The translations under genes were made by a program, and so were the position numbers. A model generated the notes under the pieces. It searched no databases. It saw nothing but the letters and a program-made list of their open reading frames with translations, and was not told the origin of the DNA. From assembly GCA_030428125.1 (NCBI GenBank), contig JAUIBF010000001.1, forward strand, positions 78,102 through 142,101: a stretch of 64,000 nt of DNA, in the 5' to 3' direction. Positions 1 to 64,000 of the stretch are shown one piece after another (positions within the stretch are counted from its first letter, which is position 1; every line of letters starts with the position of its first letter). This stretch comes from a bacterium (lineage in GTDB: Bacteria; Patescibacteriota; Saccharimonadia; Saccharimonadales; SZUA-47).

Positions 1-345
1 GTATTTTTTAGGTATCTGAAGACTGAACCCTTTTCCATACCAGAAGTAATCTTTAACTTCTAGTACACCAGCCAAGATAACCAATGCTCCAACAGCGATA
101 CTCAAGTATTCGGCTATTACAATAGGTATGGTAGAGAAGAAATAAACCAAGCCAAGTCCTGCAATTAGGTAGGTGGCGAATATCGCAAAAATATAAGCAC
201 CACCAACGGTCAACAATCTCCTGGCAGAGCCGCCTTGGCCCAATATAACTGACACCATCAGGATAAGAACACCTATTGCGCATGGGTTGATTGAGTCAAT
301 TGCAGCTGCTCCTAATACAATTCCAACCTGTGGCAGATCTAACAT
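1..345 (-). CDS. DsbD/CcdA-family thiol-disulfide transmembrane protein, 5' part only (gene continues past left edge)
   Basis: Not in the ORF track because no stop lies in the window. Manual minus-strand translation from ATG (345-343) gives MLDLPQVGIVLGAAAIDSINPCAIGVLILMVSVILGQGG... It has consecutive hydrophobic helices and an INPC motif as in CcdA/DsbD membrane domains. GGAGGGA Shine-Dalgarno on complement of 354-360. The start overlaps the upstream stop (TAATG). Confidence 0.6.
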   Translation of the reverse strand, partial: MLDLPQVGIVLGAAAIDSINPCAIGVLILMVSVILGQGGSARRLLTVGGAYIFAIFATYLIAGLGLVYFFSTIPIVIAEYLSIAVGALVILAGVLEVKDYFWYGKGFSLQIPKKY

Positions 346-1379
346 TACAGTTCTCCCTCCGTATCTCTACATTCTTCTGGAGGCAATCCATCAGGCCCAA
401 CTCCGACCAGCTCGCAGTGATTGTTATGGGTTTGTTGGTCGTGTGCTTCATGATCAGCGTCTATCATTTCTAGTTCGGTGCCAACCTCGGTAATGTTGCA
501 GAGATCCGGATTGAATTCACTGACTCCAAATTCTGTACATCTTTCTGAATCCCTTACGCCGTACTGTTCACAAAGTTTGTCGGTATAGTTTTTAGATGGG
601 CCAAACTCAACGATTAGACAATCACCTGGAGGAACAACAGACTCATCGCGCATTATGTAACGACCCGGTTCTTCAAGCTTTTCTTGGTAATATGTGTCAT
701 TTTCTATGTTGAATCTATACACAAAAGCTTGTACTTCTCCAGGCACTCCGTCGCCACAGTCTTGACCGTTTGCTGCAGAAATAACTGCCTTGCCATTCTC
801 GTCACGTTGCATCAAGCCTCTAGCACCGGCTTGGTTTCCTGAAGGAACGTCACCGTCTACGTCATTTTCAAACAGCCAATCCTCAGTGGCTATGGTTATT
901 GAATTATCAGTAATGCTACCATCTGTTACGTCCATGAATTTTTCTAACGATGCATCATACTCTTTCTCAATAACTACGCCTTCTAAATGGATTCGCTTAT
1001 CGTCGTGTTCGTGATAGGTACTGGTTCCGATTTTATTACTCAAGAACTCGTAAGGATCTCGCAGCTCAATTTCTTCGCCACAGACCCAGAACTCTATGTC
1101 TGTATGCCAGTGCACAGGTCCCTTGGATTCTGAAATAGTATTAATGTAAACAGTGGATCCGATTAAAAGCAGGGAAGGAAAGATTATTGTAGCTGCAATT
1201 GCTAAGAATAATGGAGTTTTAACTGAGTGGAATTTCTTGTTTCTGACCACTCTAGAAGCGATAAGTAAAAGCACAACTAATACAAGTGATGCAATCAAGA
1301 TTACCTTTATACTGAAGGAATTAATTTGCCCCTCAATATCATTAGCTGTGTTTGCGAAAATCTGAAGCGTTTCTAGCAT
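345..1379 (-). CDS. Membrane-anchored extracytoplasmic Cys/His-rich protein, function unknown
   Basis: ORF track 345..1403 begins at TTG; the first ATG is at 1379 (MLETLQIF...). One N-terminal TM helix (VILIASLVLVVLLLIA), then an acidic domain with His motifs HWHTDIEFWVCGEE and YHEHDDKRIHLEG and 8 Cys. Translationally coupled to the CcdA-like gene. Confidence 0.6.
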   Translation of the reverse strand: MLETLQIFANTANDIEGQINSFSIKVILIASLVLVVLLLIASRVVRNKKFHSVKTPLFLAIAATIIFPSLLLIGSTVYINTISESKGPVHWHTDIEFWVCGEEIELRDPYEFLSNKIGTSTYHEHDDKRIHLEGVVIEKEYDASLEKFMDVTDGSITDNSITIATEDWLFENDVDGDVPSGNQAGARGLMQRDENGKAVISAANGQDCGDGVPGEVQAFVYRFNIENDTYYQEKLEEPGRYIMRDESVVPPGDCLIVEFGPSKNYTDKLCEQYGVRDSERCTEFGVSEFNPDLCNITEVGTELEMIDADHEAHDQQTHNNHCELVGVGPDGLPPEECRDTEGEL

Positions 1380-1471
1380 ATTTGTTTGTATAAAACCCAC
1401 CAATTAAAATTGCTTATGTTTCAAAAGCACTATACCATGAGTATAATCAGGGGGGCAACAAGAAAAATAAA

Positions 1472-4396
1472 ATGAACACATGGTTTCAAAAACACGTCGA
1501 TGATGTACTTAGCGAACAGCATGTCGACTTCTCCGATGGCTTGTCTGTCGGGGAGGCGAAAAATCGTATAGATAAGTTCGGCAAAAATCAGCTTGAAGCA
1601 AGTAAAAAAATCAATCCCATATCTCTGTTTTTTGGGCAGTTTAAGGACGTCCTGGTCATAATACTGCTAGTTGCAGCTTTGGTTTCTTGGGGTGTTGGTC
1701 TGGTCGGGGAAGGCGAGTCGTACGTTGAGCCTTCAGATTCTCAGCTTATTGCATATCAAACTAAGGTTTGCGAAGGAGAAAGTGGTCAAGGGGTAAGTAA
1801 AGAATGCTCAGATACTCTAAATGCAATTAGGCCAGACAGTGATACTAAATTGGTTTGTAGCGAGTCCAACAAGTGCAAGGTCGTAGGTGTTAACGAGCAC
1901 GAAGAAGATTCTAGTTCAGAAGGAGCTCAAGAAGCGTTACTTATTTTTGCCATTGTAATCGCTATCGCGATAATAGGTTTCTTTAATGAATATAAGGCAG
2001 AAAAAACAGTAGAAGCACTTAAGAAACTGGTAGGACAAAGCGCAACAGTTAGAAGAGGTGGGAAAATAATCGAGGTAGACGCTGTAGATATAGTACCGGG
2101 AGATATCGTACTGCTTGAAGAAGGAGCAAAAGTACCGGCGGATATTAGACTTGTTCAGGTTAGAAACTTGCAGATAAACGAAGCATCGCTAACTGGAGAA
2201 AGCTTGCCGGTCTCTAAACACGAGAAGCTCATATCTAAAGATGCATCGTTAGGGGATCAAAAAAACATGGCCTTTGCCGGCACGTTCGTAACTCAAGGTA
2301 CGGCAGAGGGAGTCGTGGTGGAGACTGCCCAAAAGACAGAACTTGGTAAAATCGCTAGTCTTGTTAACGATGTTGAGACAGAAGAAACACCAATGCAGAA
2401 AAAGCTTGATGACCTAGGAAAAAAATTAGGAATTTTAATACTTGCTATATGTGCAGTTGTTTTTGTTATCGTCCTTTTCCTAGTTGATGAAGCTAAAGAC
2501 AAAGAGTTCATACAGAGGATGATATTTGCCTTTACTGCTGCAGTTGCACTTGCTGTCGCAGCCATACCTGAAGGTTTGGCGTTTGTTGTGCGAATCAGCT
2601 TAGCGCTTGGTGCGCGTAGAATGGCAAGCAAAAAAGGCTTAGTAAGAAAGCTAAGTGCTGTCGAAGCACTAGGTTCGACAGATGTTATATGTTCTGACAA
2701 AACTGGAACTTTAACCAAGGGCGAGATGACGGTTAGGGAGATTGTAGCTGGAGGTGCCTCGTACGAAGTGTCAGGTAGTGGGTACTCACTCCACGGTGAC
2801 TTTACTGGCGAAAATGGTTCTAAAAAACTAACTAAAGCTCACGAACAACTACTATTAATTGGTGCTATTTGTAACAATGCTCGTCTAAAGGACGACAAAG
2901 TTATGGGAGACCCGACTGAGGGCTCCTTGCTAGTATCGGCTGGAAAAACAGGGCTATCTTACGAGAAAGAACAGAAAAACTACAAAAGAGTCGACGAAGT
3001 TCCGTTTACAAGCGACAGGAAATTCATGAGCACAGTTCATACTACAAAATCAGGATTTTTAGTAGCGTCTAAAGGCGCAGTTGAGGTCACGCTCAATAAC
3101 TGTTCGCACATGATCGACGCAAAAGGCAAAAAGGTTAAGCTTACTCCAAAGGACAAAAAAGCAATCCTAGAGCAAAATAAAGAGCTTAGCTCAAAAGCTT
3201 TGCGAGTACTTGCTTTCGCGCAAAAAGAAGTAAAAACTCAACCAAAAGGCGCCAAGCAAATCGAGAAAGACCTGGTGTTTATTGGCTTGCAGGCCATGAT
3301 GGATCCACCACGCGAAGAGGTAATCCAGGTTGTGCATAGAGTCCAGGCTGAAGCGGGCATGAGAGTCATTATGATCACAGGGGACTATATTGAAACGGCA
3401 AAGGCTGTAGCGCACGAAATAGGCATCCAGGGTGAAGCCATTAGTGGCGTTGAACTCGAAGAGATGAGTCAAAAAGAATTTGAACAAAAAGTTGAAGAAA
3501 TATCTGTATATGCTCGAGTGAATCCTGAACACAAGATCAGAATTGTTAAAGCTCTTAAATCTCACGGTCACCAAGTAGCGATGACTGGAGATGGTGTGAA
3601 CGATGCGCCTGCTATAAAGGCTGCCGATATCGGTATCGCCATGGGCATTAACGGTACGGATGCTGCCAAAGAAGCAGCCGACCTAATTTTGCTGGATGAT
3701 AAATTTGTAACGATCATCAACGCAATCGAAGAAGGGCGTGGAATATTTGATAACGTTCGCAAGTTCGTCAACTTCTTGATTAGCTGTAATATAGCGGAAG
3801 TGCTCGTAATTTTGTTTGGAATATTATTCTTTAATAACTTGCTTTTAACCGCAGCCCAGCTACTGTTCATTAATATAGTAACTGACGGATTGCCAGCAGT
3901 CGCACTCGGCTCTGACCCAACCAGAGCCGATGCTCTAAAAGCGAAGCCAAGTAGATTCCAAGAAGCAATCTTAACCAAGAGAGTATGGACAGAAATATTC
4001 ATATTCGGATTCATGATGACTGCTGTCATGCTTGTGCAGTACTGGTACAACCGAACCCACGAAGGACAGATCGAAGCAGTCTCAGCTGCGTTCACGGCAA
4101 TGGTTGTTTACGAACTCGTGAGGCTAATAGATATACGAACAGATTACAAAATTAAGTGGTTTTCAAATCCAATGCTTACAGTTGCAATGTTAATATCGAT
4201 TGCGCTGCAGTTCGCAGTGCTGTATGTACCAGGAATGGCGAAATACTTTGGAGTAGGTCCACTGTCTACGCATGATTGGGTATTTATGGCCGTCGGCTCA
4301 GTACTATTGTTCGTTATGATGAAGCTAATAAACCCGGTACTCGATAGAGTCGTGGGCATAGAAAACCATTCGCACAGCCAAACTCTTAAGGCGTAA
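1472..4396 (+). CDS. P-type cation-transporting ATPase (P2 / Ca2+-ATPase-like)
   Basis: 974-aa ORF. Actuator LTGES, phosphorylation site ICSDKTGTLT, hinge MTGDGVNDAPAIK, M4 IPEGLA and M6 NIVTDGLPA as in P2-type pumps. About 10 TM segments by eye. Confidence 0.9.
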   Translation: MNTWFQKHVDDVLSEQHVDFSDGLSVGEAKNRIDKFGKNQLEASKKINPISLFFGQFKDVLVIILLVAALVSWGVGLVGEGESYVEPSDSQLIAYQTKVCEGESGQGVSKECSDTLNAIRPDSDTKLVCSESNKCKVVGVNEHEEDSSSEGAQEALLIFAIVIAIAIIGFFNEYKAEKTVEALKKLVGQSATVRRGGKIIEVDAVDIVPGDIVLLEEGAKVPADIRLVQVRNLQINEASLTGESLPVSKHEKLISKDASLGDQKNMAFAGTFVTQGTAEGVVVETAQKTELGKIASLVNDVETEETPMQKKLDDLGKKLGILILAICAVVFVIVLFLVDEAKDKEFIQRMIFAFTAAVALAVAAIPEGLAFVVRISLALGARRMASKKGLVRKLSAVEALGSTDVICSDKTGTLTKGEMTVREIVAGGASYEVSGSGYSLHGDFTGENGSKKLTKAHEQLLLIGAICNNARLKDDKVMGDPTEGSLLVSAGKTGLSYEKEQKNYKRVDEVPFTSDRKFMSTVHTTKSGFLVASKGAVEVTLNNCSHMIDAKGKKVKLTPKDKKAILEQNKELSSKALRVLAFAQKEVKTQPKGAKQIEKDLVFIGLQAMMDPPREEVIQVVHRVQAEAGMRVIMITGDYIETAKAVAHEIGIQGEAISGVELEEMSQKEFEQKVEEISVYARVNPEHKIRIVKALKSHGHQVAMTGDGVNDAPAIKAADIGIAMGINGTDAAKEAADLILLDDKFVTIINAIEEGRGIFDNVRKFVNFLISCNIAEVLVILFGILFFNNLLLTAAQLLFINIVTDGLPAVALGSDPTRADALKAKPSRFQEAILTKRVWTEIFIFGFMMTAVMLVQYWYNRTHEGQIEAVSAAFTAMVVYELVRLIDIRTDYKIKWFSNPMLTVAMLISIALQFAVLYVPGMAKYFGVGPLSTHDWVFMAVGSVLLFVMMKLINPVLDRVVGIENHSHSQTLKA

Positions 4397-4420
4397 ATTC
4401 AAGCATTTAGTAAAATAGTA

Positions 4421-4449
4421 TTGACAAAAATCAAAGCATAAGCTATAAT
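4421..4449 (+). promoter_or_regulatory. Consensus sigma70-type promoter upstream of the 47-aa ORF
   Basis: TTGACA (4421-4426), 17-nt spacer, TATAAT (4444-4449). Both hexamers and the spacing match the consensus exactly. Confidence 0.6.
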
Positions 4450-4516
4450 AGTGCTCAGTTGATTAAAAAACAAAAAACATCAACAAACATTAAAAACTAA
4501 GTAAAGGAAAAAGATC

Positions 4517-4660
4517 ATGGCTTTCGGACTAGGATCAAAGCACAAAGAAGCTAAGGCTCAAAAGAGCAATAGCAAGAAAAGTGCACAAGCAGACGAAGCA
4601 GCAGAAATCTTGAAAAAGATGGAAGCTAAAAAAGACGACGGCGAATGTGCATTTTGTTAA
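4517..4660 (+). CDS. Small hydrophilic 47-aa protein ending in CAFC, unknown function
   Basis: Below the ORF-track cutoff. Manual translation: MAFGLGSKHKEAKAQKSNSKKSAQADEAAEILKKMEAKKDDGECAFC, stop TAA 4658-4660. Purine tract AAAGGAAAAAG precedes the ATG. Bracketed by a consensus promoter and a 9-bp hairpin at 4673-4695. Confidence 0.5.
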   Translation: MAFGLGSKHKEAKAQKSNSKKSAQADEAAEILKKMEAKKDDGECAFC

Positions 4661-4667
4661 CGCAAAG

Positions 4668-4750
4668 CTCTTGAGAGGAGGGGATTCCTCCTCTCTAACT
4701 CAGCCGGGCAACTGTCATGAAACAGATTGCTCGGTCTACTCACCACCCAT
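4668..4750 (+). repeat. Structured 3' intergenic element, copy C (of 3)
   Basis: CTCTTGAG lead-in. Hairpin 1 is GAGAGGAGG-ggatt-CCTCCTCTC (4673-4695). Imperfect hairpin 2 is CCGGGCAACTGT...ACAGATTGCTCGG. C-rich tail GTCTACTCACCACCC (4734-4748). It shares this order of parts and several strings with the copies at 21737 and 23441. Confidence 0.5.
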
Positions 4751-5147
4751 ACAGATAAATTTATACGAAATAAATTCGAATAAATTTCATAACAATTGGT
4801 AGGAACGAGTAATTTTATAAAACTTTTTCAAAAAAAGTTAAACAAAAATAGAATTGCTCGCAACCCATCAAAGTAACGATAAGAATAATTTAAGTAATAT
4901 AGAAAATATATTCTAATAAATAATACTTATCATTACAGAAAAATCACTAAACTGCAGTAAGTGAATAAAAACAAAAAAAGAAAGGAAAACATCACTTTTA
5001 AATATAAAAGTGAATAAGAACGAAGATGAGCTACGAACAGCAAGATACGAAAAGTAAATTAGTAAAACTTTTTGATCGTCTATACGAGATCTAAATATAC
5101 GACTAAGAACTATAAATACGATTAAACAAATCTGCAGAATATAAATA

Positions 5148-5190
5148 AACTTCCTCGAATGTACTTTGGTCAGTCACAATCGAGGAAGTT
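5148..5190 (-). terminator. Hairpin downstream of the 5198-6022 gene
   Basis: Perfect 10-bp inverted repeat AACTTCCTCG (5148-5157) / CGAGGAAGTT (5181-5190), followed by a T/A-rich tract on the minus strand. The loop is large (23 nt). Confidence 0.5.
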
Positions 5191-5197
5191 TTATTAA

Positions 5198-6022
5198 TTA
5201 GAATACGGCGACAATTAATAAACTAAATATAGTTGCTAGTAATATGAATCCCAGGAAAATTAGTATGCCTATGTAGTTTAACCAGTGAGTTTTGGGTGGT
5301 TTTTTGTCGCCAAGAGATTTAAGTTGACTGACGCTTAACGACAAACCGCATGCTTGTAACGAGGACCCAACGAAAGGTATGATTCCTCCGACAGTTATAA
5401 TTCCAAAAACTTCCATCAAGTGACCTCTATAAAGTTTTTTAGATTTTTCTATAGCAGCATCAGAACCGATATCTTCTGACATGATTATATAGGGTAGAGC
5501 AGAGTATCTTAGAGCTGCCCTAATGCCCGGTACTATAAACAATAGAAGTCCACCTATTGTCTTGACGGTGGCCATTAATAAGGCCAAGTATAAAATGCCA
5601 AATTTCCCACCCATTTTGCGCATTGCTTCCCAGATAGAGATCTTTTCTTTTTTCATGGCTGCATTTGCAGCTGCAGCGACAGTGCCACTATAGATAGTGT
5701 TGAACAATGTTACCAGTAGTACGCCTAGGGTGAATGCTATTACTGCAGTCGAGGCAATAAATACAAACAGTGAAGTTTCATCCTCAATCTCAACTTCATT
5801 TATCGAATCTTCTGATTCAATTATTAAAGTGTTGTTTTCGTAGGTTATTTGAGTGTCATCTGTGCCATTGCTATTTGTTAAATCTGCAATATTAGTCACC
5901 GCGCCAAACATAGACAGGACCACTAAAGTGATGAATACACTTCTAGCGTATTGAACGAATCTATCCATGCCGCTAAAAGTTATCGAGAAGGGGTTTGATT
6001 CATACTTTTCCGTCTTTTTCAT
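5198..6022 (-). CDS. Integral membrane protein, unknown function
   Basis: ORF track 5198..6079. The internal ATG (MKKTEKYESNPF...) at 6022 is preferred because the longer form runs into the tRNA promoter. At least 5 hydrophobic helices. No recognisable catalytic motif. Confidence 0.55.
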   Translation of the reverse strand: MKKTEKYESNPFSITFSGMDRFVQYARSVFITLVVLSMFGAVTNIADLTNSNGTDDTQITYENNTLIIESEDSINEVEIEDETSLFVFIASTAVIAFTLGVLLVTLFNTIYSGTVAAAANAAMKKEKISIWEAMRKMGGKFGILYLALLMATVKTIGGLLLFIVPGIRAALRYSALPYIIMSEDIGSDAAIEKSKKLYRGHLMEVFGIITVGGIIPFVGSSLQACGLSLSVSQLKSLGDKKPPKTHWLNYIGILIFLGFILLATIFSLLIVAVF

Positions 6023-6084
6023 GTCTTTATCGTACCTGAAAACCATACCGAAATAAATAAAGGTAGAAATTAATGGCAAAAACT

Positions 6085-6103
6085 GTTACAATCTACCTCT
6101 GTT
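6085..6103 (+). promoter_or_regulatory. tRNA promoter: extended -10 (TGtTACAAT) followed by ACCTCTGTT motif
   Basis: TG at 6085-6086, TACAAT at 6087-6092, ACCTCTGTT at 6095-6103, 8 nt before the tRNA 5' end. The same -10-proximal motif occurs at the other three tRNA transcription units. Confidence 0.5.
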
Positions 6104-6110
6104 AGAACAA

Positions 6111-6187
6111 GGCAGGATAGCTCAGATGGTTAGAGCGCAGGACTCATAAGCCTGAGGTCCCGAGTTCGATCCTCGGTCCTGCTACCA
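6111..6187 (+). tRNA. tRNA with CAT anticodon (elongator Met or lysidine-modified Ile2)
   Basis: Cloverleaf by eye. Acceptor GGCAGGA/TCCTGCT (G1-U72), D arm GCTC/GAGC, anticodon loop CTCATAA, T arm CCGAG-TTCGATC-CTCGG, encoded CCA. Confidence 0.9.
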
Positions 6188-6196
6188 AATAAAGAC

Positions 6197-6219
6197 CGTC
6201 CCATCTCGGGGCGTTTTTT
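6197..6219 (+). terminator. Rho-independent terminator after the tRNA (also faces the convergent HD gene)
   Basis: CGTCCC-atctc-GGGGCG stem followed by TTTTTT (6214-6219). Confidence 0.7.
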
Positions 6220-6838
6220 ATTTAACTACTTTGTCCGTATTAAAATAATCATCATGGGCTAGCACTTCTTTTCGTAGCTCTTTCCATATCAAATTCACTT
6301 CTTCAAACGCACGGGCTTTTTCGTCTTTATTAGCAACGACATCTTTTCGCTTAATATTGTATTTTTTCCAGGTATGACCCCCGGTTATTAAGTTTAGCTG
6401 CATAGGTAAAACTTTATCCAAAGCATAAACGAACAGCGCTTCGTTAGTGTCTTTTTTTTCGTATTCACGAATGGTTGCCGTCATTTCCGGGAAGTCGGGC
6501 CACTCCTCTTCCAGTTTATTTAGCGCTTCTTGTTCTCTGAGTCGTTTCTTCATTTCCTGTTCTTTTGTTCTACCTATAGCCATTTCATCTCCAGCGTGTA
6601 GTTCGACGATGTCGTGTGCTAGGGCAAATCTCATCGCCTTATCTCTGTCTATATTTGGAATAAATTGACTCAAATACCACGTAGACATGGCTAAGCTATA
6701 ACTGTGTTCGCTATCATTTTCCTTTCGGAATTCTTTATTAGAGTCGGGAATGTAAATTTTTCTTTTGATGTTAGAAAAATCTGCCAAAGCAGTCATCAAA
6801 TCTCTTAATCTTTTAGCGTGTAGTTTTGCATCTGTCAT
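6218..6838 (-). CDS. HD-domain phosphohydrolase (YfbR-like 5'-nucleotidase family)
   Basis: ENDSEHSYSLA ... FALAHDIVELHAGD gives the H...HD...D metal-binding pattern. The ORF-track start (6865) is TTG and would overlap tilS. ATG at 6838 (MTDAKLH...) is preferred. Confidence 0.65.
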   Translation of the reverse strand: MTDAKLHAKRLRDLMTALADFSNIKRKIYIPDSNKEFRKENDSEHSYSLAMSTWYLSQFIPNIDRDKAMRFALAHDIVELHAGDEMAIGRTKEQEMKKRLREQEALNKLEEEWPDFPEMTATIREYEKKDTNEALFVYALDKVLPMQLNLITGGHTWKKYNIKRKDVVANKDEKARAFEEVNLIWKELRKEVLAHDDYFNTDKVVK

Positions 6839-6853
6839 TGGTATTATTATTGC

Positions 6854-7717
6854 ATGCTCCCACAAAAATATGTGATTGCCGTATCTGGCGGTGTTGATTC
6901 AGTGGTTTTACTAGATATGTTGGCAACCAGAAAGCCAGAAAATATTAGTTATATTGTTGCTCACTTTGATCATGGAATTCGCGAAGACTCTAGTGACGAT
7001 TTAGATTTTGTTCGAAGCCTGGCTAAAAAATATGACTTAAATTTTATTTCAGAAAGTGGACAACTCGGTCCTGGCGTAAGCGAGGAAACTGCTCGTGAAG
7101 CCAGGTATGGGTTTTTAAGAAGAATAAAAAACGAGTTTAAGGCAGAAAAAATCGTAACTGCTCATCACCAGGATGACTTATTAGAAACCATGGTAATTAA
7201 TATTCTGCGTGGGACTAGTCCGCGTGGCTTAGCGCCGATGCGGGGGCATAAAGACATCCTTCGTCCTTTAATAAACAAGCAGAAAAGTGAACTCATTAAC
7301 TATGCCAGGGAAAATAAACTAGAGTGGCGAGAAGATTCGACAAATCTGGACGAAAAATATTTACGCAACTATGTGCGTATTAAAATCATGCCCGAACTAG
7401 AAAGTAAAAGAGAATACCTATTGGAACTTAATAAAAGAATCGAAAAAATATACATAGACATAGATTTGCGAGTAGATGGGCTTTTATACGGCCAGAAAGT
7501 TTTGTATAGACCTAGATTTTTGACTCTTCCCTATGTCGTTCAGCTAGAAATGACCAGAGCGTGGCTAATTAAGGCAGGTGTAAAAGATCTAGACAGAAAG
7601 ACGATTGAACGTATAACCAATGCTATTAAAACTTTGCCGACAAGCAAGAAAATCGACATCGATAATTCCAGATGGCTACAATCAGAAAAAGAAAATGTAT
7701 TGATTACTTCAAAATAA
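6854..7717 (+). CDS. tilS: tRNA(Ile)-lysidine synthetase, short form
   Basis: PP-loop VIAVSGGVDSVVLLDML, then HFDHGIR and TAHHQDD blocks typical of TilS. At 287 aa it lacks the long C-terminal domain. Confidence 0.85.
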   Translation: MLPQKYVIAVSGGVDSVVLLDMLATRKPENISYIVAHFDHGIREDSSDDLDFVRSLAKKYDLNFISESGQLGPGVSEETAREARYGFLRRIKNEFKAEKIVTAHHQDDLLETMVINILRGTSPRGLAPMRGHKDILRPLINKQKSELINYARENKLEWREDSTNLDEKYLRNYVRIKIMPELESKREYLLELNKRIEKIYIDIDLRVDGLLYGQKVLYRPRFLTLPYVVQLEMTRAWLIKAGVKDLDRKTIERITNAIKTLPTSKKIDIDNSRWLQSEKENVLITSK

Positions 7718-7808
7718 TAAGGGGTTGTAAGGTATAATCGATTTATAAGAAGTTAGTAAGCTAGAATGCTGACAAAATAATGCCATACGCAAAGGAATTA
7801 AATTAGGG

Positions 7809-9671
7809 ATGAATAAAAAACCAAGAGGGAAAAGGCCACAAGATAATAAGCGAGGCTATAAAACTTTAATTTTCGTAATTATCTTGATGTTCTTCGGGCT
7901 ATTTGCCATATCTAGCTATACAGGTGGTACAGAAGAACTAGAATCGGTTTCGTTTTCTGAAGTAATCCGACGGGCAAACGATGGAGAAATTAGTAAAATT
8001 GAAGTTGAAGGGGATGACTTGACGATTACCGAAGAAGGTAACGACGAGCCAACCCAGGAGTCGCGTAAAGAATCTGGCTCATCGATTTACGAACAAGGCC
8101 TAGAAAATCGAGACGTCGAAGTAGAAGTAGTAAAACCAGATAATTCTGGTGCTATTTGGCGCGATCTAGCAATAGGCTTGTTGCCAGTATTTATAATTGG
8201 TGGACTGCTGTTTTGGATGATGCGTAGCGCACAAGGCCAAGGTAATCAAGCAATGAGTTTCGGTCGTAGCAAAGCACGGCTTTACGGAAATGAAAAAGAA
8301 AAAGTCACTTTTAAAGACATCGCAGGTTCTAACGAAGCAAAAGAAGACTTAGAAGAAATTGTACAATTCCTAAAATTCCCGAAAAAATTTGAAGGCGTCG
8401 GCGCACGAATTCCAAAGGGTATGTTGCTAGTAGGCCCACCGGGAACAGGTAAAACCATGCTTGCTCGTGCAGTTGCAGGTGAAGCTAACGTGCCGTTCTT
8501 TAGTATCTCAGGTTCTGAGTTTGTTGAAATGTTTGTCGGGGTGGGTGCTTCACGTGTACGGGATCTATTCGCAAAAGCTAAGAAGAATTCCCCGTGCATT
8601 ATTTTCGTTGACGAAATTGACGCTGTTGGACGTCGCCGTGGTTCTGGTATGGGTGGAGGACATGATGAAAGAGAGCAAACTTTAAACCAAATTTTGGTTG
8701 AAATGGACGGATTTGAACAAGGTGTAAACGTAATTGTATTAGCTGCAACAAACCGTGCAGATGTGTTGGATCCTGCGTTACTCCGACCTGGCCGATTTGA
8801 CCGTAGGGTAAACATTACATTGCCTGACCGAAAAGATCGCGAAGCAATCCTGAAAGTCCACTACAAGAAAAAGCCATTAGAGAAAAACGTAGACCTAGAT
8901 GCGCTAGCTGCAAAGACGGCCGGCACAAGTGGAGCAGACCTTGCGAACATCGCAAACGAGTCTGCAATTGTCGCTGCTAAGCACAACCGTAAAACAATTA
9001 CCCAGACAGATGTAACTCAAGCCTTTGAAAAAGTGGCTATAGGGCCTGAGCGAAAAGGCAAAGTCATGAGCGAAAAAGAAAAAGAGCTCACAGCTTACCA
9101 TGAGGCGGGTCATGCGATTGTGGGACACGTGTTGCCGGACAGTGATGATGTGCATAAAGTTACTATTATTCCTCGCGGAGGAACAGGTGGAGTAACTTGG
9201 TTTATACCACCAGAGGATAAAAGCTATCACAGCATAGTAGAGTACAAAGACATTTTAGCCAGAATGCTAGGTGGGCGTATTGCAGAAGAAGTAATTTATG
9301 GCGCAGACCGTGTGACTACTGGTGCTGGAAACGATCTGCAAAAAGCCGCTGAGCTAGCTCGTGAAATGATAACTAATCAAGGCATGGGCAAGAAATTACG
9401 TAATCAGGTATTTCAAGTCGATGATGGCATGATTATGGATAAGATGATGCACGAGCGACAGTACTCTGACGAGACGGCCAAGATTATTGACGACGAAGTC
9501 GAAGCGCTTATCTCAGAAGCTGCAAAGCGCGCCCATGAAGTAATTGTTGCCAACAGAAAGAAATTAGAAGAGCTGAAAGACGAACTTCTAGAAAAAGAAA
9601 CTGTCGAAGATGCAGATGTTAAGAAAATCTTTGATGGAACAGTTTTACCTAAGTCGGCAACTCTTTACTAA
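7809..9671 (+). CDS. ftsH: ATP-dependent zinc metalloprotease FtsH
   Basis: Two N-terminal TM helices. Walker A GPPGTGKT, Walker [12 protein letters not shown] region, zinc site HEAGHA. Confidence 0.97.
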
Positions 9672-9706
9672 TTGCATAATATATAAATCCCCATTACAGT
9701 AACAAT

Positions 9707-10333
9707 ATGTTACGTGTTGATATCCAGGCTGATGAAATACAGAGACAAGTTTGCGACACGACCCTCGAAGCCTTAAGTTCCAGACGTGCTTTTTTTGAAA
9801 CTAGAATTGAAGAGATCCCAACTGCAGAATTGGCCGAGGAGGCAATGAGACGAAGGGCCAGATGGCTAGCTAGGCCAATACGAGACTGGCATAGAGTGAA
9901 CAGAGCAACATTTTTTCCAGAGGGTCATAAGGACTCAATCTCGCAAAGGATATTATCTGCAGACAGATACGTACCAAGGCTTTCCATGGTTTCCGGACAC
10001 ATTGCTGCCGGATTAAGGAAAGCCGGAGAAGAGTTCGGGGAAGGCGCGGAATCACTAGCTGAGTATGATGTGTCAAGACTGGGGGTGAATTACATGAAGG
10101 GGCTAAGAGATGACCCAGCAGTAATTCCAAAGCATTTAGACGTAGCTGAAGAAAGAGGGGCAGTTGTAGTTCTTCCACTGCAGCATTCAGTAGGGACTTG
10201 GATTTGCGGAAGCAATATTCAAGTAATATTTGGGTCTGGACTCTGCAGAAACCTGCAAATGTTTCAACACGAACACGGTGTCGAATCTTCTCATCTGCGA
10301 GTCAGTGCAACAATTGCTGATTTGAGGGTGTAG
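9707..10333 (+). CDS. Lys-poor orphan protein (ORF-A), unknown function
   Basis: 208-aa ORF in an AT-rich genome. Arg/Glu/Ala-rich with only 4 Lys. No SD and no recognisable motif. GC visibly higher than in the neighbours. Confidence 0.45.
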   Translation: MLRVDIQADEIQRQVCDTTLEALSSRRAFFETRIEEIPTAELAEEAMRRRARWLARPIRDWHRVNRATFFPEGHKDSISQRILSADRYVPRLSMVSGHIAAGLRKAGEEFGEGAESLAEYDVSRLGVNYMKGLRDDPAVIPKHLDVAEERGAVVVLPLQHSVGTWICGSNIQVIFGSGLCRNLQMFQHEHGVESSHLRVSATIADLRV

Positions 10334-10388
10334 TTTTATGTAGTTTTTGGTTCTTTTTACGCTTAAAAAGGACTATACTATAAGGTGC

Positions 10389-11969
10389 ATGAAAACCTCT
10401 GCTCGTATTGCCAAAAAAATATCCTTACCAGGTGCCGCAACATTGTTAGTAGTAACCATGTTGTTCGCACAATTACTTGGTTTTGTACGAACCATGTTAG
10501 TCAATGGTAATTTCCCACTAATCGGTGACGAGAGTACAGACGCATATTTCGCAGCATTTAAAATTCCTGACTTCTTTTTCTATGTATTGGCTGCAGGAGT
10601 CCTGAGTGTCGTACTGATACCGATATTGAGTGAACACATGACTCGTCATGACCGCAAAGGAACTTGGGAACTTTCAAATAGCATCATGAACCTATTAGCA
10701 CTCTTGATGTTTGTTGTTGGAATATTAATTTTCGTATTTGCTGAAAATTTGATGCATCTAGTTGCACCGAACTTGACCCCAGAACAGTTAAGTAATGGTA
10801 CGTCTATCCTGCGCTTAATTTCTTTTAATCCTCTATTTTTTACACTTTCAGGAATTCTTACCTCAACACAGCAAGTATTTGGTAGGTTTTTCTTCTTTGC
10901 AATTACCCCAGTTATTTACAACCTAGCAATCATTGCATCAATATTCATATTTAAAGATTCATTGGGCTTAGTCGGGCTAGGAGTAGGTGCTTTGATAGGT
11001 GGTGTTTTGCAGTTTCTGACCGCGTTACTGGGCACGAAAGGACTCTCGTTCTTTTGGCGGCCTAGGATTTCTTTTAATAGAGATTTCTTCAGAATCATTA
11101 GGCAATTGCCGGCAAGATCCATAGACCAAGGAATAGACTCAGTAAACTCAATTGTAGAAACAAATAGAGCGCGAGCACTGGGTGAGGGTTTCGTTTCAGC
11201 ATACGAGAATGCTTTCACTCTTCACACTGCACCGATACTTTTGCTAGGCTCGTCAATATCAACAGCTGCGTTTCCTCGTTTAAGCGAACGACTTGCTCAG
11301 GGTAGACCGGATTTATTTCGCAAAGACTTCAGGAAAGTACTGCAAGTTTTGATGTGGCTAGCTTTGCCAACAATTGTCCTAGTTTATTTCTGTAGAGGAT
11401 ATTTGGCACGCTTGATTTTCAAAAGGGGCTCTCCAGAAATCGCCCTGATATTAGGGTTTCTGGCAATAGCAATATTTTTCAGAATTGTATATACCCTACT
11501 GTCACGTTACTTTTACGCCCACAAAGACACTATGACACCACTTATTATTTCCGTATTTGCAATAGCGCTAAACATAATATTGGTATTTGCGCTTGCACGG
11601 CCCGAAGCATATGGCGCAGCAGGCCTAGCTATAGCCCAATCAATTGTCTCTGCCACAGAAGTATTGGTGATCGGAATCGTTATATCAATGCGTGATCCAA
11701 AGCTGTTCAATCTAGAATTCCTAAAACGATCAGTCAGATTAGTTTCAGTTACAGGCTTTACAATTGTCGCAGCGTTCATAATGATAAGCATTCTTCCTCT
11801 TAACCTGGACGATACCGGATTCTTCTTGCTTGGTGGTAAGTTGGCTGCAATAGCAGCCGTAACCTTCGGTACTCACATAGTAGTATCTGCACTATATGGT
11901 TTTGACGAAGCACTTAGTGTGTTGAGAAAAGCTAAAAATCTTATCTACAGACCACTAAAATTAAACTAA
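10389..11969 (+). CDS. murJ: Lipid II flippase MurJ/MviN
   Basis: Polytopic membrane protein. N-terminal LLGFVRTMLV and AFKIPDFFFYVLAAGVLSVVLIP blocks are typical of MurJ. ATG at 10389 (MKTSARIAKK) is preferred over the TTG at 10347. Confidence 0.85.
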   Translation: MKTSARIAKKISLPGAATLLVVTMLFAQLLGFVRTMLVNGNFPLIGDESTDAYFAAFKIPDFFFYVLAAGVLSVVLIPILSEHMTRHDRKGTWELSNSIMNLLALLMFVVGILIFVFAENLMHLVAPNLTPEQLSNGTSILRLISFNPLFFTLSGILTSTQQVFGRFFFFAITPVIYNLAIIASIFIFKDSLGLVGLGVGALIGGVLQFLTALLGTKGLSFFWRPRISFNRDFFRIIRQLPARSIDQGIDSVNSIVETNRARALGEGFVSAYENAFTLHTAPILLLGSSISTAAFPRLSERLAQGRPDLFRKDFRKVLQVLMWLALPTIVLVYFCRGYLARLIFKRGSPEIALILGFLAIAIFFRIVYTLLSRYFYAHKDTMTPLIISVFAIALNIILVFALARPEAYGAAGLAIAQSIVSATEVLVIGIVISMRDPKLFNLEFLKRSVRLVSVTGFTIVAAFIMISILPLNLDDTGFFLLGGKLAAIAAVTFGTHIVVSALYGFDEALSVLRKAKNLIYRPLKLN

Positions 11970-12012
11970 CTACCCCTGTAAATATTAAGTATAAAATGCT
12001 ATAATTTTTCTA

Positions 12013-13791
12013 ATGAGTCAAGATAAAATTAGAAATTTTTGTATTATCGCGCATATAGATCACGGTAAAAGCACGCTTGCTGATAGGTTGTTAGAAATTA
12101 CCGAGACTGTCGATAAACGAGAGATGAAAGCCCAGCTCTTAGACAAGATGGACTTAGAGCGTGAGCGTGGTATAACAATAAAACTGGCTCCTGTTCGGAT
12201 GAGCTACAAAGGTTATCAGCTAAACTTAATTGATACACCTGGGCACGTTGATTTTAGCTACGAAGTCTCTAGAAGCTTGCAAGCTTGCGAAGGAGCAATA
12301 TTAGTTGTTGATGCATCTCAGGGTATTCAGGCACAAACTTTAGCAAATGTTTACCTGGCTATGGAAGCGAACTTAAAAATTATTCCAGTTTTAAATAAAA
12401 TTGATCTACCAGCAGCGGATGTGCCAAGAGTTACGAACGAAATAGTTAATCTCCTCGGCTGTGATGAAAGCGAAGTCCTAGCAATCAGCGCCAAAACAGG
12501 TCAGGGAGTCGAAGACTTGCTCGATAAGGTTCTAGAAGAAGTCCAAAGTCCGGCCGGCGAAAGCTCTGAAGATACGCGTGCATTAATATTTGATAGTTTT
12601 TACGATGAGTACCGTGGGGTTATTCTCTACGTTCGTGTAATTGACGGAAGCATAAAGAAAGGCGCAGAAATTAAGATGATGGCTACTGAAGCCGGAGGCG
12701 ACGCTCTGGAAGTTGGAGCGTTATCGCCGGGCATGAAGCCTTTCCAAGAACTTTCCACTGGCGAAATTGGTTATGTAGTAACAAACTTTCACGATACATC
12801 AGAAGCTAGAGTGGGCGACACGGTCTCCATCAAGAAGCAAAACCCTACGCCACTTGCTGGCTACAAAGAAGTGCGACCATTTGTATATGCAGGTTTTTTC
12901 CCTAGTAGTAACGAATTCTATCCTCAACTTAAAGATGCGATGGATAAACTTAAGCTTAGCGACTCGGCGCTAGACTACAAGCCAGAAAATTCTCCTGTTC
13001 TTGGGCATGGGTTTAGAATAGGTTTTCTAGGACTTCTTCATTTAGACATCGTCCGCGAGCGCATCGAACGAGAATTTGATATAGACCTAATCGTTACCAA
13101 TCCATCGACTGATTACAAGCTAGTGCTTAACGATATGACGGAGCTAGATATAACTAGCGCTAGTCAGGTGCCACCATCAAGCGAAATTTTAGAAATCAGT
13201 GAGCCTTGGATTAACGGTGAAATTGTAGTTCCTAAAGAGTATGTTGGTGCTGTGATTCAGCTGGTTACCTCAGCACGAGGAATGCAGAAAAACATTAGCT
13301 ATGTCGACGATCAGTTAGCATTGATTAAATTTGAAGCGCCACTTGCCAACCTACTGACAGATTTTTACGATAAACTTAAAAGCCAAACTTCAGGATACGG
13401 TAGTTTTAATTATGAACTCGACGATTATAGAGCAGGAGACCTAGTCAGATTGGACTTCTATGTTGCTGGGGACATCGTTGAAGCGCTAAGTGTTATGTGT
13501 CATAGGTCTGAATCACTAAGCCTAGGACGTCAAACAGTGGAAAAGTTGAAAGATATTATTCCTCGTCAGAACTTTAAAGTTGCTCTTCAAGCTGCAATCG
13601 GTGGTAAATTCATTGCTCGTGAAGATTTAAGCGCCTTCAGAAAAGATGTAACCAGTGGGCTATATGGTGGAGACGTGTCTAGAAAAAAGAAAGTTTTAGC
13701 AAAACAAAAGCGTGGTAAAGAAAGATTGAAACGATTTGGTAAAGTTGATTTGCCGGCTGAAGCATTTACTGTTTTGCTAAAAAGAGATTAA
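12013..13791 (+). CDS. lepA: Elongation factor 4 (LepA)
   Basis: GTPase motifs AHIDHGKST, DTPGHVDF, NKIDL. Conserved LepA C-terminal region. TATAAT at 12000-12005, only 7 nt before the ATG. Confidence 0.97.
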   Translation: MSQDKIRNFCIIAHIDHGKSTLADRLLEITETVDKREMKAQLLDKMDLERERGITIKLAPVRMSYKGYQLNLIDTPGHVDFSYEVSRSLQACEGAILVVDASQGIQAQTLANVYLAMEANLKIIPVLNKIDLPAADVPRVTNEIVNLLGCDESEVLAISAKTGQGVEDLLDKVLEEVQSPAGESSEDTRALIFDSFYDEYRGVILYVRVIDGSIKKGAEIKMMATEAGGDALEVGALSPGMKPFQELSTGEIGYVVTNFHDTSEARVGDTVSIKKQNPTPLAGYKEVRPFVYAGFFPSSNEFYPQLKDAMDKLKLSDSALDYKPENSPVLGHGFRIGFLGLLHLDIVRERIEREFDIDLIVTNPSTDYKLVLNDMTELDITSASQVPPSSEILEISEPWINGEIVVPKEYVGAVIQLVTSARGMQKNISYVDDQLALIKFEAPLANLLTDFYDKLKSQTSGYGSFNYELDDYRAGDLVRLDFYVAGDIVEALSVMCHRSESLSLGRQTVEKLKDIIPRQNFKVALQAAIGGKFIAREDLSAFRKDVTSGLYGGDVSRKKKVLAKQKRGKERLKRFGKVDLPAEAFTVLLKRD

Positions 13792-13800
13792 ATTATAAGT

Positions 13801-14046
13801 ATGAAAAAGAAACAAAACATCATTCAACGAGAAGAAGAATCGGTTAAAAAATTCAGAGACACTTATGCGAATAAATACCCGTGGCTATTCGCAGTAGCTG
13901 GCGCTTTCGGTATAGTTTCTACTTTTTACGGATTCGAGAAAATAATAGACAGGATTGATTTGTTCGCTGACAATCCATGGATTTTATTAGCCACAGGGCT
14001 AATAATCTTGGTAGTTACGGGTTCATTTTACAATAAGCTCCGATAG
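13801..14046 (+). CDS. Small two-TM membrane protein, unknown
   Basis: 81 aa. Basic N-terminus and two hydrophobic helices (WLFAVAGAFGIVSTFYGF; WILLATGLIILVVTGSF). Confidence 0.5.
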   Translation: MKKKQNIIQREEESVKKFRDTYANKYPWLFAVAGAFGIVSTFYGFEKIIDRIDLFADNPWILLATGLIILVVTGSFYNKLR

Positions 14047-14074
14047 GCTAACTGTTACAATAGACTTAAGGCAG

Positions 14075-14764
14075 ATGGAAAAAAAAGATTTTATAATTTG
14101 GGCTAGCAAGCTCCAGGCAGATTATCGACCTTCAGACGAAGTACTACAAAAAATATCCAAAGTCGATTTATTGGCGATAGTAGGACCTACAGGTGTAGGA
14201 AAAAGCACCTTAATTGAAAATCTGGAAATCGCAAAGGTTCTGAGTGATGTTTCTAGAGATAAGAGGCCGGGGGAAAAAGACGACAAGGATTATCATTTTC
14301 GCAAAGATTACCTAAGAATAATAGAGGAAATAAAAAAAGGAAATTATGTCCAGTTTTTGGTTAGTAGCAGTGGAGAATTTTATGGTACTCACATTTCCGC
14401 ATACCCAGATGAAGGACTTTGTACTATGGCAATCTATGCACATGCCATTCCCCTATTCACCAAGGTAGGGTTTAGAAGTGTAAAGCAGGCGTATATTATG
14501 CCCCCAAGTTACATTGAGTGGATGCACAGGATTGGTGGAGTGCGTACTAAAGATTTACTAATGCGTATCGGCGAGGCAAAGAATTCTGTCGAACAAGCTC
14601 TAGCAGATGAATCATATTCGTTCATACTTAACGACAGTTTGGATTACGCGCTAAGAGATATTCAGTCGGTGATTAATGGCGAGCCGGTCGACAATCACAG
14701 AGAAATGCTAGCAAGAGGCACAGCTGACCTGTTGTTGGAAAGAATCGGCGGCGAAGAAGTTTAG
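14075..14764 (+). CDS. Guanylate-kinase-like P-loop protein (divergent)
   Basis: P-loop IVGPTGVGKSTLIENL followed by SRDKRPGEKDDKDYHF, which resembles the guanylate kinase TTRxxRxGExxGxdYxF block. Confidence 0.55.
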   Translation: MEKKDFIIWASKLQADYRPSDEVLQKISKVDLLAIVGPTGVGKSTLIENLEIAKVLSDVSRDKRPGEKDDKDYHFRKDYLRIIEEIKKGNYVQFLVSSSGEFYGTHISAYPDEGLCTMAIYAHAIPLFTKVGFRSVKQAYIMPPSYIEWMHRIGGVRTKDLLMRIGEAKNSVEQALADESYSFILNDSLDYALRDIQSVINGEPVDNHREMLARGTADLLLERIGGEEV

Positions 14765-14888
14765 TATTTATATACGAGACAAACCGAACTATATATCTCT
14801 AGTTCTAGAATACAGACTGCTAAACCAGCAGAAAACCGTAAGTTAGCTGAAGAATTGCTAGTCAAGGCTACAATTATTTAAAGTGAAA

Positions 14889-14926
14889 CTAGCAATCTTG
14901 CACGTCGAGTGCTAAAACGCTATAAT
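14889..14926 (+). promoter_or_regulatory. CIRCE operator overlapping the hrcA promoter
   Basis: CTAGCAATC-N9-GAGTGCTAA (14889-14915) versus consensus TTAGCACTC-N9-GAGTGCTAA. TTGCAC (14898-14903), 17 nt, TATAAT (14921-14926). ATG is 10 nt later. Confidence 0.8.
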
Positions 14927-14936
14927 TCTAAGCATT

Positions 14937-15638
14937 ATGACCGAACGTCAAGAAAAGATTTTGCGTGCTATCGTAGAGGAATATGCAGAAGTAGCTAGTC
15001 CAGTTGGTTCGCAATTGCTTGCTAAAATTTTCAATGTTTCAAGCGCTACAATTCGATCAGAAATGGCTGAGCTAGAGCGACAAGGTTACATTAAGCAGCC
15101 TCATACATCTGCAGGAAGAATTCCAAGCGATAAGGGGTATAGGTTTTACGTTAACCAGGCAGCAGAAGAAGAATCCGAAGCTCCAGCTAGTGCTGAACGT
15201 GCTTTAACTGCACGAATTGGTGAAGGTAGTGTTCCTGAAAGAGCTATTAAGAACACAGTAGATACTCTCGTCGAGTTGACTCAAAATCTCGGCGTAGCTA
15301 CCATTGGAAATCAGCTTTATATGTCTGGACTTTCTAATCTGTTTGGACAGCCAGAATTTATGAACTCTCAGCAGGTAAAAGAAGTAGCACAGCTTCTAGA
15401 CAATTTAGAACCATGGCTTCGTGAGGCAGCACCAAACAAACCATTAAGTGTCTACATTGGTAAAGAAAATCCAATCGGTAGAAACAGCGGTTGTTCGTTG
15501 ATAATCAGTAAATTCCGTAGTCCGTACTCAGATAAAAGTTTCATAGGTGTATTGGGGCCGACTCGTCAGAGTTACCGTGAAGTAATGGGCCTTGTAGAAA
15601 ACGCCGGACAAATGTTGGAGCGAGCACTTTATGCCTAG
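14937..15638 (+). CDS. hrcA: Heat-inducible transcription repressor HrcA (short form)
   Basis: N-terminal wHTH ERQEKILRAIVEEYAEVASPVGSQLLA...SSATIRSEMAELERQGYI..PHTSAGRIPSDKGYRFYV. C-terminal GVLGPTRQSYREVMGLV block. 233 aa. Confidence 0.9.
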   Translation: MTERQEKILRAIVEEYAEVASPVGSQLLAKIFNVSSATIRSEMAELERQGYIKQPHTSAGRIPSDKGYRFYVNQAAEEESEAPASAERALTARIGEGSVPERAIKNTVDTLVELTQNLGVATIGNQLYMSGLSNLFGQPEFMNSQQVKEVAQLLDNLEPWLREAAPNKPLSVYIGKENPIGRNSGCSLIISKFRSPYSDKSFIGVLGPTRQSYREVMGLVENAGQMLERALYA

Positions 15639-15873
15639 CACCCCTAGAGATTTAAATGATCACTGGTTTGCTCATTTAGTTCATAGCGTGGATGCCGCTA
15701 CTGAACGTGCTGCAGGCGAGCCTGTAACATTTAGTCAGAGTGCAAGTCTGGGACGATTCATTACCCCTGATGTTATTGCAAATCCTGGAGAAGTTGTTGA
15801 GGCAAGAGATAAAATGCAGAGACACTTATCAGGAATTTTTGAAGTTATCAAAGGAGTAAAACGTGGCGAATAA
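15631..15873 (+). CDS. Lys-poor orphan protein (ORF-B) wedged between hrcA and grpE
   Basis: 80 aa. The start overlaps the hrcA stop by 8 nt and the stop overlaps the grpE GTG start by 11 nt. No known motif. Confidence 0.45.
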   Translation: MPSTPRDLNDHWFAHLVHSVDAATERAAGEPVTFSQSASLGRFITPDVIANPGEVVEARDKMQRHLSGIFEVIKGVKRGE

Positions 15874-16345
15874 GAAAAAAGAAGAAAAGATAGATTATCA
15901 GAAAGTCGCCGAAGAGTTAGCACAGGAAAATGCCAATTTAAACGACGCACTGCTTCGTGAACGTGCTGATGCAGAAAATGTTCGACGTCGTGCACAAGAC
16001 GAAAAAGTCAAAATGGCTGGCTATCACAAGGCGTCAGTGGTTAAAGAGTTACTTCCTGTAATTGACAACTTTGAACGGGCATTAAAAGCTACACCCAAAG
16101 ATTTAGAGGGTAATGACTACGTCAGAGGAATTGAAGGAATTGTTAAGCAGTTCGCACAAACATTAAACAAACTAGGCGTCGAGAGAATCAAAACCGTTGG
16201 CGAGCATTTCGATCCGGAACTTCACGAAGCTGTAACTATGGAAGAAGGTGAAGGTGAGCATGAAATCGTATCTGAAGAACTACAAAGCGGCTACAAACTA
16301 GGCGATGAAGTAATTCGTCACGCAATGGTTAGGGTTAAATCGTAA
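15863..16345 (+). CDS. grpE: Nucleotide exchange factor GrpE
   Basis: GTG start with AAGGAG SD at 15851-15856. Coiled-coil N-terminus (LRERADAENVRRR) and a C-terminal GrpE beta domain (FDPELHEAV...GYKLGDEVIRHAMV). Confidence 0.93.
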   Translation: MANKKKEEKIDYQKVAEELAQENANLNDALLRERADAENVRRRAQDEKVKMAGYHKASVVKELLPVIDNFERALKATPKDLEGNDYVRGIEGIVKQFAQTLNKLGVERIKTVGEHFDPELHEAVTMEEGEGEHEIVSEELQSGYKLGDEVIRHAMVRVKS

Positions 16346-16400
16346 CCATTTTTATTCGTAGTAATTTTAAGTTATGATTACACTCGAACAAGGAGAAAAT

Positions 16401-16694
16401 ATGGGACAGTACAGAGCCAATGGAGAAAATGAGATCGGCGAACTTTTTACACTAGAAGGAGATGCACTCGCAAGAGCAGGACTCTCCGAACCTGACTTAA
16501 CTCACGCTCCAGAAGAGTATCCAGGAAGGCAACCTGATTCATCGGCAGTAGCTACAACTCTTGGTAACGAATGGGACGCGTCGGGCAATGCACTTATGTA
16601 CACCGAAAGTAATGCACGAGCAGTGCAGGAGTGGAGAAGATTAGAGAACGAAGGAGTCTTGTCTACAGGTGGAATTTTCAGAGCAATTGAGTAA
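16401..16694 (+). CDS. Lys-free acidic orphan protein (ORF-C)
   Basis: ATG at 16401 preceded by AAGGAG (16390-16395). 97 aa with no lysine. Coupled to the next ORF (TAATG). Confidence 0.55.
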   Translation: MGQYRANGENEIGELFTLEGDALARAGLSEPDLTHAPEEYPGRQPDSSAVATTLGNEWDASGNALMYTESNARAVQEWRRLENEGVLSTGGIFRAIE

Positions 16695-16981
16695 TGGCAC
16701 ACTATGAGCCGGTGGGTGAGTATACACATCCAACATATGTAGGCATCGCGCGATGTAAGCATGATCAATTATTAACATCAGAAGCTGATAGAAACAGTAC
16801 GTTTGCTATAGATTTGCACGTTGCAAGAGAAAGAGTCCAAGCATCAGGTCCGGTTGTTGTCGATATTGCTATTCAGGGGTTTAAAGACGGTGGAGAAATT
16901 AGCATCTCTGTGCAGCAAAGTTTAGAGCACTGTCTTGGAATAATAGCCTCAGGTGGGTGTCCCAGCTACCCAACAACTTAA
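16694..16981 (+). CDS. Lys-poor orphan protein (ORF-D)
   Basis: 95 aa. The start overlaps the ORF-C stop. 2 Lys. No known motif. Confidence 0.5.
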   Translation: MAHYEPVGEYTHPTYVGIARCKHDQLLTSEADRNSTFAIDLHVARERVQASGPVVVDIAIQGFKDGGEISISVQQSLEHCLGIIASGGCPSYPTT

Positions 16982-16984
16982 GAA

Positions 16985-17057
16985 TTAGCACTCATAGGTC
17001 TTGACTGCTAATTTTTGATTTGCTACACTTTTAGCAGAAGCACACATAGAGTGCTAA
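16985..17057 (+). promoter_or_regulatory. Two tandem CIRCE operators bracketing the dnaK promoter
   Basis: TTAGCACTC-N9-GACTGCTAA (16985-17011) and TTAGCAGAA-N9-GAGTGCTAA (17031-17057). TTGACT (17001-17006), 17 nt, TACACT (17024-17029) lies between and overlaps them. Confidence 0.85.
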
Positions 17058-17092
17058 TTATTAGTAAGAATTTTATAAAAGGGGAAAATTCC

Positions 17093-19003
17093 GTGGGAAA
17101 AATTATCGGTATCGATCTAGGTACAACTAACTCAGCGATGGCTGTAATGCAATCTGGTAAGCCAGAAATTATCGCTAATAACGAAGGAAACAGAACAACT
17201 CCTTCGGTAGTTGCTGTTAACAAAAAAGGCGAACGGCTTGTCGGTCAAGTTGCTCGACGTCAGCAGGTTACTAATTCAAAGAACACCATTTATGAAGTAA
17301 AGCGATTAATCGGACGTAAGTTTAGCGATAAAGAAGTCCAAAAAGACCTTAAGTTAATGGGTTACGAAATCATTAAAAGTGGCACCAAGACTAAAGTAAA
17401 AATGGCTGACAAAGAATATAGCCCAGAAGAAATTAGTGCCATGATTCTTGGCAAGCTAAAAGCAGATGCTGAAGAATTCCTGGGTGAACCAGTAACCGAA
17501 GCTGTTATTACCGTTCCGGCATATTTTGATGACTCACAACGTCAAGCTACGAAAGACGCTGGTAAGATTGCAGGCCTGGAAGTTAAGCGTATTATTAACG
17601 AGCCAACTGCGGCAGCGCTTGCATACGGACTTGATAAAGAAGGTAAAAAAGACGAAAAGATTGCTGTTTACGACCTTGGTGGTGGTACGTTTGACGTATC
17701 TATCCTAGAGCTAGGTGACGGAGTATTCGAGGTTAAATCTACAAATGGTGATACACACCTTGGTGGTGCGGACTTCGACCGCGTTATCGTTAACCACCTT
17801 GCTGACGAGTTCAAAAAAGAACATGGCATGGACATCACTGACGCGAAAGATGCTATGCAACGTCTGCGTGACGAAGCAGAAAAGGCTAAAATTGAGCTTT
17901 CTACAGCGCAAGAAGTGGACATCAACCTTCCGTTCTTAACAGCTGATGCAGATGGTCCAAAACACTTTGAATACAAACTGACACGAAGCAAACTTGAGAG
18001 CCTAGTTGCAGATCTTATCGACAAGACTGCATCTCCATGCGAGAAAGCTCTAAAAGACGCAGGCCTGAAGGCTAGTGAAGTAGATGCAGTTGTATTGGTT
18101 GGTGGTATGACGCGTATGCCAGCTGTACAAGAAAAAGTGAAGAAGATATTCGGAAAAGACCCGATGAAAGGTGTGAACCCTGATGAGGTTGTAGCTGTTG
18201 GAGCGGCCATCCAGGGTGGAGTTTTGGCAGGCGATGTCAAGGATGTGTTGCTATTAGACGTAACACCGCTAAGTCTTGGTATCGAAACTATGGGCGGAAT
18301 CGCGACTAAGTTGATTGAGAGAAACGCGACCATCCCGACATCTAAGAGCGAGGTCTTTTCTACTGCCGCTGACAATCAGCCACAAGTGGAAATCCACGTC
18401 GTTCAAGGCGAGCGTGAAATGGTTGCTGATAACAAGTCTCTTGGACGATTCATCTTAGACGGTATCGCACCAGCGCCACGTGGTATGCCACAAATCGAAG
18501 TTACATTTAACATCGATGCTAACGGTATCTTGAACGTTACTGCTAAAGACAAGGGAACTGGTAAAGAGCAATCTATTACTATTCAAGACAGCTCAGGCTT
18601 GTCTAAAGAAGAAGTCGAGAAAATGGCTAAAGATGCAGAAGCCCACGCTGAAGAAGATAAGAAAAAGCGCGAAGCTATCGAATCACGTAACTTATTAGAA
18701 AATTCAATCTACCAGGCAGAGAAGTTTGTTGCTGACAACAAAGACAAACTATCTGACGAGGACAAGAAGACTCTTGAAGACGCTACAAAAGAAGCCAAAG
18801 AGAAATTAGCAGACGAAAAAGCAGACAAAGATGCACTAGAAGAAGCAGCTAAAGAACTATCTGACAAGATGATGCCAATTGGCGCCAAAATGTATGAAGA
18901 GGCTGCCAAAGAAAATGAAGGCAAAGAAGGGGATTCTGACGAAAAGTCAGATGATGACGAGCCAGTAGAAGGCGAAGTCGTTGACGAAAAGGACGATAAA
19001 TAA
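17093..19003 (+). CDS. dnaK: Chaperone DnaK (Hsp70)
   Basis: GTG start ([14 protein letters not shown]) with purine-rich SD at 17077-17085. DLGGGTFD, the EEVD-less acidic tail and full-length Hsp70 motifs are present. The ORF-track TTG at 17015 lies inside the operators. Confidence 0.97.
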
Positions 19004-19103
19004 TCTATGCTTAAACGCGAAAAAAGCCAAGGAGCTTTATCAAAGCCTAGAGTTCCGTAACTAATCCTTAAAATCATTAAATAACTTTTTAAGGAGACGT
19101 ATT

Positions 19104-19550
19104 ATGGACGCTTTTTCGCGTTTTAACGATGCCAGTTCTTCGGCTGGCATAATAAATAATTCATACGAAAAACTAATGGGAAATACCCCGTGGCTACCAC
19201 AGGAGTACAAGCCCGGCTTCGACATGGAAGTTAGGCAAAGGTCCTTAGTGCTAGGTGCTATTGCTGCTAATTTGCTTCAACGAAGGCTTACTATAACCGA
19301 CTATGTCGGCAATCAATCCCAATCAAGGAGCTACGAGCTAGATTTAGAGCACGATTTCGGGCCTCTGGAAAACGAACATTTTTTCTTTTATGTAGGGCCA
19401 AATGGTCTAAAAAGATTTAAATATGAAAACGATCGAGATTCTAGGCGGACTCTTAGGCGTAATCGTTCAGCTAACTTTATGAGATACATAAATATGCTTT
19501 CATGGACTATTGAAGTCAGTGGCGGGGACACTCAGGCTAGTGGAGATTAG
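19104..19550 (+). CDS. Lys-poor orphan protein (ORF-E)
   Basis: 148 aa. AAGGAG SD at 19091-19096. Followed by a strong terminator. No known motif. Confidence 0.55.
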   Translation: MDAFSRFNDASSSAGIINNSYEKLMGNTPWLPQEYKPGFDMEVRQRSLVLGAIAANLLQRRLTITDYVGNQSQSRSYELDLEHDFGPLENEHFFFYVGPNGLKRFKYENDRDSRRTLRRNRSANFMRYINMLSWTIEVSGGDTQASGD

Positions 19551-19570
19551 TATAATGCTAAATAGTAATG

Positions 19571-19596
19571 GCACCCCCAAGGGGGTGTCATTTTTT
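19571..19596 (+). terminator. Rho-independent terminator after ORF-E
   Basis: GCACCCCC-aa-GGGGGTGT stem followed by TTTTTT. Confidence 0.85.
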
Positions 19597-19610
19597 ACCC
19601 AGAGGAGTAT

Positions 19611-19627
19611 ACTATACCTGTAAAGAG
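19611..19627 (+). repeat. 17-nt exact repeat ACTATACCTGTAAAGAG, copy 1 (upstream of ORF-F)
   Basis: Identical 17-mer also at 19969-19985. Each ends 9 nt before an ATG and supplies an AAAGAG SD-like tract. Confidence 0.8.
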
Positions 19628-19636
19628 ATTTATTTC

Positions 19637-19942
19637 ATGGCGACAGAGTTTGATTTTTATGTAAGTGATGAATCGTCCAGGGAGTTAGTTAGAAGACTAC
19701 GTGGTGAAGTTGAATTTGGAGTGCCACCCGAAACTGTTTGTGTGGACGGACTTGGAAAAACTCTTCAATATCCCGATGGTAGAGATATTGATGGCGAAAG
19801 AGTTGGAGCACTTGTTGGACGCTCGGGTATGCGCCTAACAAATGCAGGAGCAGCCCAAGTGATTATAGAGGCAGACGCTTTTGCTGACGATGTGTGCAGA
19901 GCGCTCATCAAGCTCAATCAATCCGACACACGGGTATCTTAA
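19637..19942 (+). CDS. Lys-poor orphan protein (ORF-F)
   Basis: ATG at 19637 (MATEFDFYVSDESS...). The ORF-track start at 19568 lies inside the preceding terminator. 101 aa with 2 Lys. Confidence 0.5.
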   Translation: MATEFDFYVSDESSRELVRRLRGEVEFGVPPETVCVDGLGKTLQYPDGRDIDGERVGALVGRSGMRLTNAGAAQVIIEADAFADDVCRALIKLNQSDTRVS

Positions 19943-19968
19943 TTACCAAAAGTTAAAAAATAGAGTAG

Positions 19969-19985
19969 ACTATACCTGTAAAGAG
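19969..19985 (+). repeat. 17-nt exact repeat ACTATACCTGTAAAGAG, copy 2 (upstream of VKOR)
   Basis: Identical to 19611-19627. Confidence 0.8.
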
Positions 19986-19994
19986 GGTATAGCT

Positions 19995-20588
19995 ATGGCT
20001 AAAAAGACAAAAGAATCAAAAATAACTTATCCACGTTTGCTGGTCGGGGCATCGGCAGTTGGATTAATCGCTGCATTTTGGCAGATGGTGGAGCGTGTTC
20101 ACATGCTCAAGAATCCAGGGGATCCCCTGTCGTGTAACCTTAATCCCGTTGTAGATTGTGGAAGTGTTCTAGGCGATAGTCTGGCGTCAGTATTTGGTCC
20201 ACCAAATGCACTTATCGGAGTAGTGATGTTTACGATGTTGCTAACATTAGGTTTACAGAGACTTTACGGTGGCCAATGGACAAAACTAACCAAGATTCTA
20301 GGTGTAGCGCTAAGTACAATCGCACTGCTGTTTAGTCTATGGTTCTTCCACGTAAGTTTGTATGTTATAGGAAAGGTTTGTATTTTCTGCATATTCATAT
20401 GGGCAGCTAGTGTGCCAATCGGCATTTATGGAGCCAAAGACTTCCTAGACGGCATGACCAAGCCAAAAGGTGTCTATAAATGGAAGCGTGATTTACTAGA
20501 CAAATACCATTTGTTAGTTCTGTTCGGTTTATACGCTGTAATGCTCGGATTATTCCTCGTCAGATTTAGTGATTATTACTTCGGTTAA
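19995..20588 (+). CDS. Vitamin K epoxide reductase (VKOR) family disulfide-generating membrane protein
   Basis: Start at ATG 19995 (MAKKTKESK). Loop cysteines LSCNLNPVVDCGSVL, PNALIG block and active-site CIFC in a TM helix. 4 TM helices. Confidence 0.8.
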   Translation: MAKKTKESKITYPRLLVGASAVGLIAAFWQMVERVHMLKNPGDPLSCNLNPVVDCGSVLGDSLASVFGPPNALIGVVMFTMLLTLGLQRLYGGQWTKLTKILGVALSTIALLFSLWFFHVSLYVIGKVCIFCIFIWAASVPIGIYGAKDFLDGMTKPKGVYKWKRDLLDKYHLLVLFGLYAVMLGLFLVRFSDYYFG

Positions 20589-20591
20589 GAT

Positions 20592-20621
20592 TTGGCACTC
20601 AAGGTGCTAAAGTGCTAAAAT
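20592..20621 (+). promoter_or_regulatory. CIRCE operator overlapping the dnaJ promoter
   Basis: TTGGCACTC-N9-AAGTGCTAA (20592-20618). TAAAAT at 20616-20621 lies 7 nt before the dnaJ ATG. Confidence 0.75.
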
Positions 20622-20628
20622 AATACAA

Positions 20629-21726
20629 ATGGCTAAACGTGATTATTATGAAGTATTGGGCGTTTCTAAAGGCGCTTCAGACGATGAAATAAAGAAGGCT
20701 TTCCGCCGGAAAGCCATTGAATTACACCCTGATAAAGAAGGTGGTGACGAAACTAAGTTCAAAGAAGTTAACGAAGCCTACGAAGTCTTAAAAGACAGTG
20801 CGAAACGTCAAAGATATGACCAATTTGGTCATGCCGGGGTTGGTGGCAATGGTGGTGGTGGAAATCCATTTGGTGGATTCGGTGGCCAAGGTCAGAGTGT
20901 TAACTTTGATTTCGGTGACCTAGGTGGACTAGGTGATATCTTTGGGAGTTTCTTCGGTGGTGGGCAGCAACGACAAAAGCGACCAGACAGAGGGCGTGAT
21001 GTTGAAATGGAGCTGGGACTTGATTTCGAAGAAGCAGTTTTCGGAGTAGAGACTGAAGTTAAATTAAACTTAAACGATACTTGCGACCATTGTAAGGGAA
21101 AAACTGTTGAACCTGGTCATGAGCTGAAAACATGTGCAACCTGTAAAGGTTCAGGCCAAGAAGTTCATGTCGCTCAAACAATCTTTGGGAATATACAGCA
21201 AGCAACGGTTTGCCGAACCTGTAAGGGTAAAGGTAAAGTTCCTGAAAAGAAATGTACAGTTTGTAATGCAACTGGCGTTCAGCGCAAGGATAAGAATGTC
21301 AAAATCAAAGTTCCGGCTGGAATTGATGATGGTGCAACCATACGCTTAAGAGAATATGGAGAAGCAGTAGCAAACGGAGCAAAAGGTGATCTATACGTAC
21401 ATATTAGAGTAGCTCCACATAAAGAATTTACTCGCGAAGGTGAGCTGATTTTAAGTAAAGTCCACATTCCTATGGTTGACGCGACATTGGGAACGGAAAT
21501 TGATGTAGAGACTGTAGATGGACCTGTGAAAATGAAAGTCCCAGCAGGAACTCAAAGCGGGACAGACTTTAAGCTTTCAGACCACGGCGTACCTCATCTC
21601 AGAGGCGAAAAACGTGGTGCGCACATCGTCACCGTAAACGTCGACATCCCTACTAAGCTAACAAAAGAACAAAAAGAACTTCTAGAACAGTTTAAGGCGT
21701 CCCATAAAAAGGGCTGGTTTAAATAA
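20629..21726 (+). CDS. dnaJ: Co-chaperone DnaJ
   Basis: J domain with HPD (ELHPDKEG), a G/F-rich linker and four CxxCxGxG zinc-finger repeats (CDHCKGKT, CATCKGSG, CRTCKGKG, CTVCNATG). Confidence 0.97.
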   Translation: MAKRDYYEVLGVSKGASDDEIKKAFRRKAIELHPDKEGGDETKFKEVNEAYEVLKDSAKRQRYDQFGHAGVGGNGGGGNPFGGFGGQGQSVNFDFGDLGGLGDIFGSFFGGGQQRQKRPDRGRDVEMELGLDFEEAVFGVETEVKLNLNDTCDHCKGKTVEPGHELKTCATCKGSGQEVHVAQTIFGNIQQATVCRTCKGKGKVPEKKCTVCNATGVQRKDKNVKIKVPAGIDDGATIRLREYGEAVANGAKGDLYVHIRVAPHKEFTREGELILSKVHIPMVDATLGTEIDVETVDGPVKMKVPAGTQSGTDFKLSDHGVPHLRGEKRGAHIVTVNVDIPTKLTKEQKELLEQFKASHKKGWFK

Positions 21727-21736
21727 TGACGGCAAG

Positions 21737-21815
21737 CCTTATGAGGGGAGAATATCTCCGGCACGTCGAGCAGGGTGCGAAATGAATTCGACACTCTGTC
21801 TACTCCCCCTCTAGC
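21737..21815 (+). repeat. Structured 3' intergenic element, copy A (of 3)
   Basis: CCTTATGAGGGGAG...GGCACGTCGA...GTCTACTCCCCCTCTAGCT. GAGGGGAG (21743-21750) can pair with CTCCCCCTC (21803-21811). It shares CTTATGAG, GGCACG, TCGA, a C-rich tail and TAGCT with copy B, and GTCTACTC with copy C. Confidence 0.5.
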
Positions 21816-21979
21816 TACATGAGAATTCAGATGATATCATTAAGCTAATGCTTCAGAAAAATAACAAAAATTCCGAACACGGTTTTATTACCATGATTGT
21901 CATGATGGTTATTATTCTGGCAGCAGTTTTATTCTTAGCTTATCAAAGAGTACAGAACGCCTCCTAACAGGGGTAGATA

Positions 21980-22008
21980 TTGACTAAAATCCCTATAGGT
22001 GATATAAT
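21980..22008 (+). promoter_or_regulatory. Near-consensus promoter of the rimK operon (leaderless-type)
   Basis: TTGACT (21980-21985), 17 nt, TATAAT (22003-22008). ATG is 9 nt downstream with no SD. Confidence 0.65.
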
Positions 22009-22017
22009 AATATAGTT

Positions 22018-22515
22018 ATGGCAAAATATAAAACAATTATCGGTCGCGCAGAACTTTTGGATCTTCCTGCAAGGTTACTTACTGATATTCCTGCGAAAAC
22101 TGACACCGGTGCTTATTTGTCATCTATACATGCTACGAATATTCGTGAAGTAAAAAAGAAAAATGGTAAAACTGTCCTGAAGTTTAATTTATTGGAAGGA
22201 CACGGAGCATATAACTATAGCCGAGAAATTGAAATGCCGAATTTTGAAAAAACTAAGGTAGAAAACTCCTTTGGTGAACAGCAAGAACGCTACAAGGTAG
22301 AGTTTAAAGTTCGAATTGGTGGTAAAGTGTTCCGTACACCATTCACGCTAGCAGATCGTTCCAAGAAAGTGTTCCCAATCCTGTTAGGGCGGACATTATT
22401 AAACAAGCGATTCTTAGTAGATACCGATATCGCTCACATTGACCGAAAGCAGCTCAAGGAAAAACTTAAAGATTGGCTTGCCAAAGACGATAAAATGGAC
22501 GAGAGCGTAGCTTAA
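22018..22515 (+). CDS. RimK-associated retropepsin-like aspartic peptidase domain protein
   Basis: AKTDTGAYLSS (D-T-G-A signature) and ILLGRTLL..FLVD blocks, as in the ATP-dependent zinc protease/retropepsin-like family usually encoded beside rimK. Confidence 0.7.
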   Translation: MAKYKTIIGRAELLDLPARLLTDIPAKTDTGAYLSSIHATNIREVKKKNGKTVLKFNLLEGHGAYNYSREIEMPNFEKTKVENSFGEQQERYKVEFKVRIGGKVFRTPFTLADRSKKVFPILLGRTLLNKRFLVDTDIAHIDRKQLKEKLKDWLAKDDKMDESVA

Positions 22516-22520
22516 TTATT

Positions 22521-23432
22521 ATGAAAATTGCAATTTTATCCAACGGACCAGGAAACTACTCCACAAAGAGACTCAAGGAGGAGTTTAAACTTAAAGGTCA
22601 CGAAGTCGATGTAGTGAAGTACAAAGACTGCTATGCAACTATCGAGAGCTCAAATCCGGTAGTTGGTTATCACGGAGAAAGTCTGTCCGGGTATGATGCA
22701 ATCATCCCGAGGATTGCCAGCGGCATGACCAGATATGGCACGGCAATCGTTCGTCAGTTTGAGATGCAGGGAGTATTTACTACTGCGAGTTCAATAGCGA
22801 TTTCACGCTCTCGCGATAAACTACGAAGCCTACAGTTACTTGCGCGAGCTGGAGTAGGGATTCCGAAAACTGTCTTTACTCGAGAAGGTCGCGACATCGA
22901 CGAAGTCATAGATGAAGTCGGTGAACTGCCTGTTATCATCAAGCTTGCTCGGGGTACACACGGAAACGGTGTGGTTTTAGCAGAGACCAAAAAGGCAGCA
23001 AAGTCTGTAATGCAAGCTTTTTATGTCATGGATGATGATGGTACAAACATACTGCTTCAGGAATTTGTAAAAGAATCAGCTGGCGAGGACATCAGAGTAT
23101 TTATCGTCAACGGCAAAGTTGTTGCTAGTATGAAGCGCAAAGGCTTAGATGATGATTTTCGCTCAAACATTCACCAAGGTGGTGAAGGCACTTCAGTAAA
23201 ACTGACAGAGGAAGAGAAAAAGACAGCTCAAAAAGCAGCCAAAGCCATGGGTCTACCAATTTGTGGCGTTGATATCATGCGATCAAATCATGGTCCACTA
23301 GTGTTAGAGGTAAACTCATCCCCAGGTTTTGCTATTGAAAAGGTGACAGGTCGCAACGTGGCGTCTAAAATAGTAGAGTATGTCGAGCAAAACGCCAAGA
23401 AAACACGACGACGCGACCGAGTCGGCGCTTAA
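22521..23432 (+). CDS. rimK: ATP-grasp alpha-L-glutamate ligase RimK
   Basis: MKIAILS..., ATP-grasp core (VIIKLARGTHGNGVVL, LLQEFV, FRSNIHQGG, CGVDIM...LVLEVNSSPG). 303 aa. Confidence 0.92.
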   Translation: MKIAILSNGPGNYSTKRLKEEFKLKGHEVDVVKYKDCYATIESSNPVVGYHGESLSGYDAIIPRIASGMTRYGTAIVRQFEMQGVFTTASSIAISRSRDKLRSLQLLARAGVGIPKTVFTREGRDIDEVIDEVGELPVIIKLARGTHGNGVVLAETKKAAKSVMQAFYVMDDDGTNILLQEFVKESAGEDIRVFIVNGKVVASMKRKGLDDDFRSNIHQGGEGTSVKLTEEEKKTAQKAAKAMGLPICGVDIMRSNHGPLVLEVNSSPGFAIEKVTGRNVASKIVEYVEQNAKKTRRRDRVGA

Positions 23433-23440
23433 CGCTATCG

Positions 23441-23520
23441 CTTATGAGAGGGGGACACCTCCTCTCATCGCGCGGCACGAGTCGAATAAATCGCTCATTC
23501 CGGCTGCTCACCCCCACATC
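23441..23520 (+). repeat. Structured 3' intergenic element, copy B (of 3)
   Basis: CTTATGAG lead-in. Hairpin ATGAGAGG-gggaca-CCTCCTCTCAT region, GGCACGAGTCGA, C-rich tail GCTGCTCACCCCCACA, TAGCT shortly after. Same orientation as copies A and C. Confidence 0.5.
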
Positions 23521-23549
23521 AAAACTAGCTCAATCCAGAAAGGATTGCT

Positions 23550-24014
23550 ATGAAAGAGGAAAAAAATAAGAAGAACCCTCTAGGTTTATGGCTTGGTATG
23601 GGGTTAATCTTTTTTGGTTTATTTGCAGTAATAAATGGTGTGATTAGCTTATCTGATAACAAGGGTAAACTTATTGCTCCAAATGGGATTATCACGATCG
23701 AGACAGTAGAAACACCGGAAGCTCGTCAAAAAGGCTTATCGGGCAGGACTGCTATAAGTGATAAAGAAGGAATGATGTTCGTATTCGACGAACCAAGCGA
23801 GTCTAATTGCTTCTGGATGAAGGATATGAACTTTTCAATCGATATGATTTGGCTCGATGAAAATAAAGAAGTAATAAACCTATCGAGAGAAGTTAGTCCA
23901 GATACATATCCTGAAAGTTTTTGTCCCACAGGCCCAGCTAAATATGGGTTAGAAATCGGAAGTGGTCGTGCTGGTGTGCTAGAGATAGAACCTGGCGAAA
24001 CTCTGCGTTTCTAA
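23550..24014 (+). CDS. DUF192-family secreted/membrane-anchored protein
   Basis: N-terminal TM or signal anchor, then GLSGR....GMMFVF........FWMKDM.FSIDMIWLD, characteristic of DUF192 (COG1430). Confidence 0.7.
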   Translation: MKEEKNKKNPLGLWLGMGLIFFGLFAVINGVISLSDNKGKLIAPNGIITIETVETPEARQKGLSGRTAISDKEGMMFVFDEPSESNCFWMKDMNFSIDMIWLDENKEVINLSREVSPDTYPESFCPTGPAKYGLEIGSGRAGVLEIEPGETLRF

Positions 24015-24047
24015 CAGATAAGTTACCCCTTATGCTAAACTGAAATC

Positions 24048-24518
24048 ATGCATATTGCATTGCCGGTTATTTTATTTTTTGGATTACCTCTAGTAATGTT
24101 GCTGATGTTTAAGGCTAATGCCGGGATTATGTTTTTGGCTGCATGCGCTGGTTTAGTTTTACTTAGTAATCTTGATGAAGCTGTAGTAACTACCGCAGGA
24201 GCAGTTGTTCCTGGAGAAGGAGAAGCGTATGTTAGGCTCGCCGTGGTTTTGCTTACTATTGCGTTTGCAGGGTTAGTTTTCAGGGATACAGTCAGAGGTA
24301 GGTCGATGCTATTACATGGCCTAATCGTGGCCTTGATCGGAGCAACACTCTGGTTAGTACTGCCCGAAGCCACAGGCGTAAGTTGGCTCGCTGATAGCCT
24401 AGAGAAGTCTTGGTGGCAAGATACAAACAACTACAGAGCGTTAATAATAACGGCTGGGTTTGCACTAAGCCTGGTAGCAGTTCTAACTGGACGTTCGAAA
24501 CACAAGAAACACAAGTAA
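24048..24518 (+). CDS. Polytopic membrane protein, unknown
   Basis: 156 aa with 4-5 hydrophobic helices and a basic C-terminal tail (RSKHKKHK). Confidence 0.5.
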   Translation: MHIALPVILFFGLPLVMLLMFKANAGIMFLAACAGLVLLSNLDEAVVTTAGAVVPGEGEAYVRLAVVLLTIAFAGLVFRDTVRGRSMLLHGLIVALIGATLWLVLPEATGVSWLADSLEKSWWQDTNNYRALIITAGFALSLVAVLTGRSKHKKHK

Positions 24519-24519
24519 T

Positions 24520-25131
24520 CTATTTAGTGACGGGCTGTCTTAATATTGTTCGCAGTTTTTCCGGTGCCGTGCGTCTTGGGTCCGAAAAGTAAATTTCGTG
24601 ATGCTTCATGTGCATTTTATATCCGTTTACTGGTATGAATTCATTATGCATTTTCTCTAAAATTGGTCCTTCATTATCAAATGAACCTACATGCAGTACT
24701 TGCACGCATTTACCTTCGTGCAAAGATTCAAATCTAACGTTGTCAATTCGTTTAGGCACTTTCTTTGAAGCTTTTATTTTTTCGATAACATGCAAAACCT
24801 GGTTTTCAGTAATCCATTCCGGTAGCATCAACATTAGCGCCCAGCTCCACCTGGATTTATCTCGATTTTCGGTAAAGGAACTCATGTCATCTGCCCACCA
24901 TAAGCCTTCCAAGGGTGGAACAGCGTAATCTTTGCCAAGCTCGATTTTGCTAAAAAATTTCGTCTTAAACGCAACTGGATAAAGTGATTCCACGGCTTTT
25001 ACAAATTCTGGGCCATTGGGGTTGCCTTGGCCGTCAATCATCAGATAATTATGCTCAGGGATATCGACCAATTCTATCTTGTCTTTTTTTGCTTTAAAAC
25101 CAGGCAATGATTTCTTAAGATCAAGTTTCAT
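24520..25131 (-). CDS. GyrI-like small-molecule-binding domain protein
   Basis: IPEHNYLMIDGQGNPN..F..A...LY, PLEGLWW and HHEIYFSDPRRT blocks are typical of the GyrI-like family. Confidence 0.7.
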   Translation of the reverse strand: MKLDLKKSLPGFKAKKDKIELVDIPEHNYLMIDGQGNPNGPEFVKAVESLYPVAFKTKFFSKIELGKDYAVPPLEGLWWADDMSSFTENRDKSRWSWALMLMLPEWITENQVLHVIEKIKASKKVPKRIDNVRFESLHEGKCVQVLHVGSFDNEGPILEKMHNEFIPVNGYKMHMKHHEIYFSDPRRTAPEKLRTILRQPVTK

Positions 25132-25781
25132 GCTGTCTCCTTAATGCTTTTATCCAGGGCTTCCAACACTAACTCCGAAATAAACTTATGACCGTCATTG
25201 TTCGGATGTAGACCATCGGGCACAAAATTTTTGCCTGCTTCTAGTTCATGCAGAAACTTATCAAAGATAGGGATAAATAAAAGATCATTCCTATCAGCAA
25301 CTTTTTTCATTACATTTTCATAAGTTTCAATTGATTCGTTAGTATAGTGAAAATTTCCCCAAGACACCGGTGTAGTTCTAGTTTCGTCGCACGCAGAAGA
25401 TCCTACGAAAATTAGCTTGGAACATAACGGTTGAACAGTAGTTATTATTTCTTCTAGATTATCCTCATATTCTTCAATTGGAACTCTGACACTCCTACTT
25501 TCGCCTCCATTATCGGTGGAAGAATCGTTCACACCTATTTGCAGGATAACAATTGGTAGTTTGTCGCCTCTTGTTCTGGCCTGAGTTTCATCTGCGATTC
25601 TGTTCAGGATATTTCTAGAGTTATCTGCAGAAATTCCGAGGTTAAAAACTGTAGGTTCGTTACGATTCTGTAAATCGTCGGTTTGAATCGTGCTGTAATG
25701 ATTCCACAGTCTGTTTACCCATCCACCTTTTGTGTCCCAGTGCCCCTGTGTGACACTGTCTCCAAAAACTAAAATTCTCAT
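25128..25781 (-). CDS. SGNH/GDSL hydrolase
   Basis: Block I ILVFGDSVTQG, block III QIGVNDS, block V DGLHPN. ATGA overlap with the downstream gene. Confidence 0.85.
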   Translation of the reverse strand: MRILVFGDSVTQGHWDTKGGWVNRLWNHYSTIQTDDLQNRNEPTVFNLGISADNSRNILNRIADETQARTRGDKLPIVILQIGVNDSSTDNGGESRSVRVPIEEYEDNLEEIITTVQPLCSKLIFVGSSACDETRTTPVSWGNFHYTNESIETYENVMKKVADRNDLLFIPIFDKFLHELEAGKNFVPDGLHPNNDGHKFISELVLEALDKSIKETA

Positions 25782-25803
25782 AGCACAAGCATAGCAAAAA
25801 GCA

Positions 25804-25842
25804 TTGACTTTTCGTAACTTTTCAGTTAAAATTACCTCTGTT
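25804..25842 (+). promoter_or_regulatory. tRNA-Lys promoter with ACCTCTGTT motif
   Basis: TTGACT (25804-25809), 17 nt, TAAAAT (25827-25832), then T + ACCTCTGTT (25834-25842). Confidence 0.6.
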
Positions 25843-25864
25843 TTTTATATTAAAAAATCTAGTC

Positions 25865-25941
25865 GGGACCATAGCTCAGCCGGTTAGAGCACCTGCCTTT
25901 TAAGCAGGGTGTCCTGGGTTCGAGTCCCAGTGGTCCCTCCA
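25865..25941 (+). tRNA. tRNA-Lys (TTT)
   Basis: Acceptor GGGACCA/TGGTCCC, D arm GCTC/GAGC, anticodon stem CCTGC/GCAGG with loop CTTTTAA, T arm CTGGG-TTCGAGT-CCCAG, encoded CCA. Confidence 0.93.
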
Positions 25942-25945
25942 ATAA

Positions 25946-25971
25946 ATCGTCCTTGAGAAGGCGATTTTTTT
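25946..25971 (+). terminator. Rho-independent terminator after tRNA-Lys
   Basis: ATCGTCCTT-gag-AAGGCGAT stem followed by a T7 run. Confidence 0.75.
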
Positions 25972-26019
25972 AGTTTAAGTTAAAACTGTTAAAATGGGAG
26001 TTAGGTAACAGAGGGAATC

Positions 26020-26721
26020 ATGGCTGGACATAACAAATGGTCAAAAATAAAACGAGGTAAAGCAGTCGCCGACGCACAGCGAGGGGCAGTTTTTACTAAG
26101 ATTGGTAATCAAATTGTCTTGGCTGCACGTTCTGGTGCAGACCCATCAATGAATCCGTCTCTCGCTTTAGCAATCGAAAAAGCCAAAGCAGCTAATATGC
26201 CTAATGCCAATATTGAGCGCTCAATCGCTCGAGTTGCCGATAAAAGCGTAGCACAGCTGCAGGAGGTAGTTTACGAAGGCTATGGTCCTGGTGGCGTAGC
26301 GATAATCGTTGAGTGCGCCACAGATAACATTAACCGTACGTATCCAGAAGTCAGGACAGTATTTACGAAACGAGGTGGTAACATCGCAGAAAAAGGCGCA
26401 GTTGCTTACCAATTCGACAGAAAAGGCGTGATTACAGTAAAGGCGAGTGGTGAAGATGCGCTACTTACAGTTTTGGATGCAGGTGCTGAGGATGCAACTG
26501 AGGACGAAGGCGAAATGCGCGTGATTACAGATGCTAAAGAGCTTGCCAAAGTCCGCGATGCAATAAAAGATGCAGGGCTAGAAATTATAGACGCTGAACT
26601 TTCATTCGAGCCAAACACTACAGTTGAGCTTGACGAAGAAAAGCAGGAAAAAGCCGTAGCAATGCTCGAAGCTTTTGACGAGCTTGATGACGTAGTGAAC
26701 ACCTACACTAATCTGGCATGA
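26020..26721 (+). CDS. yebC: YebC/PmpR-family transcriptional regulator
   Basis: MAGHNKWSKIKRGKA...DAQRG..FTK N-terminus and overall YebC blocks. 233 aa. Confidence 0.93.
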   Translation: MAGHNKWSKIKRGKAVADAQRGAVFTKIGNQIVLAARSGADPSMNPSLALAIEKAKAANMPNANIERSIARVADKSVAQLQEVVYEGYGPGGVAIIVECATDNINRTYPEVRTVFTKRGGNIAEKGAVAYQFDRKGVITVKASGEDALLTVLDAGAEDATEDEGEMRVITDAKELAKVRDAIKDAGLEIIDAELSFEPNTTVELDEEKQEKAVAMLEAFDELDDVVNTYTNLA

Positions 26722-27188
26722 AAATTTTAGGGATTGATCCGGGTTCAGGGATAATCGGTTTTGGGGTAGTTCAAAAGGGCATAAAGCCTAAAATGCTTGA
26801 TGCTGGGGTCATAAAAACTACTATTGGAGATAGTGACTCAGACAGGCTTGTAGAACTGTATGAATCTATGAAAGAATTGATTGAAGAACTGAAGCCTGAC
26901 GTAGCTGCAGTCGAGAAATTATTCTTCGTACAAAACGTGACTACCGGTATGAAAGTCAGCCAGGCACGAGGTGTGATTTTACTTGCAATTGCAGAAGCTG
27001 AAATTCCAATCTATGAATATTCACCAAACGAAATAAAAATGGCCATGACTGGTTATGGGCATTCTAAAAAAGCTCAAATTCAGGAAATGGTAAAAGTTCA
27101 GTTGGGGTTAAAGAAAAAGCCTAGCCCGGATGATGCCGCGGATGCATTGGCTGTTGCTTTAACTCACATGGCGACTTTACACGTTTAA
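26718..27188 (+). CDS. ruvC: Holliday junction resolvase RuvC
   Basis: MKILGIDPGS (catalytic Asp), VEKLFF, ADALAVAL C-terminal block. ATGA overlap with yebC. Confidence 0.92.
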   Translation: MKILGIDPGSGIIGFGVVQKGIKPKMLDAGVIKTTIGDSDSDRLVELYESMKELIEELKPDVAAVEKLFFVQNVTTGMKVSQARGVILLAIAEAEIPIYEYSPNEIKMAMTGYGHSKKAQIQEMVKVQLGLKKKPSPDDAADALAVALTHMATLHV

Positions 27189-27199
27189 AATCGGATTTA

Positions 27200-27220
27200 A
27201 ATCGGAGTTAACTCCGATTT
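27200..27220 (+). terminator. Hairpin after ruvC
   Basis: AATCGGAGT-ta-ACTCCGATT perfect 9-bp stem followed by T. Short T tract only. Confidence 0.55.
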
Positions 27221-27477
27221 AACCTAAAATAACAGATATGATTAGCTATGGACTAGTCGTCAACCAGTTCTACACCTGTTAAGTATAGTGCTGATAAGGT
27301 AAACTATATCTAGATGATTGTGAGCAACCACCTCAACCTCAATTTCCTACTGCAACAGCTTTTTGATGTGATCTTTATCGCTTTTGCTCCTCGACGTATT
27401 TACGAATATGCCTCGTCACAAAAAACGACAAACCTCACTACCAAAAATACTGTTTCGCAAACAGAAATGAGGTCGAA

Positions 27478-28053
27478 GTGATTGCCAGACTAAGAGGGGA
27501 AATAATCGAACACGACAACGCGCAAGTTGTTGTTGACTGCAATGGCGTTGGATATGGAGTGAATGTCTGTGTTGATGAGCAATCAAAACTTGCAACTGGA
27601 ACATCGTGTGATCTATTTATTGCTGAGCAGATTAAAGAAGATGCGCATGAGCTATTCGGTTTTAGTACAAAATCACGAAAAATGCTATTTAATTTATTGA
27701 TAAGTGTGAATGGAGTTGGACCGAAAGCAGCCATGGCCATTCTGAATATTGGAACAGAAGGTCAGGTGAGAAGTGCAATCGCTAGTGGAGACACTAAGTT
27801 TATATCGGCCGCAAAAGGTGTAGGCAAAAAGGTAGCAGAACGTGCTGTAGTAGATTTGAAAAATAAGGTCGGTATCGAGGCTAGTGACAGCGCAACAGAT
27901 TTCTTAGGTGATGCATCGACAACTGACGAGGCTGTTGAAGCATTGACTGCACTAGGTCATAGCCCTCAAGATGCAGCATTATTACTGCGTGGCATAGACC
28001 CTAAATTACCTACCGGTGAACGAGTAAAACAAGCTTTGAGAGGAACAAAATGA
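27478..28053 (+). CDS. ruvA: Holliday junction helicase subunit RuvA
   Basis: GTG start (MIARLRGEI) with GAGGT SD. Two HhH motifs (VNGVGPKAAMAIL; AKGVGKKVAERAVV). C-terminal domain III. Confidence 0.92.
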   Translation: MIARLRGEIIEHDNAQVVVDCNGVGYGVNVCVDEQSKLATGTSCDLFIAEQIKEDAHELFGFSTKSRKMLFNLLISVNGVGPKAAMAILNIGTEGQVRSAIASGDTKFISAAKGVGKKVAERAVVDLKNKVGIEASDSATDFLGDASTTDEAVEALTALGHSPQDAALLLRGIDPKLPTGERVKQALRGTK

Positions 28054-28415
28054 CTCCGTTCGAAATATGGAGAGACCCAAAGACTAGAGTAATCTTTTAT
28101 TTTAGTCACAGTGATGAAAATTTAACGACTGGTGTTATGGAGATTCCTCCTGAAACTGAGTTGCCAAAACACAATAGACCGATGGCTTATGAAAACCTCG
28201 TACAAATATCCGGTAAATGCAACATGAAAGTTTTTGCAGAAGAAAAAGTTTCCGAGAAAGTATTGAAAGTCGGTGATAAGCTACGCATGGAAAAAGGTCA
28301 ATTTCATATTCACTCTAATCCCTTTAAAGAGACTTCATACACATTATTCAAGGCAGAGGGGGATATAACTGAAATTATGGCAATCTTGCGTGAAAACTTC
28401 GAAAGGATTGGATAG
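28050..28415 (+). CDS. Small cupin-like protein (tentative)
   Basis: 121 aa. ELPKHNRP...LVQISGKCNMKV...GQFHIHSNP is a pattern compatible with a cupin barrel. ATGA overlap with ruvA. Confidence 0.4.
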   Translation: MTPFEIWRDPKTRVIFYFSHSDENLTTGVMEIPPETELPKHNRPMAYENLVQISGKCNMKVFAEEKVSEKVLKVGDKLRMEKGQFHIHSNPFKETSYTLFKAEGDITEIMAILRENFERIG

Positions 28416-29078
28416 ATGATAGTTATTACTGGTGCGAGTGATGGTCTAGGGTTACAGTTAGCTAAGCTGTATAAGGAATCTGGTAAAAAAGTTATAAACA
28501 TATCACGTCGCCAATGTGAGTTTGCAGATACGAATATTAATTGCGACCTCACAAAACACGAGGATATTAAGAAAGCAGCGGAACAGATAAATAATTCCAA
28601 CGATAAAATTGAGGCATTAATAAACTGCGCTGGAATATTGTCAGTCCAGAAACTAGAAGATATAGACGATGATGAGCTGCACAGGTTACTAGTGACGAAT
28701 GTAGAAGGTATGATCTTGCTAACATCAAAACTCGCAACAAAAATCAAGGAAGACGAAGCAGATATATTGAATGTATCATCTACGGTAGGTACGAAGGCAT
28801 ATGCTGACCAGGCTGGATATGGTGCTTCAAAGTGGGCCGTTAGAGGGTTCAGCGCAAACTTACAAGTTGAATTCAAGGATACACCCACAAGAGTAATCAG
28901 TTTTTGTCCTGGCGGATTCGAATCCAAAATTTTTGAAAAAGCTACAGGTGAGAAAAATGGAGACTTTAGTCACTGGATGAAACCCGAAGATCTAGCGAAA
29001 TTCGTAAAAAGTATATTGGACCTACCTAAAAATATGGAAGTTTCAGAAATAGTCGTGAACAGAAAGAGTATTATGTAA
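28416..29078 (+). CDS. Short-chain dehydrogenase/reductase (SDR)
   Basis: Cofactor motif VITGASDGLG, NCAG, catalytic YGASKWAV. 220 aa. Confidence 0.85.
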   Translation: MIVITGASDGLGLQLAKLYKESGKKVINISRRQCEFADTNINCDLTKHEDIKKAAEQINNSNDKIEALINCAGILSVQKLEDIDDDELHRLLVTNVEGMILLTSKLATKIKEDEADILNVSSTVGTKAYADQAGYGASKWAVRGFSANLQVEFKDTPTRVISFCPGGFESKIFEKATGEKNGDFSHWMKPEDLAKFVKSILDLPKNMEVSEIVVNRKSIM

Positions 29079-29491
29079 TGAGAATTGGCGTCGCAGGTAG
29101 CATGCAATTTACAGAAGAAATGATGAAGGTGTGTGAAGAACTCGAAAAAATGGGCCACACCACATTTATGAGCAAGTTTAAAGATGCATATATAGGCAAG
29201 TCAGACGAAGAAAAAGAGGTCCAGAAGCTGAAAGATAAATACAACAATGATGCAATAAGAGAGTTTTGGGAGCCGATGCAGGATGCAGATGCTCTAGTGG
29301 TAGTGAATCTCGACAAACACGGAATAAAAAATTATATTGGCGGAAATGTCTTTTTAGAAATGGGCTTTGCTCACGTACTCAACCAGAAACTATTTTTGCT
29401 GAACCCGATTCCAGATATGCCATATTATGGTACTGAGATAATTGCGATGGACCCCATTGTGCTTAATGGAAGTCTGGAGGGTGTAAAATAA
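29078..29491 (+). CDS. Nucleoside 2-deoxyribosyltransferase-like Rossmann protein (tentative)
   Basis: MRIGVAGS..., ADALVVVN....G...[27 protein letters not shown] resembles the NDT-like superfamily core. 137 aa, tightly coupled to its neighbours. Confidence 0.4.
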
Positions 29492-30546
29492 TGGCGATTG
29501 AGAGAATTGTTGACCCAAGTCAAGACGAAGATGAGAATCTGCCAGAAGAGCAGAAAATTGAGAACGTACTTCGTCCAAAATCTTTTGATGAGTACGTCGG
29601 GCAAGATAGAATCAAGAAAAACTTGGTAGTGGCGATTGAAGCAGCAAAAAAACGAGATGAACCGATTGACCACGTTTTGCTTTACGGTCCACCTGGACTT
29701 GGGAAGACTACTCTAGCGCAAATTATTGCTAATGAGATGGGCGCACAGATACGCGTTACGTCTGGACCCGCTATTGACCGGGCTGCAGACCTTGCAAGTA
29801 TCCTAACAAATCTAGGTGAAGGAGATGTTTTATTCATTGATGAAATCCATAGATTGAATCGTTCAGTTGAGGAAGTTCTTTATTCTGCCATGGAAGATTA
29901 CGCTATCGACATAATGTTAGGCAAAGGGCCTAGCGCACGCAGTTTAAGACTAGATGTACCAAAGTTTACGCTAATCGGCGCAACCACACGAACAGGAGCG
30001 CTAGCAGCACCGTTGCGCGATAGGTTTGGCATGCTCCACAGGCTGGAATACTACACGCCAGAGGAAATATCGCAGATTGTAAAACGCTCAGCTAAACTTT
30101 TAGATTCAGACCTGCATGACGAAGCAGCCGATTTATTGTCTTCTCGTTCACGGCTGACGCCACGAATTGCAAATAGACTCCTAAAACGTGTTCGTGATTA
30201 TGCAGACGTAAATGGTGACGGAATTATTGATACCGTCAGTACTACAAAAGCCCTAGAGCTTTTGGATATAGATGCAGAGGGCCTAGACCCAGCAGATAGG
30301 ATGCTACTGAGAGCAATAATTGAAAATCATGGTGGTGGGCCGGTGGGCTTGAATACCTTAGCGGCAGTTTTAGGAGATGAGGTAAGTACCGTTGAAGACT
30401 TCTATGAACCGTATCTAATGCAGATCGGTTTTCTAGAGCGTACCCCTAGAGGCAGAAAAGCAACATCAAAAGCCTACAAGCACATGGATATTAAACGCTC
30501 GAAAGGTGATGAATCTGACAGCTCACCTCAAACTTCTCTGATATAA
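29491..30546 (+). CDS. ruvB: Holliday junction helicase RuvB
   Basis: Walker [12 protein letters not shown], Walker [10 protein letters not shown], sensor and Arg-finger blocks, C-terminal winged helix. Confidence 0.97.
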
Positions 30547-30556
30547 TCTAGGGTAG

Positions 30557-31144
30557 ATGCACCAAAGAGACACAAATCCATATGGCAATACCATAGACAC
30601 AACTGATTCTGACGAAAATAAGCTGTGTGAAATTGCCAAACATCCATTTGGGATCATAGTATTTTACATACAGGCATTCGTAGGTGTATTTATTGCGCTT
30701 TGTTTAACCTTCTTTCTGTTGCCGTCTATTATTGAAGACACCGAGGAAGCTTTTACGATTGCGATTATTGTCTCTCTAGTTACCATAGTGCTTGCTGCTT
30801 TAATGGTTTTTGTTGCTACAACCATCTATCGTCAAAATAGACTAATAGTAACCGACAGAAACATCACACAGATATTGCAGTATGGTTTGTTTAATCGGAA
30901 AGTGTCACAGTTAAACTTGGTGAATGTAGAAGACGTAACATCTGTACACAACGGTGTTTTTGCGAACATATTTGGCTATGGAATATTGAAGATTGAGACA
31001 GCAGGAGAACAAGCAAACTTCCACTTTACGTATTGTCCGAGAGCAGGATATTACGCCAAAGTAATCCTAAATGCACGTGAGAAAATCCTAGGTCAGCACG
31101 ATGGCGACCACTCGGTGACACCAGGGCCAACTACCACTAGATAG
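30557..31144 (+). CDS. Membrane protein with bacterial PH (bPH_2/YdbT-like) domain
   Basis: Two TM helices, then ...LIVTDRNITQILQYGLFNRKVSQLNLVNVEDV...FGYGILKIETAG, typical of bPH_2/DUF304. Confidence 0.6.
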   Translation: MHQRDTNPYGNTIDTTDSDENKLCEIAKHPFGIIVFYIQAFVGVFIALCLTFFLLPSIIEDTEEAFTIAIIVSLVTIVLAALMVFVATTIYRQNRLIVTDRNITQILQYGLFNRKVSQLNLVNVEDVTSVHNGVFANIFGYGILKIETAGEQANFHFTYCPRAGYYAKVILNAREKILGQHDGDHSVTPGPTTTR

Positions 31145-31146
31145 AA

Positions 31147-31449
31147 TTATTCTGAGAATGGGTCGGTTCGACCAGGGACGAAATTAGAATCAACATCGAT
31201 GTTTTCGTCTTCAAGGGTAGCGCTTATTTCATCTACTAATTCCTGGTCTATAGTGGCGTAGTTGACTTTTATAATCTCTTCGCTATATTTGTCTTCATTT
31301 CTTTCTGGGTTTAGATAAGTTCTGGATTGAATCAGAGTGTATATCAATATGCAGCTGGCTACTACCAACACTATAAATACCTGATTTTTGTTAATTATTG
31401 CCAAGTATTTGCCCAGGCTGTTTTTTGCTGAATCTAATTGTTCATTCAT
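31147..31449 (-). CDS. Small single-TM protein at the distal end of the pilus operon
   Basis: 100 aa. TM helix VFIVLVVASCILIYTLI. ATGA overlap with the upstream pilO-like gene. Confidence 0.5.
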   Translation of the reverse strand: MNEQLDSAKNSLGKYLAIINKNQVFIVLVVASCILIYTLIQSRTYLNPERNEDKYSEEIIKVNYATIDQELVDEISATLEDENIDVDSNFVPGRTDPFSE

Positions 31450-32018
31450 GGCTTTAAGTACGCTTTCATTGATAATTGCACATTTACATTGGAGGTAGCT
31501 GCTTCAGGTGATATACCAACATTGTCCACTTGAATTATTCTACCGTTAGTTTCAATTTCTCTCAGCAACTGAAGAAGTGTTTCGTATGAAATGTTATTAA
31601 TATTTACATTGAATGGATATTCGTATACACCAGTAATTCCTTTGACTTGTGTTGTGCCTGATAGAGCACCAGGTTCATCACCACCGTTGAAGGAAAATGA
31701 AGCAACTTGTGAAAACGGTATGCCGGCTTCTGCAGTCGCAGTATAAATTATGTCAGCTATAAGTTTGTCCTGCTCTTTTTCCTTAGGGAGCAGTCGGTCT
31801 AATACAGCAACCACTTCGTCTACATTCTCTGCGTCAGACTGCGCTTTTTTGAGCTTTAGAATTGCTTCTTCAGAGACATCTCTTTCTGCTTTAAGGTCTG
31901 ATACTGTCATTGCTTTCTCTTCGGATTTACCACTGCCCCAGGTATATGCTCCAGCAACTCCGACAAAAGACAAAACAAGTAGTAGAAGTAGTACGAGGAA
32001 GAATTTTTTTGCAGTCAT
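31446..32018 (-). CDS. PilO-like type IV pilus alignment protein
   Basis: N-terminal TM, coiled-coil, C-terminal ferredoxin-like region. Its position after pilM-pilN and start/stop overlap with pilN support the call. Confidence 0.55.
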   Translation of the reverse strand: MTAKKFFLVLLLLLVLSFVGVAGAYTWGSGKSEEKAMTVSDLKAERDVSEEAILKLKKAQSDAENVDEVVAVLDRLLPKEKEQDKLIADIIYTATAEAGIPFSQVASFSFNGGDEPGALSGTTQVKGITGVYEYPFNVNINNISYETLLQLLREIETNGRIIQVDNVGISPEAATSNVNVQLSMKAYLKP

Positions 32019-32641
32019 TATTCTTGCTCCTCCTCACTTTGTTTTTTAGCTTCTGCTGCAGCGGCAGCTGCGGCTGCAGCCTTACGTTTTGCTTCGGCAG
32101 AGCCTGTAAAACTAACTGCAACGGAAGCAGCATATCTATATCGTGACTCGTCATTGCCGGCTGGAGTAATGCTTATAACATCAGCAGCCTCGAACAAATC
32201 CGACTCGACTAAATTCTTTTGCAGCACAGCCGATAAATTAGCCGTCGTCAGACTGACATTTAGCTGCAGAGGGTCAGTGCTGCCACCCGTTAGTAGCAAT
32301 CCGTCTATTATCGAACCGGCGGGCAAGACACTGCCTATTTCAGGAATAATTTCCGAGAATTGTATGCTTTGTTCAAATAGTTTTTGAGTAGAACTTAAGC
32401 GTCCTGCTACTTCACCTAGGTCGCTAGTTTGAGATTCTAGGTTTTTTACAATCACACTGTTCTCATCTATAGAGTTTTGTACAGAGGCAGCTTCTTCATC
32501 AATATACTTTAAATTGAATAACATAATTCCAGCCACCGCCATTGCGGTACCTGCAACCAAAACGATTAACGCTAAAAGTTTCTTGTTTCGTCTACCAAAG
32601 GAGTATTCTTCACGGATATTATTAGGCAGTAAATTTATCAT
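32018..32641 (-). CDS. pilN: PilN-like type IV pilus protein
   Basis: MINLLP N-terminus (PilM-binding motif), single TM, coiled coil. Unusual Ala9 / KE-rich C-terminal tail. Confidence 0.75.
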   Translation of the reverse strand: MINLLPNNIREEYSFGRRNKKLLALIVLVAGTAMAVAGIMLFNLKYIDEEAASVQNSIDENSVIVKNLESQTSDLGEVAGRLSSTQKLFEQSIQFSEIIPEIGSVLPAGSIIDGLLLTGGSTDPLQLNVSLTTANLSAVLQKNLVESDLFEAADVISITPAGNDESRYRYAASVAVSFTGSAEAKRKAAAAAAAAAEAKKQSEEEQE

Positions 32642-33702
32642 TCGGCGAGCTCCTTTTGCGTAACAAGAGCTAAACCACTCGCAGTTGTATAAAGAGTTGT
32701 CTCCAGTTCATGTGGAGGCTGTAGTTTGCCGAAACTTAAATTATTCCAGGGTGCACACAGTCTAGTAGGAACTCTGATCTTATTAGTTATATAGCTGGAA
32801 AGACCAGGGAGATTTGCTCCACCACCAAGGATAATTATTTGACCTATTGGGCTAGACCCACTTGTTCTATCGGTAAAGTAACGCATAACTTTGCGAATTT
32901 CGCTGATTAGTTTGTTTAGCTCTTTTTCTGAAGCTTTTACAATTTGGTCTTGTTTTTTACTAACCTCCAGCCCGTACCTAGCCTTAATGCTATGAGCTTG
33001 CTGCACGCTTATTCCCAACGTATCTGCAATATTCTGGGTAAGCCTCTCGCTAGAACAGTCAACTGTACCTGTAGCTCTTATCGCTGATCCGTCGTAAATC
33101 GAAATATCACATGCTGTCGAACCTATATCAACAATAAGCGTGGTGACATCGTGAGCTTCAGAATGGATGACCACCCTAGTCATGGCAGATATGTTAGATT
33201 CGACGAGCGCTATCTCTAAACCAAGTGCATCGAAGACGCCAATATAAGAATCTACGATTGTACGGGGTGTTGCAACAACCTGAACTTCTCGATTGCCATC
33301 ATCTAATATTCGGGCAACGCTGTAATCGTAATAAAGTTCATTAGTTGCTAGTGGGATAGATTGGTCTACCTCTGAATCTACGGCTGCTTTTAGATCTTTA
33401 TCATCCATCTTCGGGAGAGTTAATACTCGGCTAAAGCTGTTTGCGTTTGGTAGAGAGACAGCTACTCTTCTAGTAGTAATATCTCCTACTAGTTTTTGAG
33501 ATAGTAGTTCATGAGCCACTTTAATTAGTACCTCTGGGTCAACTACTACACCCTGGTTATCGATTGCAGAATTATCAAAAGTAGCTGCACCGTAGCCAGT
33601 TACTTTTGCTTTTTTGCCGGTTTGATCAATCTGCATAACTTTTATTGAGCTACGTCCGATGTCGAAACCGAATACCGGTTTGTCTGTGTAAAATAACGCC
33701 AT
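32638..33702 (-). CDS. pilM: PilM, actin-like type IV pilus assembly ATPase
   Basis: FGFDIGRSSIKVMQ (phosphate-1), VDIGSTACDISI, IILGGGANLPGL blocks of the PilM/FtsA-like fold. Confidence 0.88.
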   Translation of the reverse strand: MALFYTDKPVFGFDIGRSSIKVMQIDQTGKKAKVTGYGAATFDNSAIDNQGVVVDPEVLIKVAHELLSQKLVGDITTRRVAVSLPNANSFSRVLTLPKMDDKDLKAAVDSEVDQSIPLATNELYYDYSVARILDDGNREVQVVATPRTIVDSYIGVFDALGLEIALVESNISAMTRVVIHSEAHDVTTLIVDIGSTACDISIYDGSAIRATGTVDCSSERLTQNIADTLGISVQQAHSIKARYGLEVSKKQDQIVKASEKELNKLISEIRKVMRYFTDRTSGSSPIGQIIILGGGANLPGLSSYITNKIRVPTRLCAPWNNLSFGKLQPPHELETTLYTTASGLALVTQKELAE

Positions 33703-33775
33703 AATTTAAGCTTAAGCTTTATGAATATTATATCTCACTTACTCTTATAATCCGAGTTAAATCTCTTATTAAACT

Positions 33776-33809
33776 AAGACGCCCGGTTTTTTTAAGTTCC
33801 GGGCGTCTT
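33776..33809 (-). terminator. Strong hairpin between pilA and pilM
   Basis: AAGACGCCCGG (33776-33786) / CCGGGCGTCTT (33799-33809), an 11-bp perfect stem with an A/T-only 12-nt loop. Located 22 nt after the pilA stop. Confidence 0.65.
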
Positions 33810-33830
33810 TTTGGCTAACTTTCTTAGTCC

Positions 33831-34301
33831 TTAGTTAAGGCCTGATTTTCGATAACCGTCCGTCTCTTGCTCTAGATAGCTAGCAAGGTAGTAGTGTGCA
33901 CATGCACCTGTTGCATCAGATGTAGCTGACGTACATTCCCATGCAGCGTATAGGTACTCGTTTGTGTTGCCAGGTAGCGTAGGTTCACCTGGATCTACAG
34001 TAGCTGTGCTAAATGAATTCTGGATATCAGCTTCATCAGCGTCTTGAAGCGCTCCTTCGTCGATACCAGGTAGAATCGCGTCAGTTAGATCCGCGTTTGG
34101 ATAACTTCCGTTTTCGTTATAGTACTCTTCTAGTTTTTGGTATACAGAGTTAATGTCGCTTTTACGTGTTGTATCACGACCTTTCGCCTGTGCACCTTGG
34201 AAGTTAGTCAAAACTAACGTAGCCAAAATACCGATAATTGCGATTACGATCAAAAGCTCGATAATCGTAAAACCGGATTGTTTTCTTAATTGATTGAGCA
34301 T
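33831..34301 (-). CDS. pilA: Type IV pilin (major pilin candidate)
   Basis: Class III signal MLNQLRKQSG/FTIIELLIVIAIIGILA. C-terminal Cys pair (WECTSATSDATGAC). Very strong SD AGGAGGTG. Confidence 0.92.
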   Translation of the reverse strand: MLNQLRKQSGFTIIELLIVIAIIGILATLVLTNFQGAQAKGRDTTRKSDINSVYQKLEEYYNENGSYPNADLTDAILPGIDEGALQDADEADIQNSFSTATVDPGEPTLPGNTNEYLYAAWECTSATSDATGACAHYYLASYLEQETDGYRKSGLN

Positions 34302-34366
34302 TGGAGCCCACCTCCTGTTTATTAATTTTTACAAGGTAAGCCTACTTTTTCGGGCTTATGCTTAAA

Positions 34367-34397
34367 AGTATCTTATGCTTAACGACTGATGTCAACC
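34367..34397 (-). promoter_or_regulatory. pilA promoter with two 11-nt direct repeats
   Basis: Minus strand: TTGACA (34395-34390), 17 nt, GATACT (34372-34367). The direct repeat TTAAGCATAAG occurs once in the spacer and once just downstream of the -10. Confidence 0.55.
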
Positions 34398-34416
34398 CTA
34401 AAGTATAAAATTTATC

Positions 34417-35634
34417 CTAAATATCGTTTGCCAGACTACTGATAGGGCCAATAACGCTAGCAGCAATTAAGCCGACCATACCACCCATTACCACAATTAG
34501 TATTGGTTCTAAGATGGAGCTCAAGCCTTCTACAGCCGCGTCTACCTCTTCTTCGTAAAAGTCAGCGACCTTAATCAGCACGGTATCTGTCTGACCGGTC
34601 TCTTCGCCTATAGCAAGCATCTGACTAACAATAGGCGGGAAAACCTTGCTATTGGACAGAGGAGTGCTGAATTGTTCGCCATTTGCTACAGCTTTGGCGG
34701 CGTCCATTAACTCTTTCTCGATAACAGTGTTGCCGATAGCTTTAGAGGTAATCTCGATAGATTCAATAACACTCACACCAGCACTCATAAGACTAGCAAA
34801 GATTCTAGAGAATCGGGCGACAGCCATTTTGACTATAAGTATCCTTATGGCAGGGATTTTAAGAAGCAATCTATCGCGAGCTTCACGTCCTTTTGGAGTT
34901 TTTAGAAACTTAAATAGTGCTATCCCACCAAATAAAATTATAGCGACGTGGATATACCAAAATCCTAAGATAAAATCACTTATTCCAAGCATTACCTTGG
35001 TCATTGTAGGTAAGTCTCCACCTGTTAAATCAGCTATGATGGTCCCGACTTTAGGGACAACAATGGTCATCAAAGCAATAAAAACTATAATTGTAATTCC
35101 GATAAGAACCATAGGATAAGTCATAGCGCTTTTGAATTTAGCACGAATCGCTGCGTCTTTTTCTTGTTGAATGGCTAGTTTTTTGAGGATTTCGTCTAAG
35201 ATACCACCTGCTTCTCCTGCACGGACCATATTTATGTATATTGGATTGAAAGTTCCCTTGTATTTCTCTAGAGCATCTGCGAACGATGTCCCACTCTCGA
35301 CGTCCTTACTGATGTTTACCAGCTGTTTTTTAAAAGTTTCATTTTCGGTTTGGTTTTGCATTGTAGCTAGGGATCTAACAAGAGGGACACCGGCGTTAAT
35401 CATTGTCGCTAGCTGTCTAGTGAAAACGACTAAATCTTTCGGTTTAACGCGTCCCGGAGTCCCTTTGGTAAGCAGAGACATTATGTCGCCACCCTTGCCG
35501 GCCTTGTGGACACTTATGGGTTTCATGCCTAATCTGACGAGTGAGCTCCTGGCTGCTGTTTCAGAAGTTGCATCAATCTTGCCCGTTTTGGCCTTGCCGT
35601 CTTTTGCGATTGCTCTGTACTCGAATTCTGCCAT
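34417..35634 (-). CDS. pilC: Type IV pilus platform protein PilC (GspF family)
   Basis: Two T2SSF-type repeats (FTRQLATMINAGVPL...; FSRIFASLMSAGVSV...), 3 TM helices, 405 aa. Confidence 0.93.
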   Translation of the reverse strand: MAEFEYRAIAKDGKAKTGKIDATSETAARSSLVRLGMKPISVHKAGKGGDIMSLLTKGTPGRVKPKDLVVFTRQLATMINAGVPLVRSLATMQNQTENETFKKQLVNISKDVESGTSFADALEKYKGTFNPIYINMVRAGEAGGILDEILKKLAIQQEKDAAIRAKFKSAMTYPMVLIGITIIVFIALMTIVVPKVGTIIADLTGGDLPTMTKVMLGISDFILGFWYIHVAIILFGGIALFKFLKTPKGREARDRLLLKIPAIRILIVKMAVARFSRIFASLMSAGVSVIESIEITSKAIGNTVIEKELMDAAKAVANGEQFSTPLSNSKVFPPIVSQMLAIGEETGQTDTVLIKVADFYEEEVDAAVEGLSSILEPILIVVMGGMVGLIAASVIGPISSLANDI

Positions 35635-35740
35635 GGCTATTGCGCTCCGTTACTCAAGACAAAACCTTTGGTTTTTTCTCGATGCGCAGCAGAATGAAGT
35701 AAGTTCATCCTCCTAGCTGCTCTTTTTCTATTAATCATAT

Positions 35741-37504
35741 TTATTCTCTGGTAACCCTTAGGATTTCTTCGATGCTGGTCATTCCCAGCATTGCCTTGAC
35801 TAAACCGTCAAGCTGCATAGTTAGCATGCCTTCATTAATAGCTTTGTTTTGAATTTCCTCACTGGTTCCGTTAGCCACAATAAGGTCTTGCACTTCTTGA
35901 GTATTCTTCAAAACTTCATAAATTCCCATTCGACCTTTGTATCCAGTCTTTTCACCTTCCAGATCTTTTTTAGGTCGCCATAGGGTTAGTTTTGTAGACT
36001 TGTCTTTACCAAATTCAGCTTGCGCATCCTGGACCATCTTCAGGAGGTTATCCCAGTCAGCTTTAGTCTTTATTCCGAATACTCTTTCAATTTCTTTCTT
36101 TTCTTCATCAGATGGAGTGTATTGTTCACATTCCTCAGGTACCAATCTTCTGACGAGTCTCTGCCCGATTACTACTCGAACGACACTAGCGATAAGGAAA
36201 GGTTCGATATTCATATCCAACAAACGAGGCAAACAGGTAGCTGCATTATTTGTGTGAAGAGTAGAGAAGACCAAGTGTCCTGTAAGTGCCGCTTGGACAC
36301 CCAATCCAGCAGTTTCACCGTCACGAATCTCTCCAACCATGATGATGTTAGGATCTTGTCTTAGTAGTGCGCGCAATCCAGCGACAAATGTCATTCCGGC
36401 AATAGGATTCACCTGAGTCTGATTAACGCCTTCTAATTTATATTCAACAGGATCTTCTATGGTGCTGATGTTCACGTCTGGCTTATTTAAGATGTGTAAC
36501 ACGCTGTGTAAGGTTGTAGATTTTCCTGAACCAGTTGGGCCTGTTACTAATATCATTCCGTGGGGTTGATGTGAGGCCTCAGTAATATCTTCTAGCGCCT
36601 TACCCCAAAATCCCAGCTTTTCTAATGCCAGTGGCTCGCTGGATTCGTCCAACACACGCATTACCACTTTTTCGCCTTCGGCAATCGGTAGAGTGGAGAC
36701 ACGAAATGCATAAACTCGACTATTCATATTAATTTTGAATCGACCGTCTTGTGGTGCACGCCGTTCGTCGATTTTTAGATTAGACAAAATCTTAATTCTT
36801 GAAGTTAACGCCGCCATTGTGCGTTTTGGTAGCCGGTTGGCTTCCTTAAGAACTCCATCAATTCTGTAGCGAATAATAACGTTTTTTTCCCGAGGTTCAA
36901 TGTGGATGTCGCTTGCACCGGACTTAACTGCGTACTCGATGATTAAGTTCACAGTTTGCGCAATGGGAGAGTCTTCTGCAATATCTTCTTCGGATATGTC
37001 TTCGTCTCCTTCTTCTCCTTCTTCGCCGTCAGTAACAATTTTAGAAATTTCACTACCTATATTTCCACGATATAGGTCAAGTGCATTTATGATATTAACT
37101 TTTGTGGATATAAATAGTTTTATGTTTTGTCCGAAGAGTTTATGTAGTACATCAATTGCCTGCAGGTCGTCAGGGTCAACCATTGCAATCTGACGTGGTT
37201 CTTTTTCATCATCAATACTGCCACCGACTACAACCATATTGTAGAGTTTGGCGATATTTTCCGGGACTTGTTTAAGGGTCTCTTTATCTAGTTCTTTGAC
37301 GTTAATGTCCATGTAGGGGACACCAATTTCGTCAGAGTAGAGCTTAACGAGCTCCGAGTCGCTAACTATGTTTTGAGACACAACCAACTCTTCCAAGTTG
37401 GCTTTTTCGTTAGTCGCTTCCGTTTCAAGGTTAGCTAATTGATCGGCATCAATTTTTTTAGCGTTCTTGAGTAGTTCTATTACAGTGCTGTTTGGTATTG
37501 GCAT
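35741..37504 (-). CDS. pilB: Type IV pilus assembly ATPase PilB (GspE family)
   Basis: Walker A GPTGSGKSTT, Asp box, Walker B IMVGEIRD, His box TGHLVFSTLHTN. ATG at 37504 (MPIPNSTV) is preferred over the upstream ORF-track start. Confidence 0.95.
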   Translation of the reverse strand: MPIPNSTVIELLKNAKKIDADQLANLETEATNEKANLEELVVSQNIVSDSELVKLYSDEIGVPYMDINVKELDKETLKQVPENIAKLYNMVVVGGSIDDEKEPRQIAMVDPDDLQAIDVLHKLFGQNIKLFISTKVNIINALDLYRGNIGSEISKIVTDGEEGEEGDEDISEEDIAEDSPIAQTVNLIIEYAVKSGASDIHIEPREKNVIIRYRIDGVLKEANRLPKRTMAALTSRIKILSNLKIDERRAPQDGRFKINMNSRVYAFRVSTLPIAEGEKVVMRVLDESSEPLALEKLGFWGKALEDITEASHQPHGMILVTGPTGSGKSTTLHSVLHILNKPDVNISTIEDPVEYKLEGVNQTQVNPIAGMTFVAGLRALLRQDPNIIMVGEIRDGETAGLGVQAALTGHLVFSTLHTNNAATCLPRLLDMNIEPFLIASVVRVVIGQRLVRRLVPEECEQYTPSDEEKKEIERVFGIKTKADWDNLLKMVQDAQAEFGKDKSTKLTLWRPKKDLEGEKTGYKGRMGIYEVLKNTQEVQDLIVANGTSEEIQNKAINEGMLTMQLDGLVKAMLGMTSIEEILRVTRE

Positions 37505-37786
37505 TTCGTATGGTGACCCTCGCCCAATAAAATAATCAGGCTTACCCCTTAAGCTTAATATTATCACATCTGATTACCTAAGTGTATTCATCAAAAATTT
37601 AAAAAACAGTAGGAAAACAGAACCAAGGCAAGAAAATTTTGTTTTATCCACAAGCGGCATAAGAGTAAAAAACATATAGCATCAAAAAAGCTAAACGTGT
37701 TAAGTAGACATATGCAAAATAGGGCTCTATACTAGTTAAGGTAAAACGAAGCACACAACTAAATTAATGGTATAAGGAGCTGAAAA

Positions 37787-38824
37787 ATGTCTGCTAAGAA
37801 AAAAGGCGAATCGAAAACTATGGGCGCTAAAGCAAGTGATGATGAGGGAAAGAAAAAGGCACTAAACCTAGCAGTGGATCAGATTGAAAAGCAATTCGGT
37901 AAAGGCTCCATCATGCACCTAGAAGGTGACAACAAAATAGATGTTGAGACTATTCGAACTGGGTCTGTGTCGCTTGATCTTGCTCTAGGTGGTGGTATAC
38001 CGAAAGGTCGAATTATTGAAATTTATGGTCCAGAAAGTTCTGGTAAAACTACTCTTACATTGCACGCTGTTGCAGAAATCCAAAAGTCCGGCGGGATGGC
38101 TGCGTTTGTAGACGCTGAGCACGCACTTGACCCAGCATATGCTAAAAAGCTGGGTGTAGATGTAGAGAAACTATTGGTCAGCCAACCAGACAGTGGCGAG
38201 CAGGCACTGGAAATTGTAGAAACTTTAGTTAGATCAAATGCTGTTGATTTGGTGGTAGTTGACTCTGTTGCAGCGTTAGTTCCTCAGGCAGAAATCGAAG
38301 GAGACATGGGTGATTCTCACATGGGACTGCAAGCTCGTCTAATGAGCCAAGCATTGCGTAAGTTGACGAGCATAATCAGTCGCAGTAAATGTACGGTAAT
38401 TTTCATCAACCAGTTGCGCATGAAAATTGGTGTTATGTTTGGTAATCCAGAAACAACAACCGGTGGAAACGCTCTAAAGTTCTACGCTAGCGTAAGAATG
38501 GACATTCGTCGTACTTCACAGATAAAAACAGGCGAAGAAATTATCGGAAACAGGGTTAGAGTGAAGGTTGTTAAAAACAAAATTGCACCACCTTTCCGTC
38601 AGGCAGAGTTCGACATAATGTATAACCAAGGAATTAGCGCCGAAGGTGACATTCTGGATCTTGCTACTGAAAGAGGAATTGTAGAAAAGGCTGGAGCCTG
38701 GTTTGCATATAACGGAGAAAACGTGGCACAAGGTCGTGAAGCCGCCAAGCAATACTTAAAAGATAATCCAAAAGTTCTAAAAGAAATTGATAAGAAAGTC
38801 CGAGAAGCCAAAGTCGAAGAGTAA
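37787..38824 (+). CDS. recA: Recombinase RecA
   Basis: GPESSGKTT Walker [11 protein letters not shown]1/L2 loops. AAGGAG SD. Confidence 0.98.
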
Positions 38825-38833
38825 GATTAAACA

Positions 38834-39433
38834 ATGAAGATTACTTCATTAAAATCACAGGTTAAAAACCCTGATAGAGTGAGTGTTTTTGTAGATAATA
38901 AATATTCTTTTTCGCTGACGTTTGATCAGATGCTTGAGCAAAAACTCAAGAAAGATATTGAGCTGGACCAAACTGATATCAATCGTCTAAAGAAGTTATC
39001 CGACGAAGGTAAGCTGAAAGCCAGAGCACTAGAATGGTTAATGGGCAGGCCACATTCGGAGAGAGAATTTCGTGATTATATGTTTCGTAAAAAGGCCGAT
39101 AAGGACTTAACGCAAGCATGGCTAGAAGAGTTTAGACAAAAAAACTATCTAAACGACGAAAATTTTGCACGTTGGTTTGCTGAGAACCGGATGCGAAAAA
39201 ACAAAAGTAAACGAGAAATCGAGGCAGAATTAATATCAAAAGGCATCCCACAAGTCACTATACAAAATACAGTGACTGATCTAAAAATAGATTCCCTGGA
39301 AAAAGAAGCGCTCCAGGAACTAGTTAACAAGTTACGAAAACGTACTAGGTATTCTGACGAAACTAAGTTGAAAAAGTATTTAGTATCAAAAGGCTTCAAT
39401 TATTCGGACATAAAAGTAGCTCTAGATTCTTAA
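38834..39433 (+). CDS. recX: RecX regulatory protein
   Basis: Position immediately after recA. Helical repeat pattern (ALEWLMGRPHSEREFRDYMFRK...) of the RecX family. Confidence 0.8.
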   Translation: MKITSLKSQVKNPDRVSVFVDNKYSFSLTFDQMLEQKLKKDIELDQTDINRLKKLSDEGKLKARALEWLMGRPHSEREFRDYMFRKKADKDLTQAWLEEFRQKNYLNDENFARWFAENRMRKNKSKREIEAELISKGIPQVTIQNTVTDLKIDSLEKEALQELVNKLRKRTRYSDETKLKKYLVSKGFNYSDIKVALDS

Positions 39434-39948
39434 GCTCTTGCTCTCACCGGAGCGCCGTTACCCACCTTAACAGTGGCATCAGAAACGGTTATATATTTAT
39501 CATTTATCTCAACAATTTCATTTCTTCCGATTAGTAATTGGTTTCCTGACAGACCTTTTAGCAATGGAGGGTTTACATATAGCTTCTGTACATAAAAACT
39601 TTCATCTACTGCAAAGTCTACAACTTTTCCTAGCTTTTTTTTACTCTCGGTCACCACCGACTTGCCTGTTATCTCAAAATTAGCTTCTATCACTGGCTTC
39701 ATCCTAACTAGGTCGTCCGGTGAAGTGATGGCGTCGTGATCATCTACTACTAGTCCTTTGGTGATAAAATCTCTAACTTCACTAAAAGGTAACACAAAAC
39801 TACCTTTTTGAGATACGTCCCTAGCATGCCAGCCGACAATTTTTAGATTATTTGGATTGACTATAGGTGTATCAGCAATTCCAATTTTTCCCCCTGTTCT
39901 GAGAGACATTATCGATCTATCGTAGAAAGAATTTGAAAGCCTAAGCAT
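39430..39948 (-). CDS. PRC-barrel domain protein (two repeats)
   Basis: MSLRTGGKIGIADTPIVNPNNLKIVGW and LSGNQLLIGRNEIVEINDKYITV resemble PRC-barrel repeats. Confidence 0.5.
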   Translation of the reverse strand: MLRLSNSFYDRSIMSLRTGGKIGIADTPIVNPNNLKIVGWHARDVSQKGSFVLPFSEVRDFITKGLVVDDHDAITSPDDLVRMKPVIEANFEITGKSVVTESKKKLGKVVDFAVDESFYVQKLYVNPPLLKGLSGNQLLIGRNEIVEINDKYITVSDATVKVGNGAPVRARA

Positions 39949-40013
39949 CTTGCCTACCAGTATATCAAGTAATTTGCTTGTCGATAGATAGATATAAGGG
40001 TTAATCTATATAG

Positions 40014-40472
40014 GTGCATATCGAAAAAATTACAAAATCTCCTGATGAGACAGAAGAACTAGGAGGTAAATTTGGGGGCAGTCTCAAGGGTGGAGAGTGT
40101 ATAGAATTTGCTAGCGACCTGGGTGGCGGAAAGACAACTTTTGTCCGTGGATTGGCCCGAGGGGCAGGTAGCTCAGACTCAGTATCCAGTCCGACCTTTA
40201 CAATTTCTCAGGTGTACAATACAAGACATTTTGATATTCATCATTTTGATTTTTACAGACTTCAGGATCCCGGTTTAGTCAGAGAAGAACTTTCTGAACT
40301 AATCAATACCAAAGACGTTATTTTAGTCGAGTGGGCAGAATCTGTAACAGATGCATTGCCCACAGAAAGAATTAAGATATCAATTACAAAAGATAAAGAT
40401 AATGAAAGTCACAGAATTTTTACATTTGAAATTCCCGAATCACTCAGTAGTTTTATGGAGGCTGTGAAATGA
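40014..40472 (+). CDS. tsaE: t6A biosynthesis ATPase TsaE
   Basis: ASDLGGGKTTFVRGLARG P-loop, SPTFTISQVY, HFDFYRL, VEW blocks. GTG start. Confidence 0.88.
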   Translation: MHIEKITKSPDETEELGGKFGGSLKGGECIEFASDLGGGKTTFVRGLARGAGSSDSVSSPTFTISQVYNTRHFDIHHFDFYRLQDPGLVREELSELINTKDVILVEWAESVTDALPTERIKISITKDKDNESHRIFTFEIPESLSSFMEAVK

Positions 40473-40858
40473 TTCTGTTAATAAAATCTGAAACAAAAGA
40501 TGTTGAGTTGCATGTATATGAAAATGCAGCAGAGCTGGCAAGTAAAAAGTGGGATGCCGGTAGAGAACTTTCCGAACAACTACTAGCAGGAATAGATGAT
40601 ATTTTGGCTTCAAAAAACACAAATATTGCTAGCGTTAAAGGACTCGTCGTTTATGAAGGACCTGGTTCTTACACGGGGCTCAGGATCTCTATTAGTGTCG
40701 CGAACAGTATTGGTTACTCTAATAAAGTCCCAGTTGTGGGCGTAACAGGTGAAAATTGGATTTCTGATGGGCTAAAAAAAATAGATAGAGTTAGCGATTT
40801 TACTCCAATATCTCCTGTTTATGGAGGCGAAGTGTTTACTACCAAGCCTAAGAAATAA
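40469..40858 (+). CDS. tsaB: TsaB-like protein, N-terminal half only
   Basis: VYEGPGSYTGLRISISVANSIGY is the TsaB/YeaZ signature. Only 129 aa. ATGA overlap with tsaE. Confidence 0.7.
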   Translation: MILLIKSETKDVELHVYENAAELASKKWDAGRELSEQLLAGIDDILASKNTNIASVKGLVVYEGPGSYTGLRISISVANSIGYSNKVPVVGVTGENWISDGLKKIDRVSDFTPISPVYGGEVFTTKPKK

Positions 40859-40865
40859 ACTCCTA

Positions 40866-40892
40866 CTGTACAAGGAACGTCCTTGTACAGTG
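40866..40892 (+). terminator. Terminator hairpin after tsaB
   Basis: ACTGTACAAGGA-acg-TCCTTGTACAGT perfect 12-bp stem followed by a GT-rich tract. Confidence 0.7.
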
Positions 40893-41051
40893 TTGTGGAA
40901 TAGTCAGCAGATAAGCATAAAAAGCTTGACTTGGTTTTAAGATACAGCTATTGTTCAAGTTGTAGTAATTAAATACACAAAAACATCTAAAAAAGAAAAA
41001 CGGGCGCAAAATAAGTTCTTCTTTTTTAGGCAAAAAAAGAAAGAAGGGCGT

Positions 41052-42668
41052 ATGAAAATTGCCAAAACATTTAATAAAGTTGCTCTAGTCAGCATGCTCG
41101 CGAGCCTCGTGACTCCACTAGCAATTCTAGTCCCGAAAGTCTCAGCAGCAGCTGTTACTTGGGATGGAGAAGGAGCTGATAATAACTGGTCTACAGCTGC
41201 AAACTGGAGTGGTGATGCAGTACCTGTTGATGGAGACTCTTTAATTTTCGATGTCTCAATTTTATCTCAAAATGAAACTCTAAATAATGACCTAACCGAC
41301 TTGAGTGTAGTTGGGGTAACACGTTCTGGAGATGCTGGGGTTTCCGACCAATTTTCATACACCGTTGAAGGTAACCCTATCATTCTATCTGGTCCCATTG
41401 TTGGTGCTGGAGATGACGAATGGGGACAATTGAGAATGGAGATTGGAATTACGTTAGGGTCAAATGTAACTATTACGAACATGAGCCAAGTCTACTTGGA
41501 CCCACCAAGTACTTTTGATATAGGTGTTTACGATTTAACATTCCAGGGAGAAGCCACTATTTTTGGATTAATTGGTTCAGGAGATGTTTCTATCGAGTCT
41601 GGAAATGTTTCAATTTCATCTATTTCAGATTCAACATATTCAGGAGCAGTTACAGTCACAGGTGGAAAGTTAACTACATCTTCTTCTGGACTTGCAACGG
41701 CATCTTCAATTACAGTGAACTCAAGTGGTGTGTTGTCTATTAGTGGATCCGAGTTTGGAGTTCCACTAGTGCTAGGTGGTACTGGAGGACCTTGTTGGGG
41801 CCCTGATAACTGTGTTTTAGAAACTACCTTTCAAAGCCCGGATCTCACAGGAGGAGTTGAGCTTACTAGTGACGTGACATTCCAGCTAGACGGTGGAACC
41901 ATGAATATCGATGAGCCATTTACTGATAATGATTTCGAAATAGCTCTTGGAACAGGTTCTACCGGTAGCTTAAAGTTGCCAGGTGAAGAAGCTAAAGAAT
42001 CCGAAACAGAAACTATAACTATAGGAAAAGATGACAAGAGCTCTGCTTCTTTAACCGTTTACAACAACCAGACAGTAATAGTAAATGGAGAACGAGGAAG
42101 CGCATATGTATATAATGGAGGGACTCTAAAAGGTACGGGTACCATTACCGGAAACGTATCTATAACAGGGGGCACGTTGGCTCCAGGTGAAAGTCCCGGC
42201 TGTTTAACTATTTCTTCAGGAGGACTAACATTTAGTGGTGGAACTTATGAAGTAGAAATCCAAGGCAGTACAGTTTGTAGCGATTATGATCAAGTTGAAG
42301 TAACAGGTGCAGTAGATCTGAGTAACGACCCTACGCTGGATGTCAATTTCCTGAATAGTTTTGTTCCAGAGTTGAACGATGCATTTATGATTATCGATAA
42401 CGATGCATCTGACGAGATTTCCGGTACGTTTGATGGTTTGGAAGATGGGGCGACATTTACAGTGGATGGCGTTACTTTCCAGATTAACTACAACGGTGGT
42501 GACGGTAATGATGTGATGTTGCTGGTAACAGCAGTGTCAGAAGAGCCAGAAGCTCCAGATACGGGGCTTGAGTCATTAGTATCAAATCCTCTGGTTACAG
42601 TCATCGCGGCACTATCTGCGATTTCAGTATTAGGCGGAATCAGGTTCGTAGACAGTAAAAGAAAATAA
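41052..42668 (+). CDS. Secreted beta-helical repeat surface protein with C-terminal sortase-type sorting signal (PDTG)
   Basis: Signal peptide (...PKVSAAA). VTWDGEGADNNWSTAANWSG..VP and GTLKGTGTITGNVSITGGTLAPGESPG...YDQVEVTG...INYNGGDGNDVMLL are blocks of autotransporter-associated beta-strand repeat proteins. The C-terminus is EAPDTG, a hydrophobic helix, then SKRK. Confidence 0.8.
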   Translation: MKIAKTFNKVALVSMLASLVTPLAILVPKVSAAAVTWDGEGADNNWSTAANWSGDAVPVDGDSLIFDVSILSQNETLNNDLTDLSVVGVTRSGDAGVSDQFSYTVEGNPIILSGPIVGAGDDEWGQLRMEIGITLGSNVTITNMSQVYLDPPSTFDIGVYDLTFQGEATIFGLIGSGDVSIESGNVSISSISDSTYSGAVTVTGGKLTTSSSGLATASSITVNSSGVLSISGSEFGVPLVLGGTGGPCWGPDNCVLETTFQSPDLTGGVELTSDVTFQLDGGTMNIDEPFTDNDFEIALGTGSTGSLKLPGEEAKESETETITIGKDDKSSASLTVYNNQTVIVNGERGSAYVYNGGTLKGTGTITGNVSITGGTLAPGESPGCLTISSGGLTFSGGTYEVEIQGSTVCSDYDQVEVTGAVDLSNDPTLDVNFLNSFVPELNDAFMIIDNDASDEISGTFDGLEDGATFTVDGVTFQINYNGGDGNDVMLLVTAVSEEPEAPDTGLESLVSNPLVTVIAALSAISVLGGIRFVDSKRK

Positions 42669-42689
42669 AAATTAACAAACTAGAAATTT

Positions 42690-42723
42690 ACCCTGCCAGG
42701 CTACAAATAGTCTGGTAGGGTTT
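42690..42723 (+). terminator. Hairpin between surface protein and sortase
   Basis: ACCCTGCCAG...CTGGTAGGGT 10-bp stem (one G-U) followed by TTT. Confidence 0.55.
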
Positions 42724-42734
42724 CAAAAATAAAA

Positions 42735-43763
42735 ATGAGTTCCAGAATTAGTTTAAGCAGCCCAGAGATGACAGGTCGAGTACGAAAGTTCGACCAGTAC
42801 ATTCATAATCCTGCAAGATCAAAGCGACAAAGCGCGAGCAAAGAGTCGGCAACCAGAACAAGAATTGTCGAAGCGCCTGTTAAGTCACAAACACAGTTCC
42901 TGCCTAGACCCAAAAGTGTAGTTACTCAATCCCAGCCCATTGTTCATAAGCAGGTACAGGCTAGGAACACCTCAAAAGACATTGCCCTTCAGTCTGTAGC
43001 AGACTCTAAAGAACGAACTGACAATCATGGTTACGTTGTACAGCAGTTCAGTGATGAACAAGTCGTAGATTATGCACCTGTTAAGTCAAAAACAAGTAAA
43101 TTAAGCAAGGCCATGTACGCGCTTGGTTTATTTGTTTTTGTTTTCGCAATCTTTACCTCTGTTCAATCATTCCTGTTCAATAACCAAGCCAGGGAACAGG
43201 TAGCTGCTCTCGGCGTTAACAGTGATGAACAGGGTGCAAGCGAAGGTACCGGAAGTGACCCAAGTGAAGAGCCAGTAAGTAATAGCGCAATTGCGAATTA
43301 TTTTGTAACTAATCCGGAAGACCCCAGATACATTAGAATTCCAGACCTTGGTTTGATGGCCAGAGTAAAAAATCTGGGCATAGATAGTAGTGGAGCAGTT
43401 GATGCTCCAGGAAACATTAACGATGCTGGTTGGTATAACGGCAGCGCAAGACCCGGAGGCGAATACGGTTCTAGCCTGGTATTAGGTCATGTATCTGGCT
43501 GGACGGCTCCAGGAATTTTTAAAAAGGTGGATAGTTTAAAACCAGGATCTGTCATCGAAATTGAAAAAGGTAGTGGGGAACGGATTCAGTATATGGTAAA
43601 GCAAACCAGAAGCGTTAAGGTTGATCAAATCGATATGTCTGAAATATTAACACCAGATAACCCGAATGAAGCAGAACTTAACTTAATGACCTGTTCAGGT
43701 AAGTACAATCGTGAAACCGACACCTACGAAGAACGACTAGTTATTCAAGCTATAAAAATTTAG
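42735..43763 (+). CDS. Sortase (transpeptidase) with long disordered cytoplasmic N-terminus
   Basis: About 125-aa Ser/Lys/Gln-rich N-terminus. TM helix AMYALGLFVFVFAIFTSVQSFLF. Catalytic His (LVLGHVSGW), Cys (LNLMTCSG) and Arg (EERLVIQA). Confidence 0.85.
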   Translation: MSSRISLSSPEMTGRVRKFDQYIHNPARSKRQSASKESATRTRIVEAPVKSQTQFLPRPKSVVTQSQPIVHKQVQARNTSKDIALQSVADSKERTDNHGYVVQQFSDEQVVDYAPVKSKTSKLSKAMYALGLFVFVFAIFTSVQSFLFNNQAREQVAALGVNSDEQGASEGTGSDPSEEPVSNSAIANYFVTNPEDPRYIRIPDLGLMARVKNLGIDSSGAVDAPGNINDAGWYNGSARPGGEYGSSLVLGHVSGWTAPGIFKKVDSLKPGSVIEIEKGSGERIQYMVKQTRSVKVDQIDMSEILTPDNPNEAELNLMTCSGKYNRETDTYEERLVIQAIKI

Positions 43764-43990
43764 ATAAATTGTCATTGCGTGCAAGGGATCACTTCGCGTA
43801 TAGTTAATTATAGTTTGATTTATAAATTAGCCAGAAAATTGTGTGAGGCTAAAAATAGCGAACCAAACTAAATTTTACGATTATATTATTTTATTTTCGA
43901 TTGCATAGTTCTAAAAACTCTCAAGCTAAAGAAGTGATAGTGATTGCTTGAATGATAGAACAGCTACGATAGAAAGGGAGGACCAAGGAA

Positions 43991-45505
43991 ATGGATCCTA
44001 TTACCATAGTTGCGGCTATAGTCGCGCTTGGTGTTGGTTTTGGTGCCAGCACATATACAACAAAAAAGAAGATTGGCTCAGCTGAGGAGAAAGCAGAAAA
44101 AGAGCTTGATAAAGCAAAAAAAGATGCTAAAAAAGAGCTAGAAAAAGCCAAAGAAGAAGCAATGAAAATTGCTGATGATGCTCGAAAAGATGAACAAAAA
44201 CGACGCAACGAAATCAAAGACGTAGAAAAGCGCTTACTCGACCGCGAAACTAACCTTGATAAAAAACTGGATGAGCTAGATAGGAGAGCAGAAAAACTCC
44301 GTAAGAGTGAGGATGAGTCTGAAGAGCTGAAGAATGAAATCAGGGCTATCCGTACCAAGCAACAAGAAAAGCTAGAAAAGATTGCCAAGCTTTCTAAAAA
44401 AGATGCTGCTGAAAAATTGATGACTATGACCGAAAGGGACATCAAAGGAGACCTAGAAGGCTTAGTTGCTAAATTGCAAAACGAAGCCAAAGACAACGCT
44501 GAAGAATTAGCTGGCACAATAATCGTTCAAGCAATGGAGCGAATGGCTAGTGAGGTTACAGCTGAACGAACAATTACTGCGCTAAAACTTACTGACGATG
44601 AGATGAAAGGTCGAATCATCGGCAAAGAAGGACGAAACATCCAGGCAATCCAGAAAGCAACTGGCGTCGACGTCATGGTTGACGACACTCCAGGAATGGT
44701 TGTGTTGAGCTCGTTTGATCCAATCCGACGTGAAGTTGCTAAGCGAACAATGGAAATGTTGATGAAAGATGGTCGAATCCATCCCGGTCGTATTGAAGAG
44801 GTCGTGGAGAAAGCGCAAAAAGAAGTCCACAAAGACGTCATGCGTGCCGGTGAAGATGCTGCACGAGAAGTCGGAATTGTTGGAATTCCGAAAGAAGTAT
44901 TGCAGCTTGTTGGTGAGCTAAAGTATCGAACAAGCTATGGCCAAAATGTGCTTAAACACTCGACAGAAATGGCTCATATTGCGGGAATTCTCGCAGAGCA
45001 GCTTGGTGCTGACGTAAAGACAGCCAAATACGCAGCGTTGATCCATGACATGGGTAAAGCACTTACTCACAAAATGGAGGGTAAACATCATCATATCAGT
45101 GGTGAAATGGCTCGTAAATACGGAGTACCTGAAGAAGTTGCTCACGCTGCTGAAGCGCATCATGACGACATGGAAGCAACCACAACTGAAGCATTAATTG
45201 TACGTGTTGTTGATGCTATTTCTGCTGCTCGACCTGGTGCACGTAATATTAGCGCTGAAAACTTTGCAGAGCGAATGAAAGACCTAGAAAACACGGCATT
45301 AAGCTTTGACGGTGTAGAAAAAGCCTACGCAATAAGCGCTGGTCGCGAAGTTAGGGTATTCGTGCAACCTACTAAGATGGACGACCTAGCTGCGATTAAG
45401 TTAGCACGTGATCTTGCTAATAAAATTGAAAGCACCATGCAGTATCCAGGAACCATTAAGGTGAACGTAATTCGCGAAACCAGAGCCATTGAATTCGCCA
45501 AGTAA
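43991..45505 (+). CDS. rny: Ribonuclease Y
   Basis: N-terminal TM, KE-rich coiled coil, KH domain (GRIIGKEGRNIQAIQ), HD domain (LIHDMGKA...AEAHHDD). Confidence 0.96.
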   Translation: MDPITIVAAIVALGVGFGASTYTTKKKIGSAEEKAEKELDKAKKDAKKELEKAKEEAMKIADDARKDEQKRRNEIKDVEKRLLDRETNLDKKLDELDRRAEKLRKSEDESEELKNEIRAIRTKQQEKLEKIAKLSKKDAAEKLMTMTERDIKGDLEGLVAKLQNEAKDNAEELAGTIIVQAMERMASEVTAERTITALKLTDDEMKGRIIGKEGRNIQAIQKATGVDVMVDDTPGMVVLSSFDPIRREVAKRTMEMLMKDGRIHPGRIEEVVEKAQKEVHKDVMRAGEDAAREVGIVGIPKEVLQLVGELKYRTSYGQNVLKHSTEMAHIAGILAEQLGADVKTAKYAALIHDMGKALTHKMEGKHHHISGEMARKYGVPEEVAHAAEAHHDDMEATTTEALIVRVVDAISAARPGARNISAENFAERMKDLENTALSFDGVEKAYAISAGREVRVFVQPTKMDDLAAIKLARDLANKIESTMQYPGTIKVNVIRETRAIEFAK

Positions 45506-46104
45506 TGAATGATTTAGAAATTGAAGCTAAATTTCTAAACCTGGATCCGGACGAAGTTCGAGAAAAACTAAAGTCTGCCGGAGCAAAGCTCAATTATACA
45601 ATGCGTGATTTCCGGCGCGCATTGTTTGACTATCCCGATAGTAGGTTTCAAAAAAACGACCATTCACGCCGATTAAGAATTCGAGATGAAGGTGATCGTA
45701 TAGCAATCAACTTTAAGTCTAAAAATGAAACAAATTATGTTCATGAAATAGAAGTTAATGTTGATTCTTATGAAAATACCGAAGCACTACTGGAAGCTAT
45801 CGGATTTGTAAAATATTCGTACCAAGAATCTAGAAGAGAATCTTGGAAAATAGATGATGCCGAAGTAGTGATTGATACTTGGCCTTGGCTAAACCCTTAC
45901 ATTGAAATTGAAGGTCCTTCGGAGGATGCAATCAAGAGTGTAGCTAAAAAGCTAGGTTACGATTGGAAAGATGCGAAATTTGGCAGCGTTGATACGGCTT
46001 ACATGGCTCAATACCCAAGAATGACAGAAGACGATTCAGTAGGGGATTTGCCAGAGGTAAAGTTTTCGATGGAAGTTCCACAATATTTTACAGATAGAAT
46101 GTAG
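45505..46104 (+). CDS. CYTH-domain (triphosphate tunnel metalloenzyme / CyaB-like) protein
   Basis: N-terminal EIEAKF (ExExK) motif, RLRIRDEGD, later acidic strands. 199 aa. The start overlaps the rny stop. Confidence 0.7.
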   Translation: MNDLEIEAKFLNLDPDEVREKLKSAGAKLNYTMRDFRRALFDYPDSRFQKNDHSRRLRIRDEGDRIAINFKSKNETNYVHEIEVNVDSYENTEALLEAIGFVKYSYQESRRESWKIDDAEVVIDTWPWLNPYIEIEGPSEDAIKSVAKKLGYDWKDAKFGSVDTAYMAQYPRMTEDDSVGDLPEVKFSMEVPQYFTDRM

Positions 46105-46164
46105 TTCTTGTTTCTACCTCTGTTTTTAGCTATAATTTAGCTTAAGCTTTAACAGGGGCAAATT

Positions 46165-49100
46165 TTGCAAGGGCGCAACATAAAAAAGTTTCTGGAACAG
46201 TTCAGGGTTATTATAGTAACGATAGTCTATTTTTTGACGTTGTTAGCAAGTTCCTCAGCACTTTTATATTTAAAATCTGAAAAAGCAAGTGCTGCCACAG
46301 ATGTGTTTCGACTAACATCATATGAACTTCAGTCGGGTGAGTACACATCTACCGGATATTCGCTTACTTTGAACAACAACCTATCTTCAAATTACTTTGT
46401 CATGATTTCTGGTCCTTCAGAAGCTACAGGCTCGAGGGCTGTTAACGAAGATCAAGTTAGAGTTGTCGGAGATCCGTTCGGGAATTTTGGATCAACATCT
46501 GCAACCAATGAGCTAGAGCTTAACAGAGGATCAGCGTCTAATGATTGGATTGGAATTATAACTGTTGTCGAGTGTATGGTCGAATGTTCGACCATGGGTT
46601 TTGAGTTGTCTGAAGTTTTAGAAACTTCCTTGCCCGCAGGATCTGCAGATGCCCTGCAGACTGTAAATGATAATCTAGCCTCATCATATACATCCAATAC
46701 TGTGCCTCTGGGGGGTCATTATGGTGGAGGCATCGATTCTGCAGGAAGTGATGCTAATTCATACGCGACAACTTTAGGTGTAAAGATTACTAAAACAGGC
46801 TCAAACCAGTTGCAATTTGAGAGGTATGGTGCTGAAAGCAGGGCGCCAGCAGCAGCAACAATTACGACATACGTAACTGAATGGGGATCAGAGTGGAACG
46901 TACAGGACGTAAATGTGACCGGCACCAATGCTGGGTCGGGAGTTGATTCAACATCTGAATACAACACAGCATCGGTCAGTTCTGTTACGAGAAATAATAC
47001 TTTTGTATGGGGTGCTGGTTATGCGTATGACGATGGGCTGGGTGATGGTGCGCTTGGGCAAGTAGTAACGTTAGGCGACGGGGTTAATCTAAATGCCACC
47101 GAGACTTCTGTCGCTGTCGGAGCAGAAGGAGCGCAGATTTCTCCAGGTAGGAACTTCCAGGTTTATGTAATAGAGCACCCAAACCTAGCAGTAGATTACA
47201 GGTTTAGGGTAAGAGGGGACCAGGGGGCAGCATCTGGATACCAAGAACTTACACAAACGGTAAACACAGCTAATGGTACAGAAGGTTATGATAATTCATC
47301 TACAGATGTTCAATATACTGAAGGGTACAGAACTGCCCTTTTTTACAGCACCTCAGGTGGTACAGGGCAAGCGTACTCTAGGACAGGAGCCTGGAGCCTG
47401 CGACACATTTCGAGTACAGACCTAACTTTTTACCGTGCATATGCGGGACAACCAATTTCAGGGTGGATACAGTCAATAGATTTTGCAGCGTTTGAGTTTT
47501 CTAATGTTGATACTAGGCAGCAAATATTCAGATGGCGAGATGACTCAACAGATGTAAATTCATCCGGAGGGTGGTTAGCTGCGGAAGACACAAATTTGAC
47601 TGAACAAGCAAAAAATACAAATTTAAGATTGCGTTTTCGCGTTGCAAATCACGGCACAACTCCCGAAGATGGCGCTAGACAGTACGAGCTAGAATTTGCT
47701 CACAAGAATGATACTAGTTGTGATTTAGTGTCAGGCTGGAGTGGTGTTTCTGATAGTACAATCGATGAGTTTGAGCTATATAATTCGGCTCAAATCTCTC
47801 CCGACGGTGAACTGCTAACAGGTAATTTGCTAAGCGATCCCGACGGCTTCAGCTTCGTTACAGGAGAAGCGAGGGAGGTAGCAGATACAACTAACGCAAT
47901 CGGTCCACTGGCTGCTAGCGCTTATACAGAGTTAGAATATGCCCTAAGACCAACTGACAATGCAGTAACAGGACAGACCTATTGCTTAAGGCTCTATGAT
48001 GCAGCAAATTCGACGGACCTAGAAGCTTATAGTGTTTATCCTGAAATTACAATTCAATCGACCGAAGTAAACACTACTGGTTTGGGTGAAGCAGGAACGT
48101 TTACTGCACCGGCTAATGGAGGCTGGACAACAGTTAATTTCGCTGGGAGTTACTCAGCTCCAGTTGTTGTCGGTCTCAGTAACTCACACAACGGTGAAAG
48201 TGCGCTGGTGTTTGAGTCTAGAAACGTGACGACGACAAGCGCCGATATGAGGCTGTGCGAGTCAGAAGGCTCTACCTCTAATGGGTGCGATACTCATTCA
48301 ACTGAAACGGGTGGGTATATGGTAATCGATGCTAGTATTGCGGCTGTAACGGATGGAATAGAAGCAGGAACGTTTACGGCGAACGGACAAGCCGACTCAA
48401 ACAGTGTAGTCACAAATTATAGTGAGAGCTTTTCGGCTGCACCATATGTGTTTGCAAATGTTAACACGGTTACTAGCAGCGAATTTCCGATAGAAGTTGT
48501 AATTTCAGCGACTTCAGTAGCTAGTTTTACTGCAGGTATTTGTGATCACCTGCAAGGCAGCGTGGATGCCTGTGACGGCTCTCATGGAAACGAATCTGTG
48601 GGGTGGGTTGCGATTGAGCCAGGTAATGAGCCCTTCCAGGAACAGTTTGATAGCGGAATCGAAAATATTGGAAATGGCTTATGGACCCCTGTATCTTTTT
48701 CTCCATCGTTCTCTTCAACACCGGTGTTATTATCAGCTTCTCAGACTGATTTAGGGGGTCAAGATGTCGAAATTGATGAAGGGCGAAACGTATCAACAAC
48801 AGGCGCAGAAATTAGGCCGTGTGAAATTGATACGCTGGATACTTGCGATAACCATAATGCTGATGATGTAGCCTGGTTTGCGATCGAGGCAGGTCAATTT
48901 TTAAACACAACAGAGATAGATCAGGACGGATTTAGGTTTTATGTTAATGAGAACTCGGCTACTCCATCTACTCCTGCTGAGGACGAAAACACAGAGTTAA
49001 CAGGTGTAGATAACGGCGACGTGATACATATAAGAATTGCTAATCAAGTCGGGGCATCACCACTAGCTGCCGACGCTGCAGCTTTCAAACTTCAGTATGC

Positions 49101-51303
49101 ACAAGCCTCGAATTGTAGCGCAGCCGGTTCCTGGAATGATGTAGGTGGATTAGGGTCGGGAGTAATTTGGCGCGGCTTTAATAACGCAGCGCCTGCTGAT
49201 GGGTCTGCTCTACCCTCGTCTCTTCTAGATAGCACAACTAACACTGCACAAACTTATGAAGAAGCAAATAACTCAGTTGGTAACCCATCGCAGATTGCCA
49301 GTGGTGATAGAGGTGAATGGGGATGGATTGTGCAAAATAATGGTGCAAGCAACTTCACATCGTATTGTTTCAGGATGACATTATCAGATGGGAGTGCTTT
49401 TAACTACGCCAGATACCCTAAGTTGACAACATCAAGTGGTGTGGTTAATTTATCACCGAATTCACCTGCGAATCTTGATCAAGAACGGCTGTCAACAACG
49501 CAGATAAGCACAGGCGAGACGATTAATGAAACAGATGTTGTATTTACGAGCGATATTTCTGATCAAAACGCTAACGACATCGTTCAACTTTGCGTCGAAG
49601 TGAAAGAGATTGGTCAAGCTTTCGTGAATAACGAAGATGCTTGCGGTAGTGCGGAAACATACACCGGAGCAGCAGTTCCAGCAAGTGTGACGGTTAGTGG
49701 TTTCGAACACGCTAAATCATATCATTGGCAAGCAAGAGTTAAAGATGCAGCTGATGCGTATTCCGGATGGAGTAGTTTTGGGGGAAATGCGGAAATTGAT
49801 TCGGATTTCGAAATCGATACCGTGGCACCATCAGGTGTTGTTTATGATGGTAACGCTGCTGGTGTAGACATAGAGTTTAATGCCGGAGAATTAGACGAGC
49901 TAGAAGCAAACTGGGAACAAGTTGATGGTAAAACCCCAGATGAAGTATCGGGTTTAGTTTTATGGCTTGACGGCGATGATGTTGAAAATGACGGAACTGA
50001 TCCAGCCAACGGTAGTTCTGTAGCGCTTTGGAGTGATAGGTCTGGATTAGGCAATGACATAGGGGGCACCGGTGCAGCAACATTTGATGCTACGCTTCAA
50101 GCAATTTCGTTCACTGATGATCCGTTGCCGTTTGATGATAATTTCGACCGAAGTGGAGGGAACTCTAGTGCTCACAATATATACTCCGTTGTTAGGGGCA
50201 ATGCCGGGACTGGAACCAACCATGTATGGTATGAAACAACGACCCCTAGAGTTGCTCCTGCTGAAAACGGAATTCTGGGTGGAGCGACGGCCTTATCAGG
50301 TAATAATTTCTGGTCCAACCACATTACTGATACCAAAGTTTTAACGTTAGAATATGGATCTGGTGGGACTTCTACTGCATGGCTTGACAGAACTCAAGAG
50401 TATCAGTTTAGCGAAACTCAAAATTTTGCAGATTCTCAAAGAATAGTAATTGGTGATGATACAACAGGTGGAAATAGACTTGAGGCAGGCGAGTACGTCC
50501 ATGAAATTATTGTATTCAACCAAGATGTAACCTCAGGGGATAGAAATGATTTGTGGGAACACCTAGAATGTAAGTGGCAAATTAGAGATTGTTCAGTTAC
50601 ATACGATTACTCTATAGGTACGTCCCCGGGTGGAATTGACATTCTGGGTTGGACTGCATCTGGAGCTTCAACTAGTGCATCTGCAAGTGGACTCAGCTTA
50701 ACGACTGGAACTCAATACTACTTTAATGTTCGAATCACAGACACAGCAGGTAATCAGACGATTGTAAGTAGCGATGGGCAACAAGTGGCTCCATCACTAT
50801 CGTTTAGCACCTCTACAGGAGGTAGTGGGATTACTTTTGAAAATCTGAATTCATCTAATTCATTTACTGACACAGAAACAACTATAGTGTCAACCAGTAC
50901 CAATGCACATAACGGGTATGAAGTCAGGTCATACACGAGTGGTTCACTAGAAAATGCTTTGTTAGACACAATCGGTGGGTTTGATGGAGGTACATACGCT
51001 GCAACGGATACGTGGGAGTCGGGCGATACAGGTTTCGGCTATACATCCAGCGATGTTTTAGTAGATGGAGTCAATAGGTTCAACGCTTCTACGTGTCCGG
51101 GTGGAGGTAGTGGAGGGCCGTGCTTCGCGCCATTTAGTTTAACAGCACCGGGTGACATAGTTGCGGACAATGACGGGATTATATCCGGTAGTCCAGTCGT
51201 AAATGAACAATTTACAATTACTCATCGTGTCACTACTGATGAATTCCAGCCAATTGGCACCTATCAAACGACATTAATTTTTCAAGCAATTGCGAAATAC
51301 TAA
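46165..51303 (+). CDS. Giant secreted multi-lectin-domain surface protein (P1) with WxL-like/pilin-like C-terminal module
   Basis: 1712 aa. TTG start 6 nt after CAGGGGCA, with TATAAT at 46131-46136. Signal anchor ending SEKASA/ATD. Two FR[WF]...YCFR beta-sandwich modules. Three tandem ~95-aa Cys-pair repeats (48079-48900). LamG-like block LVLWLDGDD...ECKW (49948-50580). The C-terminal 169 aa are homologous to the P3 tail. Confidence 0.85.
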   Translation: MQGRNIKKFLEQFRVIIVTIVYFLTLLASSSALLYLKSEKASAATDVFRLTSYELQSGEYTSTGYSLTLNNNLSSNYFVMISGPSEATGSRAVNEDQVRVVGDPFGNFGSTSATNELELNRGSASNDWIGIITVVECMVECSTMGFELSEVLETSLPAGSADALQTVNDNLASSYTSNTVPLGGHYGGGIDSAGSDANSYATTLGVKITKTGSNQLQFERYGAESRAPAAATITTYVTEWGSEWNVQDVNVTGTNAGSGVDSTSEYNTASVSSVTRNNTFVWGAGYAYDDGLGDGALGQVVTLGDGVNLNATETSVAVGAEGAQISPGRNFQVYVIEHPNLAVDYRFRVRGDQGAASGYQELTQTVNTANGTEGYDNSSTDVQYTEGYRTALFYSTSGGTGQAYSRTGAWSLRHISSTDLTFYRAYAGQPISGWIQSIDFAAFEFSNVDTRQQIFRWRDDSTDVNSSGGWLAAEDTNLTEQAKNTNLRLRFRVANHGTTPEDGARQYELEFAHKNDTSCDLVSGWSGVSDSTIDEFELYNSAQISPDGELLTGNLLSDPDGFSFVTGEAREVADTTNAIGPLAASAYTELEYALRPTDNAVTGQTYCLRLYDAANSTDLEAYSVYPEITIQSTEVNTTGLGEAGTFTAPANGGWTTVNFAGSYSAPVVVGLSNSHNGESALVFESRNVTTTSADMRLCESEGSTSNGCDTHSTETGGYMVIDASIAAVTDGIEAGTFTANGQADSNSVVTNYSESFSAAPYVFANVNTVTSSEFPIEVVISATSVASFTAGICDHLQGSVDACDGSHGNESVGWVAIEPGNEPFQEQFDSGIENIGNGLWTPVSFSPSFSSTPVLLSASQTDLGGQDVEIDEGRNVSTTGAEIRPCEIDTLDTCDNHNADDVAWFAIEAGQFLNTTEIDQDGFRFYVNENSATPSTPAEDENTELTGVDNGDVIHIRIANQVGASPLAADAAAFKLQYAQASNCSAAGSWNDVGGLGSGVIWRGFNNAAPADGSALPSSLLDSTTNTAQTYEEANNSVGNPSQIASGDRGEWGWIVQNNGASNFTSYCFRMTLSDGSAFNYARYPKLTTSSGVVNLSPNSPANLDQERLSTTQISTGETINETDVVFTSDISDQNANDIVQLCVEVKEIGQAFVNNEDACGSAETYTGAAVPASVTVSGFEHAKSYHWQARVKDAADAYSGWSSFGGNAEIDSDFEIDTVAPSGVVYDGNAAGVDIEFNAGELDELEANWEQVDGKTPDEVSGLVLWLDGDDVENDGTDPANGSSVALWSDRSGLGNDIGGTGAATFDATLQAISFTDDPLPFDDNFDRSGGNSSAHNIYSVVRGNAGTGTNHVWYETTTPRVAPAENGILGGATALSGNNFWSNHITDTKVLTLEYGSGGTSTAWLDRTQEYQFSETQNFADSQRIVIGDDTTGGNRLEAGEYVHEIIVFNQDVTSGDRNDLWEHLECKWQIRDCSVTYDYSIGTSPGGIDILGWTASGASTSASASGLSLTTGTQYYFNVRITDTAGNQTIVSSDGQQVAPSLSFSTSTGGSGITFENLNSSNSFTDTETTIVSTSTNAHNGYEVRSYTSGSLENALLDTIGGFDGGTYAATDTWESGDTGFGYTSSDVLVDGVNRFNASTCPGGGSGGPCFAPFSLTAPGDIVADNDGIISGSPVVNEQFTITHRVTTDEFQPIGTYQTTLIFQAIAKY
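50794..51300 (+). other. C-terminal module of P1 shared with P3
   Basis: Aligned blocks P1/P3: PSLSFS/PTLTFT, STNAHNGYEVRSYTSGSLEN/TTNAPGGYTVYIRHTGQLSN, GDTGFGYTSSD/GTEGWGYTTED, FAPF/YAPF, PIGTYQTTLIFQAIAKY/PFGTYQTTIIYTVASTY (both are the protein C-termini). Confidence 0.85.
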
Positions 51304-51316
51304 TATACTAATAATT

Positions 51317-52219
51317 ATGAGGTTTTTTGCTGTATTTTTGCTTGCTTTTGTACTTTTTGCATTGCCGAAAACAGTCTATGCTGATGAAACGTCTATAACT
51401 GCATCTCCAGCAATTATCGATGTGCCAGCAAAAGTTGGAGAAAGCTCTAAAAGAGAAATTAAAATTACCAATAATAACGACTACCCTTTGCCGGTTAGCA
51501 TAGAAGCTCAAGCAGCAATAATCGACGGAGAGCCGTTAAATGATGGTGTAAATTCTAGATATGATGTAAGTGATTGGATCAGGTTTGACGAAGACACGTA
51601 CCTATTCGAAGCTGGTCAAACTAGATCTATACCGTTTACTGTGACGCCACCTTTTACCGCAACTGCAGGTGGGCATTACGCAAACATTAGTATTAGAGGA
51701 CTTGCTTTAGAATCTAATTTTGATGAACTGGGTTTAGTATTTCCAGAGATTGGTGTCCCCGTGCTTGTTTCTTTGCCTGGTGAAGTAGTAGAAAAGATAG
51801 AATTTTCCAATAACAACCTATTCCCAATATCAACGCAGCCAAACAAAAAGTATTTATTTGAGACCAAATTATCAAATGTTGGGACCGTTCATAATTTAGT
51901 ACAACCAAAAATAGTGATAGAGAAAGAAGGTCAGTTAGTTGATGAGTTTTTATTTAGGCCATCAGTAATTTTACCTGGAACCCAGAAAGTTTTTTCAACA
52001 GAATGGAGTGTTCCGGACTTTGGCATATATAATGCACACGTTGAACTAGTTTATGGCTCTAAGAATCAAAAAATCAGTTCCAATTCTGAAGTAGTAGTCT
52101 CAACTCCAAATCTGAAGAGTCTTGCTAACGTTTTTGTCATGACAGGAGTAGTAGTTTACTTAATACCACGCCGAAAAAACATCAAGCCTGCCGTTAAAAA
52201 AGTGTTTACTAACACCTAA
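51317..52219 (+). CDS. Signal-peptide / two Ig-like domains / C-terminal TM anchor protein (P2), DUF916-DUF3324-like architecture
   Basis: ATG at 51317 (MRFFAVFLLAFVLFALPKTVYA/DE). ITASPAIIDVPAKVGESSKREIKITNNNDYPLPV...SDWIRFDE...GQTRSIPFTVTPP..ATAGGHYANISI. C-terminal helix LANVFVMTGVVVYLI plus basic tail. Paralogous to P4. Confidence 0.75.
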   Translation: MRFFAVFLLAFVLFALPKTVYADETSITASPAIIDVPAKVGESSKREIKITNNNDYPLPVSIEAQAAIIDGEPLNDGVNSRYDVSDWIRFDEDTYLFEAGQTRSIPFTVTPPFTATAGGHYANISIRGLALESNFDELGLVFPEIGVPVLVSLPGEVVEKIEFSNNNLFPISTQPNKKYLFETKLSNVGTVHNLVQPKIVIEKEGQLVDEFLFRPSVILPGTQKVFSTEWSVPDFGIYNAHVELVYGSKNQKISSNSEVVVSTPNLKSLANVFVMTGVVVYLIPRRKNIKPAVKKVFTNT

Positions 52220-52286
52220 AATAAAGCTTGCGCTTTTTATCTCTCTTAGCTACAATGTTAACCAACTGAGTAATTGAGGGAAAAAT

Positions 52287-53357
52287 ATGTCAAAAACAAA
52301 GTTAATTTTCAGGCAGAATGCTTTTATTGCCGCCTTATTGTTAGTAGCAGCGATCCTATTGCCAGCCATTCAGGTCGGAGCTCTTACAACTAGTTCACTA
52401 ACACTAAGTGATCCACGAACATCTCAAACAAGCGAGTATACTTTCGCATCAAGTGGATTTACTACTGCCACAACCATCAACTGTATACAGCTAGATATCG
52501 GTACTGCATCAGACGGTAGTGGCGACGTGGGACTAGACTTGTCGGGAATAGCTTTGGGCACAGACACCATTTCTTCTGGTGGCTCTTGGGCTGATGCTAG
52601 CGTTGATGGTGCAACTGATCAGTTGCGAGCAACATCAGCTGGTGGTGCTACGCCAAACTCAAGCGGTTCTATCACCTGGACGGGCATAGTTAATGGTGCA
52701 ACAGAAGGTGCTACATATTATGGTGTGTTTGAAACATTTGCTAATACAGACTGTTCAACAGGTGGTTCAATTGACTCAGTGACAGTAGCGTTTACTTACA
52801 CCGATGGAGAGCTGGTTCAGTTGACTATCGATCCTACCCTTACCTTTACGCTTTCTGATGTAGCATCAGGTCAGCCAGTGAATGGCGTTAATACCACAAT
52901 CGGATCAACTGCTACAGGAATAAACCATGGTAACGCAGTGACATTTGGAGCAAATGGCATTTCAGCGCACGATCTCAACGTAACTACTAATGCCCCGGGT
53001 GGCTACACTGTTTACATTAGACACACCGGCCAACTTTCAAACGGCACGGACGACATAGACAATCTGACTGGAGGTGCTACAAACGCAGTGCCTACACTGT
53101 TCACAGCAGCTGGCACAGAGGGTTGGGGGTATACAACAGAAGATAATGATTTGGCAGGTGGTACGGGAGATAGGTTTACTAATCCAGGAAACTACTACGC
53201 CCCATTTGATACAAGTAATGAGCCAGTGGTTGACAACACCAACGCAGTTCCAGGTGGAGAAACCGTAAGAGTTGGACATCAGGTCGGAATTGCATCGACT
53301 ACACCGTTTGGAACATACCAAACAACAATTATCTACACAGTAGCATCAACCTATTAG
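52287..53357 (+). CDS. Secreted 356-aa protein (P3) with the same C-terminal module as P1; candidate major subunit
   Basis: Signal peptide (...PAIQVGA/LTT). Thr/Gly/Ser-rich. Own TACAAT -10 and GAGGGA SD after a small hairpin downstream of P2. C-terminal 173 aa (52836-53354) homologous to the P1 tail. Confidence 0.8.
   Translation: MSKTKLIFRQNAFIAALLLVAAILLPAIQVGALTTSSLTLSDPRTSQTSEYTFASSGFTTATTINCIQLDIGTASDGSGDVGLDLSGIALGTDTISSGGSWADASVDGATDQLRATSAGGATPNSSGSITWTGIVNGATEGATYYGVFETFANTDCSTGGSIDSVTVAFTYTDGELVQLTIDPTLTFTLSDVASGQPVNGVNTTIGSTATGINHGNAVTFGANGISAHDLNVTTNAPGGYTVYIRHTGQLSNGTDDIDNLTGGATNAVPTLFTAAGTEGWGYTTEDNDLAGGTGDRFTNPGNYYAPFDTSNEPVVDNTNAVPGGETVRVGHQVGIASTTPFGTYQTTIIYTVASTY
52836..53354 (+). 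other. C-terminal module of P3 shared with P1
   Basis: See 50794-51300. The motif order and the terminal GTYQTT[LI]I[FY] strand are conserved. Confidence 0.85.
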
Positions 53358-53442
53358 AAGTAAGCACCCGTTTCTCGTAAATACTTTATGGGTAGTTTAT
53401 TTCCTTGAGAGATGTTTAAAAAAAGGGTAGTATAAAGGGAGC

Positions 53443-54411
53443 ATGAGGACAAATATTCTAAAGTGTCTTGGGTGGACACTAATTTGTATAGTATCTGGGG
53501 TTTTATTAGTTATCCCATCTATAATTTCAGCTCAAGAACAAACAGATACAGTTTCTCTGGGTATCTCACCTCAGCTACTTGATCTAACTGCCAATCGAGG
53601 TGAAACATTGCAAAATACGTTTCGGTTGACTAACGCATCGGCAGCAACAGTAGATATAGTTACCACACCCAAAAACTTCACACCAAGAGGAGAAGAAGGG
53701 GCAGTTGACCTAACGATTGACAGTACAAACTTTTCTCTTGCAGACTGGATTTCTGTTCAGCCTGAGAGGGTAGTGATTGAACCTGGTCAAACGCAAGATT
53801 TTGATGTAACCATTGATGTTCCAGAAAACGCTGAGTCAGGAAGTCATTTTGGATCTGTAGTCTTTCAAACTGTACCTCCTGAAGATGAAACAGCCGACGC
53901 ACTTGTTAGTCAGGAAATAGCTCCAGTTATACTAGTTAAGATTTCTGGTGAAACATTTGAAGCTGCAGACATAGAAGAGTTTAAGACGGATAACTCGAGT
54001 TACGGCTCTAACCCGACAGTAAGTTTTATTTCGAGAATAGAAAATACTGGTAATGTACATTTTAAACCAACAGGTAAAATTACTATTAAAAATATGTGGG
54101 GCGATGAAGTCGAAGTTATCGAACTAGATAGAAGAAATGTATTGCCGGACTCTATTAGGCAGTTTACTTCTGAATGGAATCCGGAAGGAACGTTGTTCGG
54201 AAGGTATAGTGCCACGCTTACGGTTGTTTATGGAGATAATGATGAAATTAAAACTGCAGAAACTAGTTTTTACATTGTGCCCTGGAAGATAATAATTCCA
54301 GTTGTTTTGGTAACGGCTTTGGTGGTGTTTGTTTTCATTAAATTCAACAAGAGACTACTATTGGCTGCTAAAGTATTGAGTGGAAAAGAAAATTCAGATA
54401 AAGAAGAGTAA
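53443..54411 (+). CDS. Signal-peptide / two Ig-like domains / C-terminal TM anchor protein (P4), paralog of P2
   Basis: Signal peptide (...SIISAQE). LGISPQLLDLTANRGETLQNTFRLTNASAATVDIV...LADWISVQPE...GQTQDFDVTIDVPENAESGSHFGSVVF. C-terminal helix IIIPVVLVTALVVFVFI plus a KFNKR tail. Confidence 0.75.
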   Translation: MRTNILKCLGWTLICIVSGVLLVIPSIISAQEQTDTVSLGISPQLLDLTANRGETLQNTFRLTNASAATVDIVTTPKNFTPRGEEGAVDLTIDSTNFSLADWISVQPERVVIEPGQTQDFDVTIDVPENAESGSHFGSVVFQTVPPEDETADALVSQEIAPVILVKISGETFEAADIEEFKTDNSSYGSNPTVSFISRIENTGNVHFKPTGKITIKNMWGDEVEVIELDRRNVLPDSIRQFTSEWNPEGTLFGRYSATLTVVYGDNDEIKTAETSFYIVPWKIIIPVVLVTALVVFVFIKFNKRLLLAAKVLSGKENSDKEE

Positions 54412-54420
54412 TCTGTTGCC

Positions 54421-55725
54421 ATGAAGTTTTTAATGGGGGTGCTGACGGTTTCTCTAGCAATATTCTTGTCTGGGACTACTGCAGGGGCAATATCGATTTC
54501 CGAACAAGTCGAGTTAACCGTAGCAGATACTAGGCTAACCATTAATGGATATGCAGCCCCAAATTCCATAATCAGGTTTGAAGAGTCATCAAGCGTGATA
54601 GCAACTACTACCTCGAATAGTTCAGGATTTTTTACAAAGACTCTAAATTCACAGCCAGCAGGTATTAGAAATATGAGGGTTTATTTCCTGGACAGTAATA
54701 ACTTAGGCTCCAGTAAGATAAATTTATCAACCAGCCTGCAATCTCAAACCGAAACAGTAGTGAATGTGCTACTGGCCCCTACCATAACTTTTGGATCGCA
54801 AAGCAAAGTATCTGCTGGGAGCACCATATCAATCAGAGGCTACACACTGCCAAATAAAAAGGTAAACATCTCGGTTGATTTTGGCGCCTTGCTTTTTTCA
54901 ACAAAAAGTGACAACCTGGGCTATTACGAATATTTGCTTGACACGAGCCTAGTAACTACAGGCGATCATGTCATAAACACCAGAGTCTTAAATGGTGGTG
55001 ATATGAGTATTTCATCAGAACAGCTGAAGTTTAATGTGAAAAATAAAAATACTCCGAACCCAGACATAGTTGTTTCGCCTAGTTTGCTTACACCCCCCAT
55101 AACAAATTCTCCCAAAGATGGGGCGCTTATAGATGGTGACAGAGTTACCATATATGGTGAGGCCCAGCCAGGTACACAGATAAATGTCTACGAGAACGGT
55201 GTGATTATCGGCTCTGTAATTACCGACGATAGTGGTAGTTGGTCGTTTTTATACAAAGCTAAGTCAACACCCGTTACGTTAAATTTCGAAGCCTGCAGAG
55301 GTGGTGAATGTAGTGTTCAGTCTAAATCCATAACATTAAATTTTAAGTCACTCAACTCCGTTTGTTTCCAGGATTTTGAACTAGAAGCGTACAGATTTTG
55401 GGATATAGAAGTAGGTCAAGAATTTTCACTTGCACTAAAAAATGAAAACAAAGGCAAGCTACTGATTGATTGGGGCGACGGAACGACTGAAAGTTTCAGT
55501 CAGGATACTCACTCCGCTAAAAAATTCGAGAAAACCTATGCCAAACATGGTGTGTATAGTGGAACGATCGAACTAAGCTATGATAACTGTGTAGAAATTA
55601 AGTATTTCTCAGTAAATGTAAAAAAAAGCGAAGAGCAAAACAGAGTCTTAATTTTGTTGATATTGTCATTTGCAATAGCTGCAGGTAGTTACCTGGTCGG
55701 TCGAGACAAAATTGATAAAAGCTAG
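54421..55725 (+). CDS. Membrane-anchored surface protein with three Big-like repeats and a PKD-like domain (P5)
   Basis: Signal peptide (...GTTAGA). Repeats LTINGYAAPNSIIRF..., ISIRGYTLPNKKVNI..., VTIYGEAQPGTQINVYENGVIIGSVITDDSGSWSF. PKD-like IDWGDGTTESF...HGVYSGTIEL. C-terminal TM VLILLILSFAIAAGSYLVG. Confidence 0.75.
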   Translation: MKFLMGVLTVSLAIFLSGTTAGAISISEQVELTVADTRLTINGYAAPNSIIRFEESSSVIATTTSNSSGFFTKTLNSQPAGIRNMRVYFLDSNNLGSSKINLSTSLQSQTETVVNVLLAPTITFGSQSKVSAGSTISIRGYTLPNKKVNISVDFGALLFSTKSDNLGYYEYLLDTSLVTTGDHVINTRVLNGGDMSISSEQLKFNVKNKNTPNPDIVVSPSLLTPPITNSPKDGALIDGDRVTIYGEAQPGTQINVYENGVIIGSVITDDSGSWSFLYKAKSTPVTLNFEACRGGECSVQSKSITLNFKSLNSVCFQDFELEAYRFWDIEVGQEFSLALKNENKGKLLIDWGDGTTESFSQDTHSAKKFEKTYAKHGVYSGTIELSYDNCVEIKYFSVNVKKSEEQNRVLILLILSFAIAAGSYLVGRDKIDKS

Positions 55726-55778
55726 ACATTTCAAATCTTAACTGTTATTTCAGGGGTCATATTGATACAATACTGCAT

Positions 55779-56144
55779 ATGCTTATCGTTTACTTTTTTC
55801 AGTGGTGGTACACCACCGGCTGGTTACTCAGAGTAAAGATGCTACTAGAGCATATGTCTTCAGTTGCGAATTTTTATTCAGTAGGCACACTTCTAAAAAC
55901 CATGTTTTCTCCTTGGAGACAAATAGTTTCAACTACACGAGCAGATCAGGGAGTAGACGCAAAATTTCAGGCGTTTCTAGATAATATAATTTCACGGTTT
56001 GTTGGATTTTTTGTTAGGCTTTTCGTTCTGATAGCAGCCGTAGTATTCGTAACATTAACGATTCTAGCAAACTTAGTGCTACTCATCATCTGGCCTGTAG
56101 CACCAGTTTTGCCACTAATTTTAGTCATTGTAGGTGTCACATGA
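55779..56144 (+). CDS. Small membrane protein (P6) coupled to the membrane AAA+ ATPase
   Basis: 121 aa. N-terminal FFQWWYTTGW and FSPWRQI blocks. C-terminal double TM. TACAAT (55766-55771) lies 7 nt before the ATG (leaderless-type). ATGA overlap with P7. Confidence 0.6.
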   Translation: MLIVYFFQWWYTTGWLLRVKMLLEHMSSVANFYSVGTLLKTMFSPWRQIVSTTRADQGVDAKFQAFLDNIISRFVGFFVRLFVLIAAVVFVTLTILANLVLLIIWPVAPVLPLILVIVGVT

Positions 56145-58522
56145 ACGCTGTTTATAACAAGCATTCGAAAAGAGCTCAAGAAACTAAGTTTCTGGTGTTT
56201 TTCAGCGACAATAAAAGAAATGTATTGTTCATAGTCGCAATGCTATTACTATTTTTTGGAATTGCATTATGGTTCTATAACTCTCTTTTCGGTTCTCTGA
56301 TTACCTCACTAAGTATTCTGATGTATTTACCGCTAGTTTGGCACAAGCTCTACCTGTCGACTTTGAGCCACCTGCCGATAACAGGAGATACGATAATTGT
56401 TGAAGATAATTTATCACCATATGTGGCCGGAAGAGTTAATGATATTGATAGCCCTTTTTCCATCTGGTCGGCAATTAAAGGGTGCTGGCAGCAAAGATTT
56501 TTCAGCCTGCATTATGGTATCGAACCAGAACTTTTTGATAGCCTAACCAAAGATAAAACAGACTTAACAGCGATGTGGGATAGCGCGTTTGGTTTAAGCC
56601 AAAAGCATCAAGAGACTGGTATTTCCACTGCTTCATTAATTATTTCTTTGATGAAAATGTTGCCAGGATACGAGCAAATTTTGGCAGATAGAAATTTAGA
56701 TATTAATGAACTTGAGAGCAGTATTGATTGGGTTCATCATGCTGAGTTGATAATCGATTACAAACCAAGAAATAAGGGTGCCGGGGGTATTGCAAGAGAT
56801 TGGACAAGCGGCTTTACTCCGACGCTAAATGAGATTGCTCATAACATTAGTCTTGAATTGGAGCAAAGAGGGCATTTGACAAGGGGCCTAGAAGGTCACA
56901 GGGCTACTCTAGATGAAATAACGTCAGCGCTGAAAGGTGGAAAACAAAATGTAATTTTGGTTGGTGATGTCGGTGTAGGTAAAACTATTACAGTTTACGG
57001 CTTCGCGTCTAGATTGATGTTGGATAAAAGCTTACCAGACTCGATTAGATACCATCAAGTATTCGCCATAGATCCAACCAGTTTGATTACTAGCAGTGAC
57101 GACCCTAACAAAGTAGAAGCTATATTTACTCGACTTATTTTAGAGGCTCAAAAATCTAAAAATGCCATATTGTTCTTTGACGATGCATCAAAATTCTTTT
57201 CTACAGGTACGGGACAGGTGAACATCGGTAAAATGCTACAGTCGGTAATAGAAAGTAATTCTATACCAGTAATTTTTGCTATGACTCCAGTCGAGTGGCA
57301 GAATGTTTCTGCGTCAAATGAAGCTCTAGCTGGTGCTCTAAATGTTGTGAAGATTCAGGCGGCCGAAAATCAGCACACTTTAAGGATACTTGAGGATCAA
57401 TCCTTATATATTGAAGGACGAAATAAAGTAGTAATTTCCTATCAGGCATTGAAGTCCGCAGTCGATTTGTCAGATCGTTACATTCGTGAAATTTCAGCTC
57501 CAGGAAATGCAATTAGACTACTAGAAAATTCTATTAATCACGCTGAAAATGGATTAGTCACAACTAAATCAGTGCAATCAAGCATTGAAGCAGCTCAAGG
57601 TGTGAAAATTCAAACAGCAAGTGGTAGCGAGAAACAAGAGTTACTTAATCTCGAAGACGAAATCCATAAAAGGATGATAAACCAGTATAGAGCTGTTAAA
57701 GTTGTTGCTGATGCACTGAGGCGCGCCAGAAGTGGTGTGAATAATCCCGATAAGCCCATCGGAACATTTCTATTTCTTGGTCCAACTGGTGTTGGTAAAA
57801 CTGAATTGTCTAAAGCAATATCAGCAACGTATTTTGGAGACGAAAAAAACTTAGTGCGCGTTGACATGAACGAACTGACAAACAGCACTGATGTCGCAAG
57901 GCTTATTGACGAAACAGCAGAGAACGGTTTACTCGCAAGTGTCGGAAGGAATCCGTTCAGTGTAGTTTTGTTTGATGAAATAGAAAAAGCTCATCCCAAC
58001 GTAATAAACTCCATTCTTCAAATGCTTGATGAAGGTGAAATGAGGGATTCGAAAAACCGTCAAATATCTTTCAAGGACGCTATAGTTATCGCGACATCTA
58101 ATGCTGGTGCAGACAAAATCAGAGAATACATAGATGACGGTAAAGAAGTAGAGCAATTTGAAGAAGAGTTCACTAACTGCTTGATAGATTCAGGAATTTT
58201 CAAACCGGAGTTCTTAAACCGTTTCGATGAAATGGTCGTGTTCAGGCCTTTGAAAATGGAGGAACTAGTTCAGGTTGTAGATATTTTAATGGCGGCAGTA
58301 AATAGTAATTTGTCTAAGCAAAAAGTTAAAGTTGAGCTTACAAATTCGGCAAAGCAGTGGCTGGCAAATCAAGGATATGATCAAAGACTTGGTGCACGAC
58401 CTCTGCGAAGAAAAGTTCAAAGTACAGTAGAGAACATCATCGCTAAGAAAATACTTAGTCCTGATTTCCGTCCAGGAGCTACCATATCTCTAGATGTGCC
58501 GGATCTAGAGGCCGAGGGTTAG
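56141..58522 (+). CDS. Membrane-anchored ClpA/ClpB-family double AAA+ ATPase (P7) with degenerate D1
   Basis: Two N-terminal TM helices (VLFIVAMLLLFFGIALWFY; LITSLSILMYLPLVW). D1 has Walker A GDVGVGKT, but its Walker B is ILFFDDAS and the position of the ERRF arginine fingers reads NEALAGAL. D2 is canonical: GPTGVGKTELSKA, VVLFDEIEKAH, ATSNAG, FLNRFD, GARPLRR. No IGF/IGL ClpP loop seen. Confidence 0.85.
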   Translation: MNAVYNKHSKRAQETKFLVFFSDNKRNVLFIVAMLLLFFGIALWFYNSLFGSLITSLSILMYLPLVWHKLYLSTLSHLPITGDTIIVEDNLSPYVAGRVNDIDSPFSIWSAIKGCWQQRFFSLHYGIEPELFDSLTKDKTDLTAMWDSAFGLSQKHQETGISTASLIISLMKMLPGYEQILADRNLDINELESSIDWVHHAELIIDYKPRNKGAGGIARDWTSGFTPTLNEIAHNISLELEQRGHLTRGLEGHRATLDEITSALKGGKQNVILVGDVGVGKTITVYGFASRLMLDKSLPDSIRYHQVFAIDPTSLITSSDDPNKVEAIFTRLILEAQKSKNAILFFDDASKFFSTGTGQVNIGKMLQSVIESNSIPVIFAMTPVEWQNVSASNEALAGALNVVKIQAAENQHTLRILEDQSLYIEGRNKVVISYQALKSAVDLSDRYIREISAPGNAIRLLENSINHAENGLVTTKSVQSSIEAAQGVKIQTASGSEKQELLNLEDEIHKRMINQYRAVKVVADALRRARSGVNNPDKPIGTFLFLGPTGVGKTELSKAISATYFGDEKNLVRVDMNELTNSTDVARLIDETAENGLLASVGRNPFSVVLFDEIEKAHPNVINSILQMLDEGEMRDSKNRQISFKDAIVIATSNAGADKIREYIDDGKEVEQFEEEFTNCLIDSGIFKPEFLNRFDEMVVFRPLKMEELVQVVDILMAAVNSNLSKQKVKVELTNSAKQWLANQGYDQRLGARPLRRKVQSTVENIIAKKILSPDFRPGATISLDVPDLEAEG

Positions 58523-58737
58523 TGAATTTAGGACTAAACATAAAGTGCTCGCAAAAAGTGCAGGACTTGGTCGCTTTCAGTGACCCCCAGAAAACATCTT
58601 TGAAAACAAGTTTTCAAGAGTTTGTCTGTTTCCGAAACGCCACTGGCGTTTCTCGCCTCCGACTCACTCCGTGAGGTCGTAGATCAAATACCCACACTAA
58701 CCAACTAAAAAGCCCATCTTGCGATGGACTATTTAGT

Positions 58738-58814
58738 TGGTCGGGGTGAGAGGACTTGAACCTCCGACCTCACGGTCCCAAACCGCGCACTCTAGCCAAC
58801 TGAGCTACACCCCG
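58738..58814 (-). tRNA. tRNA-Pro (TGG)
   Basis: Minus strand: acceptor CGGGGTG/CACCCCG, D arm GCTC/GAGT, anticodon stem CGCGG/CCGTG with loop TTTGGGA, T arm GGAGG-TTCAAGT-CCTCT, encoded CCA. Terminator hairpin AGTCCATC-gcaa-GATGGGCT + T5 follows, on the complement of about 58710-58735. Confidence 0.92.
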
Positions 58815-58968
58815 CTAAAATTTTGTCGCTGTTGCTCGAACAAAAGACGTAACTTTTTTGTTCTAGCTTGATTGCGACAAAATTTTAGCGTCCTTTCGTT
58901 CAAAGAATCCTCTCTTTGAACGAGTTAGCTACCTTAGCCGCAAAGCTACAAATACAGAGGTGATTATA
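58815..58968 (-). promoter_or_regulatory. tRNA-Pro promoter (TATAAT + CACCTCTGT) and ~140-nt hairpin-rich leader
   Basis: Complement of 58963-58968 is TATAAT, followed by CACCTCTGT. The leader has a 10-bp hairpin CGTTCAAAGA...TCTTTGAACG (58897-58922). It also has a 16-bp perfect inverted repeat GCTAAAATTTTGTCGC (58814-58829 / 58874-58889) that abuts tRNA nucleotide +1. Confidence 0.55.
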
Positions 58969-59031
58969 CGCTATTTTAATATATTTTTCCATCTAAAAAT
59001 TGCGTTTGAAGATTGTTATAATGGTTTGTAG

Positions 59032-59688
59032 ATGATTCCAAAACTCTTATTAGCGCTTGCTCCCGTTGGCTTTGTGCTGATTTTGTCAGAACTTCTCTGG
59101 CGAAAAAAAGTTATTAAAGGTGAGGCAGCACGGAAGTTCATTCATATCCTGGCTGGATGTTGGATGGCATTTTGGCCATTATACCTTCCGTTTGATGGAA
59201 TTTTTGTATTAGGCTGTATTGCATTAACTCTACTTATCTACTCCAGAATAACTAAACTATTTCACGCCATCTACGCTATAAAAAGGCGAACGTACGGAGA
59301 CTTGCTATTCGCAGTTGCTATCGTAGTTTGTGCATACTTGGCAAAGGTGGACTGGATATTTACGGTGTCGATATTATTCTTATCGCTGGCAGATGGAGGT
59401 GCTGCATTATTTGGAAAGACTTGGGGTGTAAAAAATCAATACTTTGTGTTTGGTAAAAAAGCACTAACAAAAAGCATCATCGGTACCTTAGCGTTTTTGG
59501 CTCTTGCTTACATATCAATCGGGGCAGGTTGGATTATGGGTGGAGAGGATGTGATGAGAGATAACCTAACATTAACTTTCGTCGCATTGCCGCTACTCGC
59601 AACAATTTTTGAGAATTCTATGCCTTTTGGGTTTGACAATATCATTACACCGCTAACAGCTACTATCATCTTTAACTCCTTGGTATAA
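59032..59688 (+). CDS. Polyprenol/dolichol kinase - CDP-diglyceride synthase family membrane protein
   Basis: RKFIHILAG..., LADGGAALFGKTWG, KSIIGTLAF blocks of the CTP-dependent kinase/cytidylyltransferase family. TGtTATAAT (59014-59022) lies 9 nt before the ATG. Confidence 0.55.
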   Translation: MIPKLLLALAPVGFVLILSELLWRKKVIKGEAARKFIHILAGCWMAFWPLYLPFDGIFVLGCIALTLLIYSRITKLFHAIYAIKRRTYGDLLFAVAIVVCAYLAKVDWIFTVSILFLSLADGGAALFGKTWGVKNQYFVFGKKALTKSIIGTLAFLALAYISIGAGWIMGGEDVMRDNLTLTFVALPLLATIFENSMPFGFDNIITPLTATIIFNSLV

Positions 59689-59695
59689 TGTAGGT

Positions 59696-60229
59696 ATGAT
59701 TAAAAAAATAGAAGAGAACCTGCGTGAATTCGTTTACGGAGGCATGGATGGTGCTGTAACTACATTTGCAATTGTAACTGGTGCGGCCGGTGCTAATTTT
59801 GGCACAAATGTAATTATTATTTTAGGCCTCGCAAATGTATTTGCAGATGCCTTTTCAATGGCTGTCGGTGCTTATCTGAGTGAAAAAGCAGACCAACAAT
59901 TAGAAGCCAAGAAAAACAAGAAACAAGTCGAAGAACTTGAATCTCCTCTAGCTGCATCTGTAGCAACATTTATGTCGTTTATACTTGTTGGTTTCGTACC
60001 ACTGGCTGTGTATATCGTTGATTACGTCTTTGGATTAGATTTAGACGATGGTGCATTAATTTACTCTATCATTCTGACACTAATCGCATTTGGAGCAATC
60101 GGATATTTGCGGGCTGTTGTTACGCATATAAACAAATTCAAATCTACACTAGAAACTCTCGGACTAGGCGTTGCTGCAGCTGTAATTTCTTACACTCTCG
60201 GAACAGTCCTAGAAAAAATTATAACTTAA
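59696..60229 (+). CDS. VIT1/CCC1-family iron/manganese transporter
   Basis: FVYGGMDGAVTTFAIVTGAAGA and FADAFSMAVGAYLSEKA blocks. C-terminal TM bundle. Confidence 0.75.
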   Translation: MIKKIEENLREFVYGGMDGAVTTFAIVTGAAGANFGTNVIIILGLANVFADAFSMAVGAYLSEKADQQLEAKKNKKQVEELESPLAASVATFMSFILVGFVPLAVYIVDYVFGLDLDDGALIYSIILTLIAFGAIGYLRAVVTHINKFKSTLETLGLGVAAAVISYTLGTVLEKIIT

Positions 60230-60711
60230 TTACCAGGGTGAACGTCGTCGGTGTGACGCTTGCTTTTGCCTAAATATTTCTGCTCTAAGTTTCCAACCGC
60301 CGCGTTTACTAATATAACTAACCCAGTTAGAGCAAGTGCCAACCAGTATCTTTCAAGTGCAACGGTAATACCAATAGCTGCCGCGAACAGTATAGAGGCT
60401 GCTGTAGTTAAGTAATAAACATTATGATCTTTCTCGCTTTTCAATACTGTACCGGCACCAATAAATGAGATGCCTACAATAATTGCTTCAACAACACGTA
60501 CAGGGTCTGACTGAACTTTCCCAAAGGATTCGTTAAATTCATGGATTATCAGTGTGCTTATGGACATCACGAGCGTTGCAGCTCCTGCTACGAACATGTG
60601 AGTTCGTATACCAGCGGGTTTTTTAGCTAACTCTCGTTCTATTCCGATAACTCCACCAAGACATACGGCTACAACTACTTTCAGTAAAATGTCGATTTCT
60701 TCTTGGCTCAT
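60226..60711 (-). CDS. MgtC/SapB-family membrane protein
   Basis: GGVIGIERELAKKPAGIRTHMFV signature. 4-5 TM helices. 161 aa. Confidence 0.82.
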   Translation of the reverse strand: MSQEEIDILLKVVVAVCLGGVIGIERELAKKPAGIRTHMFVAGAATLVMSISTLIIHEFNESFGKVQSDPVRVVEAIIVGISFIGAGTVLKSEKDHNVYYLTTAASILFAAAIGITVALERYWLALALTGLVILVNAAVGNLEQKYLGKSKRHTDDVHPGN

Positions 60712-60769
60712 CTTTAACCATAAGTATTACAGACAGTGACTTGCCAATCAAGTATTTATTTTAAACTGA

Positions 60770-61396
60770 TTACTTTTTTCGTTGTAAGATACTGCCTGCT
60801 AGGGTGCCAACGATAGCCGTTAGCAGTACAATCGAAACGAGCTCACCAGTTCCAGTTTTTGGTAAAGTGGTTGCTGTTAAAACTTTTGGCTCCTCTTTCT
60901 CAGTACATTCGCTTGTGTCAGTAGATAATTTTTCAGATTCTTCAATTGTAATTATTTTGCCGTCTCTACAAACTTCAATTTTTTTAGGTTCTTCGCAGTG
61001 AAGTTCAACGTTCATCCCGCCTGAAAATACTTTATCTTTACCTAGGACTAATGTTACTAGTACTTCATCTTCTAACTTTAGAGATCCTTCAGCTTCAGTA
61101 AGCTCATTTGCCTTACGTTCAACGTCCTCTAGGATAACCTTACTTTCACCTGAACTTACAACAATGTTGTTGCCTGGGTGTACAGAACCTTGGTTTTTAG
61201 CAGTAGCTTTAACTTCACAAGTCATGCCTACTAATTCTGGACTTACTTCTTCGGATGCAAGTTTATGAGTAGAGCCTTTATCTCCCCGAACAATAGTTTT
61301 TATTGGAACACTAATTTGAGGTATTTCAGCAGCAAAAACCTTCGCGGGTACTATCAAAACCAGTAACAAAGACACCAAAAGCAACAAACTTTTCAT
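60770..61396 (-). CDS. LPXTG-anchored surface protein
   Basis: Signal peptide (...AKVFA/AEI). C-terminal LPKTG, a hydrophobic helix (ELVSIVLLTAIVGTLAGSIL), then QRKK. Confidence 0.8.
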   Translation of the reverse strand: MKSLLLLVSLLLVLIVPAKVFAAEIPQISVPIKTIVRGDKGSTHKLASEEVSPELVGMTCEVKATAKNQGSVHPGNNIVVSSGESKVILEDVERKANELTEAEGSLKLEDEVLVTLVLGKDKVFSGGMNVELHCEEPKKIEVCRDGKIITIEESEKLSTDTSECTEKEEPKVLTATTLPKTGTGELVSIVLLTAIVGTLAGSILQRKK

Positions 61397-61503
61397 GACA
61401 AAAGCTCCTTTATTTCATCTATTATCATACTACAAATTAGTAAAAAAGTCAATACCTTGCAAGTTAAAATAAAAAAAGACCGATAAATTTCAGTCTCTTT
61501 TCA

Positions 61504-61581
61504 TGGGGTGGCTAATGGGAATTGAACCCACGACCTTCGGAACCACAACCCGACGCTCTAACCAACTGAGCTATAGCCACC
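61504..61581 (-). tRNA. tRNA-His (GTG) with encoded G-1
   Basis: Minus strand: G-1 + acceptor GTGGCTA/TAGCCAC, discriminator C, anticodon stem TCGGG/TCCGA with loop TTGTGGT, T arm GTGGG-TTCAATT-CCCAT, CCA. Confidence 0.92.
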
Positions 61582-61585
61582 ATAC

Positions 61586-61662
61586 TGGTACACCCGGCAG
61601 GACTCGAACCTGCGACACGCGGGATAGAAGCCCGCTGCTCTAATCCACTGAGCTACGGGTGC
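61586..61662 (-). tRNA. tRNA-Arg (TCT)
   Basis: Minus strand: acceptor GCACCCG/CGGGTGT, anticodon stem GCGGG/CCCGC with loop CTTCTAT, T arm GCAGG-TTCGAGT-CCTGC, CCA. 4 nt from tRNA-His. Confidence 0.92.
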
Positions 61663-61810
61663 ACGTCAACGTGTAATGTATTGGTAAGACAAATTGTTGA
61701 GAAAATGAATTTCTCAACAATTATGCTTACCGATACCAGCCGATTCCTTACAAATTCGAGATTCCTCTCTCGAGTTTGAAATAGCTACAGGTGGGAAATT
61801 TACTATTCCG

Positions 61811-61885
61811 TGGTGCGGGTAGAGAGAATCGAACTCTCCTCTCGAGTTTGGAAAACTCGCATTCTAGCCGATGAACTATACCCGC
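61811..61885 (-). tRNA. tRNA-Gly (TCC)
   Basis: Minus strand: acceptor GCGGGTA/TACCCGC, anticodon stem CGAGT/ACTCG with loop TTTCCAA, T arm GAGAG-TTCGATT-CTCTC, CCA. Confidence 0.92.
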
Positions 61886-61916
61886 TCATCTTAGTAAACG
61901 TATAAACTGTTACTAC

Positions 61917-61932
61917 AACAGAGGTGATTATA
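61917..61932 (-). promoter_or_regulatory. Promoter of the Gly-Arg-His tRNA operon (TATAAT + CACCTCTGTT)
   Basis: Complement of 61927-61932 is TATAAT, followed immediately by CACCTCTGTT. About 35 nt upstream of tRNA-Gly. Confidence 0.55.
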
Positions 61933-61957
61933 GCCTAAAACGGTAACAATTACTAGA

Positions 61958-63481
61958 CTATAGGTCGTTTAAAACTTCAATTTGAGCACCAAGGCTATTC
62001 AGTCGTTCGGCCAAGTCCTCATACCCACGATTAATTGTATAGACATTTCTGAGCATGGATTTGCCAGGAGCCGCCAACATTCCAATCAAGAGCAGACTGG
62101 CAGGACGTAATGCGGGTGGACATACAAGGTCAGCCCTCGAAAACTTAGTTGGCCCAGTTACATAAACCCTATGTGGATCAGCAAGCTCTACATTAGCGCC
62201 GATTTTAGAAAGCTCCGTATAGTAAATAGCGCGATTCTCGTAGGTCCAGTCGTGTATCAACGTTCTGCCTTTTGCTAGTGCGCAAATCGGCACAAAATAA
62301 GGCAAATTGTCTTGATTGAGGCCTGGGTATACATTGGCATGAATTTTGTCATCCAATGAGACCAACTTTCCGTCGTGCTTGTGAATTGTCAGGTCAACCA
62401 AATCAGTAAAGCCATTTTCGGCTTTATATCTTTTTGTGGCAGTGTAAAGCACGCCCATTTTTTTGAGTTTTAGTAGCTCCAGAGCCATAAAATCTATAGG
62501 TACACGTTCGATAGTTATCTTAGAGTTAGTCGTGACAGCTACTGCAGTGAAAAACATAGCCTCAATCGGGTCTTCTGCAGGAGCATAAACCACATCTTTT
62601 CTGATTTCCTTATCTGTGCCCGTGATTGTCAAAGTCATTGTGCCGTTGCCTTCTACTTTAACTCCGAGCTTTTCTAGATAGCCACAAACATCCTGAACCA
62701 TGTAGTTAGCGCTTGCGAACTGGATAACAGTTTTTCCTGGAGCTTTAGCCGCAGCCATAGCAACATTTTCTGTTACAGTGTCGCCTGATTCATAAAGAAT
62801 TACATTTTCTGGTCGTTTTGGCGTGCTGTCCACACGATAGTACTTATTTTTTGCCTCGATCGATACGCCGAACTCTTCTAGTCCGTAGAGATGTGGTTTG
62901 ACGGTTCTTTCGCCGAGCTTACATCCTCCGGCATAAGGGATTTTAAATTCCGAGAATTCATGCATCAGCGGACCTATCATCATCAGTACGGATCGTGTTC
63001 TTCTAGCAGCCTTGGCGTCTAATTTTTCCAAGTTCAGTTTAGCTGGTCTTTTTATTTCTAGGTCGTTACCGGGAAGCCACCGTACTTTTACGCCAATGCT
63101 TTCTAAGACTTCAATAATTCTAAAAACTTCTTCAATTCTTGGGAAAGACTTGAAAGTAGTAGTTCCTTTGTTTAGTAAGCTTGCACAAAGCAAACCCACA
63201 GCAGCATTTTTGCTGGTCTTCAGTCTTATTTTTCCTGAAAGCTCATTTCCGCCTTCGATGCTTAAGTTAACACCTTGGTTGCCAACCGATATTAAGGGTT
63301 TTTGTAAGACGTCACTGATACGACTTAGCATGTCCAATGATACGTTCTGGCCACCTTTTTCTATTCTATTTACCGCAGACTGACTGGTTCCAAGTTTTTT
63401 AGCGAACTCCGACTGCGTCATTCCTCTTATTTGTCTGATTTCTGAAATTAGTGATCCAAGGCGTTCGTTAGTTTTGTTCAT
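61958..63481 (-). CDS. murA: XRE-type HTH domain fused to UDP-N-acetylglucosamine 1-carboxyvinyltransferase (MurA)
   Basis: N-terminal ~65 aa LISEIRQIRGMTQSEFAKKLGTSQSAVNRIEKGGQNVSL (Cro/C1 HTH). The remainder is MurA/EPSP-synthase fold: LSGKIRLKTSKNAAVGLLCASLL and the active-site loop YAGGCKLGERTVKPH. Confidence 0.85.
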   Translation of the reverse strand: MNKTNERLGSLISEIRQIRGMTQSEFAKKLGTSQSAVNRIEKGGQNVSLDMLSRISDVLQKPLISVGNQGVNLSIEGGNELSGKIRLKTSKNAAVGLLCASLLNKGTTTFKSFPRIEEVFRIIEVLESIGVKVRWLPGNDLEIKRPAKLNLEKLDAKAARRTRSVLMMIGPLMHEFSEFKIPYAGGCKLGERTVKPHLYGLEEFGVSIEAKNKYYRVDSTPKRPENVILYESGDTVTENVAMAAAKAPGKTVIQFASANYMVQDVCGYLEKLGVKVEGNGTMTLTITGTDKEIRKDVVYAPAEDPIEAMFFTAVAVTTNSKITIERVPIDFMALELLKLKKMGVLYTATKRYKAENGFTDLVDLTIHKHDGKLVSLDDKIHANVYPGLNQDNLPYFVPICALAKGRTLIHDWTYENRAIYYTELSKIGANVELADPHRVYVTGPTKFSRADLVCPPALRPASLLLIGMLAAPGKSMLRNVYTINRGYEDLAERLNSLGAQIEVLNDL

Positions 63482-63695
63482 TGCTAAAAAGTATTCTCCG
63501 ATTAACTTTACTGCTCAGCACAATATCTTACATAAACAAAAGCAGTTCGAATGTGCGAAGACAATTATATCACACATGGTATATTGTGTATTTTACCTGG
63601 CGCACTACACCACAGCTGGAGTACAATTGTATGCATGATTTAGTTGGGTGCATATCGCTAAAGAGAGGTAATAGTAATGAATTTAGGAGTTCGAT

Positions 63696-64000
63696 ATGTT
63701 TAAAGATAAAGAGATTGAAAAGTTAATTAAGGCAGAGCAGAAGCGTCAAGCTGACGGTTTAGAAATGATTCCCAGTGAGAATCACACATCAGAGCAAGTA
63801 CTTGCCGCTATGGGCACTCGTCTAAGCGATAAGTATTCTGAAGGTTATCCGGGAATGCGCTATTACGGAGGCTGTGAAGTTGTTGACAAAGTAGAGAATT
63901 TAGCTCGAGACCGAGCAAAAGAACTATTCGGAGTTACGCATGCAAATGTCCAGCCACACTCTGGCTCACCGGCAAATCAGGCTATCTACTATGCATTGGT
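63696..64000 (+). CDS. glyA: Serine hydroxymethyltransferase, 5' part (runs off the right edge)
   Basis: Manual translation from ATG 63696 (TAGGAG SD at 63684-63689): [64 protein letters not shown]...[10 protein letters not shown], the canonical SHMT N-terminus. Confidence 0.93.

What the first reader, a model, noticed from the sequence alone, without database searches (positions are those of the whole stretch)
15631..19942. Lysine-poor orphan ORFs intercalated in the hrcA-grpE-dnaK-dnaJ heat-shock locus
Five ORFs with plausible starts interrupt the normally contiguous chaperone operon: B 15631-15873, C 16401-16694, D 16694-16981, E 19104-19550 and F 19637-19942. AAGGAG SDs precede C and E, and B-C-D overlap their neighbours.

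Their composition is anomalous for this genome. By direct count, Lys is 3/80, 0/97, 2/95, 4/148 and 2/101. The neighbouring GrpE has 16/160. The ORFs are Arg/Glu/Gly/Ala-rich and visibly more GC-rich.

ORF-B is wedged between hrcA and grpE with overlaps at both ends, so it must be co-translated with the regulon. I recognise no motif in any of them.

Possible explanations: acquisition from a higher-GC donor (the hosts of such epibionts are high-GC Actinobacteria); lineage-specific co-chaperones or stress proteins; or fast-evolving effectors expressed under CIRCE control.
Basis: seen in the sequence. Interest (0 to 1): 0.6.

Follow-up and report, generated by a model that had tools for sequence, protein, structure and literature searches.

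The report
Fast-evolving small genes between heat-shock genes
Five small lysine-poor genes between the heat-shock chaperone genes of this Saccharibacteria (TM7) genome look native and fast-evolving: three have diverged relatives in the same positions in related genomes, two are unique to this genome, and none looks imported from a GC-rich host.

Summary
The five ORFs exist as described, and the lysine counts, ribosome-binding sites and overlaps check out. The window is a Saccharibacteria genome.

- **B, C and D are real genes.** Their families are narrow and found only in Saccharibacteria. B has pN/pS of 0.22 in frame and at least 1 out of frame. D has dN/dS of 0.09-0.15 and three invariant cysteines. 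Each family always occupies the same junction.
- **E and F have no relative.** E was tested against 1.84 billion proteins, F by a word-seeded search. F has native codon usage and E is marginal. An intrinsic terminator lies just after E.
- **A high-GC donor is not supported.** GC3 and codon usage are native, and the extra GC comes from a specific Lys-to-Arg shift. Small ORFs at these junctions show the same shift in 51 of 53 related loci.
- **These junctions are interrupted across the phylum.** The cluster carries a CIRCE operator before each of hrcA, dnaK and dnaJ. Most inserts sit at the 3' ends of these units. Strains 95-97% identical differ by exact ORF-for-ORF swaps.

Function is unknown; a role with the chaperones, like DafA in Thermus, is possible but unshown. 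The result is ordinary but tidy, of moderate interest.

The parts
14889..14915 (+). CIRCE operator (2 mismatches) 22 nt upstream of hrcA
   Evidence: 4 CIRCE-like sites in the window against 0.02 expected; a CIRCE lies upstream of hrcA in 63 of 68 related loci.
14937..15638 (+). hrcA, short form (233 aa)
   Evidence: Pfam HrcA, 2.6e-20, covering only model positions 106-215 of 215; matches 1STZ only over the N-terminal wHTH.
15631..15873 (+). ORF B, 80 aa. A real gene, with start and stop overlapping hrcA and grpE (translational coupling inferred)
   Evidence: a 79-aa orthologue with the same geometry in L081-L086 (76% aa identity); differences by codon position are 15/9/39; pN/pS is 0.22 in frame and 1.03/1.46 out of frame; codon score 0.241, typical of genes; distant homologues in L003 and L089.
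15863..16345 (+). grpE (160 aa, GTG start, AAGGAG SD inside B)
   Evidence: Pfam GrpE, 3.4e-43. Sequence read.
16401..16694 (+). ORF C, 97 aa, no Lys, acidic. The conserved N-terminal ~40 aa define a 3-member family
   Evidence: homologues L037:9760-9981 and L050:7461-7691, both between grpE and dnaK. Their aligned starts support ATG 16401; codon score 0.289.
16694..16981 (+). ORF D, 95 aa. Member of a family found only in Saccharibacteria, with invariant C21, R45, C80, I84 and C89
   Evidence: 9 clusters among 5.8 billion, and 10 loci; every member whose context could be read lies after grpE and before dnaK; dN/dS 0.09-0.15 in three close pairs; four-helix model, pLDDT 71.6; no PDB fold match.
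16985..17057 (+). Two CIRCE operators (16985-17011 and 17031-17057) with a promoter-like site, upstream of dnaK
   Evidence: a CIRCE lies upstream of dnaK in 57 of 78 loci; nucleotide similarity to L081 resumes at 16983, right after D's stop.
17093..19003 (+). dnaK (GTG start)
19104..19550 (+). ORF E, 148 aa, an ORFan specific to this genome. Probably real and probably the second cistron of the dnaK unit
   Evidence: an exhaustive phmmer search finds only itself. AAGGAG 7 nt upstream; a terminator 17 nt downstream, and none between dnaK and E; codon score 0.100 (7th percentile of true genes), but the best of six frames.
19567..19598 (+). Intrinsic terminator: 11-bp GC-rich hairpin followed by a U6 run
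   Evidence: -19 kcal/mol, z -3.8, no shuffle of 200 folds as well.
19605..19627 (+). Copy 1 of a 23-nt direct repeat (promoter -10-like plus 5'UTR/SD), 9 nt before F's ATG
   Evidence: 2 copies, 22 of 23 identical, 0 expected by chance; a promoter-like site at 19585-19613.
19637..19942 (+). ORF F, 101 aa, an ORFan specific to this genome, with its own promoter-like site
   Evidence: only itself among 5.8 billion clusters; codon score 0.230, typical of genes. The terminator lies inside the longer 19568 reading, so ATG 19637 is the start.
19963..19985 (+). Copy 2 of the 23-nt direct repeat, 10 nt before the VKOR ATG
19996..20588 (+). VKOR-family membrane protein
   Evidence: PF07884, 6.2e-30; present next to dnaJ in some relatives.
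20592..20618 (+). CIRCE operator (2 mismatches) overlapping a promoter-like site, upstream of dnaJ
20629..21726 (+). dnaJ

Best explanation
B to F are native, lineage-restricted, fast-turnover small protein genes. They sit at the permissive junctions of the Saccharibacteria heat-shock gene cluster.

**Layout of the cluster.** It is best read as three units, each headed by its own CIRCE operator:
- hrcA-B-grpE-C-D
- dnaK-E, followed by a terminator
- dnaJ

F and VKOR lie between the last two, on a duplicated promoter/5'UTR element.

**Expression.** The inserted genes borrow the expression signals of their neighbours. B is translationally coupled to hrcA and grpE. C, D and E are trailing cistrons, so they should be made whenever the HrcA/CIRCE regulon is on.

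**Turnover.** Occupants are replaced often. The likely route is homologous recombination, with the highly conserved chaperone genes acting as homology arms. That is why closely related strains carry different or very divergent occupants.

**Composition.** The Lys-poor, Arg-rich make-up is a property of this class of young, fast-evolving proteins across the phylum. It is not a mark of foreign DNA.

**What is shown and what is inferred.**
- Shown: B and D are coding and under purifying selection, C has position-conserved homologues and native codon usage, the families are narrow, the composition and codon usage are native, and the junctions vary across the phylum.
- Inferred: co-transcription, translational coupling, the recombination mechanism, and any cellular role.
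For: **Real genes**
- B: pN 0.155 against pS 0.76, and a frame control of 0.22 against 1.03 and 1.46.
- D: dN/dS 0.09-0.15 in three independent pairs.
- Codon scores of B, C and F equal those of true genes, and the annotated frame is the best of six for all five.
- Across relatives, the + strand open frame covers 0.88 of expanded hrcA|grpE gaps, against 0.50 in shuffles.

**Narrow families**
- D has 9 clusters, all Saccharibacteria. C has 3 members.
- B is found in L081-86, L003 and L089.
- E and F match only themselves.
- There are no Pfam, PHROG, NCBIfam, PADLOC or Rfam hits.

**Native composition**
- GC3 z is -2.4 to +1.1.
- The shift is specific to K and R: K 2.1% against 6.6%, R 7.9% against 4.3%. 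The other residues track the proteome (r = 0.81).
- Small ORFs at these junctions have less Lys than long ORFs in 51 of 53 loci (p = 5e-10).

**Architecture**
- Four CIRCE sites in the window and their distribution across the phylum.
- A terminator after E and no terminator inside hrcA..D.

**Turnover**
- Gap ranges across 80 loci.
- The junctions hold unrelated families.
- L081 and L085 are 95-97% identical, yet they differ by exact ORF-for-ORF replacements between the grpE stop and the dnaK CIRCE, and after dnaK.
- D is 29% identical between the window and L081, where GrpE is 91% and DnaK 96%. D is 82% identical in L003/L089 at the same GrpE distance.
- The order of the two ORFs in the hrcA|grpE junction is swapped between L003 and L089.

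**Literature**
- McLean et al. 2020 (PMC7427843) report high synteny in G1 Saccharibacteria, gain of single genes by homologous recombination, and no strong sign of transfer from Actinomyces.
Against: - No expression or peptide data exist. Co-transcription and coupling are read from sequence only.
- E's codon score is marginal, and neither E nor F can be tested for selection because no second sequence exists.
- The persistence of B and D at one position, under selection, could mean a chaperone-specific role rather than simple borrowing of expression signals.
- Junctions outside the heat-shock genes are also variable (lepA|gmk, gmk|hrcA, dnaJ|rimB). The 'conserved flanks as homology arms' idea is therefore not specific to this locus and is untested.
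- The reference set for the Lys comparison includes very Lys-rich chaperones. Some small ORFs at these junctions in other genomes may be spurious.
Confidence: 0.6

Rival explanations
1. B, and perhaps C and D, are dedicated accessory subunits or regulators of the HrcA-GrpE-DnaK machine, found only in Saccharibacteria. The model is DafA, the small protein of the Thermus thermophilus DnaK system that assembles the DnaK-DnaJ complex. B would be made in fixed ratio with HrcA and GrpE through coupled translation. D, with three invariant cysteines, could be a thiol or metal switch.
For: - B overlaps both neighbours and is under purifying selection.
- About a quarter of related loci carry a coupled small ORF that fills the hrcA|grpE gap.
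- D lies between grpE and dnaK wherever its context could be read, has dN/dS near 0.1, and has invariant C21, C80 and C89.
- HrcA in this phylum lacks about 100 residues of the canonical protein, which leaves room for a partner supplied separately.
- DafA is a precedent for a small lineage-specific chaperone factor (PMC3727329).
Against: - Most Saccharibacteria have no ORF in the hrcA|grpE junction; the median gap is 22 nt.
- The occupants of each junction are unrelated families.
- D is replaced by an unrelated ORF in a strain 95-97% identical.
- There is no sequence or fold similarity to any chaperone component.
- B does not match the Pfam HrcA model.
Confidence: 0.17
2. The ORFs were acquired horizontally from a high-GC donor, such as the actinobacterial host. 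Their Lys-poor, Arg-rich composition would be the remaining trace of that origin.
For: - Total GC is slightly raised (z +0.7 to +2.6), and there is a Lys-to-Arg shift of the kind seen in GC-rich proteomes.
- F is bracketed by a 23-nt direct repeat.
Against: - GC3 is normal or low, and codon usage is native.
- No homologue exists outside Saccharibacteria for D, E or F.
- The same shift is seen in small ORFs at these junctions in 51 of 53 Saccharibacteria loci, whose GC ranges from 0.39 to 0.57.
- The literature reports no strong host-to-TM7 transfer signal.
Confidence: 0.04
3. E and/or F are not genes. They would be chance open frames in a spacer left behind by gene turnover between dnaK and VKOR.
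For: - No homologue exists anywhere.
- E's codon score is at the 7th percentile of true gene segments, and 11% of spurious ORFs score higher.
- The dnaK|dnaJ junction is the most variable in the phylum.
Against: - An open frame of 148 codons has a chance of about 1e-4 per frame at this composition (my estimate from a stop frequency near 0.06).
- E has a strong AAGGAG at the right spacing and a terminator placed after E rather than after dnaK.
- F's codon score equals that of true genes, and no spurious ORF scores higher.
- The annotated frame is the best of six for both.
Confidence: 0.15
4. The ORFs are secreted or injected host-interaction effectors. Their lack of lysine would protect them from lysine-directed tagging or degradation, such as pupylation, in the actinobacterial host.
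For: - Lys is specifically replaced by Arg while total basic charge is kept (K+R 10.0% against 10.9%).
- Evolution is fast and content is strain-specific.
- The other Lys-poor proteins of the window are large proteins with at most a sub-threshold Pfam hit, and look like envelope proteins.
Against: - None has a signal peptide or membrane segment, by reading the sequences.
- The genes sit in a cytosolic chaperone cluster, not near secretion genes.
- There is no homology to known effectors.
- Nothing here bears on secretion or on the host.
Confidence: 0.04

Closest known systems
DafA (DnaK-DnaJ assembly factor A) of Thermus thermophilus
   Same: It is a small lineage-specific protein with no wider family that works with the DnaK system. 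It forms a DnaK3-DnaJ3-DafA3 complex (PMC3727329). From my own knowledge, not checked here, it is about 8 kDa and encoded inside the dnaK operon.
   Different: - No sequence comparison with DafA could be made, because no DafA sequence was on hand.
- No binding data exist for B to F.
- DafA sits after dnaJ, whereas these ORFs sit at hrcA|grpE, grpE|dnaK and after dnaK.
- The occupants here differ between close strains, which is not expected of an essential assembly factor.
Extended CIRCE/HrcA dnaK operons of Firmicutes, such as the heptacistronic Bacillus subtilis hrcA-grpE-dnaK-dnaJ-orf35-orf28-orf50 operon (from my own knowledge, not checked here)
   Same: The core gene order hrcA-grpE-dnaK-dnaJ and the CIRCE operator are the same. 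Extra, functionally unrelated cistrons ride on heat-shock transcription.
   Different: - In Firmicutes the extra genes are conserved housekeeping genes appended after dnaJ.
- Here the extras are tiny orphan genes placed between the core genes, and dnaK and dnaJ carry their own CIRCE.
ORFans and accessory genes in gene-flux hotspots flanked by core genes (general concept of bacterial pan-genomics, from my own knowledge)
   Same: - They are short, lack annotation, and have a narrow distribution.
- Presence or absence varies between near-identical strains.
- Insertion points are bounded by highly conserved genes.
   Different: - Typical ORFans are more AT-rich than their genome and are often linked to phages or mobile elements.
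- These have native GC3 and slightly higher GC1 and GC2.
- They have no phage or mobile-element hits.
- B and D are under clear purifying selection.

Membership tests
Any curated protein family (Pfam-A, NCBIfam, PHROGs, PADLOC) | A profile match at or near the family threshold | tested here: not met
   no families for B, C, D, E or F, at E up to 1 for Pfam and up to 0.1 for the other three.
CIRCE/HrcA regulon member | A CIRCE operator upstream of the transcription unit that contains the gene | tested here: met
   CIRCE at 14889-14915 (before hrcA-B-grpE-C-D) and at 16985-17057 (before dnaK-E). Four sites against 0.02 expected.
CIRCE/HrcA regulon member | No terminator or separate promoter between the operator and the gene | tested here: inconclusive
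   no terminator from hrcA through D, or between dnaK and E. For F the feature is not met: a terminator at 19567-19598 and a promoter-like site at 19585-19613 lie between E and F. Pattern scans are not proof.
CIRCE/HrcA regulon member | Induction by heat or by loss of HrcA | not testable with these tools
   Needs RNA-seq or qPCR under heat shock.
Recent horizontal acquisition from a high-GC donor | Raised GC3 and foreign codon usage | tested here: not met
   GC3 0.25-0.40 (z -2.4 to +1.1); codon log-odds within the range of native genes.
Recent horizontal acquisition from a high-GC donor | Homologues in the putative donor group | tested here: not met
   D has only Saccharibacteria relatives. 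E has none among 1.84 billion representatives. F has none. B and C were searched only in 92 loci and by pattern scans.
DafA-like chaperone assembly factor | A small protein encoded inside the dnaK gene cluster | tested here: met
   proteins of 80-148 aa lie between hrcA, grpE, dnaK and dnaJ.
DafA-like chaperone assembly factor | Sequence or structural homology to DafA | not tested
   No DafA sequence was available. PDB sequence and fold searches gave nothing significant.
DafA-like chaperone assembly factor | Forms a complex with DnaK and DnaJ | not testable with these tools
   Needs pull-down or co-folding.
Protein-coding gene under selection (as opposed to a chance ORF) | Excess of synonymous over non-synonymous change in the annotated frame only | tested here: met
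   B: (0.22 against 1.03 and 1.46). D: (0.09-0.15). C: homologues exist, but no dN/dS was computed. E and F cannot be tested because no second sequence exists.
Toxin-antitoxin or anti-phage defence module (considered for E and F) | A match to known defence or TA profiles, and an operonic gene pair | tested here: not met
   no PADLOC hit. E and F are separated by a terminator.

The most novel reading that the evidence does not exclude
The hrcA|grpE and grpE|dnaK junctions of Saccharibacteria may encode a previously unrecognised class of small Lys-poor partner proteins of the Hsp70/HrcA system. B would be coupled in fixed ratio to a truncated HrcA. D would be a three-cysteine helical switch. Both would be swapped between strains like alleles to retune the stress response of an obligate epibiont.
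Probability: 0.12. Interest if true: 0.6.

Novelty: new member of a known kind. Interest (0 to 1): 0.35.

Why it matters
The result separates a composition anomaly from horizontal transfer. The Lys-to-Arg shift marks a class of young, fast-evolving small proteins in Saccharibacteria, not foreign DNA.

It also identifies three undescribed small-protein families (B, C, D). B and D show measurable purifying selection, and all three hold a fixed position in the heat-shock cluster.

It shows that the junctions between the most conserved genes of these tiny genomes are sites of ORF-for-ORF exchange between strains. That bears on how genomes of the candidate phyla radiation, which are reduced and highly syntenic, still generate strain-level novelty.

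If B or D does act on HrcA, GrpE or DnaK, it would be a rare lineage-specific Hsp70 cofactor. Genetic tools for Saccharibacteria have been reported (from my own knowledge), which should make that testable.

Tried and rejected
- **Concatenated E+F query.** It returned nothing, not even the proteins themselves, so I treat it as a failed search. E was redone exhaustively and F alone.
- **Remote homology among the small ORFs of the three junctions.** All-against-all hhalign over 19 families or singletons gave a best probability of 11%. They are unrelated, or diverged beyond detection.
- **B as the missing piece of the truncated HrcA.** B has no match to the Pfam HrcA model at E up to 1. Most Saccharibacteria have the short HrcA without any ORF in the hrcA|grpE junction.
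- **Random-sequence composition as the cause of the Lys poverty.** Only K and R fit that idea. The overall composition is closer to the proteome (r = 0.81) than to random translation (r = 0.55).
- **PDB sequence hits.** Residues 89-110 of E match designed 'Bagel' propellers. Residues 5-29 of F match polyubiquitin ('LVRRLRGE' against 'LVLRLRGG'). No single stretch passes on its own, and the whole-sequence E-values are inflated by the repeats. Both are rejected as chance.
- **Fold search with the D model.** The best E-value was 3.6.
- **Phage or mobile origin.** No PHROG hits, no phage tblastn hits for E or F, and no viral-contig relatives of B or C. The viral scan for D could not run.
- **JGI metagenome scans for B and C.** No relatives were found.
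- **Non-coding RNA.** No Rfam match in 13700-22100 at E up to 1.
- **Close-strain contigs L087 and L088.** They are 100% identical to the window and add nothing.
- **An iterated B profile.** It pulled in L003:712-1056 only through the shared hrcA-overlap frame ('MPDKCWSV'), and I discounted that hit.

Full report
**Setting**

The window is from a Saccharibacteria (TM7) genome. Its DnaK is 79-88% identical to 80 species-representative Saccharibacteria loci. The five ORFs are on record as called genes on a 558-kb NCBI contig.

The local gene order, is:
- lepA, a small membrane ORF, and a guanylate-kinase-like gene
- CIRCE (14889-14915), hrcA (14937-15638), B (15631-15873), grpE (15863-16345), C (16401-16694), D (16694-16981)
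- two CIRCE (16985-17011 and 17031-17057), dnaK (17093-19003), E (19104-19550)
- F (19637-19942), VKOR (19996-20588)
- CIRCE (20592-20618), dnaJ (20629-21726)

**Checking the observation**

The coordinates, start codons, AAGGAG sites before C and E, the overlaps hrcA/B, B/grpE and C/D, and all lysine counts are correct. C does not overlap grpE.

Against 57 reference genes of the window:
- Each ORF lies in the lowest 16% for Lys.
- K/(K+R) has z from -1.9 to -4.3. C, E and F fall below every reference gene.

Total GC is only modestly raised (0.43-0.48 against 0.409). GC3 is ordinary or low (0.25-0.40). The extra GC therefore sits in codon positions 1-2 and reflects amino-acid content.

Pooled, the five proteins differ from the proteome mainly by Lys (2.1% against 6.6%) and Arg (7.9% against 4.3%). 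K+R is nearly unchanged. The rest tracks the proteome (r = 0.81) better than random translation (r = 0.55). The anomaly is a specific replacement of Lys by Arg.

**Are they genes?**

*B.* Strains with 91% identical GrpE (L081-L086) carry a 79-aa ORF with the same start (MPSTPR) and the same overlaps. It is 76% identical to B.
- The 63 nucleotide differences fall 15/9/39 by codon position.
- pN/pS is 0.22 in frame, and 1.03 and 1.46 in the other two frames.
- More distant B-type ORFs sit in the same junction in L003 and L089 (pairwise E of 1e-5 to 1e-6).

All are Saccharibacteria 'hypothetical proteins'. Where the context could be read, they lie directly after grpE and before dnaK.
- C21, R45, C80, I84 and C89 are invariant.
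- dN/dS is 0.09, 0.14 and 0.15 in three independent close pairs.

*C.* Two homologues in the same junction (L037 and L050) share its N-terminal 40 residues. Their starts support ATG 16401.

*E and F.* Neither has a relative. E was searched by exhaustive phmmer against 1.84 billion representatives. F was searched by a word-seeded search of 5.8 billion clusters. Neither matches anything in the 92 fetched loci or in phage records.

*Codon usage.* I trained a codon log-odds model on the window's confident genes. True 100-codon segments average 0.226, and spurious ORFs average -0.061.

| ORF | Score | Note |
|---|---|---|
| B | 0.241 | typical of true genes |
| C | 0.289 | typical of true genes |
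| F | 0.230 | typical of true genes |
| D | 0.167 | lower range of true genes |
| E | 0.100 | 7th percentile of true segments |

The annotated frame is the best of six for all five. E also has a strong SD and an 11-bp, -19 kcal/mol hairpin with a U-run 17 nt after its stop. There is no terminator between dnaK and E.

I rate B, C and D as certain genes, F as likely, and E as probable.

**What they are not**

- No match in Pfam, NCBIfam, PHROGs or PADLOC, and no Rfam match.
- PDB sequence hits are either absent or artefacts of repeated targets.
- The AlphaFold model of D is a four-helix bundle (9-sequence alignment, pLDDT 71.6, pTM 0.60) with no PDB fold match.
- B folded alone gives two long helices at low confidence (pLDDT 60).
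- None has an N-terminal hydrophobic signal or a membrane segment, by reading the sequences.
- Nothing supports a high-GC donor: GC3 and codon usage are native, and no homologue lies outside Saccharibacteria.
- McLean et al. 2020 also found no strong signal of transfer from Actinomyces to TM7x (PMC7427843).

**The wider pattern**

In 80 related loci the order hrcA-grpE-dnaK-dnaJ is kept, but the gaps vary.

| Junction | Gap range (nt) |
|---|---|
| hrcA\|grpE | -25 to 620 |
| grpE\|dnaK | 14 to 5583 |
| dnaK\|dnaJ | 42 to 8262 |

- A CIRCE precedes hrcA in 63 of 68 loci, dnaK in 57 of 78, dnaJ in 13 of 68, and grpE in 1 of 74. Apart from hrcA|grpE, the variable junctions are the 3' ends of transcription units.
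- Other junctions nearby are variable too (lepA|gmk, gmk|hrcA, dnaJ|rimB). Others are tight (tilS|ftsH, rimB|rimK, rimK|DUF192). The heat-shock cluster is therefore not unique in this respect.
- Expanded gaps are mostly open on the + strand: 0.88 of the hrcA|grpE gap, against 0.70 on the minus strand and 0.50 in shuffles.
- The occupants fall into many small families and singletons with no detectable relation to one another.
- In the dnaK|dnaJ gap they also include CutA1, NUDIX, a PIF1 helicase and VKOR.
- In 51 of 53 loci the small ORFs of the first two junctions have less Lys than the long ORFs of the same locus (3.5% against 7.1%, p = 5e-10). They have more Arg in 41 of 53.
- Within the window, the other Lys-poor proteins mostly lack a Pfam match as well.

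The Lys-to-Arg shift is thus a property of this class of protein.

**Turnover**

- L081 and L085 are 95-97% identical in DNA. L081 has a D-family gene after grpE, and L085 has an unrelated 128-aa ORF there. The similarity breaks 8 nt before the grpE stop and resumes 6 nt before the occupant's stop, so both strains share the whole dnaK CIRCE region. Further single-ORF differences follow dnaK.
- The window's D is 29% identical to L081's D, although GrpE is 91%, DnaK 96% and HrcA 97% identical. L003 and L089, at the same GrpE distance, share 82% in D.
- Between L003 and L089 the two ORFs of the hrcA|grpE junction are only 24-32% identical, and their order is swapped.

These discordances fit replacement of the occupants by recombination between lineages, with the conserved chaperone genes as homology arms. 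That step is inferred, not shown.

**How it most likely works**

- B is translated by coupling from hrcA into grpE.
- C and D are trailing cistrons of the CIRCE-controlled hrcA unit.
- E is the second cistron of the CIRCE-controlled dnaK unit, which ends at the hairpin after E.
- F has its own promoter-like site. Its -10 and 5'UTR lie in a 23-nt repeat (22 of 23 identical) that also precedes VKOR.

The proteins are therefore expected to rise with the heat-shock regulon. Whether they act on the chaperones is open. The closest precedent for that is DafA of Thermus. Against it are the patchy distribution, the unrelated occupants and the strain-level replacement.

**Verdict**

The foreign-origin reading is not supported. 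The finding belongs to a familiar kind, lineage-specific small genes in flexible junctions. It yields three new families and a clean phylum-wide composition signature. Interest is moderate to low (0.35).

Noticed in passing
window 9707-10333 (+): A sixth ORF of the same kind. It is 208 aa, with Lys 1.9%, Arg 11% and GC 0.466, and has no family hit and no homologue in any fetched locus. It sits between ftsH and murJ. In the close relative L085 those two genes are only 62 nt apart.
   Followed up: partly
window 14937-15638; all hrcA hits in L001-L080: HrcA is a short form of 233 aa, against 338 aa for T. maritima 1STZ. Pfam's HrcA C-terminal model is matched only at positions 106-215 of 215, and the PDB match covers only the winged-helix domain. 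The short form is shared by all 73 related loci that have hrcA.
   Followed up: partly
window 19605-19627 and 19963-19985: A 23-nt direct repeat, GAGTAnACTATACCTGTAAAGAG (22 of 23 identical, 0 expected), lies 9-10 nt before the ATGs of F and of VKOR. It carries a -10-like hexamer and an SD-like AAAGAG. It is not found upstream of VKOR in relatives, nor in any other locus. It suggests that F was installed by duplication of VKOR's expression signals.
   Followed up: partly
L081:5864-6194 against L085 (ORF B and the start of grpE): A 330-nt stretch has no differences between two strains that differ at about 2.7% in the flanks, where about 9 differences would be expected. This may be a recent recombination tract or a constraint at the nucleotide level.
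   Followed up: no
L003:712-1259 against L089:408-934: The two small ORFs between hrcA and grpE are in opposite order in two genomes whose GrpE is 90% identical. They are only 24-32% identical, while the D gene downstream is 82% identical.
   Followed up: partly
window 19649-19723 (F residues 5-29): 'SDESSRELVRRLRGEVEFGV' resembles the ubiquitin C-terminus and repeat junction '[20 protein letters not shown]'. The E-value is inflated by polyubiquitin repeats, and no single stretch is significant. I judge it to be chance.
   Followed up: partly
window 41052-42668, 46165-51303, 52287-53357: Three large proteins of 538, 1712 and 356 aa have Lys of 2.2%, 1.0% and 0.6%. None has a Pfam match above threshold. 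They have hydrophobic N-termini and are probably envelope or surface proteins. They are the main reason why low Lys alone is not unique in this genome.
   Followed up: partly
dnaK|dnaJ gap in L004, L009, L012, L081, L085 and others: In relatives this gap holds CutA1 (18 loci), a 125-152-aa family (7 loci), NUDIX, a PIF1-type helicase and VKOR in varying combinations. The window has only E, F and VKOR.
   Followed up: no

Follow-up and report, generated by a model that had tools for sequence, protein, structure and literature searches.

The window, by which we mean the whole 64,000-nt stretch of DNA that we analyzed, carries a tight operon of five genes (P1 to P5; Table 1), with gaps of 13, 67 and 85 nt between P1 and P2, P2 and P3, and P3 and P4, respectively. 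The second and fourth genes encode related, chaperone-like proteins at what we call positions A (P2) and B (P4), each located immediately downstream of a secreted protein with a subunit-like tail. The lengths of both products (300 and 322 aa) are the same in the independent gene call of the public contig, and an alternative TTG start at 51290 would extend P2 to 309 aa. BLASTP aligned P2 and P4 over 260 aa (E = 3e-19; 26% identity, 47% positives), and the alignment includes the motifs on which the original prediction had based their kinship. One is the N-terminal pair SITASPAIIDV (P2) and SLGISPQLLDL (P4); the other is the longer pair SDWI..FEAGQTR..FTVTPP..AGGHYANI (P2) and ADWI..IEPGQTQ..DVTIDVP..ESGSHFGSV (P4). 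By this comparison, the two proteins are true paralogs. We found no additional copies within the window by tblastn. Hydropathy profiles showed in both proteins the predicted signal peptide (residues 1-22 in P2 and approximately 1-30 in P4) and a single transmembrane (TM) helix at the carboxy terminus (268-284 in P2 and approximately 281-300 in P4), followed by a basic tail in P2 (PRRKNIKPAVKK) and a basic/charged one in P4 (KFNKR...).

Table 1. Coordinates of the genes and candidate features of the P1-P5 operon in the window.
Feature	Coordinates	Strand	Basis
P1, 1712-aa secreted giant protein	46165..51303	+	ORF, hydropathy
P1 C-terminal tail module, Pam-pilin C-terminal domain, ~160 aa	50821..51300	+	NF058581 match, likeness to P3
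P2, position-A chaperone-like protein	51317..52219	+	ORF, 300 aa, ATG start
P2 segment GGHYANISI...LVFPEIGVPVLVSL, ~residues 117-152, candidate donor strand	51665..51772	+	BLASTP alignment to conserved P4 hairpin
P3, 356-aa secreted pilin-like subunit	52287..53357	+	ORF, AF2, ortholog NF058581 matches
P4, position-B chaperone-like protein	53443..54411	+	ORF, 322 aa
P4 residues 131-167, candidate F1-G1-like donor hairpin	53833..53943	+	Column entropy (A1) mapped on AF2 secondary structure
P5, 434-aa PamR-like protein	54421..55725	+	NF058578 match, Pfam Big_6, hydropathy

The proteins that precede P2 and P4 differ greatly in size and share a C-terminal module. P1 has an N-terminal signal/anchor segment (residues 12-36 by hydropathy) and nine spaced Cys pairs, and its orthologs range from 764 to 2823 aa, with a variable body and a conserved tail. 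P3 comprises a signal peptide, an N-terminal strand, a beta-sandwich N-terminal domain (NTD) with an invariant Cys pair (C66-C156), a conserved linker (GELVQLTIDPTLTF) and a C-terminal module that ends in ...GTYQTTIIYTVASTY. As had been proposed, the tail module is common to both proteins: residues 1575-1712 of P1 and 230-356 of P3 are 33% identical (E = 7e-8). Within the subunits, conservation is also highest in the C-terminal modules, with mean identities of 56-57% (56% for the P1 tail across 25 loci) vs. 42% for the P3 NTD. The P1 tail matched the NCBIfam model NF058581 (CPR_Pam_pilin_C) across model positions 3-148 of 148 (E = 1.9e-4, under the 55-bit cut-off), and 45 of 55 P3 orthologs did so as well (best 7e-10, under the curated cut-offs); the P3 of the window had no match to this model. 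The AF2 model of P3 had a pLDDT of 88.7 and a pTM of 0.55, with uncertain interdomain geometry, and a Foldseek search with the full model retrieved only generic two-domain adhesins, the best 50 matches including neither Pam nor WxL chains. Downstream, P5 carries a signal peptide, Ig-like domains (Pfam Big_6, E = 6.6e-11) and a C-terminal TM helix (407-427). It matched the NF058578 model (CPR_pilus_PamR; E = 5.7e-11, 41.8 bits for a cut-off of 300), as did 10 of the 27 proteins in the P5 position (best 3e-27, under the curated cut-offs). Because all of the Pam HMM matches are under the curated cut-offs, they indicate family-level homology rather than equivalog membership. Based on these features, P1 is a probable tip adhesin with a pilin-type C-terminal module and P5 is a probable terminator or membrane anchor.

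We examined the conservation of the operon in 40 related loci of metagenome-assembled genomes (MAGs) identified in a genome scan. The order giant protein, chaperone, pilin, chaperone and anchor is kept in 31 of them, which come from Saccharibacteria, WWE3 and Woesebacteria; the nearest loci are from Candidatus Saccharibacteria MAGs, a CPR lineage. A locus from Portnoybacteria (L041) retained only chaperone-like and anchor-like genes. The position-B chaperones all group in one clade, separate from the position-A chaperones, and the position-specific duplication is, by this grouping, ancient. The original prediction that the pairs are inherited together is therefore borne out by the gene order in 31 loci and by the position-specific clades. 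Its expectation of a one-to-one alternation is confirmed by the order P1-P2-P3-P4 in the window, but a strict rule of one chaperone per subunit gene fails in some loci. For example, one locus has the giant gene without a position-A chaperone (L037), and three have two pilin (P3) genes and a single position-B chaperone each (L017, L022 and L028). In favor of the pairing, the giant gene and the position-A chaperone are absent together from another locus (L012). Distance matrices revealed a weak signal of co-variation between P4-type proteins and the P3 C-terminal module (partial r = 0.32) and no signal between P2-type proteins and the P1 tail (0.07). A membrane ClpB-like ATPase and a protein (P6) encoded downstream in the window are next to the cassette in none of the other loci and so are not counted as its parts. 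We also rejected a participation of sortase, as P1-P5 carry no LPXTG-like signal and the neighboring sortase has its own substrate gene.

The families of P2 and P4 extend well beyond these loci. A word-index search retrieved 217 homologs of P4 and only 14 close homologs of P2, yet a position-A ortholog trails the giant gene in 31 loci. With a profile search, the relatives of P2 and P4 rose to 18,510 representative clusters, which far exceeds the few hundred genomes found to be pilin-positive in the searches of the preprint describing Pam pili (bioRxiv 10.64898/2026.03.03.709456). Among the long representatives, either two chaperones are joined in tandem or a chaperone is extended at the C-terminus, and we found no chaperone-pilin (Rosetta-stone) fusions. 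One of the related loci (L031) contains a 642-aa ORF that joins a chaperone and a pilin and that may be a read-through.

We predicted the structures of P4 and P3 as monomers with AF2. The P4 model (pLDDT 92.2, pTM 0.78) folds into two beta-sandwiches, one at residues 39-144 plus a strand at 162-167 and the other at 175-278, followed by the C-terminal helix (281-300). Its best Foldseek match was the WxLIP protein of E. faecium with a bound long WxL protein (9i25_C; E = 5e-11, 263 columns spanning both domains), and the free form of WxLIP (9i1y) was matched as well. Next came the chaperones CfaA, CsuC, FimC, Caf1M, DraB and YadV of chaperone-usher (CU) pathways (E values of 1e-10 to 1e-8, probability 1.00, approximately 250 columns), including their complexes with subunits (CfaA-CfaB, 4y2o; CsuC-CsuA/B, 6fqa; FimC-FimA, 4dwh; Caf1M-Caf1, 1p5u). 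The TM-scores were modest (TMt 0.48-0.57 for WxLIP and the CU chaperones in complexes, and 0.50-0.57 for the set of six CU chaperones), and generic proteins with two Ig domains, such as RbmA, CEP192 and ciliary ASH-domain proteins, had similar Foldseek E values. Thus, the structure prediction agrees with the Ig-like sandwiches anticipated from the sequence of P4; for P2, the two Ig-like domains and the FimC/PapD-like fold would follow from its alignment to P4. Searches of the PDB by sequence with P3, P4 and the profiles A1 and A2 returned nothing relevant.

The P4 model has the same two-domain Ig-like fold as PapD, FimC, Caf1M, CsuC and CfaA, and the likeness extends to the region of highest conservation. 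In CU chaperones, domain 1 carries the donor G1 strand in its last hairpin. The P4 family has its conservation peak at this same place: the two most conserved stretches by column entropy (E-P/S-G-S-H-F-G-S-V and S-Q-E-I-A-P-V-I-L), also picked by the genome scan, form the two final strands of domain 1 in the AF2 secondary structure and flank a variable loop. Two residues of this region (E158 and L164 in P4 numbering) are invariant in both paralog families. By analogy with the CU chaperones and with the hairpin of WxLIP (PMC10599100), residues 131-167 of P4 are a candidate donor hairpin, and the aligned segment of P2 is a candidate donor strand. The putative partner has a counterpart too. Like the subunits of CU pili, P3 has at its C-terminus an amphipathic strand that is conserved, and the Gly located 14 residues from the end (G342 of 356) is invariant. 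Sequence models separate P2 and P4 from the CU families. The PapD_N and PapD_C domains (PF00345 and PF02753) were absent from the Pfam matches of P2, P4 and 61 orthologs of P4, a fimbrial chaperone model matched only one of the 61 (E = 0.0036, marginal), and we did not identify in P2 or P4 the Arg8/Lys112 pair that is conserved in the cleft of CU chaperones. Furthermore, P2 and P4 are anchored to the membrane in a host without an outer membrane, unlike the soluble periplasmic CU chaperones, and neither the cassette nor the 40 related loci contain an usher-like gene.

In Ca. Mycosynbacter amalyticus, a comparable assembly system, the Pam pilus, was recently described by Troman et al. (2026; bioRxiv 10.64898/2026.03.03.709456). 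The PamA and PamB filaments of this bacterium, which were solved by cryo-EM, assemble by donor-strand exchange; PamC and PamD are predicted to act as chaperones, resembling FimC/PapD and carrying a TM helix at the C-terminus, and PamR to act as the anchor. This species is not among our 40 loci; it belongs to the same superphylum and class (Saccharimonadia) as the host of the operon. As described for PamC and PamD, P2 and P4 have a signal peptide, two beta-sandwiches of FimC/PapD-like fold (modeled in P4, by alignment in P2) and a C-terminal TM helix. As in the Pam operon, the chaperones are present as two paralogs and are encoded along with a TM-anchored, PamR-like protein and with pilins whose C-terminal domain is of the Pam type. 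The P1 tail and most of the P3 orthologs match the Pam pilin C model and P5 resembles PamR; thus, we interpret the locus as a divergent Pam-type pilus cassette. P1-P5 are most likely a further instance of the Pam-type system rather than a new type of system, and P2 and P4 most likely correspond to PamC and PamD (WP_260763277.1 and WP_260763284.1), which we liken by description and operon partners, the homology being indirect. The NCBIfam model of the Pam chaperone matched neither P2, P4, the 61 orthologs nor the divergent relatives, and two divergent loci (L038 and L040) had no matches to any Pam model. There are also differences in layout. The Pam operon comprises PamC, PamB, PamR, PamD, PamE, PamA and PamT (bioRxiv 10.64898/2026.03.03.709456), whereas here one small pilin and one giant protein with a pilin module are in the strict order giant-chaperone-pilin-chaperone-anchor. 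Mature P3, with one Cys pair, has a mass of approximately 33 kDa, compared to 38.7 kDa and three pairs for PamB and 55.3 kDa and two pairs for PamA. The ORFs scanned in the window did not include the ATP-synthase neighborhood that pam operons are reported to have.

Taken together, P2 and P4 probably serve a Pam-type donor-strand pilus of a Saccharibacteria (CPR) bacterium as its two dedicated chaperones anchored in the membrane. This agrees with the original analogy to a membrane-tethered PapD-like chaperone, as the CU chaperones follow WxLIP in Foldseek, the same role has been proposed for PamC and PamD, and the partners match Pam NCBIfam models. All five proteins would be exported by Sec, and the C-terminal helix would tether P2 and P4 at the outer face of the cytoplasmic membrane. 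There, the pair of Ig-like domains would grip the C-terminal pilin module of a fresh subunit: that of the giant adhesin (P1) in the case of P2, and that of the major pilin (P3) in the case of P4. The module is predicted to be an incomplete Ig-like fold, which the terminal hairpin of chaperone domain 1 would complete by donor-strand complementation, keeping the subunit at the membrane. A strand from the next subunit would then replace that of the chaperone (donor-strand exchange). The fibre would therefore be extended at its base, with neither an usher nor an outer membrane, and the PamR-like P5 would anchor it, with its N-terminal strand inserted into the last subunit. From the genes and the monomer models, we infer strand complementation, the identity of the donated strand, the P2-P1 and P4-P3 specificity and the formation of fibres in the host.

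The best structural match of P4 points at another family, and the original prediction had indeed likened P2 and P4 to the DUF916/DUF3324 proteins of WxL loci. This comparison holds up as well. The WxLIP_PGBD family (PF06030, DUF916) matched P4 (E = 5e-5, 23.7 bits) and P2 (E = 0.028, 14.9 bits) below the gathering score of 27.3. It was matched by 53 of the 61 P4 orthologs at E < 0.01 (best 8e-8) and is a precomputed assignment of many P4 homologs from the word-index search. Like the WxLIP proteins of Lactobacillales and Bacillales (PDB 9i1y and 9i25), P2 and P4 have a signal peptide, two IgG-like domains, a C-terminal TM helix and a short tail. The layout of P1-P5 is also parallel to that of WxL clusters, in which a large and a small protein with a common C-terminal module accompany a TM-anchored partner with two Ig domains (PMC9772566, PMC10599100); in an AF2 prediction, the domain-1 hairpin of WxLIP completes the beta-sandwich of the WxL protein (PMC10599100). 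The likeness has limits: WxLIP_HBD (PF11797, DUF3324) is absent from P2, P4 and the 61 orthologs at E < 0.01, and the Pfam WxL domain is absent from P1, P3 and 55 P3 orthologs at E < 0.1. The partner modules of P1 and P3 do not have the second motif of WxL proteins, which carry two W-x-L motifs (PF13731), and the invariant W280-G-Y of P3, approximately 70 residues ahead of the C-terminal strand, resembles the motif without matching it. In addition, P2 and P4 come from CPR and are two paralogous copies per cluster, unlike the WxLIP proteins of Firmicutes, which have been described as linkers between cell wall and host rather than as pilus chaperones. Judged by these profiles, P1-P5 is not a WxL locus. 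We found in the literature no publication behind the 9i25 and 9i1y structures, and a link between CPR chaperones and Firmicute WxLIP in sequence and structure appears to be unreported in the Pam preprint and in the literature searched.

This kinship leaves room for a static role, in which P2 and P4 would bind the C-terminal module of P1 and P3 permanently and hold a non-filamentous adhesin complex at the surface, a role that has been proposed for the DUF916-DUF3324 proteins in the WxL clusters of Firmicutes; contacts of domain 1 with peptidoglycan may also occur. The top structural match of P4 is WxLIP, both alone and in complex with long WxL, WxLIP_PGBD is the only consistent Pfam family, the cluster layouts are parallel (PMC9772566, PMC10599100), and a TM anchor fits a permanent tether as well as it fits a chaperone. 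We nonetheless regard a permanent tether as unlikely: the partner module matches the pilin C model of Pam, a family whose donor-strand filaments have been solved by cryo-EM, a separate TM-anchored protein (PamR-like P5) already supplies the anchor, and both the WxL domain and DUF3324 were undetected. Less probable still is that P2 and P4 belong to the generic surface or matrix proteins with Ig-like folds (adhesins or RbmA-like scaffolds) and share with P1 and P3 an operon but no strand-level partnership, as the Foldseek scores of RbmA and other tandem Ig/FnIII proteins, the many weak Pfam matches to fn3_5, Big_2 and BACON, and the lack of a co-evolution signal between P2-type proteins and the P1 tail could suggest, because the alternating order is fixed and the paralogs are ancient and position-specific across CPR classes, conservation peaks in one hairpin of domain 1 rather than on an exposed distal surface, and the closest structural relative has a solved WxLIP-WxL complex.

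The chaperone reading of P2 and P4 gives predicted roles to five ‘hypothetical’ genes and makes the assignment of chaperones to subunits testable. It also describes a compact variant of the Pam pilus, in which a giant adhesin and one pilin are accompanied by two chaperones and an anchor, with an order that is kept across several CPR classes. CPR bacteria (Patescibacteria) live attached to the cells of their hosts, for the recognition of which surface fibres are prime candidates. We also entertain, tentatively, a wider scenario in which the Pam pilus of CPR and the WxL clusters of Firmicutes are two branches of one ancient, usher-less system of surface assembly in bacteria without an outer membrane. 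WxLIP, PamC/PamD and P2/P4 would then be equivalent proteins that complete and hand over subunits with an incomplete-Ig C-terminal module, and the WxL domain would be homologous to the C-domain of Pam pilins. If so, WxL proteins may also exchange strands to form oligomers or fibres, and Pam would not be exclusive to CPR in origin. Should the link to WxLIP/DUF916 hold, it would tie the biology of donor-strand pili to a family of Firmicute virulence clusters that is well known but vague in mechanism.

Five consecutive genes encode a giant protein (P1), a pilin-like protein (P3), a chaperone-like protein after each (P2 and P4) and a PamR-like protein that is probably an anchor (P5), with intergenic gaps of 13, 67, 85 and 9 nt in order; the same gene calls and identical genes were present on an independent public contig (L001). 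P2 and P4 aligned in BLASTP with 26% identity over 260 residues (E = 3e-19), and all the shared motifs listed in the original prediction fall inside this alignment. As it had also described, both proteins have a signal-like N-terminal hydrophobic segment, a single C-terminal hydrophobic helix and a basic tail, ends that recur in P5. P1 and P3 carry only the N-terminal hydrophobic segment, without a C-terminal helix, and share a C-terminal module of ~140 residues (33% identity, E = 7e-8). No further copies of P2 or P4 were found in the window.

Features of the cassette and its neighborhood in the window
Feature	Position	Strand	Product
Type IV pilus genes	32638-37567	-	
PilM	32638-33702	-	
PilC/T2SSF	34417-35634	-	
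PilB/T2SSE	35741-37567	-	
Secreted protein	41052-42668	+	538 aa
Sortase	42735-43763	+	
P1-P5	46165-55725	+	
P1	46165-51303	+	1712 aa
P2	51317-52219	+	300 aa
P3	52287-53357	+	356 aa
P4	53443-54411	+	322 aa
P5	54421-55725	+	434 aa
P6	55779-56144	+	
Double-AAA+ ATPase	56141-58522	+	793 aa

Two filaments of the saccharimonadial Ca. Mycosynbacter amalyticus have been solved (Troman et al., 2026; bioRxiv 10.64898/2026.03.03.709456). In the PamA and PamB filaments, the inter-domain linker is donated by strand exchange into the truncated Ig-like C-domain of the next subunit; AlphaFold and Foldseek comparisons led to the proposal of PamC and PamD as FimC/PapD-like chaperones that, unlike those of Gram-negative bacteria, have a C-terminal TM helix, and PamR was proposed as a TM-anchored terminator (Troman et al., 2026). 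The earlier idea that P2 and P4 are membrane-tethered PapD-like chaperones matches the PamC/PamD proposal almost verbatim. NCBIfam release 20 includes models named after this CPR pilus. NF058581 (“Pam pilus system pilin subunit,” C-terminal domain) matched the whole length of the P1 tail (E = 1.9e-4) and 45 of 55 P3 orthologs (best 7e-10) and did not match the window P3 itself, while NF058578 (“PamR”) matched P5 (E = 5.7e-11) and 10 of the 27 proteins in the same position of related loci (best 3e-27), every score lying below the curated cut-off. By these matches, the partners are related to the Pam system as family-level homologs and not as equivalogs. In the P3 model (pLDDT 88.7, pTM 0.55), a conserved linker (GELVQLTIDPTLTF) joins a beta-sandwich N-domain to a beta domain at the C-terminus, the layout reported for PamA and PamB. 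Foldseek searches with the whole model were uninformative. The C-terminal strand of P3 runs to the carboxy-terminus, with G342, Y344 and Y350 invariant and Y356 nearly so, and is similar to the motif conserved at the C-terminus of chaperone-usher subunits.

A genome scan with one genome per species yielded 40 loci from Saccharibacteria, WWE3, Woesebacteria and Portnoybacteria MAGs and from some MAGs labelled non-CPR, which are possibly mis-binned. The pairs proved to be co-inherited: 31 of the 40 loci keep the order giant protein with the P1 tail, chaperone (position A), one or two P3-like genes and chaperone (position B), followed by a P5-like gene wherever the sequence continues. A neighbor-joining tree placed all position-B chaperones in one clade, separate from those of position A; the duplication is therefore older than the divergence of these CPR classes, and both paralogs have retained their positions since. 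Averaged over all pairs from 25 complete loci, identity was 56% for the P1 tail, 57% for the P3 C-module, 42% for the P3 N-domain, 43% for the B chaperone, 27% for the A chaperone and 26% for the anchor. The distance-matrix test gave a partial r of 0.32 between the B chaperone and the P3 C-module and of 0.07 between the A chaperone and the P1 tail. Exceptions weaken the case for a strict one-to-one partnership: the giant protein and the A chaperone are both missing from L012, a co-absence; in L037, the giant protein is present without an A chaperone; and in L017, L022 and L028, two pilin genes are accompanied by a single B chaperone.

Other loci vary the arrangement. In L035 (3639-7770) and L036 (1962-6010), a small protein (356-358 aa) with the same tail replaces the giant, giving the order pilin-chaperone-pilin-chaperone, and the position-A chaperones are tree outliers. 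A 642-aa ORF in L031 (8017-9945) joins the A chaperone to a P3-like pilin and may reflect read-through or an assembly error. Divergent chaperone-like genes with 24-29% identity to P4 precede a P5-like gene in L038 (7810-9712), L039 (16377-17396, reverse strand), L040 (9965-11840) and L041 (290-3218), and BLAST with the window proteins found no P1- or P3-like gene beside them. That of L039 is additional to a standard cassette, and L041 has an anchor-like gene flanked by two chaperone-like genes. These may represent a second locus type.

The original prediction had also likened P2 and P4 to the DUF916/DUF3324 proteins of WxL loci. PF06030 (WxLIP_PGBD, formerly DUF916) matched P4 (E = 5e-5) and P2 (E = 0.028), both below the gathering score, and 53 of 61 aligned P4 orthologs (best 8e-8); none of the 61 matched PF11797 (DUF3324) or the PapD families. 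The AlphaFold2 model of P4, built from the 61-sequence alignment (pLDDT 92.2, pTM 0.78), has two beta-sandwich domains followed by the TM helix. Its top Foldseek match in the PDB was the E. faecium WxLIP in complex with a long WxL protein (9i25_C, E = 5e-11; also 9i1y), followed by RbmA and many chaperone-usher chaperones, mostly subunit-bound (CfaA, CsuC, FimC, Caf1M, DraB and YadV; E 1e-10 to 1e-8, TMt 0.5-0.57). TM-scores were modest, and generic proteins with tandem Ig domains (CEP192, ciliary ASH-domain proteins) scored well too; the model makes the fold class clear, but not a finer assignment. Conservation in the family peaks in two stretches, P4 131-139 (E-S-G-S-H-F-G-S-V) and 156-164 (S-Q-E-I-A-P-V-I-L), which flank a variable loop and form the terminal hairpin of domain 1, the place of the F1-G1 donor hairpin in chaperone-usher chaperones. 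[quoted passage not shown] By analogy, the P4 hairpin is the best candidate donor strand. Every WxL cluster combines a DUF916 protein with two kinds of WxL protein, one small and one large (PMC9772566), a layout parallel to that of the cassette, but no WxL domain was detectable in P1, P3 or the 55 P3 orthologs. That P2 and P4 act as WxLIP-like permanent anchors instead of transient chaperones seems rather improbable to us. Generic Ig-like surface proteins with no strand-level partnership, a reading that the tandem Ig matches would allow, are unlikely because of the synteny and the conservation pattern.

The relatives of P2 and P4 form, by profile searches, a very large family. The word-indexed database held 217 homologs of P4 and only 14 of P2; a profile of both paralog families retrieved 18,510 representative clusters at E<=1e-3, a number that falls to 2,430 when the threshold is E<=1e-30. 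Tandem chaperone-chaperone fusions (524-802 aa) occur among the database representatives, and many others extend 100-250 aa beyond the TM helix. Weak matches to NCBIfam NF041740 (“choice-of-anchor T family protein”) in 43 of 61 P4 orthologs (best 6.6e-7; cut-off 70 bits) hint that domain 1 is related more widely to surface proteins with varied anchors.

In P1, three ~100-aa segments (within residues 620-900 and about 1190-1440) each end in W-x-A-I-E-(A/P)-G, and two of them contain the motif C(E)...C-D-x-H (at 698-711 and 886-897). The 18 cysteines of P1 are all arranged as nine close pairs. On visual inspection, a stretch starting LVLWLDGDD...SGLGND looks like a lectin (LamG) domain. Pfam detected no domain in P1, and self-BLAST no significant repeat. 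Upstream, the 538-aa secreted protein ends in PEAPDTG, a hydrophobic helix and KRK, an LPXTG-like sorting signal of which P1-P5 have none; the sortase gene (Pfam Sortase, 1.6e-16) lies directly downstream of it, and in L006, L007, L008 and L010 the pilus cassette is likewise preceded by the sortase/RNase Y pair. The type IV pilus genes lie 9-14 kb upstream of the cassette, and two unrelated fiber systems are therefore encoded close together. P6, a small membrane protein, overlaps by 4 nt the gene for a ClpB/ClpA-like ATPase whose N-terminus looks membrane-embedded; among all 41 loci, BLAST matched this pair only in L001, which makes its membership of the cassette improbable.

In the mechanism that we propose, P1-P5 would all be exported via Sec, with P2 and P4 remaining membrane-tethered. 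The ectodomain of P2 would engage the C-module of P1, and that of P4 the C-module of P3, in each case supplying the strand that the incomplete Ig-like module lacks; the best candidate for this strand is the domain 1 hairpin. With this strand exchanged for one from the next P3, the fiber would lengthen from its base, with P1 distal as an adhesin and P5 capping and anchoring the fiber.

The 2026 preprint and NCBIfam already contain this type of system, together with the role suggested here for P2 and P4, and the window cassette is a divergent member of the Pam kind, simpler, strictly ordered and with a probable giant adhesin. WxL, DUF916 and DUF3324 go unmentioned in the preprint (Troman et al., 2026), and our literature search found no link between Saccharibacteria and DUF916. 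The connection in sequence and structure between CPR chaperones and the Firmicute WxLIP/DUF916 proteins thus appears to be unreported so far, as do the size of the family and its ancient, position-specific duplication. A common origin of Pam pili and WxL clusters is a tentative prospect.
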